DNA of 64,000 nucleotides from an uncultured virus (IMG/VR IMGVR_UViG_3300044612_002689) (lineage: Duplodnaviria > Heunggongvirae > Uroviricota > Caudoviricetes): the IMG/VR virus record IMGVR_UViG_3300044612_002689. One strand, written 5' to 3'. The notes under the pieces are model-generated. The model was not told the DNA's origin, did not search any database, and saw only the letters and a list, made by a program, of their open reading frames with translations. Both the position numbers and the translations under genes were made by a program. Position 1 is the stretch's first letter. Each line of letters starts with the position of its first letter. Below, one piece after another: positions 1 to 64,000 of this stretch.

Positions 1-2
1 CG

Positions 3-287
3 CTCGATAGAGGGTTAGGACAAAATATAAATGTGTCTGCATTAAGATCACAAATCCAACAAGAAAATGGTGTAATTTCCTTATCTGGCATATTCTTTTT
101 CAATAAAGTTGGAGGTGAGTATTCTTCATCTCAAACTTCTCAACAATATGAAGATCCAGAAACAAAACTAATTAAACTAATTGCAGATACAATTTTTGCG
201 GAACCATCACAAATTTACCAAGTAAGATTTCCTTCTAAGGACATTAGAGTTAGTGTATTAAATTTAAAGACAGTCAACTTTAGTTAA
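3..287 (+). CDS. C-terminal part of a probable baseplate wedge protein (truncated at window start)
   Basis: Frame is open from position 3 (LDRGLGQNINVSALRSQI...), so the GTG at 33 is probably internal. Sits directly before the tail/baseplate cluster; product inferred from context. Confidence 0.45.
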   Translation, partial: LDRGLGQNINVSALRSQIQQENGVISLSGIFFFNKVGGEYSSSQTSQQYEDPETKLIKLIADTIFAEPSQIYQVRFPSKDIRVSVLNLKTVNFS

Positions 288-359
288 TACAACACCTTTC
301 AAAGGTTTTCATTACACTTTTCAAAAATTGATTATATCTTTTAAAAATACGAAATAAAC

Positions 360-366
360 TATTTAT
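360..366 (+). promoter_or_regulatory. TATTTAT putative late promoter motif
   Basis: 14 nt upstream of ATG 381; the motif recurs before many structural genes. Confidence 0.55.
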
Positions 367-380
367 TTTTAAAAGACCAA

Positions 381-3300
381 ATGCCTAAATCTGTAAGGAT
401 TAAAACTACCCCGGGAAACGAAAAAAGTCTCAAAGTAATGTTAGAACAGGACTTCGAGTTTCTGGAAATTCTTTCTCTAAAACTAAATCAAGCAGACATA
501 TACACTAGAGTTTGTTCTGATTATGGAGTTGTAGTAGGTAGAGTATTTGTTAACGGAGGATATGGTTTACCAAATGCACGAGTTTCAGTTTTTGTCCCAA
601 TCGAAGATGTTGATTTAAATAACCCTATAATTTCTGAATTATACCCTTACACATTTATTTCAGATGTAAACGAAGAAGGTTATAGATATAATTTACTCCC
701 GAAAGAACCACAGTACAATGGACATGTACCAACAGGTTCTTTTCCAACAAAACAAGAAGTTCTTATAGACAACACTTATATTGAAGTTTTTGACAAATAT
801 TATCGTTATACAGTTAAAACTAATGAAAGTGGGGATTACATGATTTTTGGTGTTCCAGTAGGTACTCAAACATTGGTAATGGATGTTGATCTTTCAGACA
901 TTGGTTGTTTTTCCTTAAGTCCACAGGATTTAATACAGGCTGGGGTGGCAAGTGAAGATCAAGTAAATGGATCTAAATTTAAAAGTTCCACTAACTTAAA
1001 TGAATTACCTCAAATAATTTCACTAAACAAAATATTAGAAATTGCACCTTTATGGGGAGAACCTGAAATTTGTCAATTGGGTATTACAAGAGCGGATTTT
1101 GATTTAACGGCATCTGCAAATATATCAATACAACCAACCTCAATTTTTATGGGATCTGTCATATCTACCACAGATGACGATTCGGTAAAACCAAGTTGTA
1201 AACCAAAAAATAATACTGGAAACCTGTGTGAATTAGTGGCAGGACCCGGTCAAATTTTATCTATTCGACAGACAATCGACACAGACCAATACGGATATCC
1301 AATATTAGAACAATATGATTTAGAACAAAACGGAAAAATTATTGATGACAACGGTACATTTTTAGTTAATTTACCAATGAATTTGGACTATGTTTACACT
1401 AATGAATATGGTCAACAAGTTCTATCAAACGATCCCAAAATAGGAATACCCACTACTGGAAAATATAGATTCAAGTTCAAATGGCAAAATGAACAAGGTC
1501 TAAAGAATAATTTTTTAAGGGGTAATTATTTAGTACCAAATGTTAAAGAGTATGGTTGGTCAAATGCGTCAAATGACCCATTTATTACCCAACCACCAAC
1601 CGTTCTCAGTTATAATTTGGTTCCTGGTTTCACTATCCAAACAATACCCATTGCTACAAATGGTGGTTTAGTTCTTGACAATTCAGTTAATTCACAAAGT
1701 ATTTCTGTTACAATTGGTGGTATACCATATTTTGGTGATGTAAATGTCATTCCAATTACAACGGCACCAACTAACGTGGTTGTGACTTCAATACCTCAAG
1801 ATGTTAACAGTTCTCAAATATTGAACTTTTTATTTTATGATCAGGGACCTTTTGACGTTTTAAGATCTTATGCTTTTTCATTAGATTGGGACGATTATGG
1901 TGATTCAAATATGATCCAGGAGGCAATAAATTGTGAAGATAGATTCTATTTGTTTAACTACAATAAAGTTTACACAACATCTTTATTTTTAGATCGATAC
2001 AAAAATGGAGTAGGTAGAGCGAGACATCTAGGTATAAAAGAAATTGATAATAGAACATGTAAGTCGACGGTTAATACGTTCCCTGCAAATGACATCATAA
2101 GAAACTTTGATTTTTTGTTTTTTCTTTTCAATTTTTTATTGAATGTTTTAACCCCGGCACTTTTGGCCGTGCTTTGGTTGGCTCACTTTATTGCTAAGTT
2201 TTGGCCTGTTTTTAAAAATTTAGGAAAAACACTTAGAAGATTATTAATAATTGGAACTGTTTATTATTGGGCACTTGTGGTTTGGAATCTTTCCGCTGCT
2301 ATAGTAGCATTACTGCCCATTCCTTCAGGCCTATCTATTTCGTTTTATGTGGGTTTTGGAATTTCACTTGTAAAGGCTATAGGGGTAAGTATTCTTCTTA
2401 GATTTTACAACCAAAGAGTTTATCCTTTTTTACAACATGTTATTCTAGACCTTAGAAGAATAGGTCTTCCTATGATTTCTTATCCTGAATGTGAGTCATG
2501 TGATTGTAATTGCGGATTTGCTGAAATAGGAGAACAATTTACCCCGGACACATTTGATCAAGAATTGCAAGCCGAACTATCAGTTTATTCACAAACAGGA
2601 GTACAAATTTTGGGTCAATCGACTTCATTTCTGGCACCAGTTAACATGTCATCTGCGTATGATGTCACTCACCCAAATTTAGAAATTATACCAGGTTATC
2701 AATATGGTGATGCTGATAATGGATATTTCAGGTGTGGTGGTACCGGTCAATACAAATCATTAGCATGGGCAATCGACAATAATCAAGTGGATCAAACAGT
2801 TGTGACTAAAGCCCAGGCAGATTTTTTAAGATTATTTTCGGGTTACGATGTTTTAGGAGGTAGTGAATTTAATAAGTATCACGCACCTCAACCATTTTTA
2901 TTCGCGGCAGACAAAAGTCCTGGTCAGGATGATAGGTGGTTTGGATTCCCAACAAAACAGACTTATCCTCAAAGATTAAATGAATTTAATTTAAGAGACA
3001 AATATTTTAACCCAAATCCAGGAACTCCTGGAGTAAATCAAATTACAACTACAGTGAACCCTCAACTTGCGGGGTCACAACCTTTCAAAGATCAGGTTGT
3101 AATTCTATTAGCAAGACCTGGTACAATAGATACAGTGTTTCCAGGGGATTTAATAACTTTTCAGGATCCAAATTTTTCGAACGGACAAGTTGTGTCCAGA
3201 AAAGTAAACTTAACAGGTGCAACTTCGAACCAATTTTTAAATAATGCGGTAACAGGAACAACACTATTATCACCATTTCCATTAGGTTCATTGACACCAA

Positions 3301-5942
3301 CACCTATTTCTCAAACCATTTCATATGCAAATCCAAACAACCAATCTAATAATTTATTTTCAACAATTAAAATATTACAAACAGGAACCACTAGTCCCGC
3401 ACTTACAAAAGAGGATTTTTTAAAATACGATACAGATGTTGAATATTTTCAGTTATTAACGGGATTAACAGTAAATCAATTTTATGCATTAGATTCAAAT
3501 ACACTTGGTTATTTTCCGCAATCCTATTTGAAACACCAAATTCAAATTGTTATTTTAGATCCATGTGGACCATCAACTACTTTTCCTACCAATGGTAATC
3601 CAGTTATTCTACCTACAAATATTTCTTCCAACTATAATCCAAATGCAGGAGCAAATTCAATACAATCAAACAACTTTGTTGCATTGGAAAATATGGCTAA
3701 TTACGATTCATATGAAGTTTTAATTTTAACAAGAGGAGTCGATCCTCATACCACAAAACAAAATATTGAATACGATTTATCGGTTTTATTTGGTTATCCC
3801 TCCGCACCTGGAACAGTTATGGTTTCAGGTGACTACTATCTTAATTATCCAATCCAAGGGGTTGGTGTCAATGCACTTTCCCACATTTCAACAAATAACA
3901 CAACAAACTTACTTTATTTTCCATCTTTTACTTTTTCAATTTCCCCACCAACACCAGGAAATCCAAATTATACTGCTTTTACATCTCCACTACCATATTA
4001 TTATCTTGCTACTAGTGATACAACAGTACCTTCTGGTCTTGCATATGTTCCAGTAAATAACTTTCAAACGGTATCTTCATTAACCTTCCCTGGTAATAAT
4101 TCAATCACAACTGCGAATAATTTTGTTTTACCACAGTCGGTATCTAGATATATAGGAGGTGGACCATTTATTGCGGCAGAATTTAATGTACCGATTAATT
4201 CATTGAGTTTTTATGATAACGTACCTAATTTAAGTGATTATGGATATCCATTGAATAACTCGGTATCTGCAAATATTTATGCACTTTATTCACAGGCATA
4301 TTTTAAATACACATTGTCACAAGTAAATTTCTCAGATAGAACAAGGATTGTTATGAGGAGTGATAGATTACCAACATCTACTTGTATAGAAGATGGTCCT
4401 GGTATTAGAACAAGTTTTGCACTGCACCAAAACAATAATTTTTGTTACTTCTTAGATGCTGGTGTTGGTTTCGAACAAAGTCAAAATTTTGGAGGTTCTT
4501 TTGACCCATCTGAATTCTTGGATCAATTTAGTGGAAATACATCACTGACAAATACCTTTACATGTGAAGGTATGAAACCGTTACAATGTTACACCGGAAG
4601 TGGTAGAAATGTGGGGGTTTATCCTACGGGCCAATGTCCAGTTCCAGATGACATCATGATAAATGGTTGTTACTGTCTTTTAAATGAAGAATATCTTTTC
4701 GAGGGATATAAAAGAGATGTTAGATATTTTTTAGAATGGAAAGCAAGATTTATTTTGATGTATGCGTTATGTAGAGGAGTTTTCGCACAAACATTTCAAA
4801 ACAATTGGATTAATGGTGTTTTGTACATGCCGTCGTTTACCAAACGTTCTGTATATCCATCTTTAAATAATATATCAAATCCAACGTATGTGTTCTGTAA
4901 AGATTTTATTTATTTTAATACCGCATCTAACAACTTTTATTATAGAAGTTCACCATACAGTAAATCTTTGAATTCTTTTATTGGAAAAAAAATGAATCTT
5001 CCACCATTAACTTTGGGTGTGAATCCTGGATATAACGACAAACAAATACAATTTCCAACAACCATACTCGATTTGGGACCGAGAGACTTCTTTATTAAAG
5101 AAATTTGTAGTAACCCCGCTTTTGGATCATATTTTTCAAATGAACTTGTTTCTACTTCATATAATGATCAAGGTGAAATTGTACAGTTCGGATTTTTGTC
5201 TAGATTATTGAATTCTTGGTTCAGAGGACTAATGATTCCTGATTCCAGTGGTATTTTATTCAACTGGGACACAGGACTAAACAAGTTCTTTGATAGTGCA
5301 CGAGGGGGGTCAAGAATAGATGGGGACATAGCACAATCAATATCCATTAATTCTGAGTTCAAAATAAATCCTTTTTATGATGAAAATTACCCACTACCAA
5401 CGGATGTTTATCTAGGAGATGATGGTATACCACCTAACTTTAAACCTGTATTTGGTGTTTTTTACAGATCTAATTTTGATGAGTATAGTACTAGAAGAGA
5501 AATGAGTCCCGGATTACAAATTTACAACTTATTACCATTAATTCAAACACCTTTTGGTTATCCAAACTCACAAGAAGTACCAACTTATAAGTGGCAACTT
5601 ACCACGTCACTAAGAATATTTGGTACAGAAAACAACAATTGGTATACTCAGGCAAACCAAAACGTGACTAACAATGGATTTATATCCAAAAAATACCAAT
5701 CATTTGATTTCAACACCGATTATTTCACAACCGCAACACTTGTTTCACCAAACTTTTTACCTAACTTACCTCAAGGTTATATTACAAATTTTAATGCATT
5801 GGGACAAACGGACGAAAACGTACCTCAAAACAATAACTTAGTGGTTGTTGGATTACCTAATCACATGTATTTTGGTTTGAACAATGGAAAAACCGCAGTA
5901 AATAGGTTTATTAAACTTTATGTAGACACAGCAGAACAATAA
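381..5942 (+). CDS. Large virion structural protein (1853 aa) with N-terminal carboxypeptidase-regulatory-like beta-sandwich and central hydrophobic segments
   Basis: GVVVGRVFVNGGYGLPNARVSVF and KTNESGDYMIFGVPVG motifs; TM-like stretches at about 2106-2405; located in the structural cluster. Confidence 0.55.
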   Translation: MPKSVRIKTTPGNEKSLKVMLEQDFEFLEILSLKLNQADIYTRVCSDYGVVVGRVFVNGGYGLPNARVSVFVPIEDVDLNNPIISELYPYTFISDVNEEGYRYNLLPKEPQYNGHVPTGSFPTKQEVLIDNTYIEVFDKYYRYTVKTNESGDYMIFGVPVGTQTLVMDVDLSDIGCFSLSPQDLIQAGVASEDQVNGSKFKSSTNLNELPQIISLNKILEIAPLWGEPEICQLGITRADFDLTASANISIQPTSIFMGSVISTTDDDSVKPSCKPKNNTGNLCELVAGPGQILSIRQTIDTDQYGYPILEQYDLEQNGKIIDDNGTFLVNLPMNLDYVYTNEYGQQVLSNDPKIGIPTTGKYRFKFKWQNEQGLKNNFLRGNYLVPNVKEYGWSNASNDPFITQPPTVLSYNLVPGFTIQTIPIATNGGLVLDNSVNSQSISVTIGGIPYFGDVNVIPITTAPTNVVVTSIPQDVNSSQILNFLFYDQGPFDVLRSYAFSLDWDDYGDSNMIQEAINCEDRFYLFNYNKVYTTSLFLDRYKNGVGRARHLGIKEIDNRTCKSTVNTFPANDIIRNFDFLFFLFNFLLNVLTPALLAVLWLAHFIAKFWPVFKNLGKTLRRLLIIGTVYYWALVVWNLSAAIVALLPIPSGLSISFYVGFGISLVKAIGVSILLRFYNQRVYPFLQHVILDLRRIGLPMISYPECESCDCNCGFAEIGEQFTPDTFDQELQAELSVYSQTGVQILGQSTSFLAPVNMSSAYDVTHPNLEIIPGYQYGDADNGYFRCGGTGQYKSLAWAIDNNQVDQTVVTKAQADFLRLFSGYDVLGGSEFNKYHAPQPFLFAADKSPGQDDRWFGFPTKQTYPQRLNEFNLRDKYFNPNPGTPGVNQITTTVNPQLAGSQPFKDQVVILLARPGTIDTVFPGDLITFQDPNFSNGQVVSRKVNLTGATSNQFLNNAVTGTTLLSPFPLGSLTPTPISQTISYANPNNQSNNLFSTIKILQTGTTSPALTKEDFLKYDTDVEYFQLLTGLTVNQFYALDSNTLGYFPQSYLKHQIQIVILDPCGPSTTFPTNGNPVILPTNISSNYNPNAGANSIQSNNFVALENMANYDSYEVLILTRGVDPHTTKQNIEYDLSVLFGYPSAPGTVMVSGDYYLNYPIQGVGVNALSHISTNNTTNLLYFPSFTFSISPPTPGNPNYTAFTSPLPYYYLATSDTTVPSGLAYVPVNNFQTVSSLTFPGNNSITTANNFVLPQSVSRYIGGGPFIAAEFNVPINSLSFYDNVPNLSDYGYPLNNSVSANIYALYSQAYFKYTLSQVNFSDRTRIVMRSDRLPTSTCIEDGPGIRTSFALHQNNNFCYFLDAGVGFEQSQNFGGSFDPSEFLDQFSGNTSLTNTFTCEGMKPLQCYTGSGRNVGVYPTGQCPVPDDIMINGCYCLLNEEYLFEGYKRDVRYFLEWKARFILMYALCRGVFAQTFQNNWINGVLYMPSFTKRSVYPSLNNISNPTYVFCKDFIYFNTASNNFYYRSSPYSKSLNSFIGKKMNLPPLTLGVNPGYNDKQIQFPTTILDLGPRDFFIKEICSNPAFGSYFSNELVSTSYNDQGEIVQFGFLSRLLNSWFRGLMIPDSSGILFNWDTGLNKFFDSARGGSRIDGDIAQSISINSEFKINPFYDENYPLPTDVYLGDDGIPPNFKPVFGVFYRSNFDEYSTRREMSPGLQIYNLLPLIQTPFGYPNSQEVPTYKWQLTTSLRIFGTENNNWYTQANQNVTNNGFISKKYQSFDFNTDYFTTATLVSPNFLPNLPQGYITNFNALGQTDENVPQNNNLVVVGLPNHMYFGLNNGKTAVNRFIKLYVDTAEQ

Positions 5943-7693
5943 TGGCAGTAAATGATTCAGATAGAATAATTTTAGGATCTAAAAGATACGCATCGGCACC
6001 AAATACTTTGTTGTCAACAATTTTGTCTTTATCACAAAATCAAAAAGAAATTATAGAGTTTGATAGAAATGTAGACATAAGTTTACAAGAAACTTTTAAT
6101 GAAGAAAGACAAATTTCCACAACTTTCAGACCAACTGGAAAGTTTTATTTGGTTTTTAAAAATTCCTATACTGGAAAAACTTCTTATACCCCTTTCAGAA
6201 ATAATTTGTACTACACAAATGCAGTACAAAATGCTGTAGCGTCTTTTCCACCGCCAGTACCATTTAATTCGCCTATTTTATGGGAAGGGTTTCCTCAATT
6301 TTTTGAGTTTGATTTTATCAGATTGGATAACAATGTTCCTGGATATACACAACCCCCAAATAATCATTTAACTTTTGTTAATAAAAGTGCTTCAACATAT
6401 AATTGGACTCACTATTTGAGTTATGCCTATGATAATGATTTCAATAAACAATTATATACAGTCGACCCCAATTCACTAGTTTCTTGGTCATGGCAAGTTC
6501 AGGATGGAATACCATTTGTAATTACGGTAGGTAATAATGATTTGACAAGAGTTATTAGATTTAAATGTCCAATGAAACACGGTCTTACTGAAGGGGAGTT
6601 TGTTGAATTGTCATTTAGTTATAATGGAAATAATCTGTTTCAAGTTTCAAGTCTTGGAGATCCAAACTTTGGCAGTGATGAATACATTTTTAATATCACA
6701 AATGTTGGATTTGTAGGTTTAACTTTTAATTCTGGAAATATTGGATTATTCAAAAGAGTTATAAATAATCAAAATATATCTGAAACAAAATCAATTTATT
6801 ATGTGAGAAGACACAAAATTTTAACAAATGTTGAGGATTCTGTTTTGATGAACGCTGGTTTTGAAAAAAACATATATGGTGATAAAACCAAAACTGAGGA
6901 AGCGGTTTTAACTCCTAACAACCAAACGAGAACCTCTGTTTTGGAGGGGTCTCAATCTTATACATTATCTTTTAATACTGACCTTGATACTTCACCATTT
7001 AGAGATAATCAAAAAAGACCTATAACTGAAATATTTTTTACAACGATTTGGAAAGGTTATTTTGGTTGGACTAAAAATCTTAAACAGGGGTATAAGTTTA
7101 ATTTACCCTTAATTAATAATTCACCGAATCCTTGGTGGGACACTTTCAACCCTTTTTCAAATTCTAACTTAAACACAGGAACCTATAATAGTTCTACTTT
7201 ACCTAGTGCTGGACCTTTCATTTATACGGAAAATCTAAAAAGAGGTGACATACTTGATGGTGATGTATGTGAATGGAATAATTACGATCAAAAAGAAAGA
7301 GTTGTTTCAACCCTATTTCATAAAATCAATTTTAATACAAATTGGTTTTCTTTAATGAATATGGGACCTAAGACAAATCAATTCGGATATTATTATCAAC
7401 CACATCAAACATTAACTTTAAAAACATATTCTACATATATTGAAGAAGGTTTTACTAATGATATAGTAAATATGCCTGATTATGCATATTATTCAAATCT
7501 TTCAGATGGATTCAGATGGAGAGACATCTATCCCTATGGATTCATAGATAATGAAGGGGTTGGAGTTGATTATCCATTCATGAACGGAAAACATTATCCT
7601 TTTAAAGATATAATATTTAGAATTATACCAGAAGGAACCAATGTTGATAACTTAGATGTAATTTCAGATCCTATTATAGATGAGTGTGAATAA
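5942..7693 (+). CDS. Putative structural (baseplate/tail) protein, 583 aa
   Basis: Long ORF coupled to upstream gene (TAATG overlap); aromatic, N/T-rich composition. Confidence 0.5.
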   Translation: MAVNDSDRIILGSKRYASAPNTLLSTILSLSQNQKEIIEFDRNVDISLQETFNEERQISTTFRPTGKFYLVFKNSYTGKTSYTPFRNNLYYTNAVQNAVASFPPPVPFNSPILWEGFPQFFEFDFIRLDNNVPGYTQPPNNHLTFVNKSASTYNWTHYLSYAYDNDFNKQLYTVDPNSLVSWSWQVQDGIPFVITVGNNDLTRVIRFKCPMKHGLTEGEFVELSFSYNGNNLFQVSSLGDPNFGSDEYIFNITNVGFVGLTFNSGNIGLFKRVINNQNISETKSIYYVRRHKILTNVEDSVLMNAGFEKNIYGDKTKTEEAVLTPNNQTRTSVLEGSQSYTLSFNTDLDTSPFRDNQKRPITEIFFTTIWKGYFGWTKNLKQGYKFNLPLINNSPNPWWDTFNPFSNSNLNTGTYNSSTLPSAGPFIYTENLKRGDILDGDVCEWNNYDQKERVVSTLFHKINFNTNWFSLMNMGPKTNQFGYYYQPHQTLTLKTYSTYIEEGFTNDIVNMPDYAYYSNLSDGFRWRDIYPYGFIDNEGVGVDYPFMNGKHYPFKDIIFRIIPEGTNVDNLDVISDPIIDECE

Positions 7694-8504
7694 ATATAAA
7701 ATATTGTTACCCGAGAACAACAAATATTTAGATATCCCTTTGGAAATGAATTGGGATTTTTTAGGTAGAGATGATTCAATTCAGACCTATCAAAATGAGA
7801 TTCTCAAAGACATTATAGGTAATGCTAATGACTTTGAAATATTACAATTTACCCATAAAGAATATATAGATAGTTCTGGATATAAAAAAAGTGCGGTAAA
7901 TTATGAATTTTATTTTTATGACAATTCAAATCCCGTTACAAGTCCAGTAGTGACACCAGCAAATTGGATTAATAGTTATTTGGATGAAGGGTTTACCACC
8001 CAAGAAGTCTATTATTACTCGAATTCGTTTACGAAATCATTTTTTAAATTAGATTTTTATGATACACCACAAGACCAAACCCAAAAGAATTATTTTACAA
8101 TTATATTACCTGTTCAACAAGGTTTTACACAGAGCGTATCAATATCTCCAGTGTTTCCCCTGGTAGACATAAAAAAACCAAAATTTCAATTAGACTTTAT
8201 TGGTGACAAAGAGGGATTTAACATTTATTGGTTAAGAAAAAAAGATTATGTCGATATCAGTACTTTTTATATGAGTGCAAAATTCTTTAATGCAAAGACC
8301 GGTGAATATGTAAAAATGACAAATACACCGCAACCCTCTATAGGAAACCTTTTTACTTTTAATCCAGAAGATTACTTTTATTATAAAGTAAATTTAGATT
8401 ATCCCAAGTTCAATTATGAAGTATTAACAACTTCCACTCCAAATATTGTAATTGGATTGGATGGGGGATTACCCATAAGATGGTATGAATATATAAATCC
8501 TTAA
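7680..8504 (+). CDS. Putative structural protein, 274 aa
   Basis: Overlaps upstream gene within the structural operon. Confidence 0.5.
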   Translation: MSVNKYKILLPENNKYLDIPLEMNWDFLGRDDSIQTYQNEILKDIIGNANDFEILQFTHKEYIDSSGYKKSAVNYEFYFYDNSNPVTSPVVTPANWINSYLDEGFTTQEVYYYSNSFTKSFFKLDFYDTPQDQTQKNYFTIILPVQQGFTQSVSISPVFPLVDIKKPKFQLDFIGDKEGFNIYWLRKKDYVDISTFYMSAKFFNAKTGEYVKMTNTPQPSIGNLFTFNPEDYFYYKVNLDYPKFNYEVLTTSTPNIVIGLDGGLPIRWYEYINP

Positions 8505-8508
8505 TAAA

Positions 8509-9681
8509 GTGGAAGAACAAAGATATTATTTTAAGATTTCTCCGGAAAATATAATTGGTGATATTTTTCAGGTCACGTATGTTGGTGGAGTTGATGTAAA
8601 ATCAATTATAGATCCCTGTTGTTCTACAACAGCATTTACCTCGACAACAATAACAGGTATCACAGGTGTATATTCGGGAATGTCTCAAGTCTTATCTGGA
8701 GGAACAAACGGTAATTCATTACTTACGGGACTGACTGTTCCAATAGTATTAACTCAAGTTGCAACCGACATTGGATACTACTCACTTTTTGATGGTGCTA
8801 TTCTACAAAAAGATGTTATAACAAATTTTGTTTTCTCAGGATTAACAGGAACCCCTTATACATATTTTGTTTTAAATAGTTCAGATACGGAGTTCAAAAA
8901 GTTTCTAAGTTTAACAACATTTACTATTGATTGGGGCGATGGTACTGCACTACAAACAATAACTGGAAATTTACCCATTTCTCACACCTATCCCGTAACA
9001 TCACAAACTTATCAAATTACTTTAAAGGCAAATTCACCATGGGGAATTTCCACGGTAACAAAAACCATAACAATACCCTACACAAATGTTACAATAAGTA
9101 ACCCAAATGGGACGGCAACATTCCAACCAGCAGGAGGTAGTTGGTCGGCAACATCATTTAGTTATGATTATATTTACACAGGAGACTCTAATACAAACAT
9201 AAATGATTATTACAGTTCGAATTATACAACAGTACCCTTTTTGGTTACAGGTTACACACAAAGTCAAGTTAATGATCTAAAACAATATGGACCAGCATCA
9301 TCCCTTTACGCGAGTAAATTTAAAGTCGGTGTCCCAGTTACTGGTAGTTCTGGTACTATTGGTGTTTTCTGGGGACCAGATCCAACAGGATCCTACACAG
9401 CATATACTATAAATAATATTGATTATTATGATTATGTGGATGGAACAACTATTTTCATTGTTAGTTCATCAGGTTATACTTCAGATAATATAATATTATC
9501 GGCAATCACAAAAAATGAGGCATTACTAAATGTAATTGATGAGGCTGAAATTTTAAGTAGTGTTTTTGTCGAAAGGGGTAAAAACTCGGCATATGAGAGT
9601 GTCCAAAGATTGGGTGAAGTGGATACATTGGGGGATTTACAAAAATACGGTTATGGTTTTTTTAATATAGAAAAACAGTGA
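8509..9681 (+). CDS. Structural protein with PKD-like Ig domain
   Basis: TIDWGDGT...ISHTY...YQITL PKD-like signature; T/S/G-rich. Confidence 0.6.
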   Translation: MEEQRYYFKISPENIIGDIFQVTYVGGVDVKSIIDPCCSTTAFTSTTITGITGVYSGMSQVLSGGTNGNSLLTGLTVPIVLTQVATDIGYYSLFDGAILQKDVITNFVFSGLTGTPYTYFVLNSSDTEFKKFLSLTTFTIDWGDGTALQTITGNLPISHTYPVTSQTYQITLKANSPWGISTVTKTITIPYTNVTISNPNGTATFQPAGGSWSATSFSYDYIYTGDSNTNINDYYSSNYTTVPFLVTGYTQSQVNDLKQYGPASSLYASKFKVGVPVTGSSGTIGVFWGPDPTGSYTAYTINNIDYYDYVDGTTIFIVSSSGYTSDNIILSAITKNEALLNVIDEAEILSSVFVERGKNSAYESVQRLGEVDTLGDLQKYGYGFFNIEKQ

Positions 9682-9688
9682 AATTAGG

Positions 9689-9695
9689 TATTTAT
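9689..9695 (+). promoter_or_regulatory. TATTTAT putative late promoter motif
   Basis: Intergenic, 29 nt upstream of GTG 9725. Confidence 0.5.
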
Positions 9696-9724
9696 AAAAA
9701 TAAACAAGAAAAAATTAGAAATAA

Positions 9725-10633
9725 GTGGCAACAGGTAATTACGGAACAATAAGAAGTGCTGATGTCAGTCCAGATGATGTTGAAATCATCTTGAATTATA
9801 CACCATCAAGAGATGAAACAAATAATTTTGTATTAACAAAATTAAATGCAAGTCAAATTTTGAGACCATACTTCCATAACAATCAAACAGGTGGAAACGC
9901 TAATGTTGAGGTATTAGGTGGTTTATATAACCTACAATTACCGGCAGACAGATTTAACCAACTTGGTATTTATACACTTTATATAAGACCTGCTGAAATT
10001 AGAACTAGAATAACTGATTGTGGTATTTTATCGGCTCTTCCGAATGTGAAAGGAATTGTTATTGACATAAACAATGTTCCATCACAATACCGTAATAAGT
10101 TTATAAATCAAGGTTTAGTGGGATTCAGAGTTGAGTATCTGAATCCTGATGGGTCGAAAATACCTAATTTTTTTAGAATTGTTACTTCCTCATTTTATTG
10201 TGAACCAGTGATTGAAAATTTAACAAACACATCTCAGAAGGCAATCAGATACAGATATGTGGAAACCTCATCAAATTTAATGTTTTGTACTCTATCACCA
10301 TCTTCATCTCCTACTAATAAACCAAACGCAACACCTTTCATTGGACAACCAGATCAAAACATAATAATTACTAATACCTTTTTCAACCCCACCACAGTTG
10401 AGGTTGAAATTGTTGATCAGGATATTTCCACACTTGCAATTGCACTTTATGGTAATCAAACTAAGTCGATGGACGATGGAATTTATACAATCTATGACTC
10501 TAACAATAACATTTACAAACAATACAATTTATATGAAATTAGGGGTCAATTTAATGATCTTCTTTATGAAGTGAGACAAGATAGGGGATCTAATATTGAT
10601 TTCAGTAAAAACTTTACAAATATTACAGGATAA
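9725..10633 (+). CDS. Putative structural protein, 302 aa
   Basis: Long ORF in the tail module, coupled to the next gene. Confidence 0.5.
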   Translation: MATGNYGTIRSADVSPDDVEIILNYTPSRDETNNFVLTKLNASQILRPYFHNNQTGGNANVEVLGGLYNLQLPADRFNQLGIYTLYIRPAEIRTRITDCGILSALPNVKGIVIDINNVPSQYRNKFINQGLVGFRVEYLNPDGSKIPNFFRIVTSSFYCEPVIENLTNTSQKAIRYRYVETSSNLMFCTLSPSSSPTNKPNATPFIGQPDQNIIITNTFFNPTTVEVEIVDQDISTLAIALYGNQTKSMDDGIYTIYDSNNNIYKQYNLYEIRGQFNDLLYEVRQDRGSNIDFSKNFTNITG

Positions 10634-13600
10634 TGGCGTTGACAACTTATAAATGTCCTCCACAACCAGCGGCAGGATCAGGAACATTCTCGAACAATCT
10701 AGTTGGGTTACAATTAGTTGATGGGGGAGGACTGACCCAAGCCAATTTTCAATTTACAACCAACATAACTCAAAAACAGAATAGAAACTTTATAATTGGT
10801 TCGTTCTCAGATCCCATTTCATTGAGGTCTATGAATCTTGAAAACGTCGAAGAGACTAGGATGATCTTGGCAAAAAATTATAAAGTTTACCCGAATTATG
10901 ATTTGTCAGAAATTACAAACATTACGATGTTTGGTTCACTTGTCAAAAGAATATCAGTTTCGGTTGAAAAGATTATTAATTATTTCCCAGCGGCATTAGA
11001 ATCTAAAAATTTATCGTCAAGTTTTTTGACTACAGAAACGGCATCCAACATATCATTTGATCCAGTAGAAAATGAAACTTATTTGGAAATACCAATTACC
11101 GCACTACAAAATCCGTTTGGTATCGATTTTACAACTAATGCAACTAGAAACCTTTCATTAAGGGAAAATCCTGTCTCGGGTCTTAGGAATTTTACAACTC
11201 AGAATTTGAAATATTCTTTGTTTATTTTTGACCAAGAATATAGAGTGGTTGATTACGTACAATTCCAAGATGGAGACACAAGTCTTAAGTTATATGTGAA
11301 TGGAAATCCATTTAGCGGTCAAAGTATAAGTTATGATAATTTTATTGTTAGACCCCAAGATTTGTATGTGAACAAAGTGTTCAGTGAGGATTTTGATACT
11401 GTAGAAAATTTTTTATTAAATAGGACTGTAGTTCCAAAGTATTCTTCAAATTTTACAGTACCAATAGAAACCGAGGCCGGAACATATGTTTATAGTGACA
11501 AAATTATAACATTTCCACTCAATGGTATTTGGAACCTCGACATATTTACAGTAAAATTTACTAATTATCTTAATGATTTAAATTCAGTTGCAATCAATTT
11601 AGATGAGTATAAAACTAATTTAATTGTTAGATTTTTGACTGCAGAAGCAATCAAAGAATTTGACACTCCTGATCAAAAAATACAGAAGGTTCTACAAATC
11701 TATGGTAGAAGTTTCGATGAAACCAAACAATTTATTGGGGCATTGGCCAATATGACTTCAGTTCATTACAACGTACAAAATGATATACCATCACAACTAC
11801 TTAAAAATTTGGCACAAACCCTAGGATGGACAATTAATATTTCACCAATCACAAATGACCAATTATTAAACTCGGTTTTTATAAATGGATCCAATCAATT
11901 TACTGGTTTACCACAAGGACAAACTCCGGAAGAATTGAACTATCAATTTTATAGAAACCTAATTATGAATTCCGCATTCCTGTTTAAATCAAAAGGGACT
12001 AGAAAATCAATAGAAACTTTATTAAGAATGGTAGGAGCACCAGAAGCAATTACTGAGTTTAATGAACATGTTTATTTGGCCGATCAGAAAGTTAACATGA
12101 GTCAGTTTGATTCACAGTTTATAAATTTGAGTGGGGGAACCTGGGTTCAAAATTTACCAGTTTTAGAGATTGGAAATATCTTTTCTATTTACGGTGTACA
12201 ATACACAGGATACACTACAGCACAAATTATTCAAAATGTAACAACAACCTTAATAGACTATCCGGTGGATATAGATGGATTCCCAAGTATGCCACTTGAA
12301 ACCGAAAGTTTCTTTTTTCAAATTGGAGGAGGATGGTTCGAATCTACACCACAACATAGAATGCCTGAAGAGGTAGACTTAACAAATAGTGTTTTCACGG
12401 GAAGTAATCCAAATTATCAAACACAACTTTTACCTTTCAACTATGGTCAAGAATATCTAGATAGATACCGTCAATTTCCATTTATGGATTTGGGATTTAC
12501 TCTTACAAAAGAAATAGATAATAATAAAAGTTGGACCCCAACAGAAATTGGACAAAGAAATTCATCTGATGCTGGTTTCAATGCATATTACCAAGTTCAA
12601 AACGAAAAGTTTGTACTAAATGTAAAAAACGTAGATCTTTTTATGAATCCGGGTCAAGGACTTTTATATGATGTATGGACTATGTCTAGATCATATAATT
12701 ACCCCATACCAGAACAGGGATTATTTTATCAGGAACCAACTTTTTGTAATCCATACCCTAACATTACTTATCCTATAATTGGAGGTATAGACTGGACAGT
12801 AATTGATCCAAAACCCCAACAAAAAACGTTTTTCGAATTTGCCCAAACATTTTGGAAAAATATGATCAATGTTAGAAGTCGAATGTATTCTAATGATGGT
12901 AAGACAAGTGGATACCCAACTCTATCCTCAATATACTGGAAGTATTTAGAATCGGAATATGCGATCAACGTAAAAAATGATAATTTCACATACAAGTCTT
13001 TGATTGAATATGTTGATGGTATGGGAGACTATTGGATTAGACTTGTTGAACAAATGATTCCTGCAACAACAATCTGGGAAACTGGAGTTAGATATGAAAA
13101 TTCAATATTCCATAGACAAAAGTTTATATGGAGAAGACAACGAGGATGTCAATTAATACCTATTGAGTGTAAACCTTGTAAGTTAATAAATCAAATATTC
13201 AGTTATGACTGTCCGGTTTTATTTACCGAAATTGGGTTGTATCCTTGGAACAATTCACCAAATATTTTGTCATTTGGTGCATTATTAGGACAAACTTTAT
13301 CTAATTACGGAACTCAAAATGGAATAGATTTATTTAATGACTGTAATATATCTACTCTTCAAACACAATGGTATGTTGATGTTAGACTTAACGGTGTTCC
13401 GATCATTGTTTATGAGTTTTTCAATGGAGTTGGATATTCTAATCCCACATTAAGTGTTCCAACATCACAGGACTGGTTGGATGGTCTTAACACTGGACTT
13501 ACAAATTTAATTGACTTCGGTTTAGGATTTAATATAGACACTTCAAATAATATTCTTACAATTTTTAATAATAATTGTTTACCTGATGACGTACAATACA

Positions 13601-13647
13601 ATTTCGAATTGAACGTAGGTATAAACTTCGATATTTTATGTAATTAA
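10633..13647 (+). CDS. Baseplate wedge / tail protein I-like protein, 1004 aa
   Basis: IPSQLLKNLAQTLGW and FYRNL...LFKSKGTRKSIETLLRMVG resemble the P2 gpI / T4 gp7-like baseplate motif. Confidence 0.6.
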   Translation: MALTTYKCPPQPAAGSGTFSNNLVGLQLVDGGGLTQANFQFTTNITQKQNRNFIIGSFSDPISLRSMNLENVEETRMILAKNYKVYPNYDLSEITNITMFGSLVKRISVSVEKIINYFPAALESKNLSSSFLTTETASNISFDPVENETYLEIPITALQNPFGIDFTTNATRNLSLRENPVSGLRNFTTQNLKYSLFIFDQEYRVVDYVQFQDGDTSLKLYVNGNPFSGQSISYDNFIVRPQDLYVNKVFSEDFDTVENFLLNRTVVPKYSSNFTVPIETEAGTYVYSDKIITFPLNGIWNLDIFTVKFTNYLNDLNSVAINLDEYKTNLIVRFLTAEAIKEFDTPDQKIQKVLQIYGRSFDETKQFIGALANMTSVHYNVQNDIPSQLLKNLAQTLGWTINISPITNDQLLNSVFINGSNQFTGLPQGQTPEELNYQFYRNLIMNSAFLFKSKGTRKSIETLLRMVGAPEAITEFNEHVYLADQKVNMSQFDSQFINLSGGTWVQNLPVLEIGNIFSIYGVQYTGYTTAQIIQNVTTTLIDYPVDIDGFPSMPLETESFFFQIGGGWFESTPQHRMPEEVDLTNSVFTGSNPNYQTQLLPFNYGQEYLDRYRQFPFMDLGFTLTKEIDNNKSWTPTEIGQRNSSDAGFNAYYQVQNEKFVLNVKNVDLFMNPGQGLLYDVWTMSRSYNYPIPEQGLFYQEPTFCNPYPNITYPIIGGIDWTVIDPKPQQKTFFEFAQTFWKNMINVRSRMYSNDGKTSGYPTLSSIYWKYLESEYAINVKNDNFTYKSLIEYVDGMGDYWIRLVEQMIPATTIWETGVRYENSIFHRQKFIWRRQRGCQLIPIECKPCKLINQIFSYDCPVLFTEIGLYPWNNSPNILSFGALLGQTLSNYGTQNGIDLFNDCNISTLQTQWYVDVRLNGVPIIVYEFFNGVGYSNPTLSVPTSQDWLDGLNTGLTNLIDFGLGFNIDTSNNILTIFNNNCLPDDVQYNFELNVGINFDILCN

Positions 13648-16610
13648 TGAGTTGCGGTGCTATTATACCTTCGTATTCAATAACCGGAGATTGTTCAAAT
13701 ACTAACTCTGGAGGTATTTCTATAAACATAACTGGAGGTACAGCACCTTATACTGTTTTTGAAATTTCATCTTCAGGACTACTACCCACTTCTGCGGCTA
13801 CTACATACTATGAATTCTCTGGGTTGTCAGGTGGATCGTATGTATTACAAATACAAGATTCTTGTTCAGCAATCACTTCTTATTATGTTTCATTCGATAT
13901 ATCAACAGGTACGACTGTAGATATTTTATCTTATTCTAACACCGTTTGTGGTCCTGGTGGAGGGGGATCTCTTCAGGTCCAACTTCCAGTAATTTATGGA
14001 GGTTGCGAGTATTATCTATATGAAGTCACTAACGGATTTATAACTAGTGCATTTACTTCATCGAACACTCAAACCTTTTCAAACCTTGGTGTTGGAAATT
14101 ATTATGTAATTGCAGATAATTCGGGAGGTTGCACTGGATCAAGTGCAAATGTGATAATTATGTCGTCTACAACACTGGATTTTGGTCTATACATCGTAGA
14201 CGATGCAAGTTGTATACCATTAGCGGGTTCTGGTAAAGTTTTTGTAACTGGAGTAACTGGAACACCTCCTATTTCTTATTTGTGGTCAAATGGACAAACT
14301 GGTTCTACGGCAACTGGATTGACTGCAGGGTATTATACTGTTACAGTCTCCGACAGTAATAGTTGTTCACTTACAAGTGGTTTCACAATCACTAATATTC
14401 CACCAGTTGGTGTTACCCCAATCACATATGTAACAGGATCAACTTGTTTCAATAGTGATGGTGCTGTAGAAGTTATTGTTACTGGGGGGACTGCACCTTA
14501 CTTTTTCTCAGGATCTAATGGTGATACACAAATCACATTTAGTAACTCTTATATTTTTGAAAATTTACCGTCTGGAGTTTTTAACGTGATTGTAACTGAT
14601 AGCGGTCTTTGTACTTCATTTGGTTCAGTCAATTTACTTACACCAAATGGATTTTCAATTGCATCAATTACGTCAACAAATTCAACCTGTAATAACAATG
14701 GTACTATAAACATTGTTGTAAATACCGGAAGTCCGGGTGCAACCTTTCTATATACACTCTATGACAGTTCAGGAAATACTGTTACAACAGTTACAACTGG
14801 AACAATTGTTAATTTTACTAATTTACCATCAGACACGTATGTCTATACTATTGATAACAGTGGATGTCTATTCACTGGAACAACAACTATTAATAATACT
14901 AGTTTATATTCGATATCGGCATCTACCACAGGAACAACTTGTGGTTTAAATAATGGTAAAGTTGTAATAACTGCATCTTCAGGAGGTACGTTACCATATA
15001 CTTACCAAATTAATGGTAATCCAACCCAACCAACAGGTTTATTTAACAACCTATCAAGTGGAATCTATACGGCTACCGTAACTGATGCAAATGGTTGTAC
15101 TCAAACTCAAAATTTTTTAATCACACCTTCTTCCCAATTATTTTTTCTCACAAGTACAGTTCCATGCGTTGTAGGTAATGATGGTGAAATTTCAACCTTT
15201 ATAACATCAGGAACACCACCATTTACTTATAACTGGAGTGCAAATGTTGGTCCTCAAACAGGACCAGTTGTTACAGGACTTACAGTTGGAACTTATTTAA
15301 TAGAAATAACAGATGCAGATGGATGTGTGTCAAAAAGGACTGTAACCTTGGGGGGAACTAATTTGGTGACTGGTTATCAAATATTTACACTTAGTGATAG
15401 TGTATTCGTAAATTCTGGAATTTCCGGTAAAAGGGGAATTCCGCAAATGTATTATGAAGGATTTTCGGATCTAACATATAATGACTATGGATGTGTTGTC
15501 AATTCTGCTGATTTTATATTAGAGACAATAGTAAATGGAATTGCAAAACAAACAATATTTTACAGATCTTCAGGGATTTATGATTATCCGAATGATATTC
15601 AGTGGTCAAATGCTGTTACAGATCAATTATTAAGTTATCCAGACATTGGAAATGTATCTATAGATTTGCTAAAAAACAAAATAACTATAAGTAATTTTTG
15701 TGACAAACTTGACAAAAGTTGTAAACAATACGATTACAATACATTACAAGATGCAAAAGTAATAATTAACTTATTAATTGATTACGACATATCATGTATT
15801 GAATGTGATATCCCACCACCAACACAATGTTGTCCACAAACTTATGATTTACCACTGAATAAACTTTCCACAATAATCGATGGAGTTTCTATGACCGCAG
15901 TGACTACAGGGGATGTGTCTAAAATAACTCCAATTAATGATTTTTTACCGGCTTGTTTTTCTGATGAAGCAAATACTGGTGATTTAGTGGCTTTGGGTTA
16001 TAATAATGGTCCTTACACTTATACACTAAATTTTGATACACCGATTAATAACTTAAAGTTAAGGTTAATCAATTATAGTTCTTCAGTTGATTCTTTAGGT
16101 AATATAGTTCAACAAGAAATATTGAATTTTACTACTAATTCAGGAACACCAAGTTTAACTGTATGTCAAGGTTGTTGTTACACAATAGAAGGAAATCAAT
16201 TCAAAGCATTCCCAACGGACACAAGTTGTATTTCGGAAGATGGTGTACATACTGAAGGAAGTGCGGTGATCACAATCGAGTCAATAACAAACTTCACTTC
16301 AATAACCATAACGGGATCTTCAAATACAACTTCACTCAATGGAACTTTTATAGATCTTTGTAGTTTTGATTTTGAACCAACACCCACACCTACCCCAACA
16401 CCAGTTAGTGGTTGTTCCCAATATTGGGTTTCGAACTCATCCTCAGATGTAAATGCTCGAATAACATTTACACCTTGCTGTGGTGAAAGTAAAACTTCAC
16501 CTTATATGTTAGTAGGTGGTACTAGTGCATCAATTTGTTCATCAACCCCAATATTAGTGACATCGGGAAGTGCTTCCATAGTTTCCGCTGGGTCTTGCCC
16601 AAGTTGTTAA
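13647..16610 (+). CDS. SprB-repeat-containing fibre/adhesin-like virion protein, 987 aa
   Basis: Repeated GGTAPY / GTPPxxYxW...GLxAGxYxVTVxDxNxC units; C-terminal (PT)n linker followed by a Cys-rich module. Confidence 0.65.
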   Translation: MSCGAIIPSYSITGDCSNTNSGGISINITGGTAPYTVFEISSSGLLPTSAATTYYEFSGLSGGSYVLQIQDSCSAITSYYVSFDISTGTTVDILSYSNTVCGPGGGGSLQVQLPVIYGGCEYYLYEVTNGFITSAFTSSNTQTFSNLGVGNYYVIADNSGGCTGSSANVIIMSSTTLDFGLYIVDDASCIPLAGSGKVFVTGVTGTPPISYLWSNGQTGSTATGLTAGYYTVTVSDSNSCSLTSGFTITNIPPVGVTPITYVTGSTCFNSDGAVEVIVTGGTAPYFFSGSNGDTQITFSNSYIFENLPSGVFNVIVTDSGLCTSFGSVNLLTPNGFSIASITSTNSTCNNNGTINIVVNTGSPGATFLYTLYDSSGNTVTTVTTGTIVNFTNLPSDTYVYTIDNSGCLFTGTTTINNTSLYSISASTTGTTCGLNNGKVVITASSGGTLPYTYQINGNPTQPTGLFNNLSSGIYTATVTDANGCTQTQNFLITPSSQLFFLTSTVPCVVGNDGEISTFITSGTPPFTYNWSANVGPQTGPVVTGLTVGTYLIEITDADGCVSKRTVTLGGTNLVTGYQIFTLSDSVFVNSGISGKRGIPQMYYEGFSDLTYNDYGCVVNSADFILETIVNGIAKQTIFYRSSGIYDYPNDIQWSNAVTDQLLSYPDIGNVSIDLLKNKITISNFCDKLDKSCKQYDYNTLQDAKVIINLLIDYDISCIECDIPPPTQCCPQTYDLPLNKLSTIIDGVSMTAVTTGDVSKITPINDFLPACFSDEANTGDLVALGYNNGPYTYTLNFDTPINNLKLRLINYSSSVDSLGNIVQQEILNFTTNSGTPSLTVCQGCCYTIEGNQFKAFPTDTSCISEDGVHTEGSAVITIESITNFTSITITGSSNTTSLNGTFIDLCSFDFEPTPTPTPTPVSGCSQYWVSNSSSDVNARITFTPCCGESKTSPYMLVGGTSASICSSTPILVTSGSASIVSAGSCPSC

Positions 16611-16651
16611 ATTTAATATACTTTTGAAAAAAAGAAAATATATTTAATTTA

Positions 16652-17644
16652 ATGCAAAAAATTCAATTTGTTTCAGCACAACCAGATGTTCCATACTTTC
16701 ATTGGCAGACTAAATTGTACGTTTCAAATTTTTTAGAATTGGGAATTGATCCTTGTAATATTCATGTAATTTTTGGTCTGACAAATGGACAAGATAAACC
16801 ATCGGAAGAATCAAAAAAATTATGTAATTTTGGAATTAATGTTCATTATTATGTTGATAACAGAATTAATAAATCTTACATACCAAGTATAAAACCTTAT
16901 TTGATTTCACAATGGTTATGGGAAAATCCGGAACTGGGTGAATTGTTTTTTTTACATGATGCGGATATAATTTTTAGAAAATTACCTAATTTTGAATCAC
17001 TATTAAATGATAATATAAATTATCTTTCGGATACTATAAATTATATAGGGTTTGATTATATACAAACTTGTTGTGAAAAATATGAAGGGGCACATCCGAA
17101 CCAAGAAAAAAATTCACTTTTGAATGAAATGTCCAAAATTATTCAAATTGATCCTGATTTAATAAAACAAAACCAATTGAATTCTGGTGGTGGACAATAT
17201 CTTTTGAAAAATACAAATTATGATTTGTGGACTAAAATTTATGTGGATTGTGTTCCACTTTATAAACAAATGCTCAATTATAATAGAAGAAACCCAATTA
17301 GAGGTGGTGAAATACAGTTTTGGACTGCGGAAATGTGGTCTTTGTTATGGAATCTCTGGAGGTCTGGTTATGAAACTAGAGTTACACCTGAATTAGATTT
17401 TTCTTGGGCAACAGACGATATAAAAACCTATGAATCAAAACCCATACTTCACATGGCTGGAGTTACTGAGGACATTAGAACTACTAAGTTTTATAAAGGA
17501 GGTTTCATTCACGAAGACCCAATCAAATTATTAGTTGAGAACCAAAACTATTTTGATTATGTGGATAAAAATAGTGCAACTTTAAAATATATTGATTTGA
17601 TTAGAAATTTTATCCAAAAATACAATAACGAATTATTTATATAG
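16652..17644 (+). CDS. GT-A fold glycosyltransferase, SERGT/HPAT-like protein O-glycosyltransferase
   Basis: YFHWQ, YIPSIKPYLISQWL, FLHDADIIFR (DxD) and WTAEMW motifs in the order I recall for plant SERGT1/HPAT. Confidence 0.65.
   Translation: MQKIQFVSAQPDVPYFHWQTKLYVSNFLELGIDPCNIHVIFGLTNGQDKPSEESKKLCNFGINVHYYVDNRINKSYIPSIKPYLISQWLWENPELGELFFLHDADIIFRKLPNFESLLNDNINYLSDTINYIGFDYIQTCCEKYEGAHPNQEKNSLLNEMSKIIQIDPDLIKQNQLNSGGGQYLLKNTNYDLWTKIYVDCVPLYKQMLNYNRRNPIRGGEIQFWTAEMWSLLWNLWRSGYETRVTPELDFSWATDDIKTYESKPILHMAGVTEDIRTTKFYKGGFIHEDPIKLLVENQNYFDYVDKNSATLKYIDLIRNFIQKYNNELFI
17634..17640 (+). promoter_or_regulatory. TATTTAT putative late promoter motif
   Basis: 16 nt upstream of ATG 17657. Confidence 0.5.
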
Positions 17645-17656
17645 AACATATTATCA

Positions 17657-19702
17657 ATGGCAACACTTTTCAAAGTAGAAAATACCGGAACTACAATTTA
17701 TTCTAATTTTTTATTTGTAGATGGTAATGGAAATATAAAGACATTTGACATTTTACCTAACGTTGAGTATTATGTTAACGCAAATTCCATTTCATTAACT
17801 CCCGGTATTAGTATCATAAATTTAGGACTTGACGATACAAGATATTGTTTTGTGAGTTGTTGCGGTTCCCACACTTTTAGTTTTAATGGAAATTTTAATT
17901 CAGTCGCATTTTCAAACTATTCGGTTGGAGAAGTTCTTAATTTTAATGTTTTAATATCTTCTTTAAATCCATCCGAATATAAAAGTGGATGTTATGAACT
18001 TGTAAGTTCGGGAAGTTCGGATTCATATGCGTGTGGTATAACTGGTTACGATGAATTTTCAATTATAAATTTCGATAATGGATCTTTTTATAATTGTGAA
18101 TCGTGTCAAGTTTATTCAGATTGTTGTAGATCCTATCAAATAACAAATGAATCATCAGTAACCACAGCGTCTGTTTATATTTATCCATGTTGTGATGAAC
18201 CCCAGGGACCAAAAATTACCCTTCCCCCACAAACCTCTATATCGGTTTGTTCATCAAGGGGTGTCGATACAATTGCAGGAACAATATTGGTATTAGACTC
18301 TGGAGATTGTCCAACTTGTTCGACAGCAATTACAACAACACAACTTATTACCACCACAACAACCTATCAACCTCAAAATAATATAATATCCCCTAGAAAC
18401 GAGTGTGATGTAATTACATTATTTCCAATGGAAGTTGAATGTTTTGTAATTAATCCAACAAGTCCAACATCTTTTGATGGGGCTATTTCATTAGGTATTA
18501 CAGGAGGAACCCCACCTTATGAAATACTATGGGAAACAGGGGCTTTAAGTCAGGCAATTACAAACCTTGGTCCAGGAATATATTCGGCAACTGTGATAGA
18601 TTCTTACGGTGATTTTACCGCAACAACCGCATGTAGACTAAGAACAATAGAACCAATTACAACTACAACAACAACTTTATCACCATATCCTCAATATGAT
18701 GATATTTGTTTGTCAATTATAAAATCCGATAAAAATGGTAGTTTTGTTGAATATTATACTTTCGAATTCCAAGGATTTGAAAATTACCACCCACTCTGGA
18801 CTGAAAGTGGAAACACCTATAGTATAATATGGAATATTAATCAATGGGAAGTTTCTGGGTGGACCATGGGTCAAATTGTGAATATTGATCCGGCTGAACC
18901 ACCAATCGTAGGATGGCAAATTCTTGGAAGTTCTGGTCCTGTTGTTGTAAATCAGGTTATAGCAAATAATAACGATTGTCTAATAATTAAAAAACCTCTT
19001 TTCAGATATACTACAGATGACGCAACTTGTCAATGTGACGGTAATATAAGTATTATTCCTTTTGGAGGTTTTCCACCTTATCAATATTCTATTGATGGGG
19101 GCATAACTTTTTCTAATTTTCCTTTTTTTACTAACTTGTGTGGTGGACAATATATCACAGTATTAAATGATTCTTCAGGATTTACAAACACACAAGTTAT
19201 TAATTTAAATCAATTAAATCAAATACAAAACTATATATTAACTCTTTCATATACTGGACTTTCGTTTGAAGTTAAAATAAATCCACCTTTACCTTCGGGA
19301 TGTACTATAAACTTTGATTTGGTACACACTAATTCATTTACTGTTGGCCCAACCTATTCGGCTGCAACATATTTGAATACGGTAACGTTAAATGTTGATG
19401 GTAATCCTGTAGGGTTTGACACACCAATAAATATAATAAACTACCCACCAGTTCCTCTACAATTCCCATGTCAATCATTGAATAGTTATACAACAAATAA
19501 AACTTACACATGGAGTAATTTAACAATGGGTGGACCATCAATTTCAGGGCCAGCAACGACTATAACCGGAACAATAACAGATGCAATATCACCTGTACTA
19601 CCAACACCACAATGTTTTTACGTTGATAATTATTATCAGGTGTATTTGATTAACCCAAGTATTGAATGCGATTGTAGTACAGTTGAAGCACAAAATAGTT
19701 AA
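17657..19702 (+). CDS. Cys-rich virion protein with SprB-like repeats and Thr runs, 681 aa
   Basis: GITGGTPPYEILW...NLGPGIYSATVID and GGFPPYQYSIDGG units; TTTTT linkers. Confidence 0.6.
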   Translation: MATLFKVENTGTTIYSNFLFVDGNGNIKTFDILPNVEYYVNANSISLTPGISIINLGLDDTRYCFVSCCGSHTFSFNGNFNSVAFSNYSVGEVLNFNVLISSLNPSEYKSGCYELVSSGSSDSYACGITGYDEFSIINFDNGSFYNCESCQVYSDCCRSYQITNESSVTTASVYIYPCCDEPQGPKITLPPQTSISVCSSRGVDTIAGTILVLDSGDCPTCSTAITTTQLITTTTTYQPQNNIISPRNECDVITLFPMEVECFVINPTSPTSFDGAISLGITGGTPPYEILWETGALSQAITNLGPGIYSATVIDSYGDFTATTACRLRTIEPITTTTTTLSPYPQYDDICLSIIKSDKNGSFVEYYTFEFQGFENYHPLWTESGNTYSIIWNINQWEVSGWTMGQIVNIDPAEPPIVGWQILGSSGPVVVNQVIANNNDCLIIKKPLFRYTTDDATCQCDGNISIIPFGGFPPYQYSIDGGITFSNFPFFTNLCGGQYITVLNDSSGFTNTQVINLNQLNQIQNYILTLSYTGLSFEVKINPPLPSGCTINFDLVHTNSFTVGPTYSAATYLNTVTLNVDGNPVGFDTPINIINYPPVPLQFPCQSLNSYTTNKTYTWSNLTMGGPSISGPATTITGTITDAISPVLPTPQCFYVDNYYQVYLINPSIECDCSTVEAQNS

Positions 19703-19708
19703 AAATAA

Positions 19709-19715
19709 TATTTAT
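19709..19715 (+). promoter_or_regulatory. TATTTAT putative late promoter motif
   Basis: 6 nt upstream of ATG 19722. Confidence 0.55.
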
Positions 19716-19721
19716 TAAAAA

Positions 19722-22256
19722 ATGGCATATATAATTAAAAATACTTCAGGGTTAATCAACACTAGAGTCACTGATACAGGTAGACAAAAAATGTCACAAG
19801 GAAATTTTAACGTTGCATATTTCCAACTTGGAGATTCTGAGGTTTCATATGACAAACACAATTCAAATTATAATCAGTTCAATAGTTTTGTCCAATTACC
19901 CCCATTTGGAAGTCAAAATAGTGGTGGTTATCCAAAATCAAATAAACAAAATGTGAAGTATCCATATTATGTTGATGGTAACACAGGAAATACATATGGA
20001 ATACCTTTTATGGATTCATCAATCGAATCTGTTTATAATAGTGCACCACTAAGAGGTTTTTTTACCGGAAACACTACCGCAACTACAATTAGTTGGAGTG
20101 CATTTACAAACGACTATTATGTTGTATCGGCAAATTATACAATTGATTTATCTCTATTAAATGGTACTAATGAAATTGATTTAATATATGATCCATGTAA
20201 CCCGACGAATGTAAGAACTCCAAGAGTAGGTGATTTTATAACAATTTATTACGATGGGTTTGGGTGTACTAATTGTAATTGTAGTAATTTACCAACACCA
20301 ACACCCACAAGTTCCAATCAATCTACCCTAACCCCCACCCCAACACCATCTGTAAGTACAGGAACAATTAATTGTGCCAGCCCAACACCAACCCCTACAC
20401 CCACTAGAACAGAGTGTTTAACACCAACACCATCAAGACAATGTCCTCCACCACCAGAATCGGTTTGTTTATCAAGGGTGTTTAGTTGTTACCCAATATT
20501 GACTTATCGGATTATTGCAGTTTGTGAAAACAAAATCACTTTAGACAGACCAACACCGAATTTCATGGGACTAGCACCAAACTGTGAGGCGAGAGTGATA
20601 ATTTATCCTCCATCCATGACGGATCAATATGATAGTCTTACACCGAGTCCTCACTGGTATTCTGATGTGATAAATTATGAATCACTTTGTGAACTTGACC
20701 AACTTGAAGTTAAAATTTGGAACATGAATATTCCATGGACCGAAAGTCCGGCAGGATTAAATTCTAATTTCTTTTTGGATTACAACAATTTCGGATCAGT
20801 TGATTATATTGGTAGTAAAGAATATTTTGGTTACTCAACAAGTGAGGGTCAATCATTTTATGTGAGTTCTATTCTCAGTGCTGAAACTACTGATACATAT
20901 TTTTATAATTCATTTGATGATATTGTAAAAGTCCAACCAGAAGAACAAAAAGCAATAGCAATTATTCATTATACAAACCAAACTATTGATTTGTTTTATG
21001 GGGAGAAATTTGCTGCAGAACCATTCGATAGTACAAACCCCGGAGCAACTGGACAAGCAAGAAACTTCAGATTACATATTCCGTGGTTGATGTGGCATAA
21101 AAATCCTGAATGTTGTTTTGGTCAAACATTTTGGATAGATCCTCCAGGATTTGATGGATTAAATTTAGCGGAACCACATTATATGCAATCAACACCTAAT
21201 CAAGATATGAATTATCCTGGTTTGAGATATTATGTTTTGTGGGACACATTTAGAAATAAAGATGGTTTCCCAAGTAGAATAGGGAAAGTATTTCCTGATA
21301 GTCAAACTATTGTAATAGATGATGAAGAAATAGTCGCAGCATTAAGTTATAAATCAAACAGAAACTGGACACTACCTGCACCTCAAGTTTCATTGATCGA
21401 ACCAAATTCCTGTGGATCGGAAAGTTCTACTGGGGTGGGAGTTATTTCTGGGGCAAATGAAACGATGTACATTACTTACAGATTATCAAATGATTTTGAA
21501 TTTACAAATTCACTACATTGTAATTATTATATACCAATAGTTGGTAACAGTAATGTTTGTGTTCCAGACACAAGTAAGGATGTTGCAATCAGATTTGGAG
21601 GGGAATTTAATTGTTTAGTTGTACCAGGATTTAATCCTACAACTACAACAACAACACATAGTCCAGTAACTACGACTACTACTATCTATCACCCAACCAC
21701 CACGACAACAACTCAGTGTCCTTTAGTATGTGACGTACCAAATGGATTTTACGCAACTGAATTCCAAGTTCTGGCACAAAAAGTTGTAACAGGAGAAAGA
21801 CCTGATCCGACAAAATGGAAAATCATTGATTTCACAAATAATTTAAGTGGTGAAACTATTAATGGATATGTTACACAACAATCATTAACAGCAAATACAT
21901 TTGTTATTACCGATACGATATATAATAATGCACCAACTTATAATTTGGATAATTTTGTTCCATTAGTTCCCCTCGGGACAACAACTCCCCAGTTGAACTT
22001 TGGTGATGAATACTATTTTTACGGATCATTACAAACAGACATTGAGGCTAGTATCTATGAAATGAGATATAAAATTAACTTAAGTTACAATGAGTTCCAA
22101 ACAACAACAAATCCAACATGGACTCCAGGTACAAATTCTTATATAACTGAAATCGCGTTGTTGGATCGAAACAAAGATGTATTGGTTGTTTCCAAAATGC
22201 AGTCCCCAGTTCTTCGACAAGGAATCCAACAATTTTTGATCAAGTTTGATTTTTAA
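19722..22256 (+). CDS. Baseplate/tail-fibre attachment-like protein with (PT)n and poly-Thr inserts, 844 aa
   Basis: N-terminal TRVTDTGRQKM...YFQLGD and C-terminal ITEIALLD...VLVVSK resemble tail-fibre attachment domains. Confidence 0.55.
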   Translation: MAYIIKNTSGLINTRVTDTGRQKMSQGNFNVAYFQLGDSEVSYDKHNSNYNQFNSFVQLPPFGSQNSGGYPKSNKQNVKYPYYVDGNTGNTYGIPFMDSSIESVYNSAPLRGFFTGNTTATTISWSAFTNDYYVVSANYTIDLSLLNGTNEIDLIYDPCNPTNVRTPRVGDFITIYYDGFGCTNCNCSNLPTPTPTSSNQSTLTPTPTPSVSTGTINCASPTPTPTPTRTECLTPTPSRQCPPPPESVCLSRVFSCYPILTYRIIAVCENKITLDRPTPNFMGLAPNCEARVIIYPPSMTDQYDSLTPSPHWYSDVINYESLCELDQLEVKIWNMNIPWTESPAGLNSNFFLDYNNFGSVDYIGSKEYFGYSTSEGQSFYVSSILSAETTDTYFYNSFDDIVKVQPEEQKAIAIIHYTNQTIDLFYGEKFAAEPFDSTNPGATGQARNFRLHIPWLMWHKNPECCFGQTFWIDPPGFDGLNLAEPHYMQSTPNQDMNYPGLRYYVLWDTFRNKDGFPSRIGKVFPDSQTIVIDDEEIVAALSYKSNRNWTLPAPQVSLIEPNSCGSESSTGVGVISGANETMYITYRLSNDFEFTNSLHCNYYIPIVGNSNVCVPDTSKDVAIRFGGEFNCLVVPGFNPTTTTTTHSPVTTTTTIYHPTTTTTTQCPLVCDVPNGFYATEFQVLAQKVVTGERPDPTKWKIIDFTNNLSGETINGYVTQQSLTANTFVITDTIYNNAPTYNLDNFVPLVPLGTTTPQLNFGDEYYFYGSLQTDIEASIYEMRYKINLSYNEFQTTTNPTWTPGTNSYITEIALLDRNKDVLVVSKMQSPVLRQGIQQFLIKFDF

Positions 22257-22305
22257 AAAATAACAAGGCTTCATTTTTTTTTATATTTTTTTATTCTTAA
22301 TTTGT

Positions 22306-22905
22306 ATGAATAGAATTAAAAACACACCCAAAGTTCTTGGACTTGATATCTCAACCAAAACTATTGGTTGGGCTTTATTTGATATGCAATCACAACAATT
22401 ACTAGAGTTAACTCATATATCACCAAGACCAAAATTAAACACAGAAGATAAATTACATGAACTACTTTTAAAATCCGAAGTATTTGCAAGTAAATTGGAA
22501 ACATATAAAAATTTGGGAATAATGAGAGTCATTATAGAAGAACCTTTATTAAACTCTAACAATGTTTATACAATTCAAACATTGTTAAGATTCAACAGTT
22601 TCTTATTTAAAGAAATATATAATATATTAGGTATAGTTCCTGAATTTATATCGACTTATAATGCTAGAAAATACGCATTTCCGGAATTAGTCCAGGAAAA
22701 TGATAAAAAGAAATTTGTTTTGTTTGGAGGTCTGCCCAAAGACATCGATAAAAAAATGATTATATGGGAAAAAGTTGCAAAAAAAGAACCCCAAATCACT
22801 TGGCAGTTCACTAAAAATAATACTTTGAAAAAAGAAAACTTTGATCAAACAGATGCGTACACTTGTGTTTTAGGGTATATGAGATTTAAAGAAATCTGGA
22901 AATAA
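22306..22905 (+). CDS. RuvC-like Holliday junction resolvase
   Basis: VLGLDISTKTIGWA, IIEEP and DQTDA acidic triad of the RNase H/RuvC fold. Confidence 0.8.
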   Translation: MNRIKNTPKVLGLDISTKTIGWALFDMQSQQLLELTHISPRPKLNTEDKLHELLLKSEVFASKLETYKNLGIMRVIIEEPLLNSNNVYTIQTLLRFNSFLFKEIYNILGIVPEFISTYNARKYAFPELVQENDKKKFVLFGGLPKDIDKKMIIWEKVAKKEPQITWQFTKNNTLKKENFDQTDAYTCVLGYMRFKEIWK

Positions 22906-22934
22906 GATCGTTTGAAATAACGATAATTTGAAAT

Positions 22935-22958
22935 ATCGTCTTTTTAGACGATTTTTTT
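22935..22958. terminator. Intrinsic terminator at convergent junction
   Basis: ATCGTCT-TTTT-AGACGAT hairpin followed by a T-run. Confidence 0.6.
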
Positions 22959-24603
22959 ATGGACAAACAATCACATTTATAATAGTTCCATTCACGTCAA
23001 CCTGGACTGCATATATTACAACTCCAGGATTTGACACACTAGAAATGGCAATCCAGTTGTTTGCTTGTCCACTCACAGGTAAACCAGTTGAATTATTAAT
23101 CAATGAAGTTGATGTTGTTGGAATTGGCATTGAGGTTGCCCAATCACCACCACTAAATGATGAGTAATTTGAACAAGCCAAATCTGGTGCTGTAAACCAA
23201 CTTGCACCTCCAGTCCATAAAAATGAAACACTACTTGGGGTTGGAGTTAAAGTTTTGGTTATAGAAGGCGTTGGTGTTGGAGTTCTTGTTGGTGTTGGCG
23301 TAAGATAATTAGTTGGTGTTGGTGTTGGGGTATTACATAATAATCCAGTTACAGAAACAAAAACATTAGAATATTGATCAACAATAGGCGTGCTTATTGA
23401 ACAAATTATTATACCAGATCCACCATTAACTGTTCCTGAAATCTCAAGACCAGTATTACAATCAATATAAGTAAAATTTCCTTCAGTTATTGGGTCATTA
23501 TTTTGAACATAAAACTGAAAGCAATTGTTTGAGTAACAGCAATTATCAATAATGTCAATTGTACAGTTTCCACTACTCAATGTTGGAGTTGTTTTTGAAC
23601 AGATTATAATGACTTCATTAATTGTTGTACCAAACTCTGCAGGGGTTCTTGTTACTACAGTATTTGACAAACAATCAGTATATGTGATATTTGAAGTTTC
23701 ACCTTCGTCGTTAAAATCAAACAGTTTAAATTGGTTACATGGACATATACTACTAGGTGTTGGAGTAGGCGTTGAAGTACTAACTGGTGTCTTAGTTATT
23801 GGAATACACTCCAAACATTTTCCCTGGCTTGATGGTCCATATTCTGTTGTAATTAACACATTATCGATTCCACTTACGTAATCTACAATTTCAGTAAAAA
23901 TGAAACATGAACTCACACCATTTATAAAACCACCATAAACGTCACCAAGTATCAAAGGATATCCATTAGAATCGAATATTGACTGGCTTGTAAAGAAATC
24001 CGCACCAGAAAAACAGTCTTCAAACTTTTTACTATTTGCACATGTTATCCTACCGTCAACATTGTTGAATTTGGCAACACCACCAAAATTACACGGTCTT
24101 GTTTGTTCTAATGAAACAGTTGGGGTAACAGTTATGGTAGGTGTTGGTGTAGGTGTAAAACCAGTTATTGAGGCATTTACAGAGACACCACCACAGACAT
24201 TTGTTGAACTTGGTGTTATTGTAACGGTTGGTGTGACAGTCATTGTTGGTGTGACAGTTGGGGTAACAGGGACATCACAATCAAAGATTGCATCAAAGTC
24301 TATCAAACAAGAAGGTGCTGAGGTGGGGCTTGGAGTAGGAGTTACACAAATACCAGAATATAGATAAATTGAATATATGTCCGGACAATCATTAACAGAA
24401 GGAGCCGGACCGAATAAGGTACAAGGACCACCCAGAGTAGTTGATACACACCATTGAGTAAAACCAGTTGAATAATAAATGAAATAACCATTAGTTACTC
24501 CGCTATAAGAATCAAAGCCATCGTAAGTTCCTATAATTTCATATGAGTCATCATATAATGAAGAAGTACCACTGATACAAAAATCTGAAGAAGAACAACT
24601 CAT
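22957..24603 (-). CDS. Cys-rich, (PT)n-rich virion/fibre-associated protein
   Basis: Several TPTPTP linkers separate Cys-rich modules. Start probably ATG 24603, in an ATGA overlap with the upstream gene. Confidence 0.65.
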   Translation of the reverse strand: MSCSSSDFCISGTSSLYDDSYEIIGTYDGFDSYSGVTNGYFIYYSTGFTQWCVSTTLGGPCTLFGPAPSVNDCPDIYSIYLYSGICVTPTPSPTSAPSCLIDFDAIFDCDVPVTPTVTPTMTVTPTVTITPSSTNVCGGVSVNASITGFTPTPTPTITVTPTVSLEQTRPCNFGGVAKFNNVDGRITCANSKKFEDCFSGADFFTSQSIFDSNGYPLILGDVYGGFINGVSSCFIFTEIVDYVSGIDNVLITTEYGPSSQGKCLECIPITKTPVSTSTPTPTPSSICPCNQFKLFDFNDEGETSNITYTDCLSNTVVTRTPAEFGTTINEVIIICSKTTPTLSSGNCTIDIIDNCCYSNNCFQFYVQNNDPITEGNFTYIDCNTGLEISGTVNGGSGIIICSISTPIVDQYSNVFVSVTGLLCNTPTPTPTNYLTPTPTRTPTPTPSITKTLTPTPSSVSFLWTGGASWFTAPDLACSNYSSFSGGDWATSMPIPTTSTSLINNSTGLPVSGQANNWIAISSVSNPGVVIYAVQVDVNGTIINVIVCP

Positions 24604-24821
24604 AGGGATAAAGTTTGAGTTACTATACAATCATTATCATCAACCAACTTTAATTCGTATGTCGTTAAAGTTGATAAAATCGAAGGTACAGTAAATGTAT
24701 AAGGAATTTGAGAATTTGTGATTGTACTAATATAAACACAAGTTGTAATTGGTGAATCACATATATATACATCAAATGGATCGTTTCCTGTTGCGGTATT
24801 AATAGTTACGTTTACTGGCAT
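24600..24821 (-). CDS. Small beta-rich protein, 73 aa, probably structural
   Basis: Coupled to the downstream gene; TATTTAT motif upstream. Confidence 0.6.
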   Translation of the reverse strand: MPVNVTINTATGNDPFDVYICDSPITTCVYISTITNSQIPYTFTVPSILSTLTTYELKLVDDNDCIVTQTLSL

Positions 24822-24836
24822 GAATTTGTTATTATT

Positions 24837-24843
24837 ATAAATA
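24837..24843 (-). promoter_or_regulatory. TATTTAT putative late promoter motif (minus strand)
   Basis: ATAAATA on the + strand, 15 nt upstream of ATG 24821. Confidence 0.55.
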
Positions 24844-24868
24844 TAGAAATTAAAAAAAACTTGTGAAG

Positions 24869-24900
24869 TTTGTTTGATTCATTTTTTTTCTATATATTTG
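24869..24900 (+). promoter_or_regulatory. Bacteroidota-type -33/-7 promoter
   Basis: TTTG(24869)-N20-TATATTTG(24893), ending 4 nt before the primase ATG. Confidence 0.65.
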
Positions 24901-24904
24901 CAAC

Positions 24905-25804
24905 ATGGAAGAAAATTCTGAACTTGTCGAACTTCTTGAAGACGTTCTCGGAAAATGTGGATTACACTACCCCAACCGAGGTCAAATATCATTTAATTGT
25001 CCTATTTGCGATGAAGGAAGAAATAAACATAATCTTGAAGTTAATTATTTCAATAATGTTTACAAGTGTTGGGCATGTGGTGATGTTAATAACACACATG
25101 GTAGTCTTAAAAGAATATTCGATAGATATGCTAATAACAAACAAAAAAAGTTATTTAGAATTCTCAAACCTGAAACCGTTGAAGTAAAAGAAAAAAAGAT
25201 TGCAAAAATTGTTTTACCGGAAGGTTATACATTATTCAAAGACTCAAGTCCAATCTACCCAGTTAGAAATGCTGCCATAAATTACCTATATAATCGGGGA
25301 ATAACCGATTATCTGATCGAAAAATATCAAATTGGATTTTGTGATAAGGGTGATCATGCTGGACGTATTATTATACCATCATACAATTTGAAAGAAGAAT
25401 TAAACTATTACATATCAAGAAGTTGGAATCCATTATCTAAGGTTAAATATAAAAATCCTGAAGCCGAGAAGGATAAAATTATATTTTGGGAAAACCAAAT
25501 TGACTGGGACCAAGATATTTTTTTAGTGGAGGGAGCATTTGACGGGTTGTTTGTTGAAAATTCAATCCCTATGTTAGGAAAACATATGTCATCTCTTCTG
25601 TTCGAAACAATTTATAAAAAGGCAAAAAAAGAAATTATAATTTGTTTGGATGCTGATGCTTGGTCAAACTCAATAAACTTATATCATGAATTAAATGGAG
25701 GTCACCTATGGGGAAAAATTAAATTAATCAAACTTCCTGATGACAAAGACATTGCTGATCTCAGAGGTCAAATTAAAAATGAATACTATTATAATTTAAA
25801 ATGA
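24905..25804 (+). CDS. DNA primase (Zn finger + TOPRIM)
   Basis: CPIC...CWAC zinc finger; RIIIP; LVEGAFD and CLDAD TOPRIM motifs. Confidence 0.85.
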   Translation: MEENSELVELLEDVLGKCGLHYPNRGQISFNCPICDEGRNKHNLEVNYFNNVYKCWACGDVNNTHGSLKRIFDRYANNKQKKLFRILKPETVEVKEKKIAKIVLPEGYTLFKDSSPIYPVRNAAINYLYNRGITDYLIEKYQIGFCDKGDHAGRIIIPSYNLKEELNYYISRSWNPLSKVKYKNPEAEKDKIIFWENQIDWDQDIFLVEGAFDGLFVENSIPMLGKHMSSLLFETIYKKAKKEIIICLDADAWSNSINLYHELNGGHLWGKIKLIKLPDDKDIADLRGQIKNEYYYNLK

Positions 25805-26658
25805 AAGAATTAGAAAAAATCGCACAAGAATTAAGAGAAACACTTCTCAAAAAACAAGAAGAACTCAAATTAACCTTCGAGGAGGAATCACATACTTATA
25901 CTATGTTGGATCAGAATGGTAACCTGAGTTCTAAGTTTCCCTCAGTTTCAAAAATTATGAAATTGTTTTATGATGAGTTTCCTACGGAAAAAGTTGCATT
26001 GAATAAATCCGGTGGAGATCCCTATGAAGCGGAAAAACTAATACAAGAATGGGCAATTCTTGGTAAAAAATCAACCGATTTAGGGTCCAGATGTCATTTT
26101 TATTTGGAAGAACACACTATTAATGAATTTGGTATTTCCAAAGAATTAAGAAAACCAAAATTTGATTGTGATGCGGAACAAATAGTTAGAAGTGATTCAA
26201 TGATAACGGCAGGAAAAAAATATATCGATTTACAAAAAGAAAGAGGTTGCGTTTTAGTTGATACTGAAATTGTTTTAGGACATCCCCTTCTTGGTTATAC
26301 CGGTCAACCTGACAAAGTCTGGCTTGTAACTACACCAAGTGGTGCACCTGGATTATTGATTACTGATTGGAAATCAAATAAAAGTAAGAACTTTCAAGTA
26401 ACAAAGTATACTAAAAAAATGAAAAAACCTTTTGAAGATCTTCCCGATAATGCTCTAGGGCATTATAATACCCAATTACCCCTTTATGGTAAGTTAATAC
26501 TCAAAATGTTAGAAGGTTCGAAATTCGAATCCCTTCCACTACTTGGGTGTATAATCGTATTAATCAAAGATGATGGGGAATTTGAAGAATTTAGGGTTTC
26601 AAGGAAAACAATTCATACAATTTTAGAAATGGATATGAATTCATATTTGACTTCATAA
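25801..26658 (+). CDS. PD-(D/E)xK exonuclease (RecB-like family)
   Basis: PSVS, GSRCH, GQPD, TDWKS and QLPLY motifs. Confidence 0.75.
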   Translation: MKELEKIAQELRETLLKKQEELKLTFEEESHTYTMLDQNGNLSSKFPSVSKIMKLFYDEFPTEKVALNKSGGDPYEAEKLIQEWAILGKKSTDLGSRCHFYLEEHTINEFGISKELRKPKFDCDAEQIVRSDSMITAGKKYIDLQKERGCVLVDTEIVLGHPLLGYTGQPDKVWLVTTPSGAPGLLITDWKSNKSKNFQVTKYTKKMKKPFEDLPDNALGHYNTQLPLYGKLILKMLEGSKFESLPLLGCIIVLIKDDGEFEEFRVSRKTIHTILEMDMNSYLTS

Positions 26659-26675
26659 AAAAAATTATCTATATT
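26647..26675 (+). promoter_or_regulatory. Sigma70-like -35/-10 promoter
   Basis: TTGACT-N17-TATATT. Confidence 0.55.
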
Positions 26676-26682
26676 ATCTTAA

Positions 26683-26778
26683 ATGAAAATACCAAACAAA
26701 ATTAAATGGGTAGTGACTACCACACTTGATAAACTTTTTAAAAAGAAAATAAAAATTAAATACACAATAAAAAAGTAG
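26683..26778 (+). CDS. Small basic peptide, 31 aa (not in ORF track)
   Basis: MKIPNKIKWVVTTTLDKLFKKKIKIKYTIKK; fills the gap right after the promoter. Confidence 0.35.
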   Translation: MKIPNKIKWVVTTTLDKLFKKKIKIKYTIKK

Positions 26779-26780
26779 AA

Positions 26781-26990
26781 ATGCAAACACTGATATTCAA
26801 CACCACAGAAAAAAATTGTTATCTATATGATAATATAAAATGTGAAACCCTCCTGGTAAAAATTACTAATACTCCCACAGTTAAAGTGGAAGAAAAATTT
26901 TACGAAGTTATGAAAAAAACTGAAACTGGATCGACTATACCAGTATTGAGATTGCCTATTACAAATACAAACATGTTATTAGAAAAATAA
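26781..26990 (+). CDS. Hypothetical protein, 69 aa
   Basis: ORF packed into the operon. Confidence 0.55.
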   Translation: MQTLIFNTTEKNCYLYDNIKCETLLVKITNTPTVKVEEKFYEVMKKTETGSTIPVLRLPITNTNMLLEK

Positions 26991-26994
26991 AATT

Positions 26995-27213
26995 ATGAGT
27001 GAAGAAATTATAAAACCCCGAATTGATCTACGACAACAAGAAACGATCAAATGTGATAATTGTGAATCTAAATTTTTTAAAGAAGTCACAATGTTAAAAA
27101 AAGTACCTAAATTACTAACTGGAAGTCACGAAGATACAATTGTTCCATTCCCAACCTACATGTGTAATGAGTGTGGACATGTCAATTCTGATTTTGATTT
27201 ATTCGAAAAATGA
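26995..27213 (+). CDS. Zn-ribbon protein, 72 aa
   Basis: CDNC...CNECGH. Confidence 0.65.
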   Translation: MSEEIIKPRIDLRQQETIKCDNCESKFFKEVTMLKKVPKLLTGSHEDTIVPFPTYMCNECGHVNSDFDLFEK

Positions 27214-27359
27214 TGGAAGTGAACAAAATGACAATATCTGAGGCATATCCTCATCTTAAAACCGTCGCTTTAGCATATGGTCTGAGACTAAACAGGGCTA
27301 AAGAATTTAAGTTTGCAAAAATTGTATTGGTAAACCTATATTGTAGAGAACTGATATGA
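27210..27359 (+). CDS. Hypothetical protein, 49 aa (not in ORF track)
   Basis: MMEVNKMTISEAYPHLK...CRELI; ATGA overlaps at both ends. Confidence 0.6.
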   Translation: MMEVNKMTISEAYPHLKTVALAYGLRLNRAKEFKFAKIVLVNLYCRELI

Positions 27360-27595
27360 CACATAAAGAATTTTATATTTGGTTAGAAGGATACCTTTAT
27401 GGTAAACTTGAAAACAAACACATAGATATCACACCGATTGTTGAAAAAATGAATTTGGTTGTTGATGAAAAACCACAGATGTCAATTAGACAATTTGAAC
27501 AGATACCAGTTCCTGTTAACCCAATACCTAAACATGACCCAATATTACCATCTTGGGATATTACATTTGAAAATAAACAACAATTAAACGATTAA
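27356..27595 (+). CDS. Hypothetical protein, 79 aa
   Basis: MTHKEFYIWLEGY start; coupled ORF. Confidence 0.6.
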   Translation: MTHKEFYIWLEGYLYGKLENKHIDITPIVEKMNLVVDEKPQMSIRQFEQIPVPVNPIPKHDPILPSWDITFENKQQLND

Positions 27596-27609
27596 AAAAA
27601 AAACAAAAA

Positions 27610-28377
27610 ATGGCAAATTTTATTTATTCACAAGTAACTATTGAACCCCAAGAGGCAATGGATAAAATCTGTAACATGTTTGATAACATGCCAAAAGCAG
27701 AATACGGACAAGAAACAAAAGTTATTGTTCAAACATTTTACACCGAAGATGAACTTAAAAAACCCTATAACAATGGTGAAACTGAATATCCAATTACAGA
27801 TTCAGGTGTAAATCTTGGATGGCTTTATGATAATGTTGGAACTAAATGGATCACTGGAGGTGTTGACGATATTATTAAATTAGAAACTCCTTCTTATATT
27901 CCTGATGGATTTTTAATTAAACTTTACTCAATTTGTATTTCTGAATTTGAGGACGTTAGAATTACCTGTAAATGGTACGATGAATTTGAAACTAATATTG
28001 GAACCGCACTTGTTTGGAACGGAGTTTACACCGAAGATGAAGAAACTATTGAATCTGAAGGAATGTTTGATCCGGGTTATGAAGTTACTGGTGATGAAGA
28101 CATTCAAGATGTTAAAGAATGGATTTTAGGTGAGATAAACGAAAATTCATATACTAAAGCAGAAGAAGTTGAAGAAATGGACGAAGAAAGATTAAGAGAA
28201 TTATTTCAAGATTGGAAACAACAGGGTAAGTGGGATCATATTACAGATCGTCAAGAATCAATGTATTACTCTTGCGAGGAGGCAATTGAAACCGAAGATT
28301 TTGATTTCCCAATTTCAAAAGTTAAAAAAATTGCGAATAAAAAATATGAAATGGTTGAGAATTGTTATCCGTTTTAA
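27610..28377 (+). CDS. Acidic hypothetical protein (possible DUF1281/Api92-like)
   Basis: WLYDNVGTKW resembles the WxxxNWGTKW motif; very D/E-rich C-terminal half. Confidence 0.45.
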   Translation: MANFIYSQVTIEPQEAMDKICNMFDNMPKAEYGQETKVIVQTFYTEDELKKPYNNGETEYPITDSGVNLGWLYDNVGTKWITGGVDDIIKLETPSYIPDGFLIKLYSICISEFEDVRITCKWYDEFETNIGTALVWNGVYTEDEETIESEGMFDPGYEVTGDEDIQDVKEWILGEINENSYTKAEEVEEMDEERLRELFQDWKQQGKWDHITDRQESMYYSCEEAIETEDFDFPISKVKKIANKKYEMVENCYPF

Positions 28378-28386
28378 TTAAAAATT

Positions 28387-29166
28387 ATGATTAAAAAACT
28401 AATACATTTTTCTGATCTACACATTAGATTATTCAAAGATCACGATCTATATAAGTCTATTTTAGAAACCGCAATTGAACAATGGAGAGAATTAGAACCA
28501 GATCGCATCGTTTTTACGGGAGATTTGGTTCATTCTAAAAACCAAATGACACCTGAACTTATTGAAATGGTTAGTTGGATTTTAACTGAATGTTCGTTTC
28601 TTGCAAAAACAATTATCATACCTGGAAACCACGACTTCTTAGTCAACAATACGGAAAGATTAGACGCACTTACTCCAATTATAAATTCACTTAATAGTAA
28701 AAATATTGTGTATTATAAAGATAGAGGAGTTTATGAAGATGAGAACATAAGTTGGTGTGTGTATTCACAGTATCAAGGAAATATACCACCAGATTTAAAT
28801 GTTGCAACCGGAATTAAAATAGGTTTATTTCATGGACCAATCCAGGGTATGAAAACTGATCTTGGATTTGATTTTGGTGAGGAGGCGTATGATGTTGAAA
28901 AGTTTGACGGACTTGAAACAGTTTTATGTGGAGACATTCACAAAAGACAAGAATTCAAGTTTAAGACAGGTAAGGGATATATGATTGGATCACCAATTCA
29001 ACAGAACATTGGTGAAAGTATCGGAAGACATGGTTATGGGATTTATAATATTGAAACAAAGGAATATTCATATGTTGATCTACCAAACCCAAAACCATTT
29101 TTAAAGTTCTCTATAAAATCTTTTGAAGATATCGAAAATGGAACTGAAAAAATCCAAAATATTTAA
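28387..29166 (+). CDS. SbcD/Mre11-like metallophosphoesterase (gp47-like nuclease)
   Basis: SDLH, TGD, PGNHD, FHG and GDIH motifs. Confidence 0.85.
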   Translation: MIKKLIHFSDLHIRLFKDHDLYKSILETAIEQWRELEPDRIVFTGDLVHSKNQMTPELIEMVSWILTECSFLAKTIIIPGNHDFLVNNTERLDALTPIINSLNSKNIVYYKDRGVYEDENISWCVYSQYQGNIPPDLNVATGIKIGLFHGPIQGMKTDLGFDFGEEAYDVEKFDGLETVLCGDIHKRQEFKFKTGKGYMIGSPIQQNIGESIGRHGYGIYNIETKEYSYVDLPNPKPFLKFSIKSFEDIENGTEKIQNI

Positions 29167-29749
29167 TAAAGAAACAATGCAGTCAGTGTCTGCATTTTGT
29201 GAATCTCAGGAAATAAAGGATGTTGATAATTTTATTTACCTCTGTTTCAAACAAGGTTTTGATATTAAAAGATATGGGTTTCTAGGTGGAACTGAACAAG
29301 AAAAAATAGTAGAAGTTCCTATTGAAATTATTAAAGAAATAGAGAAAATTGTTGAGGTTCCTGTTGAAAAAGTTGTCACAAAAATAGAATACATACGTGA
29401 CGAAAACAGTGAAAATGAACTTGGTGAAAAAATTACTAAGTTAGAAAAAGAAATGTCTAAAAAGGATGAAGAATTAGACGAACTTAGATATAATTTAGAC
29501 ATTATTTTAGACGAACTTAGACCAAATTTAGCCGTATTCAGAAATACTTTAGACGAACTTAAAAAAAATTTGAGTGAAAATATGGTTAAAGACAAATCTA
29601 ATTTATTACAAGAAACTATAAAAAAACTTAAAATTGAGTTGATTGATAAACAAAATGAAATAAAAGAGTTACAAAAAGTAAACCAAACAAATAATAAACC
29701 CGTACAACCTGTCAAAGGTAACTACCTTAGAGGTTCTAATTTAATTTAA
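29138..29749 (+). CDS. Coiled-coil protein with EKIVEVP and LDELR repeats
   Basis: Start probably ATG 29138; heptad-rich sequence. Confidence 0.6.
   Translation: MELKKSKIFNKETMQSVSAFCESQEIKDVDNFIYLCFKQGFDIKRYGFLGGTEQEKIVEVPIEIIKEIEKIVEVPVEKVVTKIEYIRDENSENELGEKITKLEKEMSKKDEELDELRYNLDIILDELRPNLAVFRNTLDELKKNLSENMVKDKSNLLQETIKKLKIELIDKQNEIKELQKVNQTNNKPVQPVKGNYLRGSNLI
29474..29561 (+). repeat. Three in-frame copies of TTAGACGAACTTA (encoding LDEL)
   Basis: Copies at 29474, 29507 and 29549. Confidence 0.7.
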
Positions 29750-29755
29750 CAAAAA

Positions 29756-30115
29756 ATGGAAATTTTAATTTGGCTAATCATTGCCTATGGGCAATCAAAC
29801 ATCATGGTCTATGGATCAATTTTTAACGGACTTAGAAATAAAATTAAAAATTGGGGAGAAAACCCATATTATCCACTTCCCGGGATAGGTAAGTTTATTT
29901 CAGAATTACTTTCTTGTATGATGTGTACAAGTACCTGGGTCGGATTCTTTTTATCTTTGGTGTTTTATTCCCCAAGTCACGAGTTATTAAATACTAGTAA
30001 TTATTTTTCATGGTTCTTCGACGGTATGTTGGCCTCAGGTTTCGTATGGGCAATCAATGCAGTTGTTGAATGGTATGAAGAAAACAGACCATCAAATAAT
30101 CATAATAATTTTTAA
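29756..30115 (+). CDS. Membrane protein, DUF1360-like
   Basis: Hydrophobic helices with LSCMMCTSTWVG. Confidence 0.55.
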   Translation: MEILIWLIIAYGQSNIMVYGSIFNGLRNKIKNWGENPYYPLPGIGKFISELLSCMMCTSTWVGFFLSLVFYSPSHELLNTSNYFSWFFDGMLASGFVWAINAVVEWYEENRPSNNHNNF

Positions 30116-30125
30116 TCAAAACAAA

Positions 30126-30449
30126 ATGGGAAAAAAAGAAAAGTTACACCGAAAAAAAGTCCTTGCTAGAAATGAAAAAATCAAAGCAGAGAAGAAAAAG
30201 TTACAAAAAGTCTATTCTGATTATATGACAAGTATGATGGAAAAAATGAAAGAAGATGATTTGAAAGTTGACCTGAAGGGACAAGAGTTGAATTTTGAAG
30301 TGGTAGAGGACAGAGTTGTGGAGAATTCTTTTCAATTCAAACCCAATCCAAGTGAATCAAGTAAGATAACATCAGAGTTTGAAGCACCTCAAGTAGAAGA
30401 GTCCAGTAATACTGATGAACTTGAAAAAGTAAGCGGAGACAACGATTAA
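30126..30449 (+). CDS. Hypothetical protein (basic N-terminus, acidic C-terminus)
   Basis: Start probably ATG 30126 (MGKKEK) after an A-rich tract. Confidence 0.55.
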   Translation: MGKKEKLHRKKVLARNEKIKAEKKKLQKVYSDYMTSMMEKMKEDDLKVDLKGQELNFEVVEDRVVENSFQFKPNPSESSKITSEFEAPQVEESSNTDELEKVSGDND

Positions 30450-30458
30450 TCTGAGGTT

Positions 30459-32834
30459 ATGGATTTGTTTAATCCAGTCAAATTATACAATTATAAAATT
30501 ATGATAAAAGATCTAGACTTTTCAAAATTTGAAAATCCAACAATACAAGTGATTTGGGAGGATTTTGCAGACAATTTTACACAAGATAAATTAAAAAGTG
30601 TAAAAAGTTATTTTCAAAAAAAATATAACACAACAAACGTCAATGTTCTAACCAAAACCAAACTTGTTAATGAAGAGACAACTACGACAATAGATGTTTC
30701 GATGAATATTACCGACCCAATCTATCAACTGGACCTACTCAGACAATACGTTACATCGAAAGAAATGGAGGATAAGATTGACGATGTATTGAACATAAAT
30801 CAAATTGTTGAAAATAGACTTCAAGAAAAGGATGTTGAAGTTACACAATTTAAAAAATGGTTTATCAGAAACATAGAGTTTTCAAATTTTTTATCATATG
30901 GTGAAAATCAAAGACTTGATTTCGATCAAATGAATGGAATAGTTGTTATAGAGTCAAATCCCGCAAACTTTGGTGGTAAGACAGTTTTGAGCGTTGACCT
31001 ATTATTATTTTTGTTTTTTAATGAAACATCCAAAACCACTAAGTCGGAAGAAATATTTAATCGATTTACAAGTAAAGATAAAGTTACTGTTAAAGGTGAA
31101 ATTACAATTGATGGTGAGGACTATATCCTTATTAGAACAATAGAGAGAAAGTTATCTAGAAAAGGTGATTGGAATGTAAAAACCGAACTTGATTTCTTCA
31201 AGAAGTTGTCTGACGGATCAATTATCAACTTCACTGGAGAACAAAGAAGAGAAACTGAAACTTTTATCAAAAACTCGATAGGAACCAAAGAAGATTTTTT
31301 GATGACAATATTGACCACGGCATCAAATCTTGAAGAGTTGCTTGAGGCTAAACCTACTGCTCGAGGACAAGTCTTATCTAGATTTATGGGATTAGAATTT
31401 TTAAAAAATAAAGAAGAAGTTGCTAAAGAACTATATTCTGAATTTAGTAAGTCTAAAATTTCCAATATATATAATACCATCCAGTTAAGGGATGAAAACG
31501 AAGAATATGAACTCACACAAGTTTCCTTACAAAATCAGAAACAAAAAGTACTTGTCGAAATTGATGATTTAAATCAAAAAGTAAAAAAAGGTAAAGAATA
31601 CCGTGATGATATTATTAAAAAGAAACATTCAGACATTGATCAAGAAATTAGTAGATTAAACCCAACTAATACCCAAGAGGAAATCAACACGATTGATCTT
31701 GAAAAAAAAGGTTACATTTCTAAAATCAATGAACTTAAAGTTGTTGAACCAAGTGAGTTTTATCATGAGGACAAACATGATGAGGTCAAAGAACAATATA
31801 ATAATGTTTACAAAGAAATTGTCCAGATTGATACTGAGATTACATCAATTAACAAATTAAAGTCTGAAGTTGAGGGTGGGATTAAATGTGAGCACTGTGG
31901 TATTGAGTTGATGAATGCAGCAATCACAAATGCTAAAATTGCAGAGTTAGATGGACTTATCGTGCAAAAAACCACAAAAACAACACTTATGCAGGATTTA
32001 TCCCGCAAAGAACAAAGTTTTGTTCAGTTAAAAAAAGAGTTTGACGAATATGAAAAGAATAAGTTGGTAAAAGAAAAGTATGAAGTATCAATTGAAAGTT
32101 GTGATTTAAAAGTTGAATCACTTAAAAACAAGTTGAGAAATTACGAAAAAATGCAAGACAAAATTAAAGATAACCAAAACATAGATTCTCTACTAATAAG
32201 GGCGGATCTTAGAATTGAGGAATTAGAAAACTTACTTAAACAACAAAACTCTTCGATTACAAAAATAGATTTTGAATTGAAGTCGATAGATGAAAAAATT
32301 CAGACAAACATTAAGTACTTGAAAAGAATCGAAGAGGAAGAAAGTAGAGATAAAATTTTCAAATTGTATTTGGAAGCATTTGGTAAAAACGGAATTTCTA
32401 AAATTATTATGAAAACTATGATGCCATTGATTAATTCAGAACTTCAAAGATTAATGCAAGATAGTAGTTATTTTAGACTAGATATAAGAATCAATGAAAA
32501 AAATGAAGTTGAGTTTTTAATGATTGATAACTCTACCGGAGTTGAAAAATTGATGGTTTCTGGGTCTGGATATGAAAAAACAATAGCATCACTTGGTTTG
32601 AGATGTGTTCTAAGTAAAATCTGTTCATTGCCTAAACCTAACGTGGTAGTTTTTGATGAGGTCTTTGGTAAAATATCAAATGATAATCTTGATCTTGTTT
32701 ATGATTTTTTCGTAAAGACTAAAGATTATTTCGAAAAAATTTTTTTAATAACACATAATCCATTAATTTCGCAATGGTCTGATTACACAATAAAAATTGA
32801 AAAAGAAAATAACATATCTAAACTAATAAATTAA
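30459..32834 (+). CDS. SbcC/Rad50-like ATPase (gp46-like) with N-terminal extension
   Basis: NFLSYG, Walker A NFGGKT, coiled coil with CEHC zinc hook, SGSGYE signature, VVFDE Walker B, LITH. Alternative start at 30501. Confidence 0.88.
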   Translation: MDLFNPVKLYNYKIMIKDLDFSKFENPTIQVIWEDFADNFTQDKLKSVKSYFQKKYNTTNVNVLTKTKLVNEETTTTIDVSMNITDPIYQLDLLRQYVTSKEMEDKIDDVLNINQIVENRLQEKDVEVTQFKKWFIRNIEFSNFLSYGENQRLDFDQMNGIVVIESNPANFGGKTVLSVDLLLFLFFNETSKTTKSEEIFNRFTSKDKVTVKGEITIDGEDYILIRTIERKLSRKGDWNVKTELDFFKKLSDGSIINFTGEQRRETETFIKNSIGTKEDFLMTILTTASNLEELLEAKPTARGQVLSRFMGLEFLKNKEEVAKELYSEFSKSKISNIYNTIQLRDENEEYELTQVSLQNQKQKVLVEIDDLNQKVKKGKEYRDDIIKKKHSDIDQEISRLNPTNTQEEINTIDLEKKGYISKINELKVVEPSEFYHEDKHDEVKEQYNNVYKEIVQIDTEITSINKLKSEVEGGIKCEHCGIELMNAAITNAKIAELDGLIVQKTTKTTLMQDLSRKEQSFVQLKKEFDEYEKNKLVKEKYEVSIESCDLKVESLKNKLRNYEKMQDKIKDNQNIDSLLIRADLRIEELENLLKQQNSSITKIDFELKSIDEKIQTNIKYLKRIEEEESRDKIFKLYLEAFGKNGISKIIMKTMMPLINSELQRLMQDSSYFRLDIRINEKNEVEFLMIDNSTGVEKLMVSGSGYEKTIASLGLRCVLSKICSLPKPNVVVFDEVFGKISNDNLDLVYDFFVKTKDYFEKIFLITHNPLISQWSDYTIKIEKENNISKLIN

Positions 32835-32838
32835 AATT

Positions 32839-33357
32839 ATGAATTATCTATTATTTGTTTTCCAGAAGGGATCCTTACTTATGCAAGAACACATCTCAAC
32901 TCAAATCACACACTATGTTAGTTTAATTTCAGAAGATGAAGAGACAAGATATATTTGCGGGGAAGGAAATTTTATTATTTCATTCAAGTCTAGTTTGACA
33001 AAACCCCAATTAATAAGTTCTTTTTCAGAAATGTCTGAAGGTTTAGGTCAGATGTTTGATTACGTTTTAATTTCCAAACCTAAAACTTTCATTACAAATA
33101 TTGAACAGGAAAATATTGATTTTTTATTTAAAAACAAAATCAAACGACCCCTTAAAAATACTTCTAATAGCATAGAAAATGAAATCAAAAGTCTTAAAAA
33201 TCTATTCGGGGATTTTTCCATGAATGAAAAAAAGTGTGACTTAACTCTTGATCAGTTGTTAGATAAAATTAGTCTTGGGGGAGGAATCAAATCATTAACA
33301 AATCTAGAACTAAACCGACTTAAAGAACTATCAAACAACTTAAACAATGAAGGATAA
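32839..33357 (+). CDS. Hypothetical protein with C-terminal DUF6576-like helix
   Basis: LDQLLDKISLGGGIKSLTNLE resembles the ILDKIxxxGxxSLTxxE motif. Confidence 0.5.
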   Translation: MNYLLFVFQKGSLLMQEHISTQITHYVSLISEDEETRYICGEGNFIISFKSSLTKPQLISSFSEMSEGLGQMFDYVLISKPKTFITNIEQENIDFLFKNKIKRPLKNTSNSIENEIKSLKNLFGDFSMNEKKCDLTLDQLLDKISLGGGIKSLTNLELNRLKELSNNLNNEG

Positions 33358-34147
33358 AAACGTTACATCACATATTAATCAAGAAGAAATTCAATACTAT
33401 CTTAAAGATATTAGAAAAATTAAGGTTATGACTCCTCAAAGGGAGAAAGAACTAGCAGTTTTAATGAAGTCTGATCAATTATCGGAATCTGAAAAAAAGA
33501 ATATTGAAAAAGAACTCCTAATCGGTAATTTACGATTTGTTATCTCTGTCGCTAAACAATATCAAAATCAAGGGTTAGATTTACCTGATTTAATTGCTGA
33601 AGGTAATTTAGGGTTAATGAAGGCGATTAAAAACTTTGATTGGAACAAAGATCTACGATTTATTTCCTACGCTGTATGGTGGGTAAAACAAACAATTTTA
33701 CAATCTTTACATGAAAATTCTAGAACAATTAGACTTCCAGTAAATGTTGTTCAAGATCTAATTAAAGCAAAAAAACAACTGGAATTAACTGGTAAAGATT
33801 TGAGTGATAAACTTAAAACCTTACCTTCAGTAATTGATCTCCAGACACCTATCAGTGATGAGGGAGATACTCTTCTAGATGTAATTCCAAACAAAGATGT
33901 AGAATCACCGGATAGTTTTTTTGATACCAAAGATATTCTTAAAGAAAAATTACTTAATCTTCTCAATGTTCTAGATGAAAGAGAAAGATTAATTGTTGGT
34001 GACTATTTTGGAATTACAGGTAATGTCCGTACACTTGAAGAAATAGGTTTGGATTTTGATCTTACCAAAGAAAGAATCCGACAAATTAAAGACAAAGCAC
34101 TTAGAAAATTGAGAAATGAATCTAGTGACTTGTTTGACTACTTTTAA
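33347..34147 (+). CDS. RNA polymerase sigma-70 family factor (Bacteroidota RpoD-like, no region 1.1)
   Basis: NLRFVISVAKQY, DLIAEGNLGL, RFISYAVWW, RTIRLP and TLEEIG...TKERIRQI motifs. Confidence 0.92.
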   Translation: MKDKNVTSHINQEEIQYYLKDIRKIKVMTPQREKELAVLMKSDQLSESEKKNIEKELLIGNLRFVISVAKQYQNQGLDLPDLIAEGNLGLMKAIKNFDWNKDLRFISYAVWWVKQTILQSLHENSRTIRLPVNVVQDLIKAKKQLELTGKDLSDKLKTLPSVIDLQTPISDEGDTLLDVIPNKDVESPDSFFDTKDILKEKLLNLLNVLDERERLIVGDYFGITGNVRTLEEIGLDFDLTKERIRQIKDKALRKLRNESSDLFDYF

Positions 34148-34162
34148 TTTTTTTTAAAAAAG

Positions 34163-34193
34163 TTTGGCAATTAAAAAAAAAGGTTTACCTTTG
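34163..34193 (+). promoter_or_regulatory. Bacteroidota-type -33/-7 promoter
   Basis: TTTG-N19-TACCTTTG. Confidence 0.75.
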
Positions 34194-34223
34194 TACTCAA
34201 GTTCAAACTAATTATTGAAAACT

Positions 34224-34457
34224 ATGGAATATTTAAAAAGAAAAGTGGAAGTTAATTTTAAGGTACTTAAAATTGGAATTAATAATAACGAATTGTCTGT
34301 TACTGAAATTGATCTAATGACTTGTGAATTAATTACTTTTTTGGCAATTCTAACTAACAAAGGAGAAACTAGAATCAACGAAAAAGAATCGGTTGATAAA
34401 TATAAGGAACGAGTTTGGAACATTGTTGAAAACAGTGGTCTTCTTCCGGAACTTTAA
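34224..34457 (+). CDS. Hypothetical early protein
   Basis: Downstream of a host-type promoter; likely ATG 34224. Confidence 0.6.
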   Translation: MEYLKRKVEVNFKVLKIGINNNELSVTEIDLMTCELITFLAILTNKGETRINEKESVDKYKERVWNIVENSGLLPEL

Positions 34458-34460
34458 AAA

Positions 34461-34556
34461 GCGGGTTGAACCGAGACTACCCTTACAACTCGGCGGAATG
34501 AGACACGAGGTTCTCTGGGTGAAATTCCCCAATTTTGTCTATATGGTAAAATGAAA
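34461..34556 (+). ncRNA. Candidate structured RNA (possible pseudoknot plus T-loop hairpin)
   Basis: GC-rich intergenic island; GGGT/ACCC and CCGAG/CTCGG crossing stems; GGGTGAAATTCCC hairpin. Confidence 0.4.
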
Positions 34557-34560
34557 CACT

Positions 34561-34590
34561 AACCCTCACTGATATCGGTGGGGGTTTTTT
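34561..34590 (+). terminator. Intrinsic terminator
   Basis: AACCCTCACTG-ATAT-CGGTGGGGGTT stem followed by a T-run. Confidence 0.75.
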
Positions 34591-35041
34591 AATCAACGTT
34601 GATTACTAATTGATCCTTACCCGTTCTAAATGGGTTATCCAAAGATTCACGAAATACCGTTGTGACTTTAAGTATCCAATGAGTGCCTCCCTGAAACAAA
34701 GGTATGATTGCAACGGCAAGTTCCCAATTTAAAGATTTAACAACAAATGATTTATTTGTGTCAATTTCCTTAGTTACGATTTTTTCAGCAATCTGTCGTC
34801 TTGCTGAATTTATAAGATCTTTAATTTCCGCATTAGTTATTTCTCTTTGATTATATTCATAAGAATGTTTTCTAGTAAGTTCATACCCCTTACCTTCGAG
34901 GTCGTGCCTAGTTTTTCTCATGAACGAATGAAAACCTCTATCAATTTCCAAATTAAAAGAAACTTCGATCTGAGAAGATACTTGACCTATTATCTTTTCA
35001 AGTAATAAATGTTTTCTAATTGATTCTCTAAGTAGTGACAT
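34589..35041 (-). CDS. Hypothetical protein with MSLLRESIRKHLLLE N-terminus
   Basis: Start probably ATG 35041, 6 nt downstream of TATTTAT. Confidence 0.65.
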   Translation of the reverse strand: MSLLRESIRKHLLLEKIIGQVSSQIEVSFNLEIDRGFHSFMRKTRHDLEGKGYELTRKHSYEYNQREITNAEIKDLINSARRQIAEKIVTKEIDTNKSFVVKSLNWELAVAIIPLFQGGTHWILKVTTVFRESLDNPFRTGKDQLVINVD

Positions 35042-35047
35042 ATTCAA

Positions 35048-35071
35048 ATAAATATTTATAATTGTATTTAT
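35048..35071. promoter_or_regulatory. Divergent TATTTAT motifs (palindrome ATAAATATTTAT plus a second + strand copy)
   Basis: Palindrome at 35048-35059; TATTTAT at 35065-35071. Confidence 0.55.
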
Positions 35072-35090
35072 GAAATGTAAATCTTAAAAT

Positions 35091-36110
35091 ATGAAAGAAA
35101 ATTATTTACCCTGGTTTTTATTATTTTGTGCAATGGGATTATCCGTCACCGCTGCGTACTACAGTGTTGTTGGGTTGTCTTTGATTTTTGCTGCAGTGGC
35201 AACCCCGGTCATCATAATGGGGTCGTTTTTAGAAATTTCCAAAATTGCAATTGCAACGTATCTTCATAACAAATGGAAAGACATTTATGGAATTCTGAAA
35301 ATTTATCTGACCGGAGCATTGATAGTACTATCAATAATTACATCGATAGGTATCTATGGTTTACTAACTACAGGATTTCAAAAAAATATTTCCGGGATGG
35401 AAGTCAACGTAAAAAAAGTTGAAAACATCAAAATTAAGAAAAAACAATTAGAAACCCTTAAAAACGAATACCAAAATGAAAAATCATTACTAGATAAAGA
35501 CATTACAAATCTAAGGACAGGTTTGGCGTCTAACACAACAACACAAGTAATTGACCGAAGAACTGGACAATTAATAACTAGAGAAAATCGAGGAAACAGG
35601 GTTGCATTTGAAAAACAATTAAAAACCGCTGAAGAAAATAGAGACGAACTTTCAATTAAACTTGATACATTAAATAATCAAATAACTAGATGTGATTTAG
35701 AGGTTCTGAACATAAGTTCTTTAGAAATTCAATCAGGAGAACTAGGGGCAATTAAATATTTGAGTGAGATTACTGGTTGGGATATTAAAAAAACAGCAAA
35801 CTTTTTTATTTTAATTTTAATTTTTGTTTTTGATCCATTAGCAATTGCTCTTGTAATTGCAACAAATCAGGCATTTGAATCTCGCAAAACAAATAAAAAT
35901 GAAGATCTTGAGATAAGTTCAAAATTTGAAAATGATAATGAAACTCCTAACCAAGATGAAACCAATGATTATATAAAAGAATCCAATAATAATCCATCTC
36001 CACCGGTCGAAATTATTGATTATGATGATTTAATTGACAGCGAAGATATCGAAGTGACACAAGAAACTCCAAAACCTAAGACATTGAGATATTTTAAATA
36101 TGAACCTTGA
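35091..36110 (+). CDS. Membrane protein with 3 N-terminal TMs, long coiled coil and C-terminal TM
   Basis: Hydropathy pattern; FVFDPLAIAL. Confidence 0.65.
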   Translation: MKENYLPWFLLFCAMGLSVTAAYYSVVGLSLIFAAVATPVIIMGSFLEISKIAIATYLHNKWKDIYGILKIYLTGALIVLSIITSIGIYGLLTTGFQKNISGMEVNVKKVENIKIKKKQLETLKNEYQNEKSLLDKDITNLRTGLASNTTTQVIDRRTGQLITRENRGNRVAFEKQLKTAEENRDELSIKLDTLNNQITRCDLEVLNISSLEIQSGELGAIKYLSEITGWDIKKTANFFILILIFVFDPLAIALVIATNQAFESRKTNKNEDLEISSKFENDNETPNQDETNDYIKESNNNPSPPVEIIDYDDLIDSEDIEVTQETPKPKTLRYFKYEP

Positions 36111-36693
36111 TATAAAAAATTACGGAGAGTTTTCTTTTGATCAAAATGATGAAAAAAGTCAGATAATTTTGGTGCACACAAAAAGAAATCTATTACCCTA
36201 TCTGCAAGGACTCAAGTATAGATTTAATAAAAAAAATAAACGAGTTCCCCACTTCATCATCACAAAGAAAGGTGAAATTTTACAATTATTAAAAATTAAT
36301 GACACCTCTCAATATTTTAATAATCAAAAAGTGGATAAACAATCAATTATAGTTTCATTTGAAAATCTTGGGTGGTTAGAAAAGGTACCTCTCAAAATGT
36401 CGTATATAAATTGGGTTGGTGATATTTATAATGGAGAGGTTTATAATAAAAAATGGAGAGATAGAGTTTTTTGGGACTTATATACTGAAACACAAATACA
36501 TAATTCCGTTTGTTTATGTAAATTTCTTATTAAAAAATTAAATATAGAAAAACAAGTCATAGGACATAATACCAAAATAGAACACCCGGATAAATTCTAT
36601 GGGATTTTAACTAGAAGTAATTATGAGGAGACCTCAACAGATCTATCACCTCATTTTAACTTCGAAGAATTTGAAAAAAAAATAAAAAAATGA
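36100..36693 (+). CDS. N-acetylmuramoyl-L-alanine amidase-like protein (Amidase_2 fold), endolysin candidate
   Basis: IILVHT, PHFIITKKGEILQ, SIIVSFEN, YTETQI, VIGHN and TDLSP motifs. Confidence 0.65.
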   Translation: MNLDIKNYGEFSFDQNDEKSQIILVHTKRNLLPYLQGLKYRFNKKNKRVPHFIITKKGEILQLLKINDTSQYFNNQKVDKQSIIVSFENLGWLEKVPLKMSYINWVGDIYNGEVYNKKWRDRVFWDLYTETQIHNSVCLCKFLIKKLNIEKQVIGHNTKIEHPDKFYGILTRSNYEETSTDLSPHFNFEEFEKKIKK

Positions 36694-37322
36694 GTAGGTA
36701 CGAAGAAATCAAAAAGTTACTTGAAAATTCAAGAACTATGTTAAATAAAGATATTTTAAAAGAGGATTATAATACCATTAGAAGTTTCTATGGTCTTCTA
36801 AAAGAAGAAAACGAAGAAAGTGTTATTGATGATGATCGTTTGGATCAAAAAATTGATCCACTTAAAAGTATTGAAAGTAAAATTGAATATGAAACTGCGG
36901 ATGATGAAAATGATGATGAAGAAAAACAACTAAGGGCCGATAAATCAAAAACTTTTAGGATTTCTGGAGGTTTGATGACTATTCATGGGAAAACAAATGA
37001 TGAAATACAACTTACGACGGATGAGAAGGCCGCTTTTCAAGAAAGTAGAAATGAGTTTCAGGAAGAAGTTGCTGACATTGTCGATTTCAATAAATTAAAC
37101 CTTTATACTAATAACGTTGAGTGGTCAGGTAAAATTACGGAGTTAGACATAGAATTTTTCTTTTCTATTGGGGAAACAAATGGCGTTTACATCAATGGAA
37201 CAATGTCCAAAGTTGATGATGACTTTTTAGAAATGTTAAATAAATTAAAAGTTTATTATGACAAATTTAAATCTAAATGGGGTAAAATTTTGTCAACGAG
37301 AAAAAAAACTATGGACCAATGA
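36690..37322 (+). CDS. Hypothetical protein, possibly head-associated
   Basis: N-terminal YEEIKKLLE...ILKE...LLKEE. Confidence 0.55.
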   Translation: MSRYEEIKKLLENSRTMLNKDILKEDYNTIRSFYGLLKEENEESVIDDDRLDQKIDPLKSIESKIEYETADDENDDEEKQLRADKSKTFRISGGLMTIHGKTNDEIQLTTDEKAAFQESRNEFQEEVADIVDFNKLNLYTNNVEWSGKITELDIEFFFSIGETNGVYINGTMSKVDDDFLEMLNKLKVYYDKFKSKWGKILSTRKKTMDQ

Positions 37323-37672
37323 AAACTTTTTTTCTAAAAAACTGGCAAATAATCACAATTATAATATTATCAATTATTCTGACTATATTACTTGTAAAAA
37401 TTTTTTCACCATCAAATAATAGATCAGAGTTGAATCAGTATAAATTAGATCAACTTAACCAAAAAATGGATCAAATAAAACTTATACAAAAAAACCTGAA
37501 TGATTCTATCAATTTGTATAATAGTAAAATTTCTTTAATAGATAAAAAAATTGAAAACATTAAAATAGAAAAAAAAGAAATAAATAATTATTACACAATT
37601 AAACAGGAGGAAATAATTAAAGCGAATCCAAAACAAATTGATAGTATTTTTAAAAAAAGATATAATTTTTGA
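37319..37672 (+). CDS. N-terminal TM plus coiled-coil protein (i-spanin-like)
   Basis: Single TM followed by heptad repeats; near the amidase. Confidence 0.5.
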   Translation: MKTFFLKNWQIITIIILSIILTILLVKIFSPSNNRSELNQYKLDQLNQKMDQIKLIQKNLNDSINLYNSKISLIDKKIENIKIEKKEINNYYTIKQEEIIKANPKQIDSIFKKRYNF

Positions 37673-37681
37673 TTAAAAAAA

Positions 37682-38731
37682 ATGAAAAACATAGTTAATG
37701 AGGAATTAAATTACATGAAATATCTTTTTGATTATCAAAGAGGTAAGGTAATTTCGGAACAGACAACAAACAAAGTTTTAGAAAAAGATGGTTGTGAAAA
37801 AGGGTTTTATAGAGATTGTACCACTAAAACATGTGTAAAAACACCTAAAGCGTCAGTGATTGTTTATTCTCAAGAAGAATTTGAAAAAGAACAAAAAATT
37901 TATCAGATCTCAAAAGAACATAACCGAAAGGGTCTTCATTATGCGAAGGTTGATAATGAATGGGCTAAAAAAAGTGGGTGGACTCCCGCTAATTTTCCGG
38001 CACCATGCGGAACACAAGATTTTTTAGAGGTTGGACTCCCAAGTGGAAAAGAAAAAGTTGTACAGGGCACTCCGAGATTATATAATGGAGTATATTATAA
38101 AAATTTTGATATCATAAATCAAAACCCATCAGCATGTGGGAATGGTATAAAACTTTCTTCTTATAAAAACGACTTGAAAAAAAAAGGTTTGAGATTGAGT
38201 GGAATGTGTATATGGATTTGTGAAGGGTCTTACTATCCACTTCTAAAAATAACTAAACCAATTCTTGCTTGTCTTGAAACTCCAGTAACAGAATTTTCTT
38301 CCGTAACAACCACCACAACTCCAATACCCTCACCCACACCAACACCAACACCAAAACCTCAACCGGTCGTTTCCACAATACCTGAACCGACAAATACAAT
38401 TGAATATCCGGAGTACAATCCACCATTGGTCAAAAAATCATTTGGATATGACCCAAAAGGAAAAATTTTAAATCCATTTGATAATAAAAACCATTATGGA
38501 GGATTTTATCCCAAGTACACAAAAAAAATGAGAGAAATCGAAAAATATTATTATGGGTATGATGACCAAAACGGAAATCACATTGATGGGGAAATAGAAA
38601 AGGCAAAAAAACAGAATAGAAGGATTAATTTTCTAAAACCATTTTCCAACGACGATACCTTATCTCAAAAAACGTATAATGATGAATTTGATGAGTATCT
38701 TAAAAAAAGAAATCAAGCGTCAATCAAATAA
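37682..38731 (+). CDS. Hypothetical protein with EELNYMKYLFDY N-terminal motif and T/PT linker
   Basis: Cys-containing domain plus TTTTTPIPSPTPTPTPKP. Confidence 0.6.
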   Translation: MKNIVNEELNYMKYLFDYQRGKVISEQTTNKVLEKDGCEKGFYRDCTTKTCVKTPKASVIVYSQEEFEKEQKIYQISKEHNRKGLHYAKVDNEWAKKSGWTPANFPAPCGTQDFLEVGLPSGKEKVVQGTPRLYNGVYYKNFDIINQNPSACGNGIKLSSYKNDLKKKGLRLSGMCIWICEGSYYPLLKITKPILACLETPVTEFSSVTTTTTPIPSPTPTPTPKPQPVVSTIPEPTNTIEYPEYNPPLVKKSFGYDPKGKILNPFDNKNHYGGFYPKYTKKMREIEKYYYGYDDQNGNHIDGEIEKAKKQNRRINFLKPFSNDDTLSQKTYNDEFDEYLKKRNQASIK

Positions 38732-38789
38732 TTATTTTATACCATTAGAAAGTGTTTTATGAAAAACTCAAATTTTATTGATTAATTGA

Positions 38790-38796
38790 TATTTAT
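38790..38796 (+). promoter_or_regulatory. TATTTAT putative late promoter motif
   Basis: 5 nt upstream of ATG 38802. Confidence 0.55.
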
Positions 38797-38801
38797 TATT
38801 A

Positions 38802-39224
38802 ATGAAAACCTTTTTTATAATAAATATTTTTTTACTTTTTGTATTCCCATCGTTTTCGCAAACATCAAATAATACAAAAAAAGACACTACAGAATTTTGT
38901 ATACCTTATAGTGTAGCACAAAAAATTCTTTTGGATTTAAATGATTATGATAGAATCAAAGAGTTGGATAAATTGAATAAAAAAGAAATTATTGAACTTA
39001 ACAATAAAATATCGGTTTTACAAAATGTGAATAAGTCATTGAACAATTTAGATTCTTTGAATAAAGAACTTATAATTTTAGGTGATGAAAAATTTAAAAT
39101 CGTTGAGGAAGAAAACAATGATCTTAAAAAAGAAGTCAAAAAAATGAAACTAAGAAATACGGTATATAATATAGTTTCTGCAATTATAATAGTACCATTA
39201 ACTTATATTACATTGATTAAATAA
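38802..39224 (+). CDS. Signal peptide plus coiled coil plus C-terminal TM protein (spanin-like)
   Basis: MKTFFIINIFLLFVFPSFSQ signal peptide; heptads; C-terminal hydrophobic helix. Confidence 0.5.
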   Translation: MKTFFIINIFLLFVFPSFSQTSNNTKKDTTEFCIPYSVAQKILLDLNDYDRIKELDKLNKKEIIELNNKISVLQNVNKSLNNLDSLNKELIILGDEKFKIVEEENNDLKKEVKKMKLRNTVYNIVSAIIIVPLTYITLIK

Positions 39225-39469
39225 TGGCACTATCACAGGGCGAAAAAAAAGAAATTGAAGTTTTAATTAGAAAAGAAATCAAAGATTTTTTATCATCTAA
39301 CACTGTCAAACAATTTGAGGATAAATTAATAGATAGAGTATCCAAAGAACTACATAGAGGGAAATTAGAAAAAGATATAAAGGATTTAATTATAAAATCC
39401 TTCAGGGAGTTTTACACCATAATGTACCAACAAAGAAGTTTTTGGGAAAACAAATTCAGAAGTTCATGA
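39224..39469 (+). CDS. Hypothetical helical protein, 81 aa
   Basis: Coupled ORF. Confidence 0.6.
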   Translation: MALSQGEKKEIEVLIRKEIKDFLSSNTVKQFEDKLIDRVSKELHRGKLEKDIKDLIIKSFREFYTIMYQQRSFWENKFRSS

Positions 39470-40116
39470 AAAACAATATTATTGATATGTTCAAAAGTCA
39501 GTTTAATAAACAAGCACTTGATGCTGGGGTGACTGGAACTGAATTATCTAAAGTCAGACAAAATTTGAATTTGGAAAATAAAAAAAAATCTAAAAAAGAA
39601 GAACCTAAAGAGGCATCTGCCACTGGTGGTGGATATGGTTATACGGGACCCGCATTCAGTTTGTTTGCAAAAGATGATGTCGCTAGAAGTGAGTATAAAA
39701 AACCAAAAGTAAAAGAGGTAAGAGAAGAAAAAAATTGTGGTGGGTGTGATAAAGTAGAGTCTGAATGTATTTGTGACAAAACAAAAAAAATTGAGGCTAC
39801 CGAAGCAACTTCATCATCTTCTACAGGACCTTATGATGCAAATAGTTTTCAAGATATTAAAATGAAAGGTAATACTCCGAAGGGAAAAGGCAGATCCTGG
39901 AAAAAAACACAAATTCCCGGAGGAAGTTTTGTACAAGTTAAAAGTAAGTGTAAAAAATTCCCATATTGTAATCAAGGAGACATATCAAGTTTAAAACTAT
40001 TTGAAAATGAAACCTTGAAGAAAGTAATTGAAAAAGTTTCCAAAAAGTATGATCTACCAACTCAGTTGATAAAGGAGATTATTTCCCAAAATATTAAAAA
40101 AAGAATAAACCCATGA
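39466..40116 (+). CDS. Hypothetical protein with Cys motifs
   Basis: Start probably ATG 39466; CGGC..CIC and KCKKFPYCNQG. Confidence 0.6.
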   Translation: MKNNIIDMFKSQFNKQALDAGVTGTELSKVRQNLNLENKKKSKKEEPKEASATGGGYGYTGPAFSLFAKDDVARSEYKKPKVKEVREEKNCGGCDKVESECICDKTKKIEATEATSSSSTGPYDANSFQDIKMKGNTPKGKGRSWKKTQIPGGSFVQVKSKCKKFPYCNQGDISSLKLFENETLKKVIEKVSKKYDLPTQLIKEIISQNIKKRINP

Positions 40117-40123
40117 TATTTAT
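40117..40123 (+). promoter_or_regulatory. TATTTAT putative late promoter motif
   Basis: 14 nt upstream of ATG 40138. Confidence 0.55.
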
Positions 40124-40137
40124 TAATAAAAACTAAA

Positions 40138-41625
40138 ATGAATAGACGAGATTATATTTCAAGACGAAGAAATGAACTTTTAAAAGAAAGTCTTGATGAA
40201 AAGGCAGAACGCATTTTGAATAAACTCAAAGGTAAATTTGACTATGTTGAAGGAAAAGGAGAAATGTGTAATGAGTGTGGTGGTCAAATGTACGAAAATG
40301 AATGTATGGAGTGTGGATATTCGGGTAGAGAAACAATGGAAGATATTGACCCTAAGGAATTAGAAGTAGGAAAAAATTATCGAAACCCAAACAGAATCAA
40401 AAAGTTTGAAGAAGATGATGTGGAGTTTCTTCAAAGAGTGGATTATCCAGATATGGGAGGTAGAGTAAAACCCAAACCCCATTTTATTTTTAAAGATAGA
40501 AAGTCAGGCGAACATTCAATGTTAGGTGATGAAGACGTTAGACGAATGAGAAGAATGGACGAAAAGTTATCATACAAACAAAAAAAACATTTAGATCAAA
40601 ACGATGATGATGTGATTGATGAATTGGATTTTGAAATACTCCATAGTGGAGGTGACCAAACAAAGGAAAGAGAAAAAACCAAAAGACCGGGTGAAAAAGA
40701 AAGAGAAAAAGATAGAACCAAAAAACCTAGACACACAGACCCTAATCCAGATGTGGATGAAAAACCAAAGGCAAAAAAAGAACGTGGTGAAAGCGAATGT
40801 AAAGAATGTGGATCAAGAGGTTCTGATACAATATATGAAATAAAAGTTGAGGAAGATGATATGAAAGAAGGAAACGCCTTTGTTTACGCTAAAAAACAAG
40901 CGGAAAAAAAGGGTGATAAAAATTTTGAGTTTGATGGAAAAACTTATCCGGTTAAAGAAAGTGTGGTGAGATTTACTGAAAGTGAACTTATTCACTTTAT
41001 TGAAAATTTAGTTACAGAAGAAAAATTTAAAAAAGGTCAAACACCTCCAGGATATACGGCATATGAGAAGTCATTCAAAGGTTCTGGTAAAGAAAACAAG
41101 GAGGCAATGAATGATACAACCAAAAGGATGAGAGAATACAATAAATTGGGATCAAAGGGTGGATATGAAACAAACCCAAAACATTTTCCTAAAGGAAATG
41201 GTCAATTAGAAAAGATGAGTAAAAAGGCTTATGTGATGTCTAAAGATGGTAATGAGTTTTTAGATGATTATATGAGACCGGGAATGGAAGATCTTGTACC
41301 GGAAGAAATTACTTACGATCAAAATTGGGTTTCAGATAACATCAAAGGTTCTTCAAGAACTGGCAACAATCCTGAATGGGCAAATGCTGAAGAAACTGAG
41401 TTAGGACAAAAATTAGTGAAAAAACAACAGGCCAAGAAATTTCATAAAGCAAAAGAAACCGCATACAGAAAATCAAAACAACCTGTCACTGATGGAACTG
41501 GAGAAAATTCTGGAACTGGAGTCAATATTAAGTTGGAAAATGTTGCTGAAAAAGAAACACAAAAACTTTTCGAAGAATTTGATAGAATGAAAAATTTAAT
41601 TTCTTACGACCGCAAAACACAATAA
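40138..41625 (+). CDS. Highly charged protein, possible prohead core/scaffold-like
   Basis: CxECG motifs, EF-hand-like DQNDDDVIDELD, FTESELIHFIENLVTEE and C-terminal EEFDRMKNLISY. Confidence 0.5.
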   Translation: MNRRDYISRRRNELLKESLDEKAERILNKLKGKFDYVEGKGEMCNECGGQMYENECMECGYSGRETMEDIDPKELEVGKNYRNPNRIKKFEEDDVEFLQRVDYPDMGGRVKPKPHFIFKDRKSGEHSMLGDEDVRRMRRMDEKLSYKQKKHLDQNDDDVIDELDFEILHSGGDQTKEREKTKRPGEKEREKDRTKKPRHTDPNPDVDEKPKAKKERGESECKECGSRGSDTIYEIKVEEDDMKEGNAFVYAKKQAEKKGDKNFEFDGKTYPVKESVVRFTESELIHFIENLVTEEKFKKGQTPPGYTAYEKSFKGSGKENKEAMNDTTKRMREYNKLGSKGGYETNPKHFPKGNGQLEKMSKKAYVMSKDGNEFLDDYMRPGMEDLVPEEITYDQNWVSDNIKGSSRTGNNPEWANAEETELGQKLVKKQQAKKFHKAKETAYRKSKQPVTDGTGENSGTGVNIKLENVAEKETQKLFEEFDRMKNLISYDRKTQ

Positions 41626-41674
41626 TTTACAAATCATATTATTAGTTTATATTATCCATAAATGGTAAACGTTT

Positions 41675-42145
41675 ATGGATAATTTTTTTAATTACGTTAC
41701 GAAACCTGTAAATCCAGAGGATGTAGATGTCTGGTTTCGTGCAAACAATATAATTCCCGAAAAACTCGAATTATTTTCTGATTTTAGTTTGACTTTATAC
41801 CATATTATAAAAGAAACTTATCTTGGAGATGAAGATTCTCAACCAAACGAAACTAAAACCGTAATGGATCATGAGGATAATTCGAAACATTTTTTATGGT
41901 GTTGGAACAAAACAATCGAAAACTTTGAAAAGGAGGAAATAAAATTTAATCACGAGGGGGACCATTTTGAGTACTTTAAAGATTTCTTTGATCAAATATT
42001 TTATGAACAAAAAGAAAAAAAAATTAAAGAATCAATTGAAATTTTTTTCAACGAAACCTTCGATATAAATAGACCATTTACAAAATCTGATTTGGACATG
42101 ATATCGACAATATATAAAAATCTAGATAGAAATCTTAATATATAG
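41675..42145 (+). CDS. Hypothetical protein, 156 aa
   Basis: ORF preceded by TTTACA-N16-TATATT (41626-41653). Confidence 0.6.
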   Translation: MDNFFNYVTKPVNPEDVDVWFRANNIIPEKLELFSDFSLTLYHIIKETYLGDEDSQPNETKTVMDHEDNSKHFLWCWNKTIENFEKEEIKFNHEGDHFEYFKDFFDQIFYEQKEKKIKESIEIFFNETFDINRPFTKSDLDMISTIYKNLDRNLNI

Positions 42146-42147
42146 TC

Positions 42148-42176
42148 TTTACACCTGATAAAATAAGAGTTATCTT
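42148..42176 (+). promoter_or_regulatory. Sigma70-like -35/-10 promoter
   Basis: TTTACA-N17-TATCTT. Confidence 0.5.
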
Positions 42177-42206
42177 ATATAAAAATAAACATTTAAAAAA
42201 TTCAAA

Positions 42207-42380
42207 ATGGATACTTTAGAACAAATTAAAACCTTAGTTGAGCAACTTACTGTAGATACAACTAAATTTTATGCCGGAAATAAAAGTGCGGGAACAAGAG
42301 CAAGAAAAACAAGTCAGGATATCAAAGCACTTTTACAAACACTTAGAACTGAAATTCTACAATCCAAAAAGAATGGTTAA
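42207..42380 (+). CDS. Histone H1-like (Hc1-family) small DNA-binding protein, 57 aa (not in ORF track)
   Basis: MDTLEQIKTLVEQLTVDTTKFYAGNKSAGTRARKTSQDIKALLQTLRTEILQSKKNG; GNKxAGTRARK signature. Confidence 0.8.
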   Translation: MDTLEQIKTLVEQLTVDTTKFYAGNKSAGTRARKTSQDIKALLQTLRTEILQSKKNG

Positions 42381-42564
42381 TTTACAAACTGTTTTTTTAT
42401 TTTTGTTTGTAACATCAACAGTGATGTTATCGAGATATTTTATTATTTTTTTAATATCACTGTTGAGTACAAACCCAAAAAAAATAGAGTATACCACACT
42501 TGAAATTGTTTTAATTGTTTTGTCAATTTCATATTCAATAACATTTTTAATAGAATCAAAATGA
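42373..42564 (+). CDS. Small 2-TM membrane protein
   Basis: True start probably ATG 42373; the track ORF's N-terminus overlaps the Hc1-like gene. Confidence 0.55.
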   Translation: MVNLQTVFLFLFVTSTVMLSRYFIIFLISLLSTNPKKIEYTTLEIVLIVLSISYSITFLIESK

Positions 42565-43001
42565 GTTTTTACAAAGAATTACTAGTCCTAGAACCATATT
42601 TCAAGTCAATTAGAAAATTGAAAGATTATCTTAGTTTTGATCTTGAGATTCCCAAAACCTGGAAGTTACCTAAAAAATTTGTCAAAGAAGAACAAATTGT
42701 GGAATTTGAAAATAATTCGGTAGAAATGAGATCCATTTCTTTTGTTGCAAAAATGGTTGAATCAGAAATCACCAATTTAATTTTTAATATAAAAAATGTT
42801 ATTGATTTCAATAGAGAATTGGAAGAGAAAGAAAAATTGTTTCAAAACAAAGTTAACGAGTTGAAAAACTTTTTTGAAAAAGAAAATTTACAAAACCTAC
42901 AAGGTCTTAAATTCGAAATAAATGATATTAAGTTAGAATTAGAAAATGCAGAACCAGAAGTCGAGCCGTCTAGAGAAGATACAGGAGTGGTTAAGAAGTG
43001 A
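42561..43001 (+). CDS. Hypothetical protein, 146 aa
   Basis: Coupled ORF. Confidence 0.6.
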   Translation: MSFYKELLVLEPYFKSIRKLKDYLSFDLEIPKTWKLPKKFVKEEQIVEFENNSVEMRSISFVAKMVESEITNLIFNIKNVIDFNRELEEKEKLFQNKVNELKNFFEKENLQNLQGLKFEINDIKLELENAEPEVEPSREDTGVVKK

Positions 43002-43146
43002 GTTAAGTAAAGATAAAGTTGAACTTAATAAAGAGAAATTAGACTTTATTAAAATGATTAAAAATAATTCAAAAGAAGAAATATTACCAAAAAAAGAAAA
43101 ATTATCATTATGGAAAAGAATCTCGAGGGTATTGATAGGTCGTTAG
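42946..43146 (+). CDS. Hypothetical protein, 66 aa
   Basis: Overlapping ORF; C-terminal KLSLWKRI is similar to the next gene's KLTIWQKL. Confidence 0.5.
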   Translation: MQNQKSSRLEKIQEWLRSELSKDKVELNKEKLDFIKMIKNNSKEEILPKKEKLSLWKRISRVLIGR

Positions 43147-43430
43147 AAAAAATAATTGAAACTGCGGCATCAATTAAGGAATCCTTTCCGAACTCAAAAT
43201 CAATAATAGTTGTTGAACTTCCTTTCATAGAATATGAATATGTTCGATCAAGCATTCAAAAAAATGAAAAAAGATCAGACCAGTTTAAAATTCAATCTGA
43301 AGGTGTTGAAATAGTTTTTATGAATGAAGCATATCAAAAACCAGAAGTTATAGTTGAAGTACCCAAACTAACAATTTGGCAGAAATTAATTTCTGTTATA
43401 GGTGGTAAATCTTCTATAAAAGGAGTTTAA
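43110..43430 (+). CDS. Hypothetical protein, 106 aa
   Basis: ORF in operon. Confidence 0.55.
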   Translation: MEKNLEGIDRSLEKIIETAASIKESFPNSKSIIVVELPFIEYEYVRSSIQKNEKRSDQFKIQSEGVEIVFMNEAYQKPEVIVEVPKLTIWQKLISVIGGKSSIKGV

Positions 43431-44024
43431 ATCAATATTGTTATTTTTCAACATTTGATAAATGTATCTCTTTTGTAACTTCGAACTATCGTAAACAAAA
43501 ATACTATCAGACCTACCATTCTTTATAAAGTATTCTGATAGACAATCAATTAGTCTTTTAGAGTCCAATTCATTTTTAAGTGAGAAAAAGAAAAATTCAT
43601 TTTCTTTTTGAATAATCAATTTGTTATTAATTAGAGAAACAATCTTCAAACCATCTTTTTTCAAATACTCATATATCAAGGTTTTGAACTGGATTCTTTT
43701 CTTTTTTTGTAAGTCATAAATTAATTCTTCTTTTTTTAAGTTATCAATTTTAGTGAGTACATAATCGTTGATTAAAAGTTCCATTTTGATTTGCCGACCA
43801 TATTCATCTTTTTTAAAAAAGAATTTATCAATGTTGTTTTTAACAAGGAAACCAATTTCATACATACAGGGTTTTCCATTTACAAACTGTACATCAAAAT
43901 TTACATCTTGGTTTGATTTTACTTGTTCTTCATAGAATTTCAGAGCATTATCTTCTGATTCATAACTTTTGAGAATCTTTAATTTTTTTTTGTTTTTAAA
44001 TAATACAATTTGATATTTTCCCAT
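43386..44024 (-). CDS. Hypothetical basic protein, 212 aa
   Basis: Long ORF on the minus strand. Confidence 0.6.
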   Translation of the reverse strand: MGKYQIVLFKNKKKLKILKSYESEDNALKFYEEQVKSNQDVNFDVQFVNGKPCMYEIGFLVKNNIDKFFFKKDEYGRQIKMELLINDYVLTKIDNLKKEELIYDLQKKKRIQFKTLIYEYLKKDGLKIVSLINNKLIIQKENEFFFFSLKNELDSKRLIDCLSEYFIKNGRSDSIFVYDSSKLQKRYIYQMLKNNNIDLNSFYRRFTTYNRN

Positions 44025-44092
44025 TATTAATTGTCCTTCCTTTACTTTTATTGAAAAATAAGATACTATTATTAATTATAAATAATTTAATA

Positions 44093-45001
44093 ATGAGTAC
44101 TGAGTCTTACTATGATATATTAGGTGTCAATGAACAATCTAATTCTGAGGAAATTAAACGTGCCTATCGAAAATTGGCAAAAGAAAATCACCCAGATAAA
44201 GGAGGAGATGAAGAACTCTTCAAAAAAATTTCATTGGCATACGATACATTGAGTAACGATGGTAAAAGACGAGAGTATGATATGAAAAGAAAGTTTTCAT
44301 CAGACGATCTTTTTTCTCAAATGTTTTCTCAACAATTCGGACAACAGTTTAATCAAAAAAGAGTCCATGACACAATAATCGATTTACCAATTGGTGCTAT
44401 CGAATCTTTTTTAGGTAAGAAGAAACAAGTCACATATAACTATAAAGAGAAGTGTGGGGGGTGTAATGGATCCGGTGGGGAAAAGATGGTTTGCGACGGG
44501 TGTAGAGGTCAAGGATTTGTTACTAGACAAATACAGAATGGATTTATGGCACAAATTATAAATCAAACTTGTGGGGTTTGTAATGGAACTGGAAAAAAGA
44601 TTGTGAATGCTTGTAATCAATGTTTTGGTATCGGAACCCAAATTAAAGAAAAAACAATTGATATTACATTACCCCAGGGGGTAGATAACGGACAATTCCT
44701 GAGACTTCAGGGTCTGGGTGATTATCGAGATGGTATTTATGGAAATCTTGTTGTTAGAGTCCATTTACAACAAGAAAACAATTTTGAAAAAGTACATCAA
44801 CATTTGGTGTACAATGCGTTTTTAAATCTTGAAGATTTGGAAAATGGTAATTTCAATGTTCCCCATCCATCTGGATCCTTAAACATTAAACTTCCAGTTG
44901 ATTTGGATACATCAACACCATTAAGAATAAAAAATAAAGGATATCAAAATGGTGATTTAATTATAAACCAATATTTTAAGTTTAAGAGAAAAACAAAATA
45001 A
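44093..45001 (+). CDS. dnaJ: DnaJ molecular chaperone
   Basis: J domain with HPD; four CxxCxGxG repeats; C-terminal domain. Start probably ATG 44093; TTTACT-N17-TACTAT upstream (44041-44069). Confidence 0.92.
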   Translation: MSTESYYDILGVNEQSNSEEIKRAYRKLAKENHPDKGGDEELFKKISLAYDTLSNDGKRREYDMKRKFSSDDLFSQMFSQQFGQQFNQKRVHDTIIDLPIGAIESFLGKKKQVTYNYKEKCGGCNGSGGEKMVCDGCRGQGFVTRQIQNGFMAQIINQTCGVCNGTGKKIVNACNQCFGIGTQIKEKTIDITLPQGVDNGQFLRLQGLGDYRDGIYGNLVVRVHLQQENNFEKVHQHLVYNAFLNLEDLENGNFNVPHPSGSLNIKLPVDLDTSTPLRIKNKGYQNGDLIINQYFKFKRKTK

Positions 45002-45146
45002 TTTCTGTGATTAATTTAAATACTCCATATAAACATAACCCCAAGACTATTGTACCCCCAATAAAGACAAAATTTCTTGTTCTTTGTATTTTTTTTGATG
45101 AGTTACATGCTTGACATCCTACCTTTGTTGACTTTTTATTTTCCAT
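44982..45146 (-). CDS. Small CxxC plus TM protein, 54 aa (not in ORF track)
   Basis: MENKKSTKVGCQACNSSKK...FVFIGGTIVLGLCLYGVF. Confidence 0.5.
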   Translation of the reverse strand: MENKKSTKVGCQACNSSKKIQRTRNFVFIGGTIVLGLCLYGVFKLITEIILFFS

Positions 45147-45172
45147 AATACTATAATTATATACAGATTGAT

Positions 45173-45201
45173 TTGACTTATAAATAAAAAAATCTTAAGT
45201 T
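45173..45201 (+). promoter_or_regulatory. Sigma70-like -35/-10 promoter
   Basis: TTGACT-N17-TAAGTT upstream of the MTase. Confidence 0.45.
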
Positions 45202-45216
45202 TTTAAAAAAAAAATA

Positions 45217-46125
45217 ATGATATCATATATCGGAGGTAAAGCAAGAATAAGTAAATGGATTATTCCATTTATTCCAAAAGATATAGAAACATATGTCGAA
45301 CCCTTTAGCGGTATGTTCTGGGTCTTCTTCAAAATGGATTTAGAAAACTATCCAAATTTAAAAACTGTTGTATACAATGATTTTAACGGTTTGAATTCTA
45401 ATTTATTCAAATGTTGTAAAGACTATGACTTATTGTGGGAAGAACTGTCTAAATACCCTTGTCAACAACTTGGTGTGGATGATACCCCAAGTCTTTATGA
45501 AGAAATGTTTCTTGAATATCAAAGAGAAATATTCGTTGATAATTTAGAAATAACTGAAGAAAATAAATTTGTTATAGCATCCAAGTACGTATATGTTTTA
45601 ACTCAAATATTTTCTGGATCAAAACCGGAGACATCCCATTATATGGATTATAAAGGTAAGTACCGTTGTAAAGTTTTAATATTTTTAGATAAGTTGAAAG
45701 ATGCTAAATACAGAGAACATTTTGATAAAATTACTTTTGTTGAAAATTTAGATTTCCAAACTGTTATTGAAAAATATGACTCAAAAAAAACTTATTTTTA
45801 CGTTGACCCACCATATTGGAAGACAGAAGATTATTATTCAAACCATGATTTTGATAGAGATGATCATGAAAGACTTGCAGTTTGTTTAAAAAGTATTTCT
45901 GGAAAATTTAGTTTAAGTTATTATGATTTTCCACTCCTCCAAAAATGGTTTCCATTTTATGAGTATAATTGGGAATGTAAAGAATTTGCTAAGGCTGCTT
46001 CTGCTAAAAGTGGAGTAAAACAAAATTTGGGGGAGGAAATATTAATTATGAATTATGGTAAAGATTTACCAGGTCCCCCAAAACATGGCGACCAGTTAGA
46101 TTTATTTTTACATAGTTTTATTTAA
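45217..46125 (+). CDS. DNA adenine methyltransferase (Dam/D12 class)
   Basis: YIGGK, YVEPFSG, YND and YVDPPY motifs. Confidence 0.9.
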   Translation: MISYIGGKARISKWIIPFIPKDIETYVEPFSGMFWVFFKMDLENYPNLKTVVYNDFNGLNSNLFKCCKDYDLLWEELSKYPCQQLGVDDTPSLYEEMFLEYQREIFVDNLEITEENKFVIASKYVYVLTQIFSGSKPETSHYMDYKGKYRCKVLIFLDKLKDAKYREHFDKITFVENLDFQTVIEKYDSKKTYFYVDPPYWKTEDYYSNHDFDRDDHERLAVCLKSISGKFSLSYYDFPLLQKWFPFYEYNWECKEFAKAASAKSGVKQNLGEEILIMNYGKDLPGPPKHGDQLDLFLHSFI

Positions 46126-46144
46126 TACTTTCCACTGATTGTAA

Positions 46145-46151
46145 TATTTAT
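46145..46151 (+). promoter_or_regulatory. TATTTAT putative late promoter motif
   Basis: 14 nt upstream of ATG 46166. Confidence 0.55.
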
Positions 46152-46165
46152 AAAAAAAAACAAAA

Positions 46166-48031
46166 ATGAAATTAGTAAATATTTTATCTAAAGTGGTTCA
46201 AAACCAAATGGTCAATGAAGCATTATCCCCAAAAGTTATTGATCAATTGATCAAAAAGTTTGAAAACCAAACCAAAGATCCTGTTGACACTCAAAAACAA
46301 ATCATCCAAGCGTTCGATAAATATAAGGATGGTTTACCTGCAGATAAAAGAGATATTACCAAATACAACTACTCCGATCTTAAAAATTTGATTCTCACAA
46401 AAGAGATGAAAAAAGAAGAAAAAAAAGTCTTCGGTCAATTTCAAAAAGAAAATGCAAAACAAGTAGATAAAGAACTTGTTAAAAAAGCACTTAAAAAGTT
46501 TTATGAGATTTTTCCATTGATACCAGGTAATCAAAGAGATGTTATGTCTTACAGTTATTTACAATTAGAGGATTTTCTTCGAAAGAATTTCACAACATTA
46601 TTGACCAAAGCGGCAACCGCTAAATTCAAAAGTGAATATCCTGAAGTAACCCCAGAACAGTTATTATTTTATATAGGAACCTTTTTAGATAATTACGATC
46701 AATTACCACTAGATACCCCTTATTTGTTATTTATGAATTTTAACCAACTTGAAGGTGTAGTGGATTCACTTGGGGGAATAAGTCTTTCGACGGGAAAAAA
46801 AGATGATTTCGAGGACATTGAAACAGTATATGACCAAGATAATTTATTAATTTTCAAACCTAGTGGAAAAGAACAATGTATCAGACTTGCACACGGTAGA
46901 CCATGGTGTATTTCTAGAACAGGAGGTTCGAACCTTTATTACAACTATCGATTAGGAGATAACCTTACCATTTACTTTGTTATAGATAAAGATAAAGATT
47001 ACTCTGATGTTGATTTTGCATCAGTAATTTTAGTCACACCTTATGGACAAAAAAGATTGGCGGATGGAAAAAATATGTCTGGAGGATTTTCCGGTCATAG
47101 AAATGAGTCTTGGTCAACTATTTCTTCTAAAATACCAAAAATTGCGGACAAAGAACATTTATTTGTTGCGGACCCATTGAGTGATGATGAACAAGAAACT
47201 ATGAGGTATTATAAAAATGTAAGTGTAAATTCAGATGCTGTTGAAGAGTTGGGTGGGGTTGATAAGGCTGAACTTTGGATGGAAATCAGAAGCCCTGATC
47301 TAACAAGTAAACCAGAGATATTTAAAAATTTACCAACAGAATTACAAAGAAAATATGTTTCTCTAGGTTATGATTTAACTCCGGATATGATAAATAATTC
47401 AAAAGAAGGGATTTTGAAATATTATTCTGGTAGAAAACTTGACGAATTGAAAAGAAAAAGTTTGAATGATTTATCTCAAGCAGACATTGCACTTCTGAAA
47501 ACACCTATGATGGAAGCAGTTAAAAATGAATTGAAACCTACCTTTAAATCACAATTACCGGGACAAACTAATGATACAGGGGTAATTCAAGTAATTTACC
47601 CTAAAGATGTTGCTTCAAAATATATTGCACTTTACGAATTTGAAGATTTTTTTGAAACCATTCCGGAAAATGTTTCTTTCCTTGCTTTCAATAACCCAAC
47701 AGACCAAGTAATTGCTTACGATATCCCAGAATCACTTTCACGATTGAAGTCTTTGCAAGTTTTCACCGCAAGTAATTATATAAAATCATTACCAGAAAGT
47801 TTAGGTCAACTAGAAAATATTTCTTTTTTGAATCTAAATGATAATCCCCAATTAAATAGGTTACCAGATTCGATTGTCAATTGTACATGTTTACAGTACG
47901 TCAATATAGATGCTACATGTGAAATCCCTCAAAGTGCTCAAAAATATCTCAAAAAAGGTTCTGGAGGTTTTGTTGAGGTTGATTTTCCAGAAGAAATGAC
48001 CAAAAATTGTCAGTTTAGTGTTAAAAAATAA
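46166..48031 (+). CDS. Multidomain protein with WC-motif (PcfJ-like) domain and C-terminal leucine-rich repeats
   Basis: LLIFKP...GRPWCIS; IPESLSRL, LPESLGQL and LPDSIVNC repeats. Confidence 0.65.
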   Translation: MKLVNILSKVVQNQMVNEALSPKVIDQLIKKFENQTKDPVDTQKQIIQAFDKYKDGLPADKRDITKYNYSDLKNLILTKEMKKEEKKVFGQFQKENAKQVDKELVKKALKKFYEIFPLIPGNQRDVMSYSYLQLEDFLRKNFTTLLTKAATAKFKSEYPEVTPEQLLFYIGTFLDNYDQLPLDTPYLLFMNFNQLEGVVDSLGGISLSTGKKDDFEDIETVYDQDNLLIFKPSGKEQCIRLAHGRPWCISRTGGSNLYYNYRLGDNLTIYFVIDKDKDYSDVDFASVILVTPYGQKRLADGKNMSGGFSGHRNESWSTISSKIPKIADKEHLFVADPLSDDEQETMRYYKNVSVNSDAVEELGGVDKAELWMEIRSPDLTSKPEIFKNLPTELQRKYVSLGYDLTPDMINNSKEGILKYYSGRKLDELKRKSLNDLSQADIALLKTPMMEAVKNELKPTFKSQLPGQTNDTGVIQVIYPKDVASKYIALYEFEDFFETIPENVSFLAFNNPTDQVIAYDIPESLSRLKSLQVFTASNYIKSLPESLGQLENISFLNLNDNPQLNRLPDSIVNCTCLQYVNIDATCEIPQSAQKYLKKGSGGFVEVDFPEEMTKNCQFSVKK

Positions 48032-48036
48032 TAACT

Positions 48037-48318
48037 ATGTCAAAAATTGATTGTGAAATTTATATAGCACAACTAATAAATTTTTTTGAGTCAAATCCTA
48101 ATGATTTAATACAACTGATTGGGAATTTACAAAAAGACCTTTTTTATCAAAAACTTAAAGATCAGTGTTTGAAAAATTCCGAGACTGACGGTGATCATGT
48201 AATCACCAAAACACAGATTATGGAAATTATTTTGGAATTAAAAATTCCCGAACTGATTAAAAATGAAGCAATTACTTACATTCAAAAATCTAAGTGGGGA
48301 GACATAAATCTAAATTAA
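48037..48318 (+). CDS. Hypothetical protein, 93 aa
   Basis: ORF in operon. Confidence 0.6.
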   Translation: MSKIDCEIYIAQLINFFESNPNDLIQLIGNLQKDLFYQKLKDQCLKNSETDGDHVITKTQIMEIILELKIPELIKNEAITYIQKSKWGDINLN

Positions 48319-48339
48319 ATATTTTTTTTTTATCAATTG

Positions 48340-48370
48340 TTTGGCGGTTTAAAAAATAGTATTACCTTTG
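48340..48370 (+). promoter_or_regulatory. Bacteroidota-type -33/-7 promoter
   Basis: TTTG-N19-TACCTTTG. Confidence 0.75.
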
Positions 48371-48396
48371 TAGTGTAATTAAAAACATAAACAATT

Positions 48397-48855
48397 ATGA
48401 CAACTACAAAAACCAACACAATTATCACAGTTAATGAAGGAACTATGGCTGGTGACGTATTCTACGGATCTTTTAGTACAATCGTTAAAAACAAGGTACA
48501 TAAGGTACTTGTTACTAATCATCTTAAATATCAGAACCAAGAATATGAATTCCGTATTGCAGGAAAATGTAGGGCGGGATTTATTAACATCCACGACACT
48601 AAAGGAAGACCTTCTAGTGTTATTAGTGGATATAATAAAAACTCATTAGTTAACATCCAAATGAAAAATGAGTTTGGTCATTGGATGAATGTTTATACTA
48701 CTAAAGGTGGTAAGTGGTTTTCAATAGATAAAGGATTCTTGGAAACATTAACTGTAGGGACTATGAGAGAATCATTCCCTGATATGTGTGACATGAATAT
48801 TTGGACCCGGATGGGGGCAAAAACTTGGGCTGATAAAGCGTTTACTCAAAATTAA
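48397..48855 (+). CDS. Hypothetical early protein, 152 aa
   Basis: Follows a host-type promoter. Confidence 0.65.
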   Translation: MTTTKTNTIITVNEGTMAGDVFYGSFSTIVKNKVHKVLVTNHLKYQNQEYEFRIAGKCRAGFINIHDTKGRPSSVISGYNKNSLVNIQMKNEFGHWMNVYTTKGGKWFSIDKGFLETLTVGTMRESFPDMCDMNIWTRMGAKTWADKAFTQN

Positions 48856-48867
48856 TTAATTAATAAT

Positions 48868-48888
48868 TCCCCCCTTAATTGGGGGGAT
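48868..48888. terminator. GC-rich hairpin (terminator or processing site)
   Basis: TCCCCCC-TTAATT-GGGGGGA. Confidence 0.55.
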
Positions 48889-48901
48889 AAAATTTTTAAA
48901 T

Positions 48902-49231
48902 ATGGGATCTTACATATACACATATAAGAAAAAATTAGATAAGAAGGCAACTCTTGATGGACAAGAGGTTATAGTTGGAGAAGCAACTTTCTTGTGTAGA
49001 CAAGATTGGTCTGGAAATTACACAGTACAAGAAAAACGTGAAATGACAAGATCAGCATCTTTACTTGAACACGATCAACCCGAATATATTACATTCGGTG
49101 AAGAAGTTTATAAAAATAATAAACGTGGTCTTTGGAGTGATGGTAGTGGTTTTTGGTCAGGAATTGATTATAAAAACGACTATGTTGGTAAGTTAGAAAA
49201 ACAAGGTAAAAAATATATAATAACAAAATAA
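48902..49231 (+). CDS. Hypothetical protein, 109 aa
   Basis: ORF. Confidence 0.6.
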   Translation: MGSYIYTYKKKLDKKATLDGQEVIVGEATFLCRQDWSGNYTVQEKREMTRSASLLEHDQPEYITFGEEVYKNNKRGLWSDGSGFWSGIDYKNDYVGKLEKQGKKYIITK

Positions 49232-49232
49232 T

Positions 49233-49688
49233 ATGGGAAGCGTAATTGATTATATCGAATGTCCAAATTGTAAACAAGAGGCATTTTCTGATTTTTATTA
49301 TAAAACAGGTGAAGAATATATTAACTGCAATAATTGTGGTTATCACTATTCACAATCATACAAAAGAGATAATGAGGGTAAACTTGTAACAAAAGATGGC
49401 ACTGACAACTATAAGTTTGATAATCTTATTATGGAAGTTTCGGAATTGAAAAATCCTTTTGGGTCTTACCGGTTAAAAGTTTACCATTCAATTGCAACTC
49501 AATGTGGGGTGTTTGAAAATGAAGAACAATATAACGAGTTTAAAGAAAGTATTCAAGAAGACGTTGAACTTGAATTTTGTTCTGTATCTAGATTTGTTGA
49601 TGGTGAGATTAAAGTTGAGGTATTAATCGACAACGGACCAGAAGTAGATTCGTCTGGTTTTACACATGAAGATAATTATCCTCAATAA
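49233..49688 (+). CDS. Zn-ribbon protein, 151 aa
   Basis: CPNC...CNNCG. Confidence 0.65.
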   Translation: MGSVIDYIECPNCKQEAFSDFYYKTGEEYINCNNCGYHYSQSYKRDNEGKLVTKDGTDNYKFDNLIMEVSELKNPFGSYRLKVYHSIATQCGVFENEEQYNEFKESIQEDVELEFCSVSRFVDGEIKVEVLIDNGPEVDSSGFTHEDNYPQ

Positions 49689-49690
49689 AT

Positions 49691-49722
49691 TTTGGTTTAT
49701 TAAAAATTATTTTTTACCTTTG
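49691..49722 (+). promoter_or_regulatory. Bacteroidota-type -33/-7 promoter
   Basis: TTTG-N20-TACCTTTG. Confidence 0.75.
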
Positions 49723-49749
49723 TATCATTATTAATTAATTATTTATTTT

Positions 49750-50508
49750 ATGAACGTTTATTCAAAAGAAACTATCAAAAGTTTGGCTCCCGCAGTTTTT
49801 GCATCATCCCCGTCAAATAAAATGACAAATAGGTATACTTTCGTACCCACAGATCAAATTTTAGAATACTTCGATAGAGAAGGTTGGAAAGTTGGATCAG
49901 TTCGTCAATCCGGTAAAGGTTTACACTCAATTCATGAAATTAAATTCAGGAATAGTCAATTACCCAAAGTTGGAGATTCGTTACTTGAAGCGGTTGTCCG
50001 TAACTCTCACAATGGTACTTGTTCTTTTTCTATGGGTGCCGGACTGTTCCGGTTAGTCTGCTCTAATGGTCTTACTGTACCAACAAGCGTTGGAGAAAGA
50101 TTTACATTGAGACACAAAAGTTTTTCTTTTGATGATGTTAAACAACTCGCAGATTCTTTCTCAAAAAAACTCCCAATGATTGAAAATTCTGTTGGACGCA
50201 TGATGGAAAAAGTTTTAACCGATCAAGAGAAAATTAATTTTGTTGAAGAGGCGATTAAAATCCGATGGTCTAATGGATTGATACCATTGAATATCAGTCA
50301 TGAAGAGATTTTACAACCACGTAGAATTGAAGATCAAGGAGATGATTTATGGAAAGTTTTTAATGTAGTACAAGAAAAAATGATTCGAGGTGGTGTGTCT
50401 TATTCTTCACCTAAAGGAAAGGTCAGATCTGCAAGAGAAATCAATAACATCGTTGCGAGTAATTCTATAAACACAAAATTGTGGGAAGCGGCAGAATTAA
50501 TTCTTTGA
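49750..50508 (+). CDS. DUF932/DUF945 family protein
   Basis: APAVFA, RYTFVPT, NSHNG, GLFRLVCSNGL and DLWKVFNVVQE motifs. Confidence 0.85.
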   Translation: MNVYSKETIKSLAPAVFASSPSNKMTNRYTFVPTDQILEYFDREGWKVGSVRQSGKGLHSIHEIKFRNSQLPKVGDSLLEAVVRNSHNGTCSFSMGAGLFRLVCSNGLTVPTSVGERFTLRHKSFSFDDVKQLADSFSKKLPMIENSVGRMMEKVLTDQEKINFVEEAIKIRWSNGLIPLNISHEEILQPRRIEDQGDDLWKVFNVVQEKMIRGGVSYSSPKGKVRSAREINNIVASNSINTKLWEAAELIL

Positions 50509-50531
50509 TATTTATAAATTGATTCTTAATC

Positions 50532-50555
50532 AGGGGGATCGGTTGGTCCCCCTTT
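50532..50555 (+). terminator. Hairpin terminator
   Basis: AGGGGGA-TCGGTTGG-TCCCCCT-TT. Confidence 0.6.
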
Positions 50556-50560
50556 ATAAT

Positions 50561-50905
50561 ATGGAAAAATTCAAACAAGAAGAACGTTTACTGGATTTGT
50601 TAACTCACGAAAAAGATTATTTGTATTCTTATATTGAGTTATCCACTGATATTGGATTAACCCCTCAGGATTTAGAGGGTAAATCAAAATTTAAACCCTT
50701 CATGATCTCTAGTTTAGAAAATCAAGGTGAAATCTGTTATTTAGAATCAATATTTACTTTCGACGATAATATATTTATATATTTATGTAGATCAGAAATT
50801 GTAATAAAATCTTTTTTTTGTAGGATATATTTTCCCATCGAAAAAAAGAATGATGTACAGTTCTTTTTGTTAAACCTAAAAAAAATGAAAAAAAATGGAA
50901 ATTAG
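50561..50905 (+). CDS. Hypothetical protein
   Basis: Start probably ATG 50561, after the hairpin. Confidence 0.55.
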   Translation: MEKFKQEERLLDLLTHEKDYLYSYIELSTDIGLTPQDLEGKSKFKPFMISSLENQGEICYLESIFTFDDNIFIYLCRSEIVIKSFFCRIYFPIEKKNDVQFFLLNLKKMKKNGN

Positions 50906-51209
50906 TAGTGTAGATTTACAACAAAAAATCAATAAAGGTGAAAAAGTTATTGTTGAATTTTGGGCCGAGTGGTGTGGACCTTGTCGTATGATGAAACCAA
51001 TATTTGAAAAAGTATCGAAAGAAAACACATCAAATGTACAAATGTATACACTTAACATCGATCACAACCGTGAAATTGCGGTAACTTTAGGGATCAGAAG
51101 TATACCCACCGTTAAAGTTTTCAATTCTGGACAAATTGTTGAAACAAAAGTTGGATTATTGAATGAGGGTCAAATAAACGAAATGGTTAAAGAATTAATT
51201 AATGGATAA
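50895..51209 (+). CDS. trxA: Thioredoxin
   Basis: FWAEWCGPC and IRSIPT. Confidence 0.92.
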   Translation: MEISSVDLQQKINKGEKVIVEFWAEWCGPCRMMKPIFEKVSKENTSNVQMYTLNIDHNREIAVTLGIRSIPTVKVFNSGQIVETKVGLLNEGQINEMVKELING

Positions 51210-51489
51210 GTTAGTTGTAATTTTTTCGATGAAATCTTGTCCTTTTTGTCACATGATGAAAGAAATGTTGGATAAAGAAAATATTCCTTATGTTGATAGA
51301 GATATTCATGAACATGAAGACGAGTATCAAATGTTTGTGGACGCTACTGGTAATGAATTTGTACCTTCATTTATGTTGATTGAGGATTATGAGAGTGAAA
51401 ATTCTAATACTCATCTTTTTGCTCCAGAAAGAGATTTCAATGAAATCCAGGATGGAGTACAAATCATTAAGGATTTCCTCAACTATTAA
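51202..51489 (+). CDS. Glutaredoxin-like protein
   Basis: CPFC active site and FVP cis-Pro motif. Confidence 0.8.
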   Translation: MDKLVVIFSMKSCPFCHMMKEMLDKENIPYVDRDIHEHEDEYQMFVDATGNEFVPSFMLIEDYESENSNTHLFAPERDFNEIQDGVQIIKDFLNY

Positions 51490-52172
51490 AAAATAATAAT
51501 ATCCACAAGACGATCCTGAACTAAATAAGGTTTGTTTACGTCCGGACTTATAATGTCCTCAAGTATATTGTAATTTTCTAATTTTTCTCTAAATACTTTT
51601 AGGTCAAAATCAAACACATCCAATATTAAATTTTCTATGGTGTCGGTTTCATACATTGATTTTGTTTGAATCTCCAATCCAAGGTCTTCTTCTTTATTTT
51701 TAAGTTCGATTTTCATTTGATTTGAATTTATGGTGGAAGATATTTGATTAAAAATATACAAATAATAGTAATAAATTAATCGTCCAGTGTCATAACTAAA
51801 TCCATGAGGAAAAGAGGATTTAAATGAAAGATCAAAACCATCTGAACAAAATTCTTGATAAATTGGTTTTTCTATTTGTACTTGGAAAAAATTATTTACT
51901 TCTATTTTCTGATCATAACTTAGTAAATCAACTACATTAAAAGTTTTTTCAAAATAAGAATCTAAATATTCTGAAAAAATTTCACAAAATTCATCTCTAA
52001 CTGATCCCATGTCTAATTTAACTGTTGAGTTTGTCACACCATTTATTAAGAAAAAAGAATTAAAGTCGATTACCTCAATTTTGGATAAATAATCAATTCC
52101 AATTTTGGTTAATATAAAATCGGCAAATAGATTTACAACATAATAACGAGAAGTTTTTTCAAATTTTTTCAT
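51486..52172 (-). CDS. Degenerate MetK (SAM synthetase)-like protein, N- and C-terminal domains only
   Basis: By-eye pattern match to the MetK N- and C-terminal domains; GHPDK absent. Confidence 0.45.
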   Translation of the reverse strand: [228 protein letters not shown]

Positions 52173-52222
52173 ATCTTTTTTTATAATTGATATGATTTTT
52201 TTTTGAATAGATAAATAGTAAA

Positions 52223-53197
52223 TTAAATATATGAGTCAAATAAATCATTCATCACTATTGAAATATCTTTTGAATCTGGTTCTTCAGGGTCAAAGTCAAT
52301 TTCTGGAAGACAACCGTAGGATATTAAATTCAATATTATGTTTTCGAACATACTGTCGTTATAGATTGATTCTCTATAATCCGACATACAGTTAAAATAA
52401 TTTTCTAGAATAGAATAAAAATCTTTAATTTTGAGGTATTCATCACCTTGATAATGATATATCTTCGGATAAAAAACATTTCTCAAAGAATATAAAATTA
52501 ATTTTTCACCTTTATGTTTTCTAGCAAGTCTATAGGACTCGTTATATAAATTGTAAAGGGTTGATTCTACTTCCACAAAATCGTCCGTAAAAAGAACTGC
52601 AGTAAAAATACTTTCATTTCTGAGTATTTCGTCAATGTTATCTAAAATACTAAATGTTTTTTCATCTTGAGTAAGGTAATTCTCAATTTCTCCGGTGTTA
52701 ATCACAAAATCATCTAACTCTAGATTTACGTCTGACCAGTATTCTAAAATAAAATTTTTGAAATAATTTTTGTTTTCCTGATTCAAATTTTTATAAACAT
52801 CATAAAAGAAGTTTATTGAACCCTCATCCAAAAATTCTTCAGTTTCATACAAACTTTTAATAAAATCATATTCTGGTTGATGAGGAAAAAATTCAATCAA
52901 TTTTTTAAGATCACCACCAAAAATATTGAAATAAGCATCATCTCCAATAACTAATACACCGTAAACATGTTCCTCAAAATAATTAATCCCCGCTTGTTCT
53001 AAAATTCTTAAACAGTAATTATTAAATTTGTACTCTTCATAATCACTTAAAGAAAACCACAAAGGGTATAACCCAATTTTGGAAAGTTTCCCCTTAGACT
53101 CAACAAAATTAAAAAAGTTATCAACATTTTTAAAAATTAAATAAAGTTTGTCATATTCAGTGGCATTAAATTCTTCAATAAGTGTGTCAATATTCAT
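52223..53197 (-). CDS. Acidic hypothetical protein, paralog of 53201-54316
   Basis: MNIDTLIEEFN vs MNIEQLIEYFN; similar C-termini. Confidence 0.65.
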   Translation of the reverse strand: MNIDTLIEEFNATEYDKLYLIFKNVDNFFNFVESKGKLSKIGLYPLWFSLSDYEEYKFNNYCLRILEQAGINYFEEHVYGVLVIGDDAYFNIFGGDLKKLIEFFPHQPEYDFIKSLYETEEFLDEGSINFFYDVYKNLNQENKNYFKNFILEYWSDVNLELDDFVINTGEIENYLTQDEKTFSILDNIDEILRNESIFTAVLFTDDFVEVESTLYNLYNESYRLARKHKGEKLILYSLRNVFYPKIYHYQGDEYLKIKDFYSILENYFNCMSDYRESIYNDSMFENIILNLISYGCLPEIDFDPEEPDSKDISIVMNDLFDSYI

Positions 53198-53200
53198 TAT

Positions 53201-54316
53201 TTAATAAATATAATCATCGAAATATTCGTTAATATTCTTTCCTGTTCTGTCCCAGTCGGGATATTCAGGAACTCTAAAATCAATACACTCAATATCATCC
53301 TGATATATCATTTCTTTCATTAATTCGGTTAAACTACCAAAATAATCCAAAAAAGAATCATTGTAAGTACCACCTTTATTATTTTCTAAAAATGTTTCAA
53401 TTATGGTTTGAAAATCCCTAATTTTAATGTAACTGTCGTATCTTGTTATTTTAGAGCCGTCAGTTCTAGTAACCTCTCTTGGAACATCATCAATTCTACC
53501 TTCAAAGTATTCGTCTAAACCATCATAGACAAGATCATACACCTCATCCTCATAAGCACTATTTTCTGCTGACCAATATAAACTTTTTAAATTAGAACCT
53601 AACTCATCCAAATCATTTTTACATAATTCATTAAAAGCGTCTTCATCACTAACTAAACCATTCAAGTCTTCGGATCTTATTCTAAAATAACCATCAGTTC
53701 CTTGTTCTTCAGAAAGTTCAGAAAAAAAGTCAGAGTCATAATCCTCTGAAGATAATTCTACATCTCCGATTTCTTTGAAAATAATATCTTTAAGTGCTGT
53801 AATGTTTGAGTCATCTAATTCATCAACAACTTGATGTGGATGAACACTGTCATCGAAATACCAATCATGACCTAAACCATCTTCACTTAAAACTTTTTCA
53901 GCAACGTATCTAGCCCCACCATTTCGATCCTCACAAAAAAGAATTTTTAATTCTTCTCTATCTCTTAAATGAAGATAAAAACCGTCAGGTCTATTATCTA
54001 CATCAGTAATAAGATTATTTGTAATATACTCCATAGCCCATTCGTAGTTATGACTCAATTCATATAATAAAAAATGGTTTTTAAATTCTTCTGGAACATC
54101 ATCATACTGTGATTCTTCTATTAAATTATTATCAATCAAGAATTCCCAAATGTCATCGTCAAAACTTTCACTAGGAATCCCATTTAATTCTATTAAATGA
54201 AATAAATTTTTTGAAACAACAAATCTAAAAAATTCTTTTACAGATCCGAAAATGGGTTTAATATAAGTCTCATATTCCCCATCATTGAAATATTCAATTA
54301 ATTGCTCTATATTCAT
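53201..54316 (-). CDS. Highly acidic hypothetical protein
   Basis: D/E-rich; start probably ATG 54316, 5 nt after TATTTAT (54322-54328). Confidence 0.65.
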   Translation of the reverse strand: MNIEQLIEYFNDGEYETYIKPIFGSVKEFFRFVVSKNLFHLIELNGIPSESFDDDIWEFLIDNNLIEESQYDDVPEEFKNHFLLYELSHNYEWAMEYITNNLITDVDNRPDGFYLHLRDREELKILFCEDRNGGARYVAEKVLSEDGLGHDWYFDDSVHPHQVVDELDDSNITALKDIIFKEIGDVELSSEDYDSDFFSELSEEQGTDGYFRIRSEDLNGLVSDEDAFNELCKNDLDELGSNLKSLYWSAENSAYEDEVYDLVYDGLDEYFEGRIDDVPREVTRTDGSKITRYDSYIKIRDFQTIIETFLENNKGGTYNDSFLDYFGSLTELMKEMIYQDDIECIDFRVPEYPDWDRTGKNINEYFDDYIY

Positions 54317-54330
54317 TATTAATAAATACA

Positions 54331-54356
54331 AAAAAAGGGTGAAAAATTCACCCTTT
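54331..54356 (-). terminator. Intrinsic terminator (minus strand)
   Basis: AAAGGGTGAA-AAA-TTCACCCTTT with an A-run on its left (T-run on minus). Confidence 0.7.
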
Positions 54357-54380
54357 AGTTAAGACTTTCTTTAACATCAA

Positions 54381-54533
54381 TTATTTTTTGTAGTATTTTT
54401 CAACAACCTTCTTAACATTTTCCTGAACCGAAGTATTTTGTACAACTGGTTGAGGTTGTTGTTGTTGAGGTTGTTGCGTGCTTGCTACATTATTTGTTGA
54501 TGCTCCGTTTTTGTTTTTACATCCGCAACCCAT
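54381..54533 (-). CDS. Small MGCGCK-start, Gln-rich protein
   Basis: Start probably ATG 54533; TATTTAT at 54562-54568. Confidence 0.6.
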   Translation of the reverse strand: MGCGCKNKNGASTNNVASTQQPQQQQPQPVVQNTSVQENVKKVVEKYYKK

Positions 54534-54600
54534 GATAATTTTTTTTATTAGTTTATTTACCATAAATATCGCATTGAAAATATAATTGTAAAGAAAAAAG

Positions 54601-54607
54601 TATTTAT
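54601..54607 (+). promoter_or_regulatory. TATTTAT putative late promoter motif
   Basis: 13 nt upstream of ATG 54621. Confidence 0.55.
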
Positions 54608-54620
54608 ATAAAAAAATTTG

Positions 54621-56093
54621 ATGTTTTATAATTTTAAAAAAATACTTAAAGAAGAAAAAGAAGAAGTTATACTCAGCCCTGAACAGTATCTTACAATTCT
54701 AAGTTCAATGAACTATCGAAGTGATTTTGTCCAAAACTTAGCACCTTTCAAAAATAAAAAAATTATAATCAGCGGCAGTTTACGAATTCAATCACTTCCA
54801 GTAAAAAAACTAAATGATCTTCACATAGAAGGTTCACTTATGGCAACTGATAGTGAATTAGAAAACATTGATGGAACCGAAATAGATGGTGGTTTTTATT
54901 ACTCAAATACACCATATCAAAAAAAAATGCTTGAAAAAAGAGCACAAGAAGAACAAGAAACATCATCGATTAATAGGTTAAATAATACTTTGTTAATAGA
55001 TGATTTTTACGAAACAAATGAGTTAAATGGATTGACGGCAATTTACAACTATTTTCTTTCATCAGGAAAGTTTAAGGAATATTCGGATGATCAAAAGTTG
55101 AGAATAAAAGAAATCAGAAAAATTTTTAAAAATCAGATAGACCCATCCGCTGAACTTATACGTGAACTATCTCAAGAATTAAAAGAAATATCGTTATCAG
55201 TTGGGGGGGACATTTATGACTTTATGATTGTGTCCGGAATTTATTCAATTCTTACGGTGAAGTGTACAAACAAAAATTTTTACGGAGAAGAATATAAAGT
55301 TGGGACCGATGATGAATTTCATGATGAACTTAAAGAGTATTGGGAAGGTTACCTAAGAGATAATTTGATGTCATTAGATGAATCATTAATTTTACGTTAT
55401 TTAGATGTGGATTCTATTAAACAAAATTTAAGAGATCAAATTGAAGATGAAATAAGAGAATACCCAGGGGAATGGGAATTGAAATATGAACTCGACCCAT
55501 ATCAACTTCAAAGGATCGATGAATTAAATGATGAAATATTTTTTCTTGAAATCGAGGAATCATTAATTACAAAAGGTGCTAAACCAGAATTAAAACTTTT
55601 AGAAAATTTTGGCAAAAAAGGTTTAGAATATATTGACGGAAATAACATAAAATTCAAAGTTGTTTTTGACCCATTCTTCAAAATTTATATTAATAATTCA
55701 GAAGTTGATAAAATTCCTGCTCCGGATCTAAAAGACATAGAATATTATGAAGATGACGACAGAAGTAAAAGACTTAATCTAATTGGATATCATATTGATA
55801 AATTAAATTCTGAAATTCAAGAAATAGAACTTAATCCGGAAGGTCCAATCGATGAATCGGATTTGTCTGATATAGTTGACCAGGAATTAGACAAAATTGA
55901 TGACAACCCCATCCAAACTTTAAAAGATCGAGACCTTTGGGGTTATTCTGATTTGTCATATTTTTTAGAATTTGATGATATGGCAAGAGATTATGCCGCA
56001 GATAAAGACTATCATGTTCTTTCTTTGGATAATTATTATTTTGAATATAATGTCGACGGAGAGACATATATTGTAATAAGAGTTTCTGATTAA
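54621..56093 (+). CDS. Acidic protein with LRR-like N-terminal repeats and ArdA-like C-terminal motif
   Basis: ISGSLRI...IEGSLMA...IDGGFY repeats; YFLEFDDMARDY near the C-terminus. Confidence 0.5.
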   Translation: MFYNFKKILKEEKEEVILSPEQYLTILSSMNYRSDFVQNLAPFKNKKIIISGSLRIQSLPVKKLNDLHIEGSLMATDSELENIDGTEIDGGFYYSNTPYQKKMLEKRAQEEQETSSINRLNNTLLIDDFYETNELNGLTAIYNYFLSSGKFKEYSDDQKLRIKEIRKIFKNQIDPSAELIRELSQELKEISLSVGGDIYDFMIVSGIYSILTVKCTNKNFYGEEYKVGTDDEFHDELKEYWEGYLRDNLMSLDESLILRYLDVDSIKQNLRDQIEDEIREYPGEWELKYELDPYQLQRIDELNDEIFFLEIEESLITKGAKPELKLLENFGKKGLEYIDGNNIKFKVVFDPFFKIYINNSEVDKIPAPDLKDIEYYEDDDRSKRLNLIGYHIDKLNSEIQEIELNPEGPIDESDLSDIVDQELDKIDDNPIQTLKDRDLWGYSDLSYFLEFDDMARDYAADKDYHVLSLDNYYFEYNVDGETYIVIRVSD

Positions 56094-56134
56094 AATGCTT
56101 TAAAATATAAATTATTTTAGTTATATTTTAGGAA

Positions 56135-56923
56135 GTGATGTCAAAACAAGGAAAAATCGATTTTTTATTACCTACAGATTGGATGTTTGAAAAACCAATA
56201 GATTCTGAACACAAAGAATATAAATTACTTTCTTACTTTCAAAAAATGGGGGAGAAATTGGATAATCTTGAACTTTATCCTGGATTTATAGAACTATCAT
56301 TACATCTAATTAATATTCAAACATTATATAAACAAAGAAAAATTATTTATACCGATAAAAAATTCACATCAATAGATGACGAACTTCTTTTAAAGGATTT
56401 GAAAATTAAGAATTTACCAGATCTTACACCAGTTGAATTTTCCGAACTTAACAAAATTTTACAATATTCCTCACCAATGATCACAGAATATTTCGAAATT
56501 GCAAAATCTATTTGGAGTGCTATTTTTGACTCAGTGGATGTTAAATTGAAAAAAAATAAAAAATTTATCAGATCCAACGACGGATTCTTTTTTTATAGGA
56601 ATTTAGAAACAAACATGATTTACATCTGGAAATATAACATTAAAAAAGTAAGCAAAACATCAACCGAAACCAAAACCACAACAAAATTATTGTTCAAGGA
56701 CCTTACTAACGATTTGACCATACCAAAAATTTTTCTTAATATTTTTGAAAAAAACCCAAAATTAAAAAAAGATTCACCAATTTTTGAAATGAAATCTAAA
56801 GGAGTTTTACCAATTGAGGAAACTTTGTTACCAATATTCAAAAGAAAGGTGATGTCTTACATTTTACAGACCATCCTTTTTGAAAAACAAAAAGAAGATA
56901 ATTTAAATATATCAATTGATTAA
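56135..56923 (+). CDS. Hypothetical protein, 262 aa
   Basis: DWMFEKPIDSEHKEYKLLSY; TTTAAA-N17-TATATT upstream. Confidence 0.6.
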   Translation: MMSKQGKIDFLLPTDWMFEKPIDSEHKEYKLLSYFQKMGEKLDNLELYPGFIELSLHLINIQTLYKQRKIIYTDKKFTSIDDELLLKDLKIKNLPDLTPVEFSELNKILQYSSPMITEYFEIAKSIWSAIFDSVDVKLKKNKKFIRSNDGFFFYRNLETNMIYIWKYNIKKVSKTSTETKTTTKLLFKDLTNDLTIPKIFLNIFEKNPKLKKDSPIFEMKSKGVLPIEETLLPIFKRKVMSYILQTILFEKQKEDNLNISID

Positions 56924-56933
56924 AATACAAAAA

Positions 56934-57089
56934 ATGAAAAATAAAAAAATTATTGAAGTGAATTTGGGTGTTGGGGCTGATCAACTATTTCCAGAAATTA
57001 TTAAAATTTTGATTGAAGATGATTCTGTAAATGAAGAAAAAAAAACGGTTAAAAAAAGTAAAAAAACCAAAGAAGAAAAATTAAAATAG
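56934..57089 (+). CDS. Small protein, 51 aa (not in ORF track)
   Basis: MKNKKIIEVNLGVGADQLFPEII...; fills the gap. Confidence 0.45.
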   Translation: MKNKKIIEVNLGVGADQLFPEIIKILIEDDSVNEEKKTVKKSKKTKEEKLK

Positions 57090-57093
57090 TAGA

Positions 57094-57336
57094 ATGTTTG
57101 AAGAAAAAGAGATGGTCAATCACCCTGATCACTATCAATCTGGTAAAAATAATGAATACGAGGCAATCAAAGTTATTGATGCTTGGGATTTAGGATTTAG
57201 TTTAGGAAACACAGTAAAATATATATCACGTGCAGGAAAAAAAGGAAAAGACAAAGAACTTGAAGACCTCAGAAAGGCATTATGGTACCTCCAACACCAC
57301 ATCGAAACAATTGAAGAAAAAAACCGGAATCAATAA
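57094..57336 (+). CDS. DUF3310 family protein
   Basis: VNHPDHY, LGNTVKYISRAG and EDLRKALWYL motifs. Confidence 0.85.
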   Translation: MFEEKEMVNHPDHYQSGKNNEYEAIKVIDAWDLGFSLGNTVKYISRAGKKGKDKELEDLRKALWYLQHHIETIEEKNRNQ

Positions 57337-57625
57337 AGAGATAACTATCTGGGATGCTTTAACAACACCCAAAGAGTTGATGAGAGAAACTCTTATAAAT
57401 TTCTCCTGGGGATTTCTAGGGAATTCAATTGTCGTGTTCGCTTCGAAAGAAATGGACTTACTGGTACTATTTAATTTTATACTATACTACATTTTCATTT
57501 CTTACATTGTGAATAGACAAAAATATGAGACCCTACTTGGAAAATTTATAGTTTTACCAGGATCAGCAGCCGCAGGAGCATTTGCCGGTTACAAATTGGC
57601 TCAACTTATATCAACTTTCGGTTGA
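57311..57625 (+). CDS. Membrane protein
   Basis: About three hydrophobic helices; start uncertain (TTG 57311 likely). Confidence 0.5.
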   Translation: MKKKTGINKEITIWDALTTPKELMRETLINFSWGFLGNSIVVFASKEMDLLVLFNFILYYIFISYIVNRQKYETLLGKFIVLPGSAAAGAFAGYKLAQLISTFG

Positions 57626-58003
57626 TTATTCTTCAATCAAGACAGAATCACCAACTCTAATGTCGTATTTTAAACAGTCACCACCAGGTATTTCTAAAAC
57701 AATATCCCCGGTACCAGGATAATTTATACATTCACTTGGATTTTCTTCTCGACATGGAGGACAATTTGAGTAAATTTTTGAAATAACATGTCTATTACTT
57801 GAATTAGATGAATGGCTAATATAGATTATGTCCAATGGTATCACACAATTATACATCCAAAAACTGTGATTACCATAACCCATCATAAACATCATACCAT
57901 CAAAAGTTGAATCGAATTTCTTGAGTTGCATACCTTCTTTAATGTCCTTGTCTGTCATCATGCATTTGACATTGTAAGAATTATTATTTATTATTACTTC
58001 CAT
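57626..58003 (-). CDS. DUF192 family protein
   Basis: GMMF, SFWMYN..IPLDIIYI, VLEIPGG and IRVGD; TATTTAT at 58008-58014. Confidence 0.85.
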   Translation of the reverse strand: MEVIINNNSYNVKCMMTDKDIKEGMQLKKFDSTFDGMMFMMGYGNHSFWMYNCVIPLDIIYISHSSNSSNRHVISKIYSNCPPCREENPSECINYPGTGDIVLEIPGGDCLKYDIRVGDSVLIEE

Positions 58004-58031
58004 ACTTATAAATATAAAAAAATAATATTAA

Positions 58032-58433
58032 ATGAAAAGATACTCAGGGATTATTGTTAGAAATGAAGACAAATATCTACTATGTAAAAGAAATTACGAG
58101 GGTAATCTTCCTGGAGTCTGGTCCGTACCTGGTGGTCACATGGAAGATAACGAAACTCCAGAAGAGTGTGCTAGAAGAGAATTTTTCGAAGAGACCAATT
58201 ACAAAATTGATGGTAGATTGAATTTGGTTGGTTTTATTGAACACACAAATAATGAAGATGAAATGAAAGGTCTGATGTATGTTTACTTTTATGATTCTGA
58301 TGATGAAATTAATCCGGATCTTAGAAATGCGAAAGATGGTGATGAACATTTGGTTTGTAATTATTTTTCATTTGATGATTTACCACTTGAAAAAAATGAC
58401 CAACTCTACAAAATTATAAAAAAATTAAATTAA
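58032..58433 (+). CDS. NUDIX hydrolase
   Basis: PGGHMEDNETPEECARREFFEET Nudix box. Confidence 0.9.
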   Translation: MKRYSGIIVRNEDKYLLCKRNYEGNLPGVWSVPGGHMEDNETPEECARREFFEETNYKIDGRLNLVGFIEHTNNEDEMKGLMYVYFYDSDDEINPDLRNAKDGDEHLVCNYFSFDDLPLEKNDQLYKIIKKLN

Positions 58434-58435
58434 AT

Positions 58436-58466
58436 TTTGTGAATCAAAGAATTATTTATACCTTTG
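58436..58466 (+). promoter_or_regulatory. Bacteroidota-type -33/-7 promoter
   Basis: TTTG-N19-TACCTTTG. Confidence 0.7.
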
Positions 58467-58499
58467 TTCTTAATTACAAACAAACTGATAATTTTATTT

Positions 58500-58790
58500 A
58501 TGAAAAAAGAATGTTTTAAAATCAGGATCATCAATCAACAAATGGGAGAATTACTTAACGATTCATTTGTTGATAGAGTGCAATTCAAGTTGTTTCTGAA
58601 GTTAGTAAACGCATCTTTAGAACTACAAAGTGATTTATCTTATTTCAATGGGGAAACTTTTTTGATCCATATCCCGTATATTATATTAAAAGATTCTGTT
58701 GTTTTAACATCTACGGAGATGATATCAACCAAAGATCAAGTAAGAAGTAAAATAGAAGCATTTGTAACAATTGAAAACAATGAAAAATAG
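58500..58790 (+). CDS. Hypothetical protein
   Basis: Start probably ATG 58500. Confidence 0.55.
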   Translation: MKKECFKIRIINQQMGELLNDSFVDRVQFKLFLKLVNASLELQSDLSYFNGETFLIHIPYIILKDSVVLTSTEMISTKDQVRSKIEAFVTIENNEK

Positions 58791-59229
58791 TTTAATCTTA
58801 ATTTTAATTGGTTTTATTTTATTTGCTTGTCAAAAAAATAATCCCCAACCAACACCTCCACCTTACGGTTACCCAATCGATTACAACGATTCAACGGTAG
58901 TTGGAGATGGACCATCAATTTCAAATCAAACCTGGATTCTAAGAAAGTACAGGGTTGGTGAATTTGGAACCCTAATTGATGTTAACGATACCATTCATTT
59001 TATAAATCACAACACCTATGACTATTTAGGGTACACAAATTCATATCATCTTTATCCCACTATGTCAACTTTGAATTTGAGTATATATTCTTTTTTATGG
59101 GGAGATATCTCTGGCACAGTTACAGAATCTATGATCAATTATGGAAATATACCTGGAGTGCCTTTTCATTGTATTACTCCTGGAAATACAAATTTTACTA
59201 ACTATTATTTGTGGATTGAAAAAATATAA
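58780..59229 (+). CDS. Lipoprotein
   Basis: MKNSLILILIGFILFA-C lipobox followed by a Pro-rich linker. Confidence 0.7.
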   Translation: MKNSLILILIGFILFACQKNNPQPTPPPYGYPIDYNDSTVVGDGPSISNQTWILRKYRVGEFGTLIDVNDTIHFINHNTYDYLGYTNSYHLYPTMSTLNLSIYSFLWGDISGTVTESMINYGNIPGVPFHCITPGNTNFTNYYLWIEKI

Positions 59230-59231
59230 TT

Positions 59232-59726
59232 ATGGGTACTAATTTTTACAGAATCCCTTCGGTGAAGGATATGGAGGTTAAAAAAAATTTATTATTAACT
59301 AGAATACGTCAAATTAATGTAACTGCAGAGTCTATCTTCAAAAGATTTTCGATTGATAAAAACTCTAATACTTTAGAATATGTAACCCCATGGGATGAGT
59401 TTATTGATGGTCTTGAAATTCATTTAGGTAAAAGAAGTATGGGTTGGAAGTTTTTATGGAACTTTCACGATAAAAAATATTACACAAATAAAGAAGAACT
59501 GTTCGATTTTATCAAATCTGGTCGTATCATTAATGAATATGGTGAAGAAATTGATCCTAATGAATTTATTGAAATGGCACTTGATTGGTGTAAAGATGAT
59601 GGGTGGGACACTCAAACTTATTATGAAGAGAATCCGTCCAGTAAAGTTTCATGGTTAGATAGTTATAGATATCACGACATTTATATTGATAATCTGAGGA
59701 TATCATCATCGACAGACTTTAGTTAG
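59232..59726 (+). CDS. Phage hypothetical protein (MGTNFY / HLGKRSxGW family)
   Basis: Recognisable motif pattern, function unknown. Confidence 0.6.
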   Translation: MGTNFYRIPSVKDMEVKKNLLLTRIRQINVTAESIFKRFSIDKNSNTLEYVTPWDEFIDGLEIHLGKRSMGWKFLWNFHDKKYYTNKEELFDFIKSGRIINEYGEEIDPNEFIEMALDWCKDDGWDTQTYYEENPSSKVSWLDSYRYHDIYIDNLRISSSTDFS

Positions 59727-59729
59727 TTT

Positions 59730-59775
59730 CCTTGTTTTATTAAACAAGGTGGTGGAGTCGGACCCAAAGGTCGAC
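59730..59775 (+). ncRNA. Candidate small structured RNA (two hairpins)
   Basis: CCTTGTTT/AAACAAGG and GTCGGACC/GGTCGAC stems. Confidence 0.3.
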
Positions 59776-59783
59776 CTAAAATC

Positions 59784-59809
59784 GGGAAAATTTATTTTCC
59801 CTTTTTTTT
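59784..59809 (+). terminator. Intrinsic terminator
   Basis: GGGAAAA-TTTA-TTTTCCC followed by T8. Confidence 0.75.
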
Positions 59810-59837
59810 GTTTTATAAAAAAATTTAATTACATTTG
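59807..59837 (+). promoter_or_regulatory. Bacteroidota-type -33/-7 promoter
   Basis: TTTG-N19-TACATTTG. Confidence 0.7.
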
Positions 59838-59854
59838 TAACCAATTTTTAATTT

Positions 59855-60412
59855 ATGAACACTATCAAAGAAAAAACACTTGAAGTTAATTATGATGATG
59901 TATACAAATTTTTTGATACAGTCCACAGATTAATCTGTAATGATATGAAACTTGATTACGATCTTGGTAAAGATCTCTGTCAGGAAGGTTTTTTAAAGGC
60001 ATTTATTAAAATGGAAACTTTAAAATGCTCAACAACATGTGAAAAAACCAAAGATTTGATAATTTTTACCTGGATCAAAACAATTGTAAAAAATACAATA
60101 ATAGATTATTTCAGATCACCAAAAAATAATGGAAAAATCGAGTATAATCCTTTGTATCATGACCAGTTTTCCCAAACTGAACTTGATAATGAAGAAGATT
60201 TTTTATTCAAAGATAAGTTTACTAAAGACCAGTTAATGATTGCTGTCGAAATGTTGTCATATTCTCAAAAAATTTCATTTGAAAAATTTGTAATCGAGGA
60301 AAAATCCCATAAAGAAATTGCTCAAGAGTTAGGAATTTCCGAAGGAACCTCTAAATCTAATTTTTTTAAAGCCAAAAACAATATTATTAAGAATTTGAAA
60401 AGGGTCATATGA
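59855..60412 (+). CDS. ECF-type RNA polymerase sigma factor
   Basis: DLCQEGFLKAF, WIKTIVKNTIIDYFR and SHKEIAQELGISEGTSKSN motifs. Confidence 0.88.
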   Translation: MNTIKEKTLEVNYDDVYKFFDTVHRLICNDMKLDYDLGKDLCQEGFLKAFIKMETLKCSTTCEKTKDLIIFTWIKTIVKNTIIDYFRSPKNNGKIEYNPLYHDQFSQTELDNEEDFLFKDKFTKDQLMIAVEMLSYSQKISFEKFVIEEKSHKEIAQELGISEGTSKSNFFKAKNNIIKNLKRVI

Positions 60413-61011
60413 AAGTAATATTTTTAGATCATGATGGGGTCATATGTCTCTCAAACAATTGGGGTGGACGAACAAAGAAATGGGCGAAATACCGAAGTGC
60501 AAATCCTGACAGTAGTAATGAGAAAAAAGACGCTCCTGTATCTGTAAGATTTGATGACTTTGATAAAAAAGCGATTAAGATCCTTAATGAAATTATTGAA
60601 CAAACGGGATGTGAGATTGTGGTAAGTTCTGATTGGAGACTTCACGCGACCTTAGAGGAACTTGGTGACTACTACATCAGTCAAGGTATTATTAAACGAC
60701 CCGTTGCCGTCACTGATATATTCCAAGACATTTTTCCAAAAGAATGGAATGCATTTAGATTTCGTGCCGATTTAGAATTAGAAAGAAGTATGGAAATTAA
60801 TCATTGGTTAGAAAATCATCCTGAGGTGACTCATTGGGTTGCTGTTGACGATTTGAATATGAGTTCTGAGTTTTTATCAAAATACTTTTCAGATGGTGAA
60901 TCAGATAAAAATCCTGGTCTATCTAATTTTGTTCTAACGCCAAAATCAAGTGAAGGAATCAAACAATGTGGTATTAAAGAAAAAATAATTAAATATTTGA
61001 AAAATGAGTGA
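60409..61011 (+). CDS. HAD-superfamily phosphatase (Swiss-army-knife RNA-repair type)
   Basis: FLDHDGV, IVVSSDWR and WVAVDD motifs. Confidence 0.8.
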   Translation: MKVIFLDHDGVICLSNNWGGRTKKWAKYRSANPDSSNEKKDAPVSVRFDDFDKKAIKILNEIIEQTGCEIVVSSDWRLHATLEELGDYYISQGIIKRPVAVTDIFQDIFPKEWNAFRFRADLELERSMEINHWLENHPEVTHWVAVDDLNMSSEFLSKYFSDGESDKNPGLSNFVLTPKSSEGIKQCGIKEKIIKYLKNE

Positions 61012-61177
61012 CGAGTTCAAAAATCTTAAAGTCGGAGACAGAGTAAAAACTAAATTATCTGGAATGGCAACCGTAATAGAAGTTGGTTGTTATAGTGGAT
61101 ATATGGTAAAATTAATGTGCGACAATCCAAGGTGGTGTTGTCCGTATTTTTATGAAAAAGAATTAGAATTAATATGA
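61004..61177 (+). CDS. Small KOW/SH3-like protein, 57 aa (not in ORF track)
   Basis: MSDEFKNLKVGDRVKTK...ELELI. Confidence 0.55.
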   Translation: MSDEFKNLKVGDRVKTKLSGMATVIEVGCYSGYMVKLMCDNPRWCCPYFYEKELELI

Positions 61178-61233
61178 ATACAAAAGAAATAGGTAAAACT
61201 TTACTTTTATTGTATTTACTTTATAATATATAA

Positions 61234-61599
61234 ATGGGAAAACTAGTTATATTATTATCATTTTTATTTTTTAGTCTTACCGGATCTAAAAAAATATACA
61301 CAGGAACCGCATCTTATTACGGTAAAAACTACACAGGTAGATTAACGGCATCTGGAGAAAGATTTCATAAAGACAGTCTAACCGCAGCACACAAGACATT
61401 TAAATTTGGAACCATTGTTAAAGTTACAAACCTTATTAATGATTCCGTTAGATTTGTAAAAATTAACGACAGACTACCAAAGTCATCTAACTTTATTATT
61501 GATTTATCTTATGGTACTGCAAAACAACTTAACTTTATTAGTAGAGGAATTATTCCTGTAACTCTTGAGATTGTAGACACCGTACCAATCAAAAAATAA
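61234..61599 (+). CDS. rlpA: RlpA-like (DPBB) lytic transglycosylase with signal peptide
   Basis: GTASYYG, TASGE, TAAHK, VKVTN, INDR and IIDLS motifs; TTTACT-N16-TATAAT upstream. Confidence 0.88.
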   Translation: MGKLVILLSFLFFSLTGSKKIYTGTASYYGKNYTGRLTASGERFHKDSLTAAHKTFKFGTIVKVTNLINDSVRFVKINDRLPKSSNFIIDLSYGTAKQLNFISRGIIPVTLEIVDTVPIKK

Positions 61600-61631
61600 T
61601 TTGTTTTATTAAAAAACATTTCTTAACTTTG
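61600..61631 (+). promoter_or_regulatory. Bacteroidota-type -33/-7 promoter
   Basis: TTTG-N20-TAACTTTG, ending 4 nt before GTG 61636. Confidence 0.7.
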
Positions 61632-61635
61632 TAGG

Positions 61636-61818
61636 GTGAAAAAACCTTGCAAAGAATGTCCCCATCTTATTCGTAATCGTCATAACGATATGATTGTGGA
61701 GTTCGGTAAAAGAACCGGAAAGAAACACAACTGTCATATGACGGAAGGAAAAAAAGATTTGTGGAATGTAACTGATAAAAAATTGGAGTGTTATGGAAGT
61801 AGAAATGACAAGAGATAA
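61636..61818 (+). CDS. Small Cys/His metal-binding protein
   Basis: PCKECP...HNCH...CYG. Confidence 0.6.
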   Translation: MKKPCKECPHLIRNRHNDMIVEFGKRTGKKHNCHMTEGKKDLWNVTDKKLECYGSRNDKR

Positions 61819-62002
61819 AAACGGAAGGGACATCAAAGTAGGTGACTATGTTAAGGTGGTTAATAGAATTACAGGATTGGTGGAAGATTATGGTATGATT
61901 ACCAAAATTGAAGGTAATTATATTCATCTTGGTAATGGTAAGAATATTGACGGAATGGTAATTAGTGATGTTTATTTTAGAGACGAAGTAATTAAATCAT
62001 GA
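61805..62002 (+). CDS. Small KOW/SH3-like protein
   Basis: DKNGRDIKVGDYV. Confidence 0.55.
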   Translation: MTRDKNGRDIKVGDYVKVVNRITGLVEDYGMITKIEGNYIHLGNGKNIDGMVISDVYFRDEVIKS

Positions 62003-62313
62003 AGGGAGAAGTAAAAACTAAATTTGGAACATATACAATGGAAACAAGAAACAGTACAAAAATAAGTACAGATAAACTCGGAGTGTTTATTGAAAGATTA
62101 AAAAAAATTGGAATTGATGTGAAACTATCAGGAAACTTTCCTTGGGTTTATATCGACGAAATCTGTGGTATAAGAGTAACTGAAAGGTTTGCAGCAAATC
62201 ACGGGTTTACTGTGATGTTTCTTCCAGGAAGAAATGACTCACCACCATCTGACTTTACAGATATTGCAGAGATATTCAAGTTAATTAGAAAATACACAAA
62301 CAAAATAAAATGA
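61999..62313 (+). CDS. Hypothetical protein, 104 aa
   Basis: Coupled ORF. Confidence 0.6.
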   Translation: MKGEVKTKFGTYTMETRNSTKISTDKLGVFIERLKKIGIDVKLSGNFPWVYIDEICGIRVTERFAANHGFTVMFLPGRNDSPPSDFTDIAEIFKLIRKYTNKIK

Positions 62314-62723
62314 AAAAAATATATTTAGATGACGTTAGAACACCGGTTGATAATGATTGGATTGTAGTTCGATCTTACGACGAGTTTGTTGAAAAAATAA
62401 ATGAGATCGGTTTAGAAAATATTGAACTTATCTCTTTGGATCACGACTTGGGTGCTAGTGCAATTGATGAATGGAAAAAAAATGTTTATACAAATTACAC
62501 AATCAACTACGATAACATCACCGAAAAGACCGGTATGGATTGTGTTAAGTGGTTGGTTAATGAGTGGATGAATGGAAAACGTGTTGTTGATGTTGTGGTT
62601 CATTCACACAACGCAATTGGAAGTGGGAATATGATGGGTTATATTAATAACTACCGACACATCAATCGTTTGAAACAAAATTGTGTTAGACTTGAGTGGG
62701 ATTATACAATAGAAAAAATATAA
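62310..62723 (+). CDS. Cyclic-phosphate-processing receiver domain protein
   Basis: YLDDVR, ISLDHDLG, TGMDCVKWL and VHSHN motifs. Confidence 0.8.
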   Translation: MKKIYLDDVRTPVDNDWIVVRSYDEFVEKINEIGLENIELISLDHDLGASAIDEWKKNVYTNYTINYDNITEKTGMDCVKWLVNEWMNGKRVVDVVVHSHNAIGSGNMMGYINNYRHINRLKQNCVRLEWDYTIEKI

Positions 62724-62726
62724 AAA

Positions 62727-63260
62727 ATGGATTTAACTAAACTAACAATGGACGAACTTATTTCTTTAAGAAATAAAATTGAAGGACTTATTTATTCATA
62801 TGAAGATGGATATTTGTATATCTGTTCTGTCCGTCAGTTTGGTAGTGTTTGGGAAGAAAGACCATCCAGTTTATATTCATTAAAAGAACTTTGTGATTCT
62901 TATTACGGCGACAATGGAATTGTTGATGTTTATACAAATAACCCAAATTTAGAATTTCCTGAAATGGAGTTCTACAATTATGGTGATGTTATGTATATCA
63001 AATCAGAAGATGATTATAGGGAGTGGATTAAACACACTAAGACTAAAAATCTTATTGAAGATGTAACACAACGACTTGATGAGTGGGACAAAAGTAAAAA
63101 TTTACCATTTAAGTATCGTCCTTCTTTCGCTCCACATTGGACAAGAGAAGATGTTAGTGAATGGATTCAGGAGTTTGAAAATACCAAGTGGGATTTTGTT
63201 GAACCAAGGTCAATGAAGAAAGAATATTCTGAAGAAGATAATGACGAACATAAAAAATAA
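62727..63260 (+). CDS. Hypothetical protein, 177 aa
   Basis: ORF. Confidence 0.6.
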   Translation: MDLTKLTMDELISLRNKIEGLIYSYEDGYLYICSVRQFGSVWEERPSSLYSLKELCDSYYGDNGIVDVYTNNPNLEFPEMEFYNYGDVMYIKSEDDYREWIKHTKTKNLIEDVTQRLDEWDKSKNLPFKYRPSFAPHWTREDVSEWIQEFENTKWDFVEPRSMKKEYSEEDNDEHKK

Positions 63261-63265
63261 TAAAA

Positions 63266-63466
63266 ATGAAAAAATTTAGATTACCAAGAAAGACAAAAAA
63301 GAAATTGAAAAAAGATTTTTTTACTTATCCAAAAAGTGAAAAAGACACATACTTAGTTGCTTGGCCATATAAATATGAAGAAGATTATATTGCATATAAA
63401 AAAGGATTGTTAAGAGGTTTAAAAGAAGAATTGAGGAAGAGTTATAAAAAAAATAATAAAAATTAA
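63266..63466 (+). CDS. Small basic protein
   Basis: KFRLPRKTKKKLKK start. Confidence 0.55.
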   Translation: MKKFRLPRKTKKKLKKDFFTYPKSEKDTYLVAWPYKYEEDYIAYKKGLLRGLKEELRKSYKKNNKN

Positions 63467-63471
63467 AATTT

Positions 63472-64000
63472 ATGGGATTAAAAAAAGTCAAATTAGAAAA
63501 TAAAAATTTGGATTTGTCGCTTATCGACATGTTACAATATTATGATATTAGTAAGACAAAAAAATACACCCAGTTTTTGGTTAAAATGTTTAAAGAACTA
63601 ATTCAGAATGATCTTCACCTGACACAACAATACAGGAAAAATGGTTTAGACAATGATGAAAAAATGGATACATTAGTTGATAGAAATTCTTTTGAGGGAT
63701 TTCTCACACATAAACTTGTCGTTGAAAATTTTATTGGATATCAAAAAATTAAATTGTATATGACTTTCTGTGAATTAATGGAAAGAGGGCTTGTAGAAAT
63801 CAAAGACATCTCAACTTACGACTCCTGGGAAATGGTTGAAAATCAAGTATATTTGGCACTCAACAAAGACAACTTAAAAAAAGCAAAGAAAGAAATAAAA
63901 ATTATTTATGAAGATTCATGTTATTTGGTTTTCAAACCATTGACTTATTTAGCATCTTGTACTTACGGATATCAAACTAAATGGTGCACATCTATGATTA
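63472..64000 (+). CDS. WC-motif (PcfJ-like) protein, truncated at window end
   Basis: Open frame MGLKKVKLE...IIYEDSCYLVFKPLTYLASCTYGYQTKWCTSM, similar to the central domain of 46166-48031. Confidence 0.6.
   Translation, partial: MGLKKVKLENKNLDLSLIDMLQYYDISKTKKYTQFLVKMFKELIQNDLHLTQQYRKNGLDNDEKMDTLVDRNSFEGFLTHKLVVENFIGYQKIKLYMTFCELMERGLVEIKDISTYDSWEMVENQVYLALNKDNLKKAKKEIKIIYEDSCYLVFKPLTYLASCTYGYQTKWCTSMI

Follow-up and report, generated by a model that had tools for sequence, protein, structure and literature searches.

The window analyzed here is a stretch of 64,000 nucleotides from an uncultured virus of the Caudoviricetes (IMG/VR record IMGVR_UViG_3300044612_002689). A gene for a predicted glycosyltransferase lies in it among large genes whose products carry tracts of proline and threonine. 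The features considered are the following.

3..13647, plus strand, presumed baseplate/wedge module, a same-strand block with order conserved across related phages
13647..16610, plus strand, 987-aa SprB-repeat protein (Pfam SprB, 1.2e-19)
16652..17644, plus strand, gene for a predicted soluble GT-A glycosyltransferase of 330 aa, member of phrog_4417 (ORF call, PHROG profile match, fold)
17657..19702, plus strand, 681-aa fiber-like protein with SprB repeats, candidate acceptor (ORF call, Pfam SprB, Thr runs)
19722..22256, plus strand, 844-aa conserved protein, candidate acceptor (ORF call, PT linker, Thr cassette)
22957..24630, minus strand, 557-aa protein with seven PT-type linkers separating small Cys-rich modules
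24600..24821, minus strand, 73-aa ORF that shares 31 nt with the start of the 557-aa ORF and has a weak match of the Ig-like type
37682..38731, plus strand, 349-aa ORF, possible further acceptor, with the sixth T5 run of the window (nt 38306–38320) and a PT tract

The block upstream of the 987-aa gene consists of the end of a Baseplate_J gene (3–287), followed by ORFs of 1853, 583, 274, 390, 302, and 1004 aa, and the order of these ORFs is identical in at least ten related loci. The ORF at 3–287 is open at its 5′ end, and was assigned to Baseplate_J because a contig identical over the locus matches this domain at 900–1421, the end of the match mapping to approximately position 50 of the window. 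Moreover, GPW_gp25 and Baseplate_J directly precede this conserved block in 4/4 related records, and a weak Pfam match to Tail_P2_I (E = 0.018) is seen in 10633–13647. Gene context thus supports the placement of the enzyme gene in a baseplate/fiber gene array and agrees with the tail/fiber cluster of the preliminary description, two of the neighbors having SprB repeats. By the same context, the neighbors are likely virion proteins; comparison of these proteins with cultured phages and PDB produced no match.

All four motifs quoted earlier for ORF 16652–17644 are present, at aa 15 (YFHWQ, nt 16694–16708), aa 76 (nt 16877–16918), aa 100 (FLHDADIIFR, nt 16949–16978), and aa 224 (WTAEMWSL, nt 17321–17344). 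The protein matches the phrog_4417 profile (7.7e-66); searches against Pfam (E ≤ 0.1) and NCBIfam gave zero matches, sequence and profile searches of PDB gave none, and its 46 aligned relatives matched none of the Pfam GT models even at E ≤ 10. The AF2 model (pLDDT 96.9, pTM 0.94) is a single Rossmann-like alpha/beta/alpha domain of the GT-A type, globular from residue 5 on, and the maximum 19-residue hydropathy of 0.91 indicates that there is no membrane anchor. Foldseek search with this model yielded 325 PDB matches at E ≤ 0.001, with GT-A transferases on top; the fold matches are GT8-like, and the likeness in three-dimensional structure includes the C-terminal His near an H-x-x-G motif. In the alignment (46 sequences, 31–67% identity) D105, H267, G270, and K282 are invariant; the DxD motif, of the kind that binds the metal and the nucleotide-sugar, is formed by D103 and D105, which come after the hydrophobic strand 98–101 in the model, D103 being conserved in at least 90% of the sequences.

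The GT-A fold and the conserved DxD support the earlier identification of this protein as a glycosyltransferase, with catalytic transfer of a sugar, by retaining chemistry, being predicted. The best fold matches are a mixture of protein-directed enzymes with LPS and O-antigen enzymes (LgtC, WbbM), hence the fold alone cannot establish a protein acceptor. The description of the enzyme as a lone one also holds: Pfam identifies no further glycosyltransferase or sugar gene in the 64-kb window. The gene stands 16 kb into the same-strand array beginning with Baseplate_J.

The Pro/Thr tracts sit where they had been placed, to about 25 nt. Tracts of the [PTS]6+ type occur in 7 of the 47 window ORFs of at least 150 aa, and the four large neighbors of the enzyme hold 15 of the 19 Pro/Thr/Ser tracts of the window. 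Six T5+ runs are observed, compared to a compositional expectation of 0.035; the two genes directly downstream of the enzyme contain five of the six. These runs are not simple DNA repeats, since ACA, ACT, ACC, and ACG codons are mixed in them.

The distribution of tract types differs between the neighbors. The 987-aa protein has PTPTPTPTP at aa 911 (nt 16377–16403), followed by a 68-aa Cys-rich end module common to it and the 681-aa protein (E = 2e-10), and no pure Thr run. The 681-aa protein has T5 and T6 runs at nt 18350–18364 and 18659–18676, and its orthologs in related loci, directly 3′ of the enzyme, carry T5–10 runs. The best of the candidate acceptors is the 844-aa protein, with a PT linker at aa 191–228 (nt 20292–20405) and a Thr cassette of three P-x-T5–6 units at aa 639–664 (nt 21636–21713, T runs from 21639). 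No T5 run is found in the 557-aa protein, and the match of the adjacent 73-aa ORF is to Kre9_KNH (Pfam, E = 9.7e-4, below the curated cut-off). The 349-aa ORF has no PHROG or Pfam match. The Thr runs of the window are internal to fiber-like proteins, the capsid and tail-tube genes lying outside it.

The enzyme and the Thr runs are gained and lost together. Among 39 loci of at least 22 kb from the lineage of the window, T5+ runs are present in 33/33 enzyme-bearing loci and in 0/6 loci where the enzyme is absent from the whole contig, these six contigs being fragments (20–51% complete, from two lineages), so that the gene could lie elsewhere in the respective genomes (Fisher p = 3e-7, uncorrected for relatedness). 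In a quick tree the six contigs fall in two separate clades, hence two changes are needed. PT tracts, on the other hand, are present in all 39 loci, including 6/6 without the enzyme. Therefore, the proposed linkage of the enzyme to genes with Pro/Thr tracts stands for pure Thr runs, which follow the enzyme, and not for (PT)n linkers, which occur with or without it.

The cassette of the 844-aa protein behaves in the same way. T5+ runs are present in 25/28 orthologs at enzyme-bearing loci, and in two of the three remaining ones Thr runs are found at the site of the PT linker instead, while in both orthologs from enzyme-less contigs (2/2) the cassette is deleted and the PT linker kept. The Thr runs are small insertions in well-aligned orthologs (52–57% identity over approximately 800 aa), and the tracts travelling with the enzyme are pure threonine, composed of P-x-T5–11 units.

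A similar trend is observed in other phages. Among 26 loci with an ORF related to the Enterococcus phiFL1A tail protein, the enzyme is present in 12, and in each of these both the tail protein and a capsid-like ORF bear Thr runs; the remaining 14 lack the enzyme and are devoid of T5 runs. Loci of both kinds are intermixed over the identity classes, implying at least two transitions. Of the 80 IMG/VR loci selected by the enzyme, 77 have a T5+ run within 8 kb, and in the other three the contig stops shortly after the enzyme gene. In cultured phages, Thr runs are present on ORFs near the enzyme homolog in 8/8 loci; in seven of these the homolog lies inside the structural-gene module, at or near the gene for the capsid or the major tail protein, and Thr runs form the C-termini of proteins of the capsid, protease, or tail type. 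The exception is Lactobacillus phage Semele, where the homolog is found among replication genes and the Thr runs are on two small adjacent hypothetical ORFs. These data support a tight link between the enzyme family and Thr-rich virion-protein tracts in phages that are not related to each other.

The family has many members, with 77 records of cultured phages, 261 stretches in IMG/VR, and 832 cluster representatives; the literature search yielded no paper on it. Its cultured carriers include Enterococcus phages VPE25 and phiFL1A, Lactococcus phage 1706, and Chryseobacterium phage MA9V-3. In a scan of 106 relatives that are longer or partial, 17 proved to have a second glycosyltransferase domain (PF11397 “GlcNAc,” Glyco_transf_7C, GT2, GT6, GT29, and weak GT25), and one relative has a protein O-fucosyltransferase domain as well. 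In bacterial chromosomes, 26 of 80 family loci adjoin LanC-like proteins, C39-peptidase ABC exporters, and radical SAM enzymes, candidate double-glycine leader peptides are seen near family members, and fused forms of the family are found in RiPP-like peptide clusters. Such neighborhoods point to peptide acceptors for the family. At 46 of the 80 prokaryotic genome loci there is no T5 run within 6 kb, hence family membership alone does not imply glycosylation of Thr runs, and the linkage of homologs to Thr- or PT-rich genes, anticipated earlier, is absent from these loci, which counts in part against the earlier proposal.

We suggest, from sequence comparisons, that the enzyme probably O-glycosylates the Thr runs of the 681-aa and 844-aa fiber-like proteins encoded downstream. 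The 330-aa protein would be a soluble, cytoplasmic, metal-dependent, retaining GT8-like GT-A transferase that, late in infection, takes up a host nucleotide-sugar and O-glycosylates Thr runs, in P-x-T5–7 units, on freshly made phage particle proteins, Thr presumably being the acceptor residue. The baseplate or fiber apparatus would thereby acquire short glycosylated segments resembling mucins, possibly providing protease resistance, stiffness, or shielding.

Other schemes have to be weighed against this one. In one of them, a host enzyme adds the first sugar to the Thr runs, and the role of the phage enzyme is limited to glycan extension or capping, or else it acts on PT linkers in addition to Thr runs. 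The fusion of many relatives to a second transferase domain does imply multi-step glycans, no second transferase is recognizable in the window, and at one position in the 844-aa protein some enzyme-bearing phages have a PT linker and others a Thr-run linker. Still, in the cultured loci examined the stand-alone form of approximately 300 aa is the sole transferase next to Thr-tailed proteins, and the hosts span Bacillota and Bacteroidota, for which a common priming enzyme is not obvious, so that we consider this scheme unlikely. The acceptor might also be something other than a protein, for example phage DNA or a glycan of the host envelope (LPS, teichoic acid, or capsule), with the Thr runs being ordinary flexible linkers. 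This scheme leaves unexplained both the co-occurrence patterns (12/12 versus 0/14 and 33/33 versus 0/6) and the deletion of the cassette in orthologs of the 844-aa protein. Besides, in 7/8 cultured phages (Semele excepted) the gene is located in the structural module and not among replication or lysogeny genes, and the clusters harboring 26/80 cellular homologs are devoted to peptide modification, not to polysaccharides; we assign this option a low probability.

Co-inheritance of the enzyme and the Thr runs in one exchanged block of structural genes, without a biochemical link, seems highly improbable. Structural modules of phages do swap as blocks, and the counts above, uncorrected for relatedness, correspond to two transitions in the lineage of the window and at least two in the Enterococcus set; but the Thr runs are small insertions in orthologous proteins, not exchanged genes, and the proteins bearing them vary between phage groups (capsid, protease, tail tube, and fibers), the enzyme always being present. 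It is also very unlikely that the GT-A fold serves a transfer other than that of a sugar (sugar-phosphate or nucleotide) or belongs to a non-catalytic binder of Thr runs.

The preliminary description had likened the motifs of ORF 16652–17644 to those of plant SERGT1 and HPAT, and had proposed an enzyme of this kind. Membership in the plant family is not confirmed, as PF23452 (HPAT) matched no member scanned: neither the 330-aa enzyme, nor the 46 aligned relatives (E ≤ 10), nor the eight homologs from cultured phages (E ≤ 1), nor the 106 family representatives (E ≤ 0.001–0.01). The model was above the cut-off in 0/5 genomes carrying the enzyme family, its search in 401 other Bacteroidota genomes revealed no prokaryotic HPAT members, and the HPAT label is absent from the best 120 profile matches of the enzyme. 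The only link to HPAT is the language-model neighborhood, which provides a lead: of the 30 named Atlas clusters closest to the enzyme, 20 are part of a set in which approximately 10% of members carry HPAT. The plant HPAT and SERGT enzymes (CAZy GT95/GT96) are retaining GT-A enzymes of the Golgi membrane that act on Pro-rich linkers bearing Ser or Hyp, whereas the phage enzyme has no anchor and its apparent acceptors are Thr runs.

Virion O-glycosylation of mycobacteriophages was reportedly described by Freeman et al. in Cell Host Microbe in 2023. As far as the accessible text of two papers goes, mycobacteriophage-encoded transferases modify proteins of their own particles, and the glycans are located at the C-termini of capsid and tail-tube subunits (PMC12619734, PMC13313380). 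This location corresponds to the place of the Thr tails beside the family described here in Firmicutes phage loci, and differs from the internal Thr cassettes in the fiber-like proteins of the window. The present putative system also differs in that it occurs in phages of Bacillota and Bacteroidota and in large aquatic phages, and in that its transferase has no Pfam name. In the accessible parts of the literature searched, experimental glycosylation of phage particles is reported for some actinobacteriophages only. If our reading is true, it extends particle glycosylation to phages of lactic acid bacteria, enterococci, staphylococci, and clostridia, to Bacteroidota phages, and to abundant large aquatic phages. 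As the acceptor tag would be simple and readable in sequence, genome sequences could be used to predict which particle proteins are glycosylated, with a bearing on phage stability, receptor binding, and immune recognition in phage therapy, and the tag might serve as a short one for engineered glycosylation.

More tentatively, a portable poly-threonine tag and one soluble GT8-like transferase could constitute a general, cross-phylum means of sugar-coating particles (capsids, tail tubes, and fibers in phages of Bacillota and Bacteroidota and in aquatic phages of 290–318 kb), with the same family glycosylating bacterial RiPPs and sharing ancestry with the plant HPAT/SERGT cell-wall enzymes; we regard this wider scheme as possible but doubtful. 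Judging from their gene neighborhoods, the cellular members of the family look like peptide glycosyltransferases. Their double-glycine leaders, C39 ABC exporters, and LanC-like proteins resemble the setting of glycocin RiPP transferases (SunS/GccA-like), as far as the available descriptions of the latter extend. Known glycocin transferases are GT2 enzymes, whereas the phage enzyme family is GT8-like. The relatives in RiPP clusters suggest that Bacteroidota make glycosylated peptides of a class so far unexplored.

Protein-acting retaining GT-A enzymes of the GT8 type, that is, glycogenin, the Skp1 alpha-galactosyltransferase (6mw8), GlyE (5gvv), and UGGT (GT24), resemble the phage enzyme in fold, at 7–12% identity. 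GlyE belongs to the pneumococcal serine-rich-repeat pathway. The capsid glycosylation enzyme of Chlorovirus PBCV-1 (A64R-type, 2p6w), from a eukaryotic giant virus and not a phage, gives a shorter match, of 191 aligned residues, and is no closer than many GT-A enzymes.

Positions 3–22256 of the window constitute a single same-strand gene array. The C-terminal end of Baseplate_J is followed by ORFs of 1853, 583, 274, 390, 302 and 1004 aa, in an order kept in all ten related loci with ORFs listed, and then by the glycosyltransferase-like enzyme gene between its Pro/Thr-rich neighbours. GPW_gp25 and Baseplate_J are located directly upstream of the same block in four of four related records, two of which (290,887 bp and 318,164 bp) are rated 99–100% complete. 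The end of the structural array is marked by a RuvC-like gene.

Features of the array and its downstream flank
3–287, + strand: C-terminal end of a Baseplate_J gene, 5'-open ORF; the Pfam match end in a contig identical over the locus maps to ~position 50
10633–13647, + strand: 1004-aa ORF
13647–16610, + strand: 987-aa SprB-repeat protein
16652–17644, + strand: 330-aa enzyme
17657–19702, + strand: 681-aa SprB-repeat protein
19722–22256, + strand: 844-aa protein
22306–22905: gene for a RuvC-like resolvase, with weak matches in PHROG (E ~2e-4), separating the fibre-like genes from the PT-rich gene on the minus strand
22957–24630, – strand: 557-aa PT-rich ORF, on the opposite strand beyond the RuvC-like gene

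The TTG start of the 557-aa ORF is overlapped by 31 nt, in a different frame, by a 73-aa ORF (24600–24821, – strand) with a weak match to an Ig-like domain (Kre9/KNH); this pair could be a single gene containing a shift, or else the 557-aa ORF may start further downstream.

The enzyme motifs and Pro/Thr tracts quoted in the preliminary description are all present in the window. Tracts of the [PTS]6+ type occur in seven of the 47 ORFs of at least 150 aa, and 15 of the 19 tracts belong to the four neighbours of the enzyme. Runs of at least five consecutive Thr (T5+) are observed six times, compared to 0.035 expected, five of them in the two genes directly downstream of the enzyme. We reject replication slippage as the source of these runs, since different ACN codons are mixed in them and orthologs at 52–74% identity have them at conserved positions. 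The sole other T5 run of the window, together with a PT tract, is found in a 349-aa ORF (37682–38731) with no family match, ~1 kb downstream of an Amidase_2 gene (36100–36693), and this ORF could be a further acceptor candidate. A Cys-rich module of ~65 aa forms the end of the 987-aa protein (16404–16607) and is repeated at aa 157–221 of the 681-aa protein (18125–18319; 34% identity between the copies, E 2e-10); certain orthologs of the 844-aa protein (loci L017 and L042) also have it as an insertion flanked by Thr runs.

The presence of the enzyme is tracked by pure Thr runs (T5+), while PT tracts stay in its absence; the enzyme-less contigs are fragmentary and the independent transitions few. 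Out of 71 window-lineage loci found by the 1004-aa protein, 39 reached 22 kb and were analyzed; the 32 shorter ones were left out. The enzyme is encoded in the locus in 31 cases and elsewhere on the contig in two, and no match to it was found on six contigs of 58–158 kb, which are fragments, 20–51% complete. T5+ runs are present in all 33 enzyme-bearing loci and in none of the six enzyme-less ones, co-occurrence p-values ignoring relatedness and few independent transitions being seen. The six enzyme-less loci fall into two separate clades in a quick tree built from the 1004-aa protein, so that two changes are needed. PT-type tracts are found regardless of the enzyme (33/33 and 6/6).

A second set comprises 27 IMG/VR loci with relatives of the Enterococcus phage phiFL1A tail protein, one of which, lacking the tail-protein ORF, was left out. 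When the enzyme is present, Thr runs are observed on both the tail protein and a capsid-like ORF (12/12), and when it is absent, no T5 run is seen anywhere (0/14). The two states are interleaved: the enzyme is present in loci at 96–100% and 83% identity to the query, absent from those at 79–87%, and, at 64–68%, present in three and absent from nine. When 80 IMG/VR loci were selected by the enzyme, a T5+ run lay no more than 8 kb away in 77, the other three ending soon after the gene.

The same trend is seen within one protein when 31 orthologs of the 844-aa protein are aligned (28 from enzyme-bearing loci, two from enzyme-less contigs, one of unknown status). The segment at aa 636–670 consists of one to five P-x-T5-11 units across orthologs, and a T5+ run is present there in 25 of the 28 from enzyme-bearing loci. 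Of the three exceptions, two bear Thr runs at the second linker site (aa 186–236), where PT repeats are usual, and one combines a T4 run at that site with a T5 run in the neighbouring protein. In both orthologs from enzyme-less contigs the segment is missing and the PT linker kept. The AF2 model of the 844-aa protein built with these 31 orthologs (mean pLDDT 45.3) is too poor for a fold search.

The family comprises 1141 database proteins at E <= 0.001 and, in a separate count, 832 cluster representatives, and is also present in 261 IMG/VR stretches, 138 prokaryote-genome stretches and, at 31–37% identity by tblastn, 77 cultured phage records, with hosts from Lactobacillus, Enterococcus, Staphylococcus, Lactococcus, Clostridium and Chryseobacterium. 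Thr runs are carried by ORFs near the enzyme gene in all eight cultured phage loci opened. In seven of these the gene is part of the structural module, either right at the capsid or major tail gene or a short distance away, and proteins annotated as, or placed like, capsid, protease and major tail end in runs of 6–21 Thr/Ser. The exception is Lactobacillus phage Semele, with the gene among replication genes and Thr runs on two small adjacent hypothetical ORFs.

The enzyme belongs to phrog_4417 (E 7.7e-66), annotated as "unknown function", and has no match in Pfam or NCBIfam. Sequence and profile searches of PDB yielded no relative; weak matches to a mitochondrial ribosomal protein (E ~0.003) are read as chance. 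The AF2 model based on 46 homologs is very confident (pLDDT 96.9, pTM 0.94), and the predicted fold is GT-A. It was compared with 48,161 chains, with Foldseek in agreement.

Fold matches of the enzyme model (score)
Glycogenin-1: 15.6 (rmsd 3.5, 231 residues aligned)
Skp1 alpha-galactosyltransferase: 14.5
UGGT catalytic domain: 14.4
LgtC: 14.0
WbbM: 13.7
LARGE1: 13.1
GlyE: 12.6
PBCV-1 capsid glycosyltransferase: 11.6

The best matches are presumably retaining GT8-like enzymes in the CAZy classification, with proteins as acceptors for several of them. LgtC and WbbM act on LPS, and therefore the acceptor is not named by the fold alone. Residues D105, H267, G270 and K282 are invariant among the 46 homologs and D103 nearly so; a hydrophobic anchor is absent from the enzyme. 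Among 106 longer or partial relatives scanned, a second glycosyltransferase domain occurs in 17; domains of the protein O-fucosyltransferase or radical SAM/SPASM type are single cases.

The preliminary description had likened the enzyme to plant peptidyl-serine galactosyltransferase SERGT1 and hydroxyproline arabinosyltransferase (HPAT). The HPAT model PF23452 did not match the scanned family members at thresholds from E 0.001 to 10, exceeded its cut-off in none of five genomes carrying the family, and gave no matches in 401 other Bacteroidota genomes, where the controls were also zero. Among the top 120 hits of a profile search of 5.8 billion proteins there was no bridging member with a Pfam label. 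As PF23452 matches are absent and a lead from Atlas (a language-model protein-cluster search) is the sole support for the HPAT relation, we do not file the enzyme under GT95/GT96; distant homology with the plant family is possible.

The virion O-glycosylation proposed earlier is partly supported: the GT-A fold and the Thr runs that follow the enzyme are in favor, while the PT linkers do not follow it and the HPAT model is unmatched. That the enzyme is a DNA-modifying transferase is an explanation we rank low, as it accounts neither for the strict pairing with Thr runs nor for the loss of the Thr-run segment in orthologs from enzyme-less contigs; moreover, the gene belongs to the structural module in seven of eight cultured phage loci, and cellular homologs to peptide-modification clusters in 26 of 80 cases. 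In the most likely mechanism, which we consider probable, a putative soluble GT8-like transferase would O-glycosylate the Thr-run cassettes of fibre-like proteins. Such glycosylation is directly testable in cultured phages. Literature searches found no paper on the enzyme family. Mycobacteriophage virion glycosylation is the closest known system (PMC12619734, PMC13313380), and ten phages are described as lacking detectable glycoproteins (PMC12894461).

Eighty prokaryote genome loci with the family were examined. In 34, mostly from Bacillota, T5+ runs occur beside a stand-alone enzyme, and these loci look like prophages. In 26, all from Bacteroidota, LanC-like and/or C39-peptidase ABC exporter genes are found by a fused form of 450–830 aa, with no Thr runs; the remaining 20 have neither feature, and the two are never found together (0/80). 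Small ORFs in three LanC/C39-type loci combine double-glycine leader motifs with cores rich in Cys, Thr and Ser. The cellular loci without Thr runs weaken the notion that a family member means Thr-run glycosylation; the LanC/C39-type loci support polypeptide acceptors across the family.

The 26 LanC/C39-type loci are RiPP-like in setting, as seen in Chitinophaga and Mucilaginibacter (L193:532-8818, L204:6007-10414, L218:2173-8934), with fused forms of 570–590 aa, whose second domain is of the Glyco_transf_7C type, next to LanC-like proteins, C39-peptidase ABC exporters, radical SAM enzymes and leader-motif small ORFs; these loci may represent an undescribed glycosylated-peptide class. The family domain is also found inside proteins of 1000–1377 aa (L195:5983-9024, L191, L202, L208, L210, L213, L243, L248) on MAG contigs of Actinomycetota, Myxococcota and Bacteroidota, with no Thr runs or RiPP genes nearby; the protein in L195, the only long form scanned, also contains a PF11397 'GlcNAc' transferase domain and an F5/8 type C domain.

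The window (G+C ~31%) is phage DNA encoding T4-like replication and recombination genes (primase, SbcCD-type nuclease, sigma factors, DNA methyltransferase), with no tRNA genes in a tRNA scan. It has no close cultured relative: a megablast of positions 10000–30000 against cultured phages gave no match, as did tblastn with the 844-aa and 1004-aa proteins. Sequence and profile searches of PDB with the 1004-aa and 583-aa proteins found nothing, and the best Atlas score of the latter (0.77) is in the chance range. The nearest virus record compared (G001, 187,384 bp) has 45% of the window's sampled words in common; it lacks the 9000–27000 region and the enzyme, the overlap being with a different part of the genome. 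A complete DnaJ-type co-chaperone, with a J domain, zinc-finger centre and C-terminal domain, is encoded at 44051–45001.
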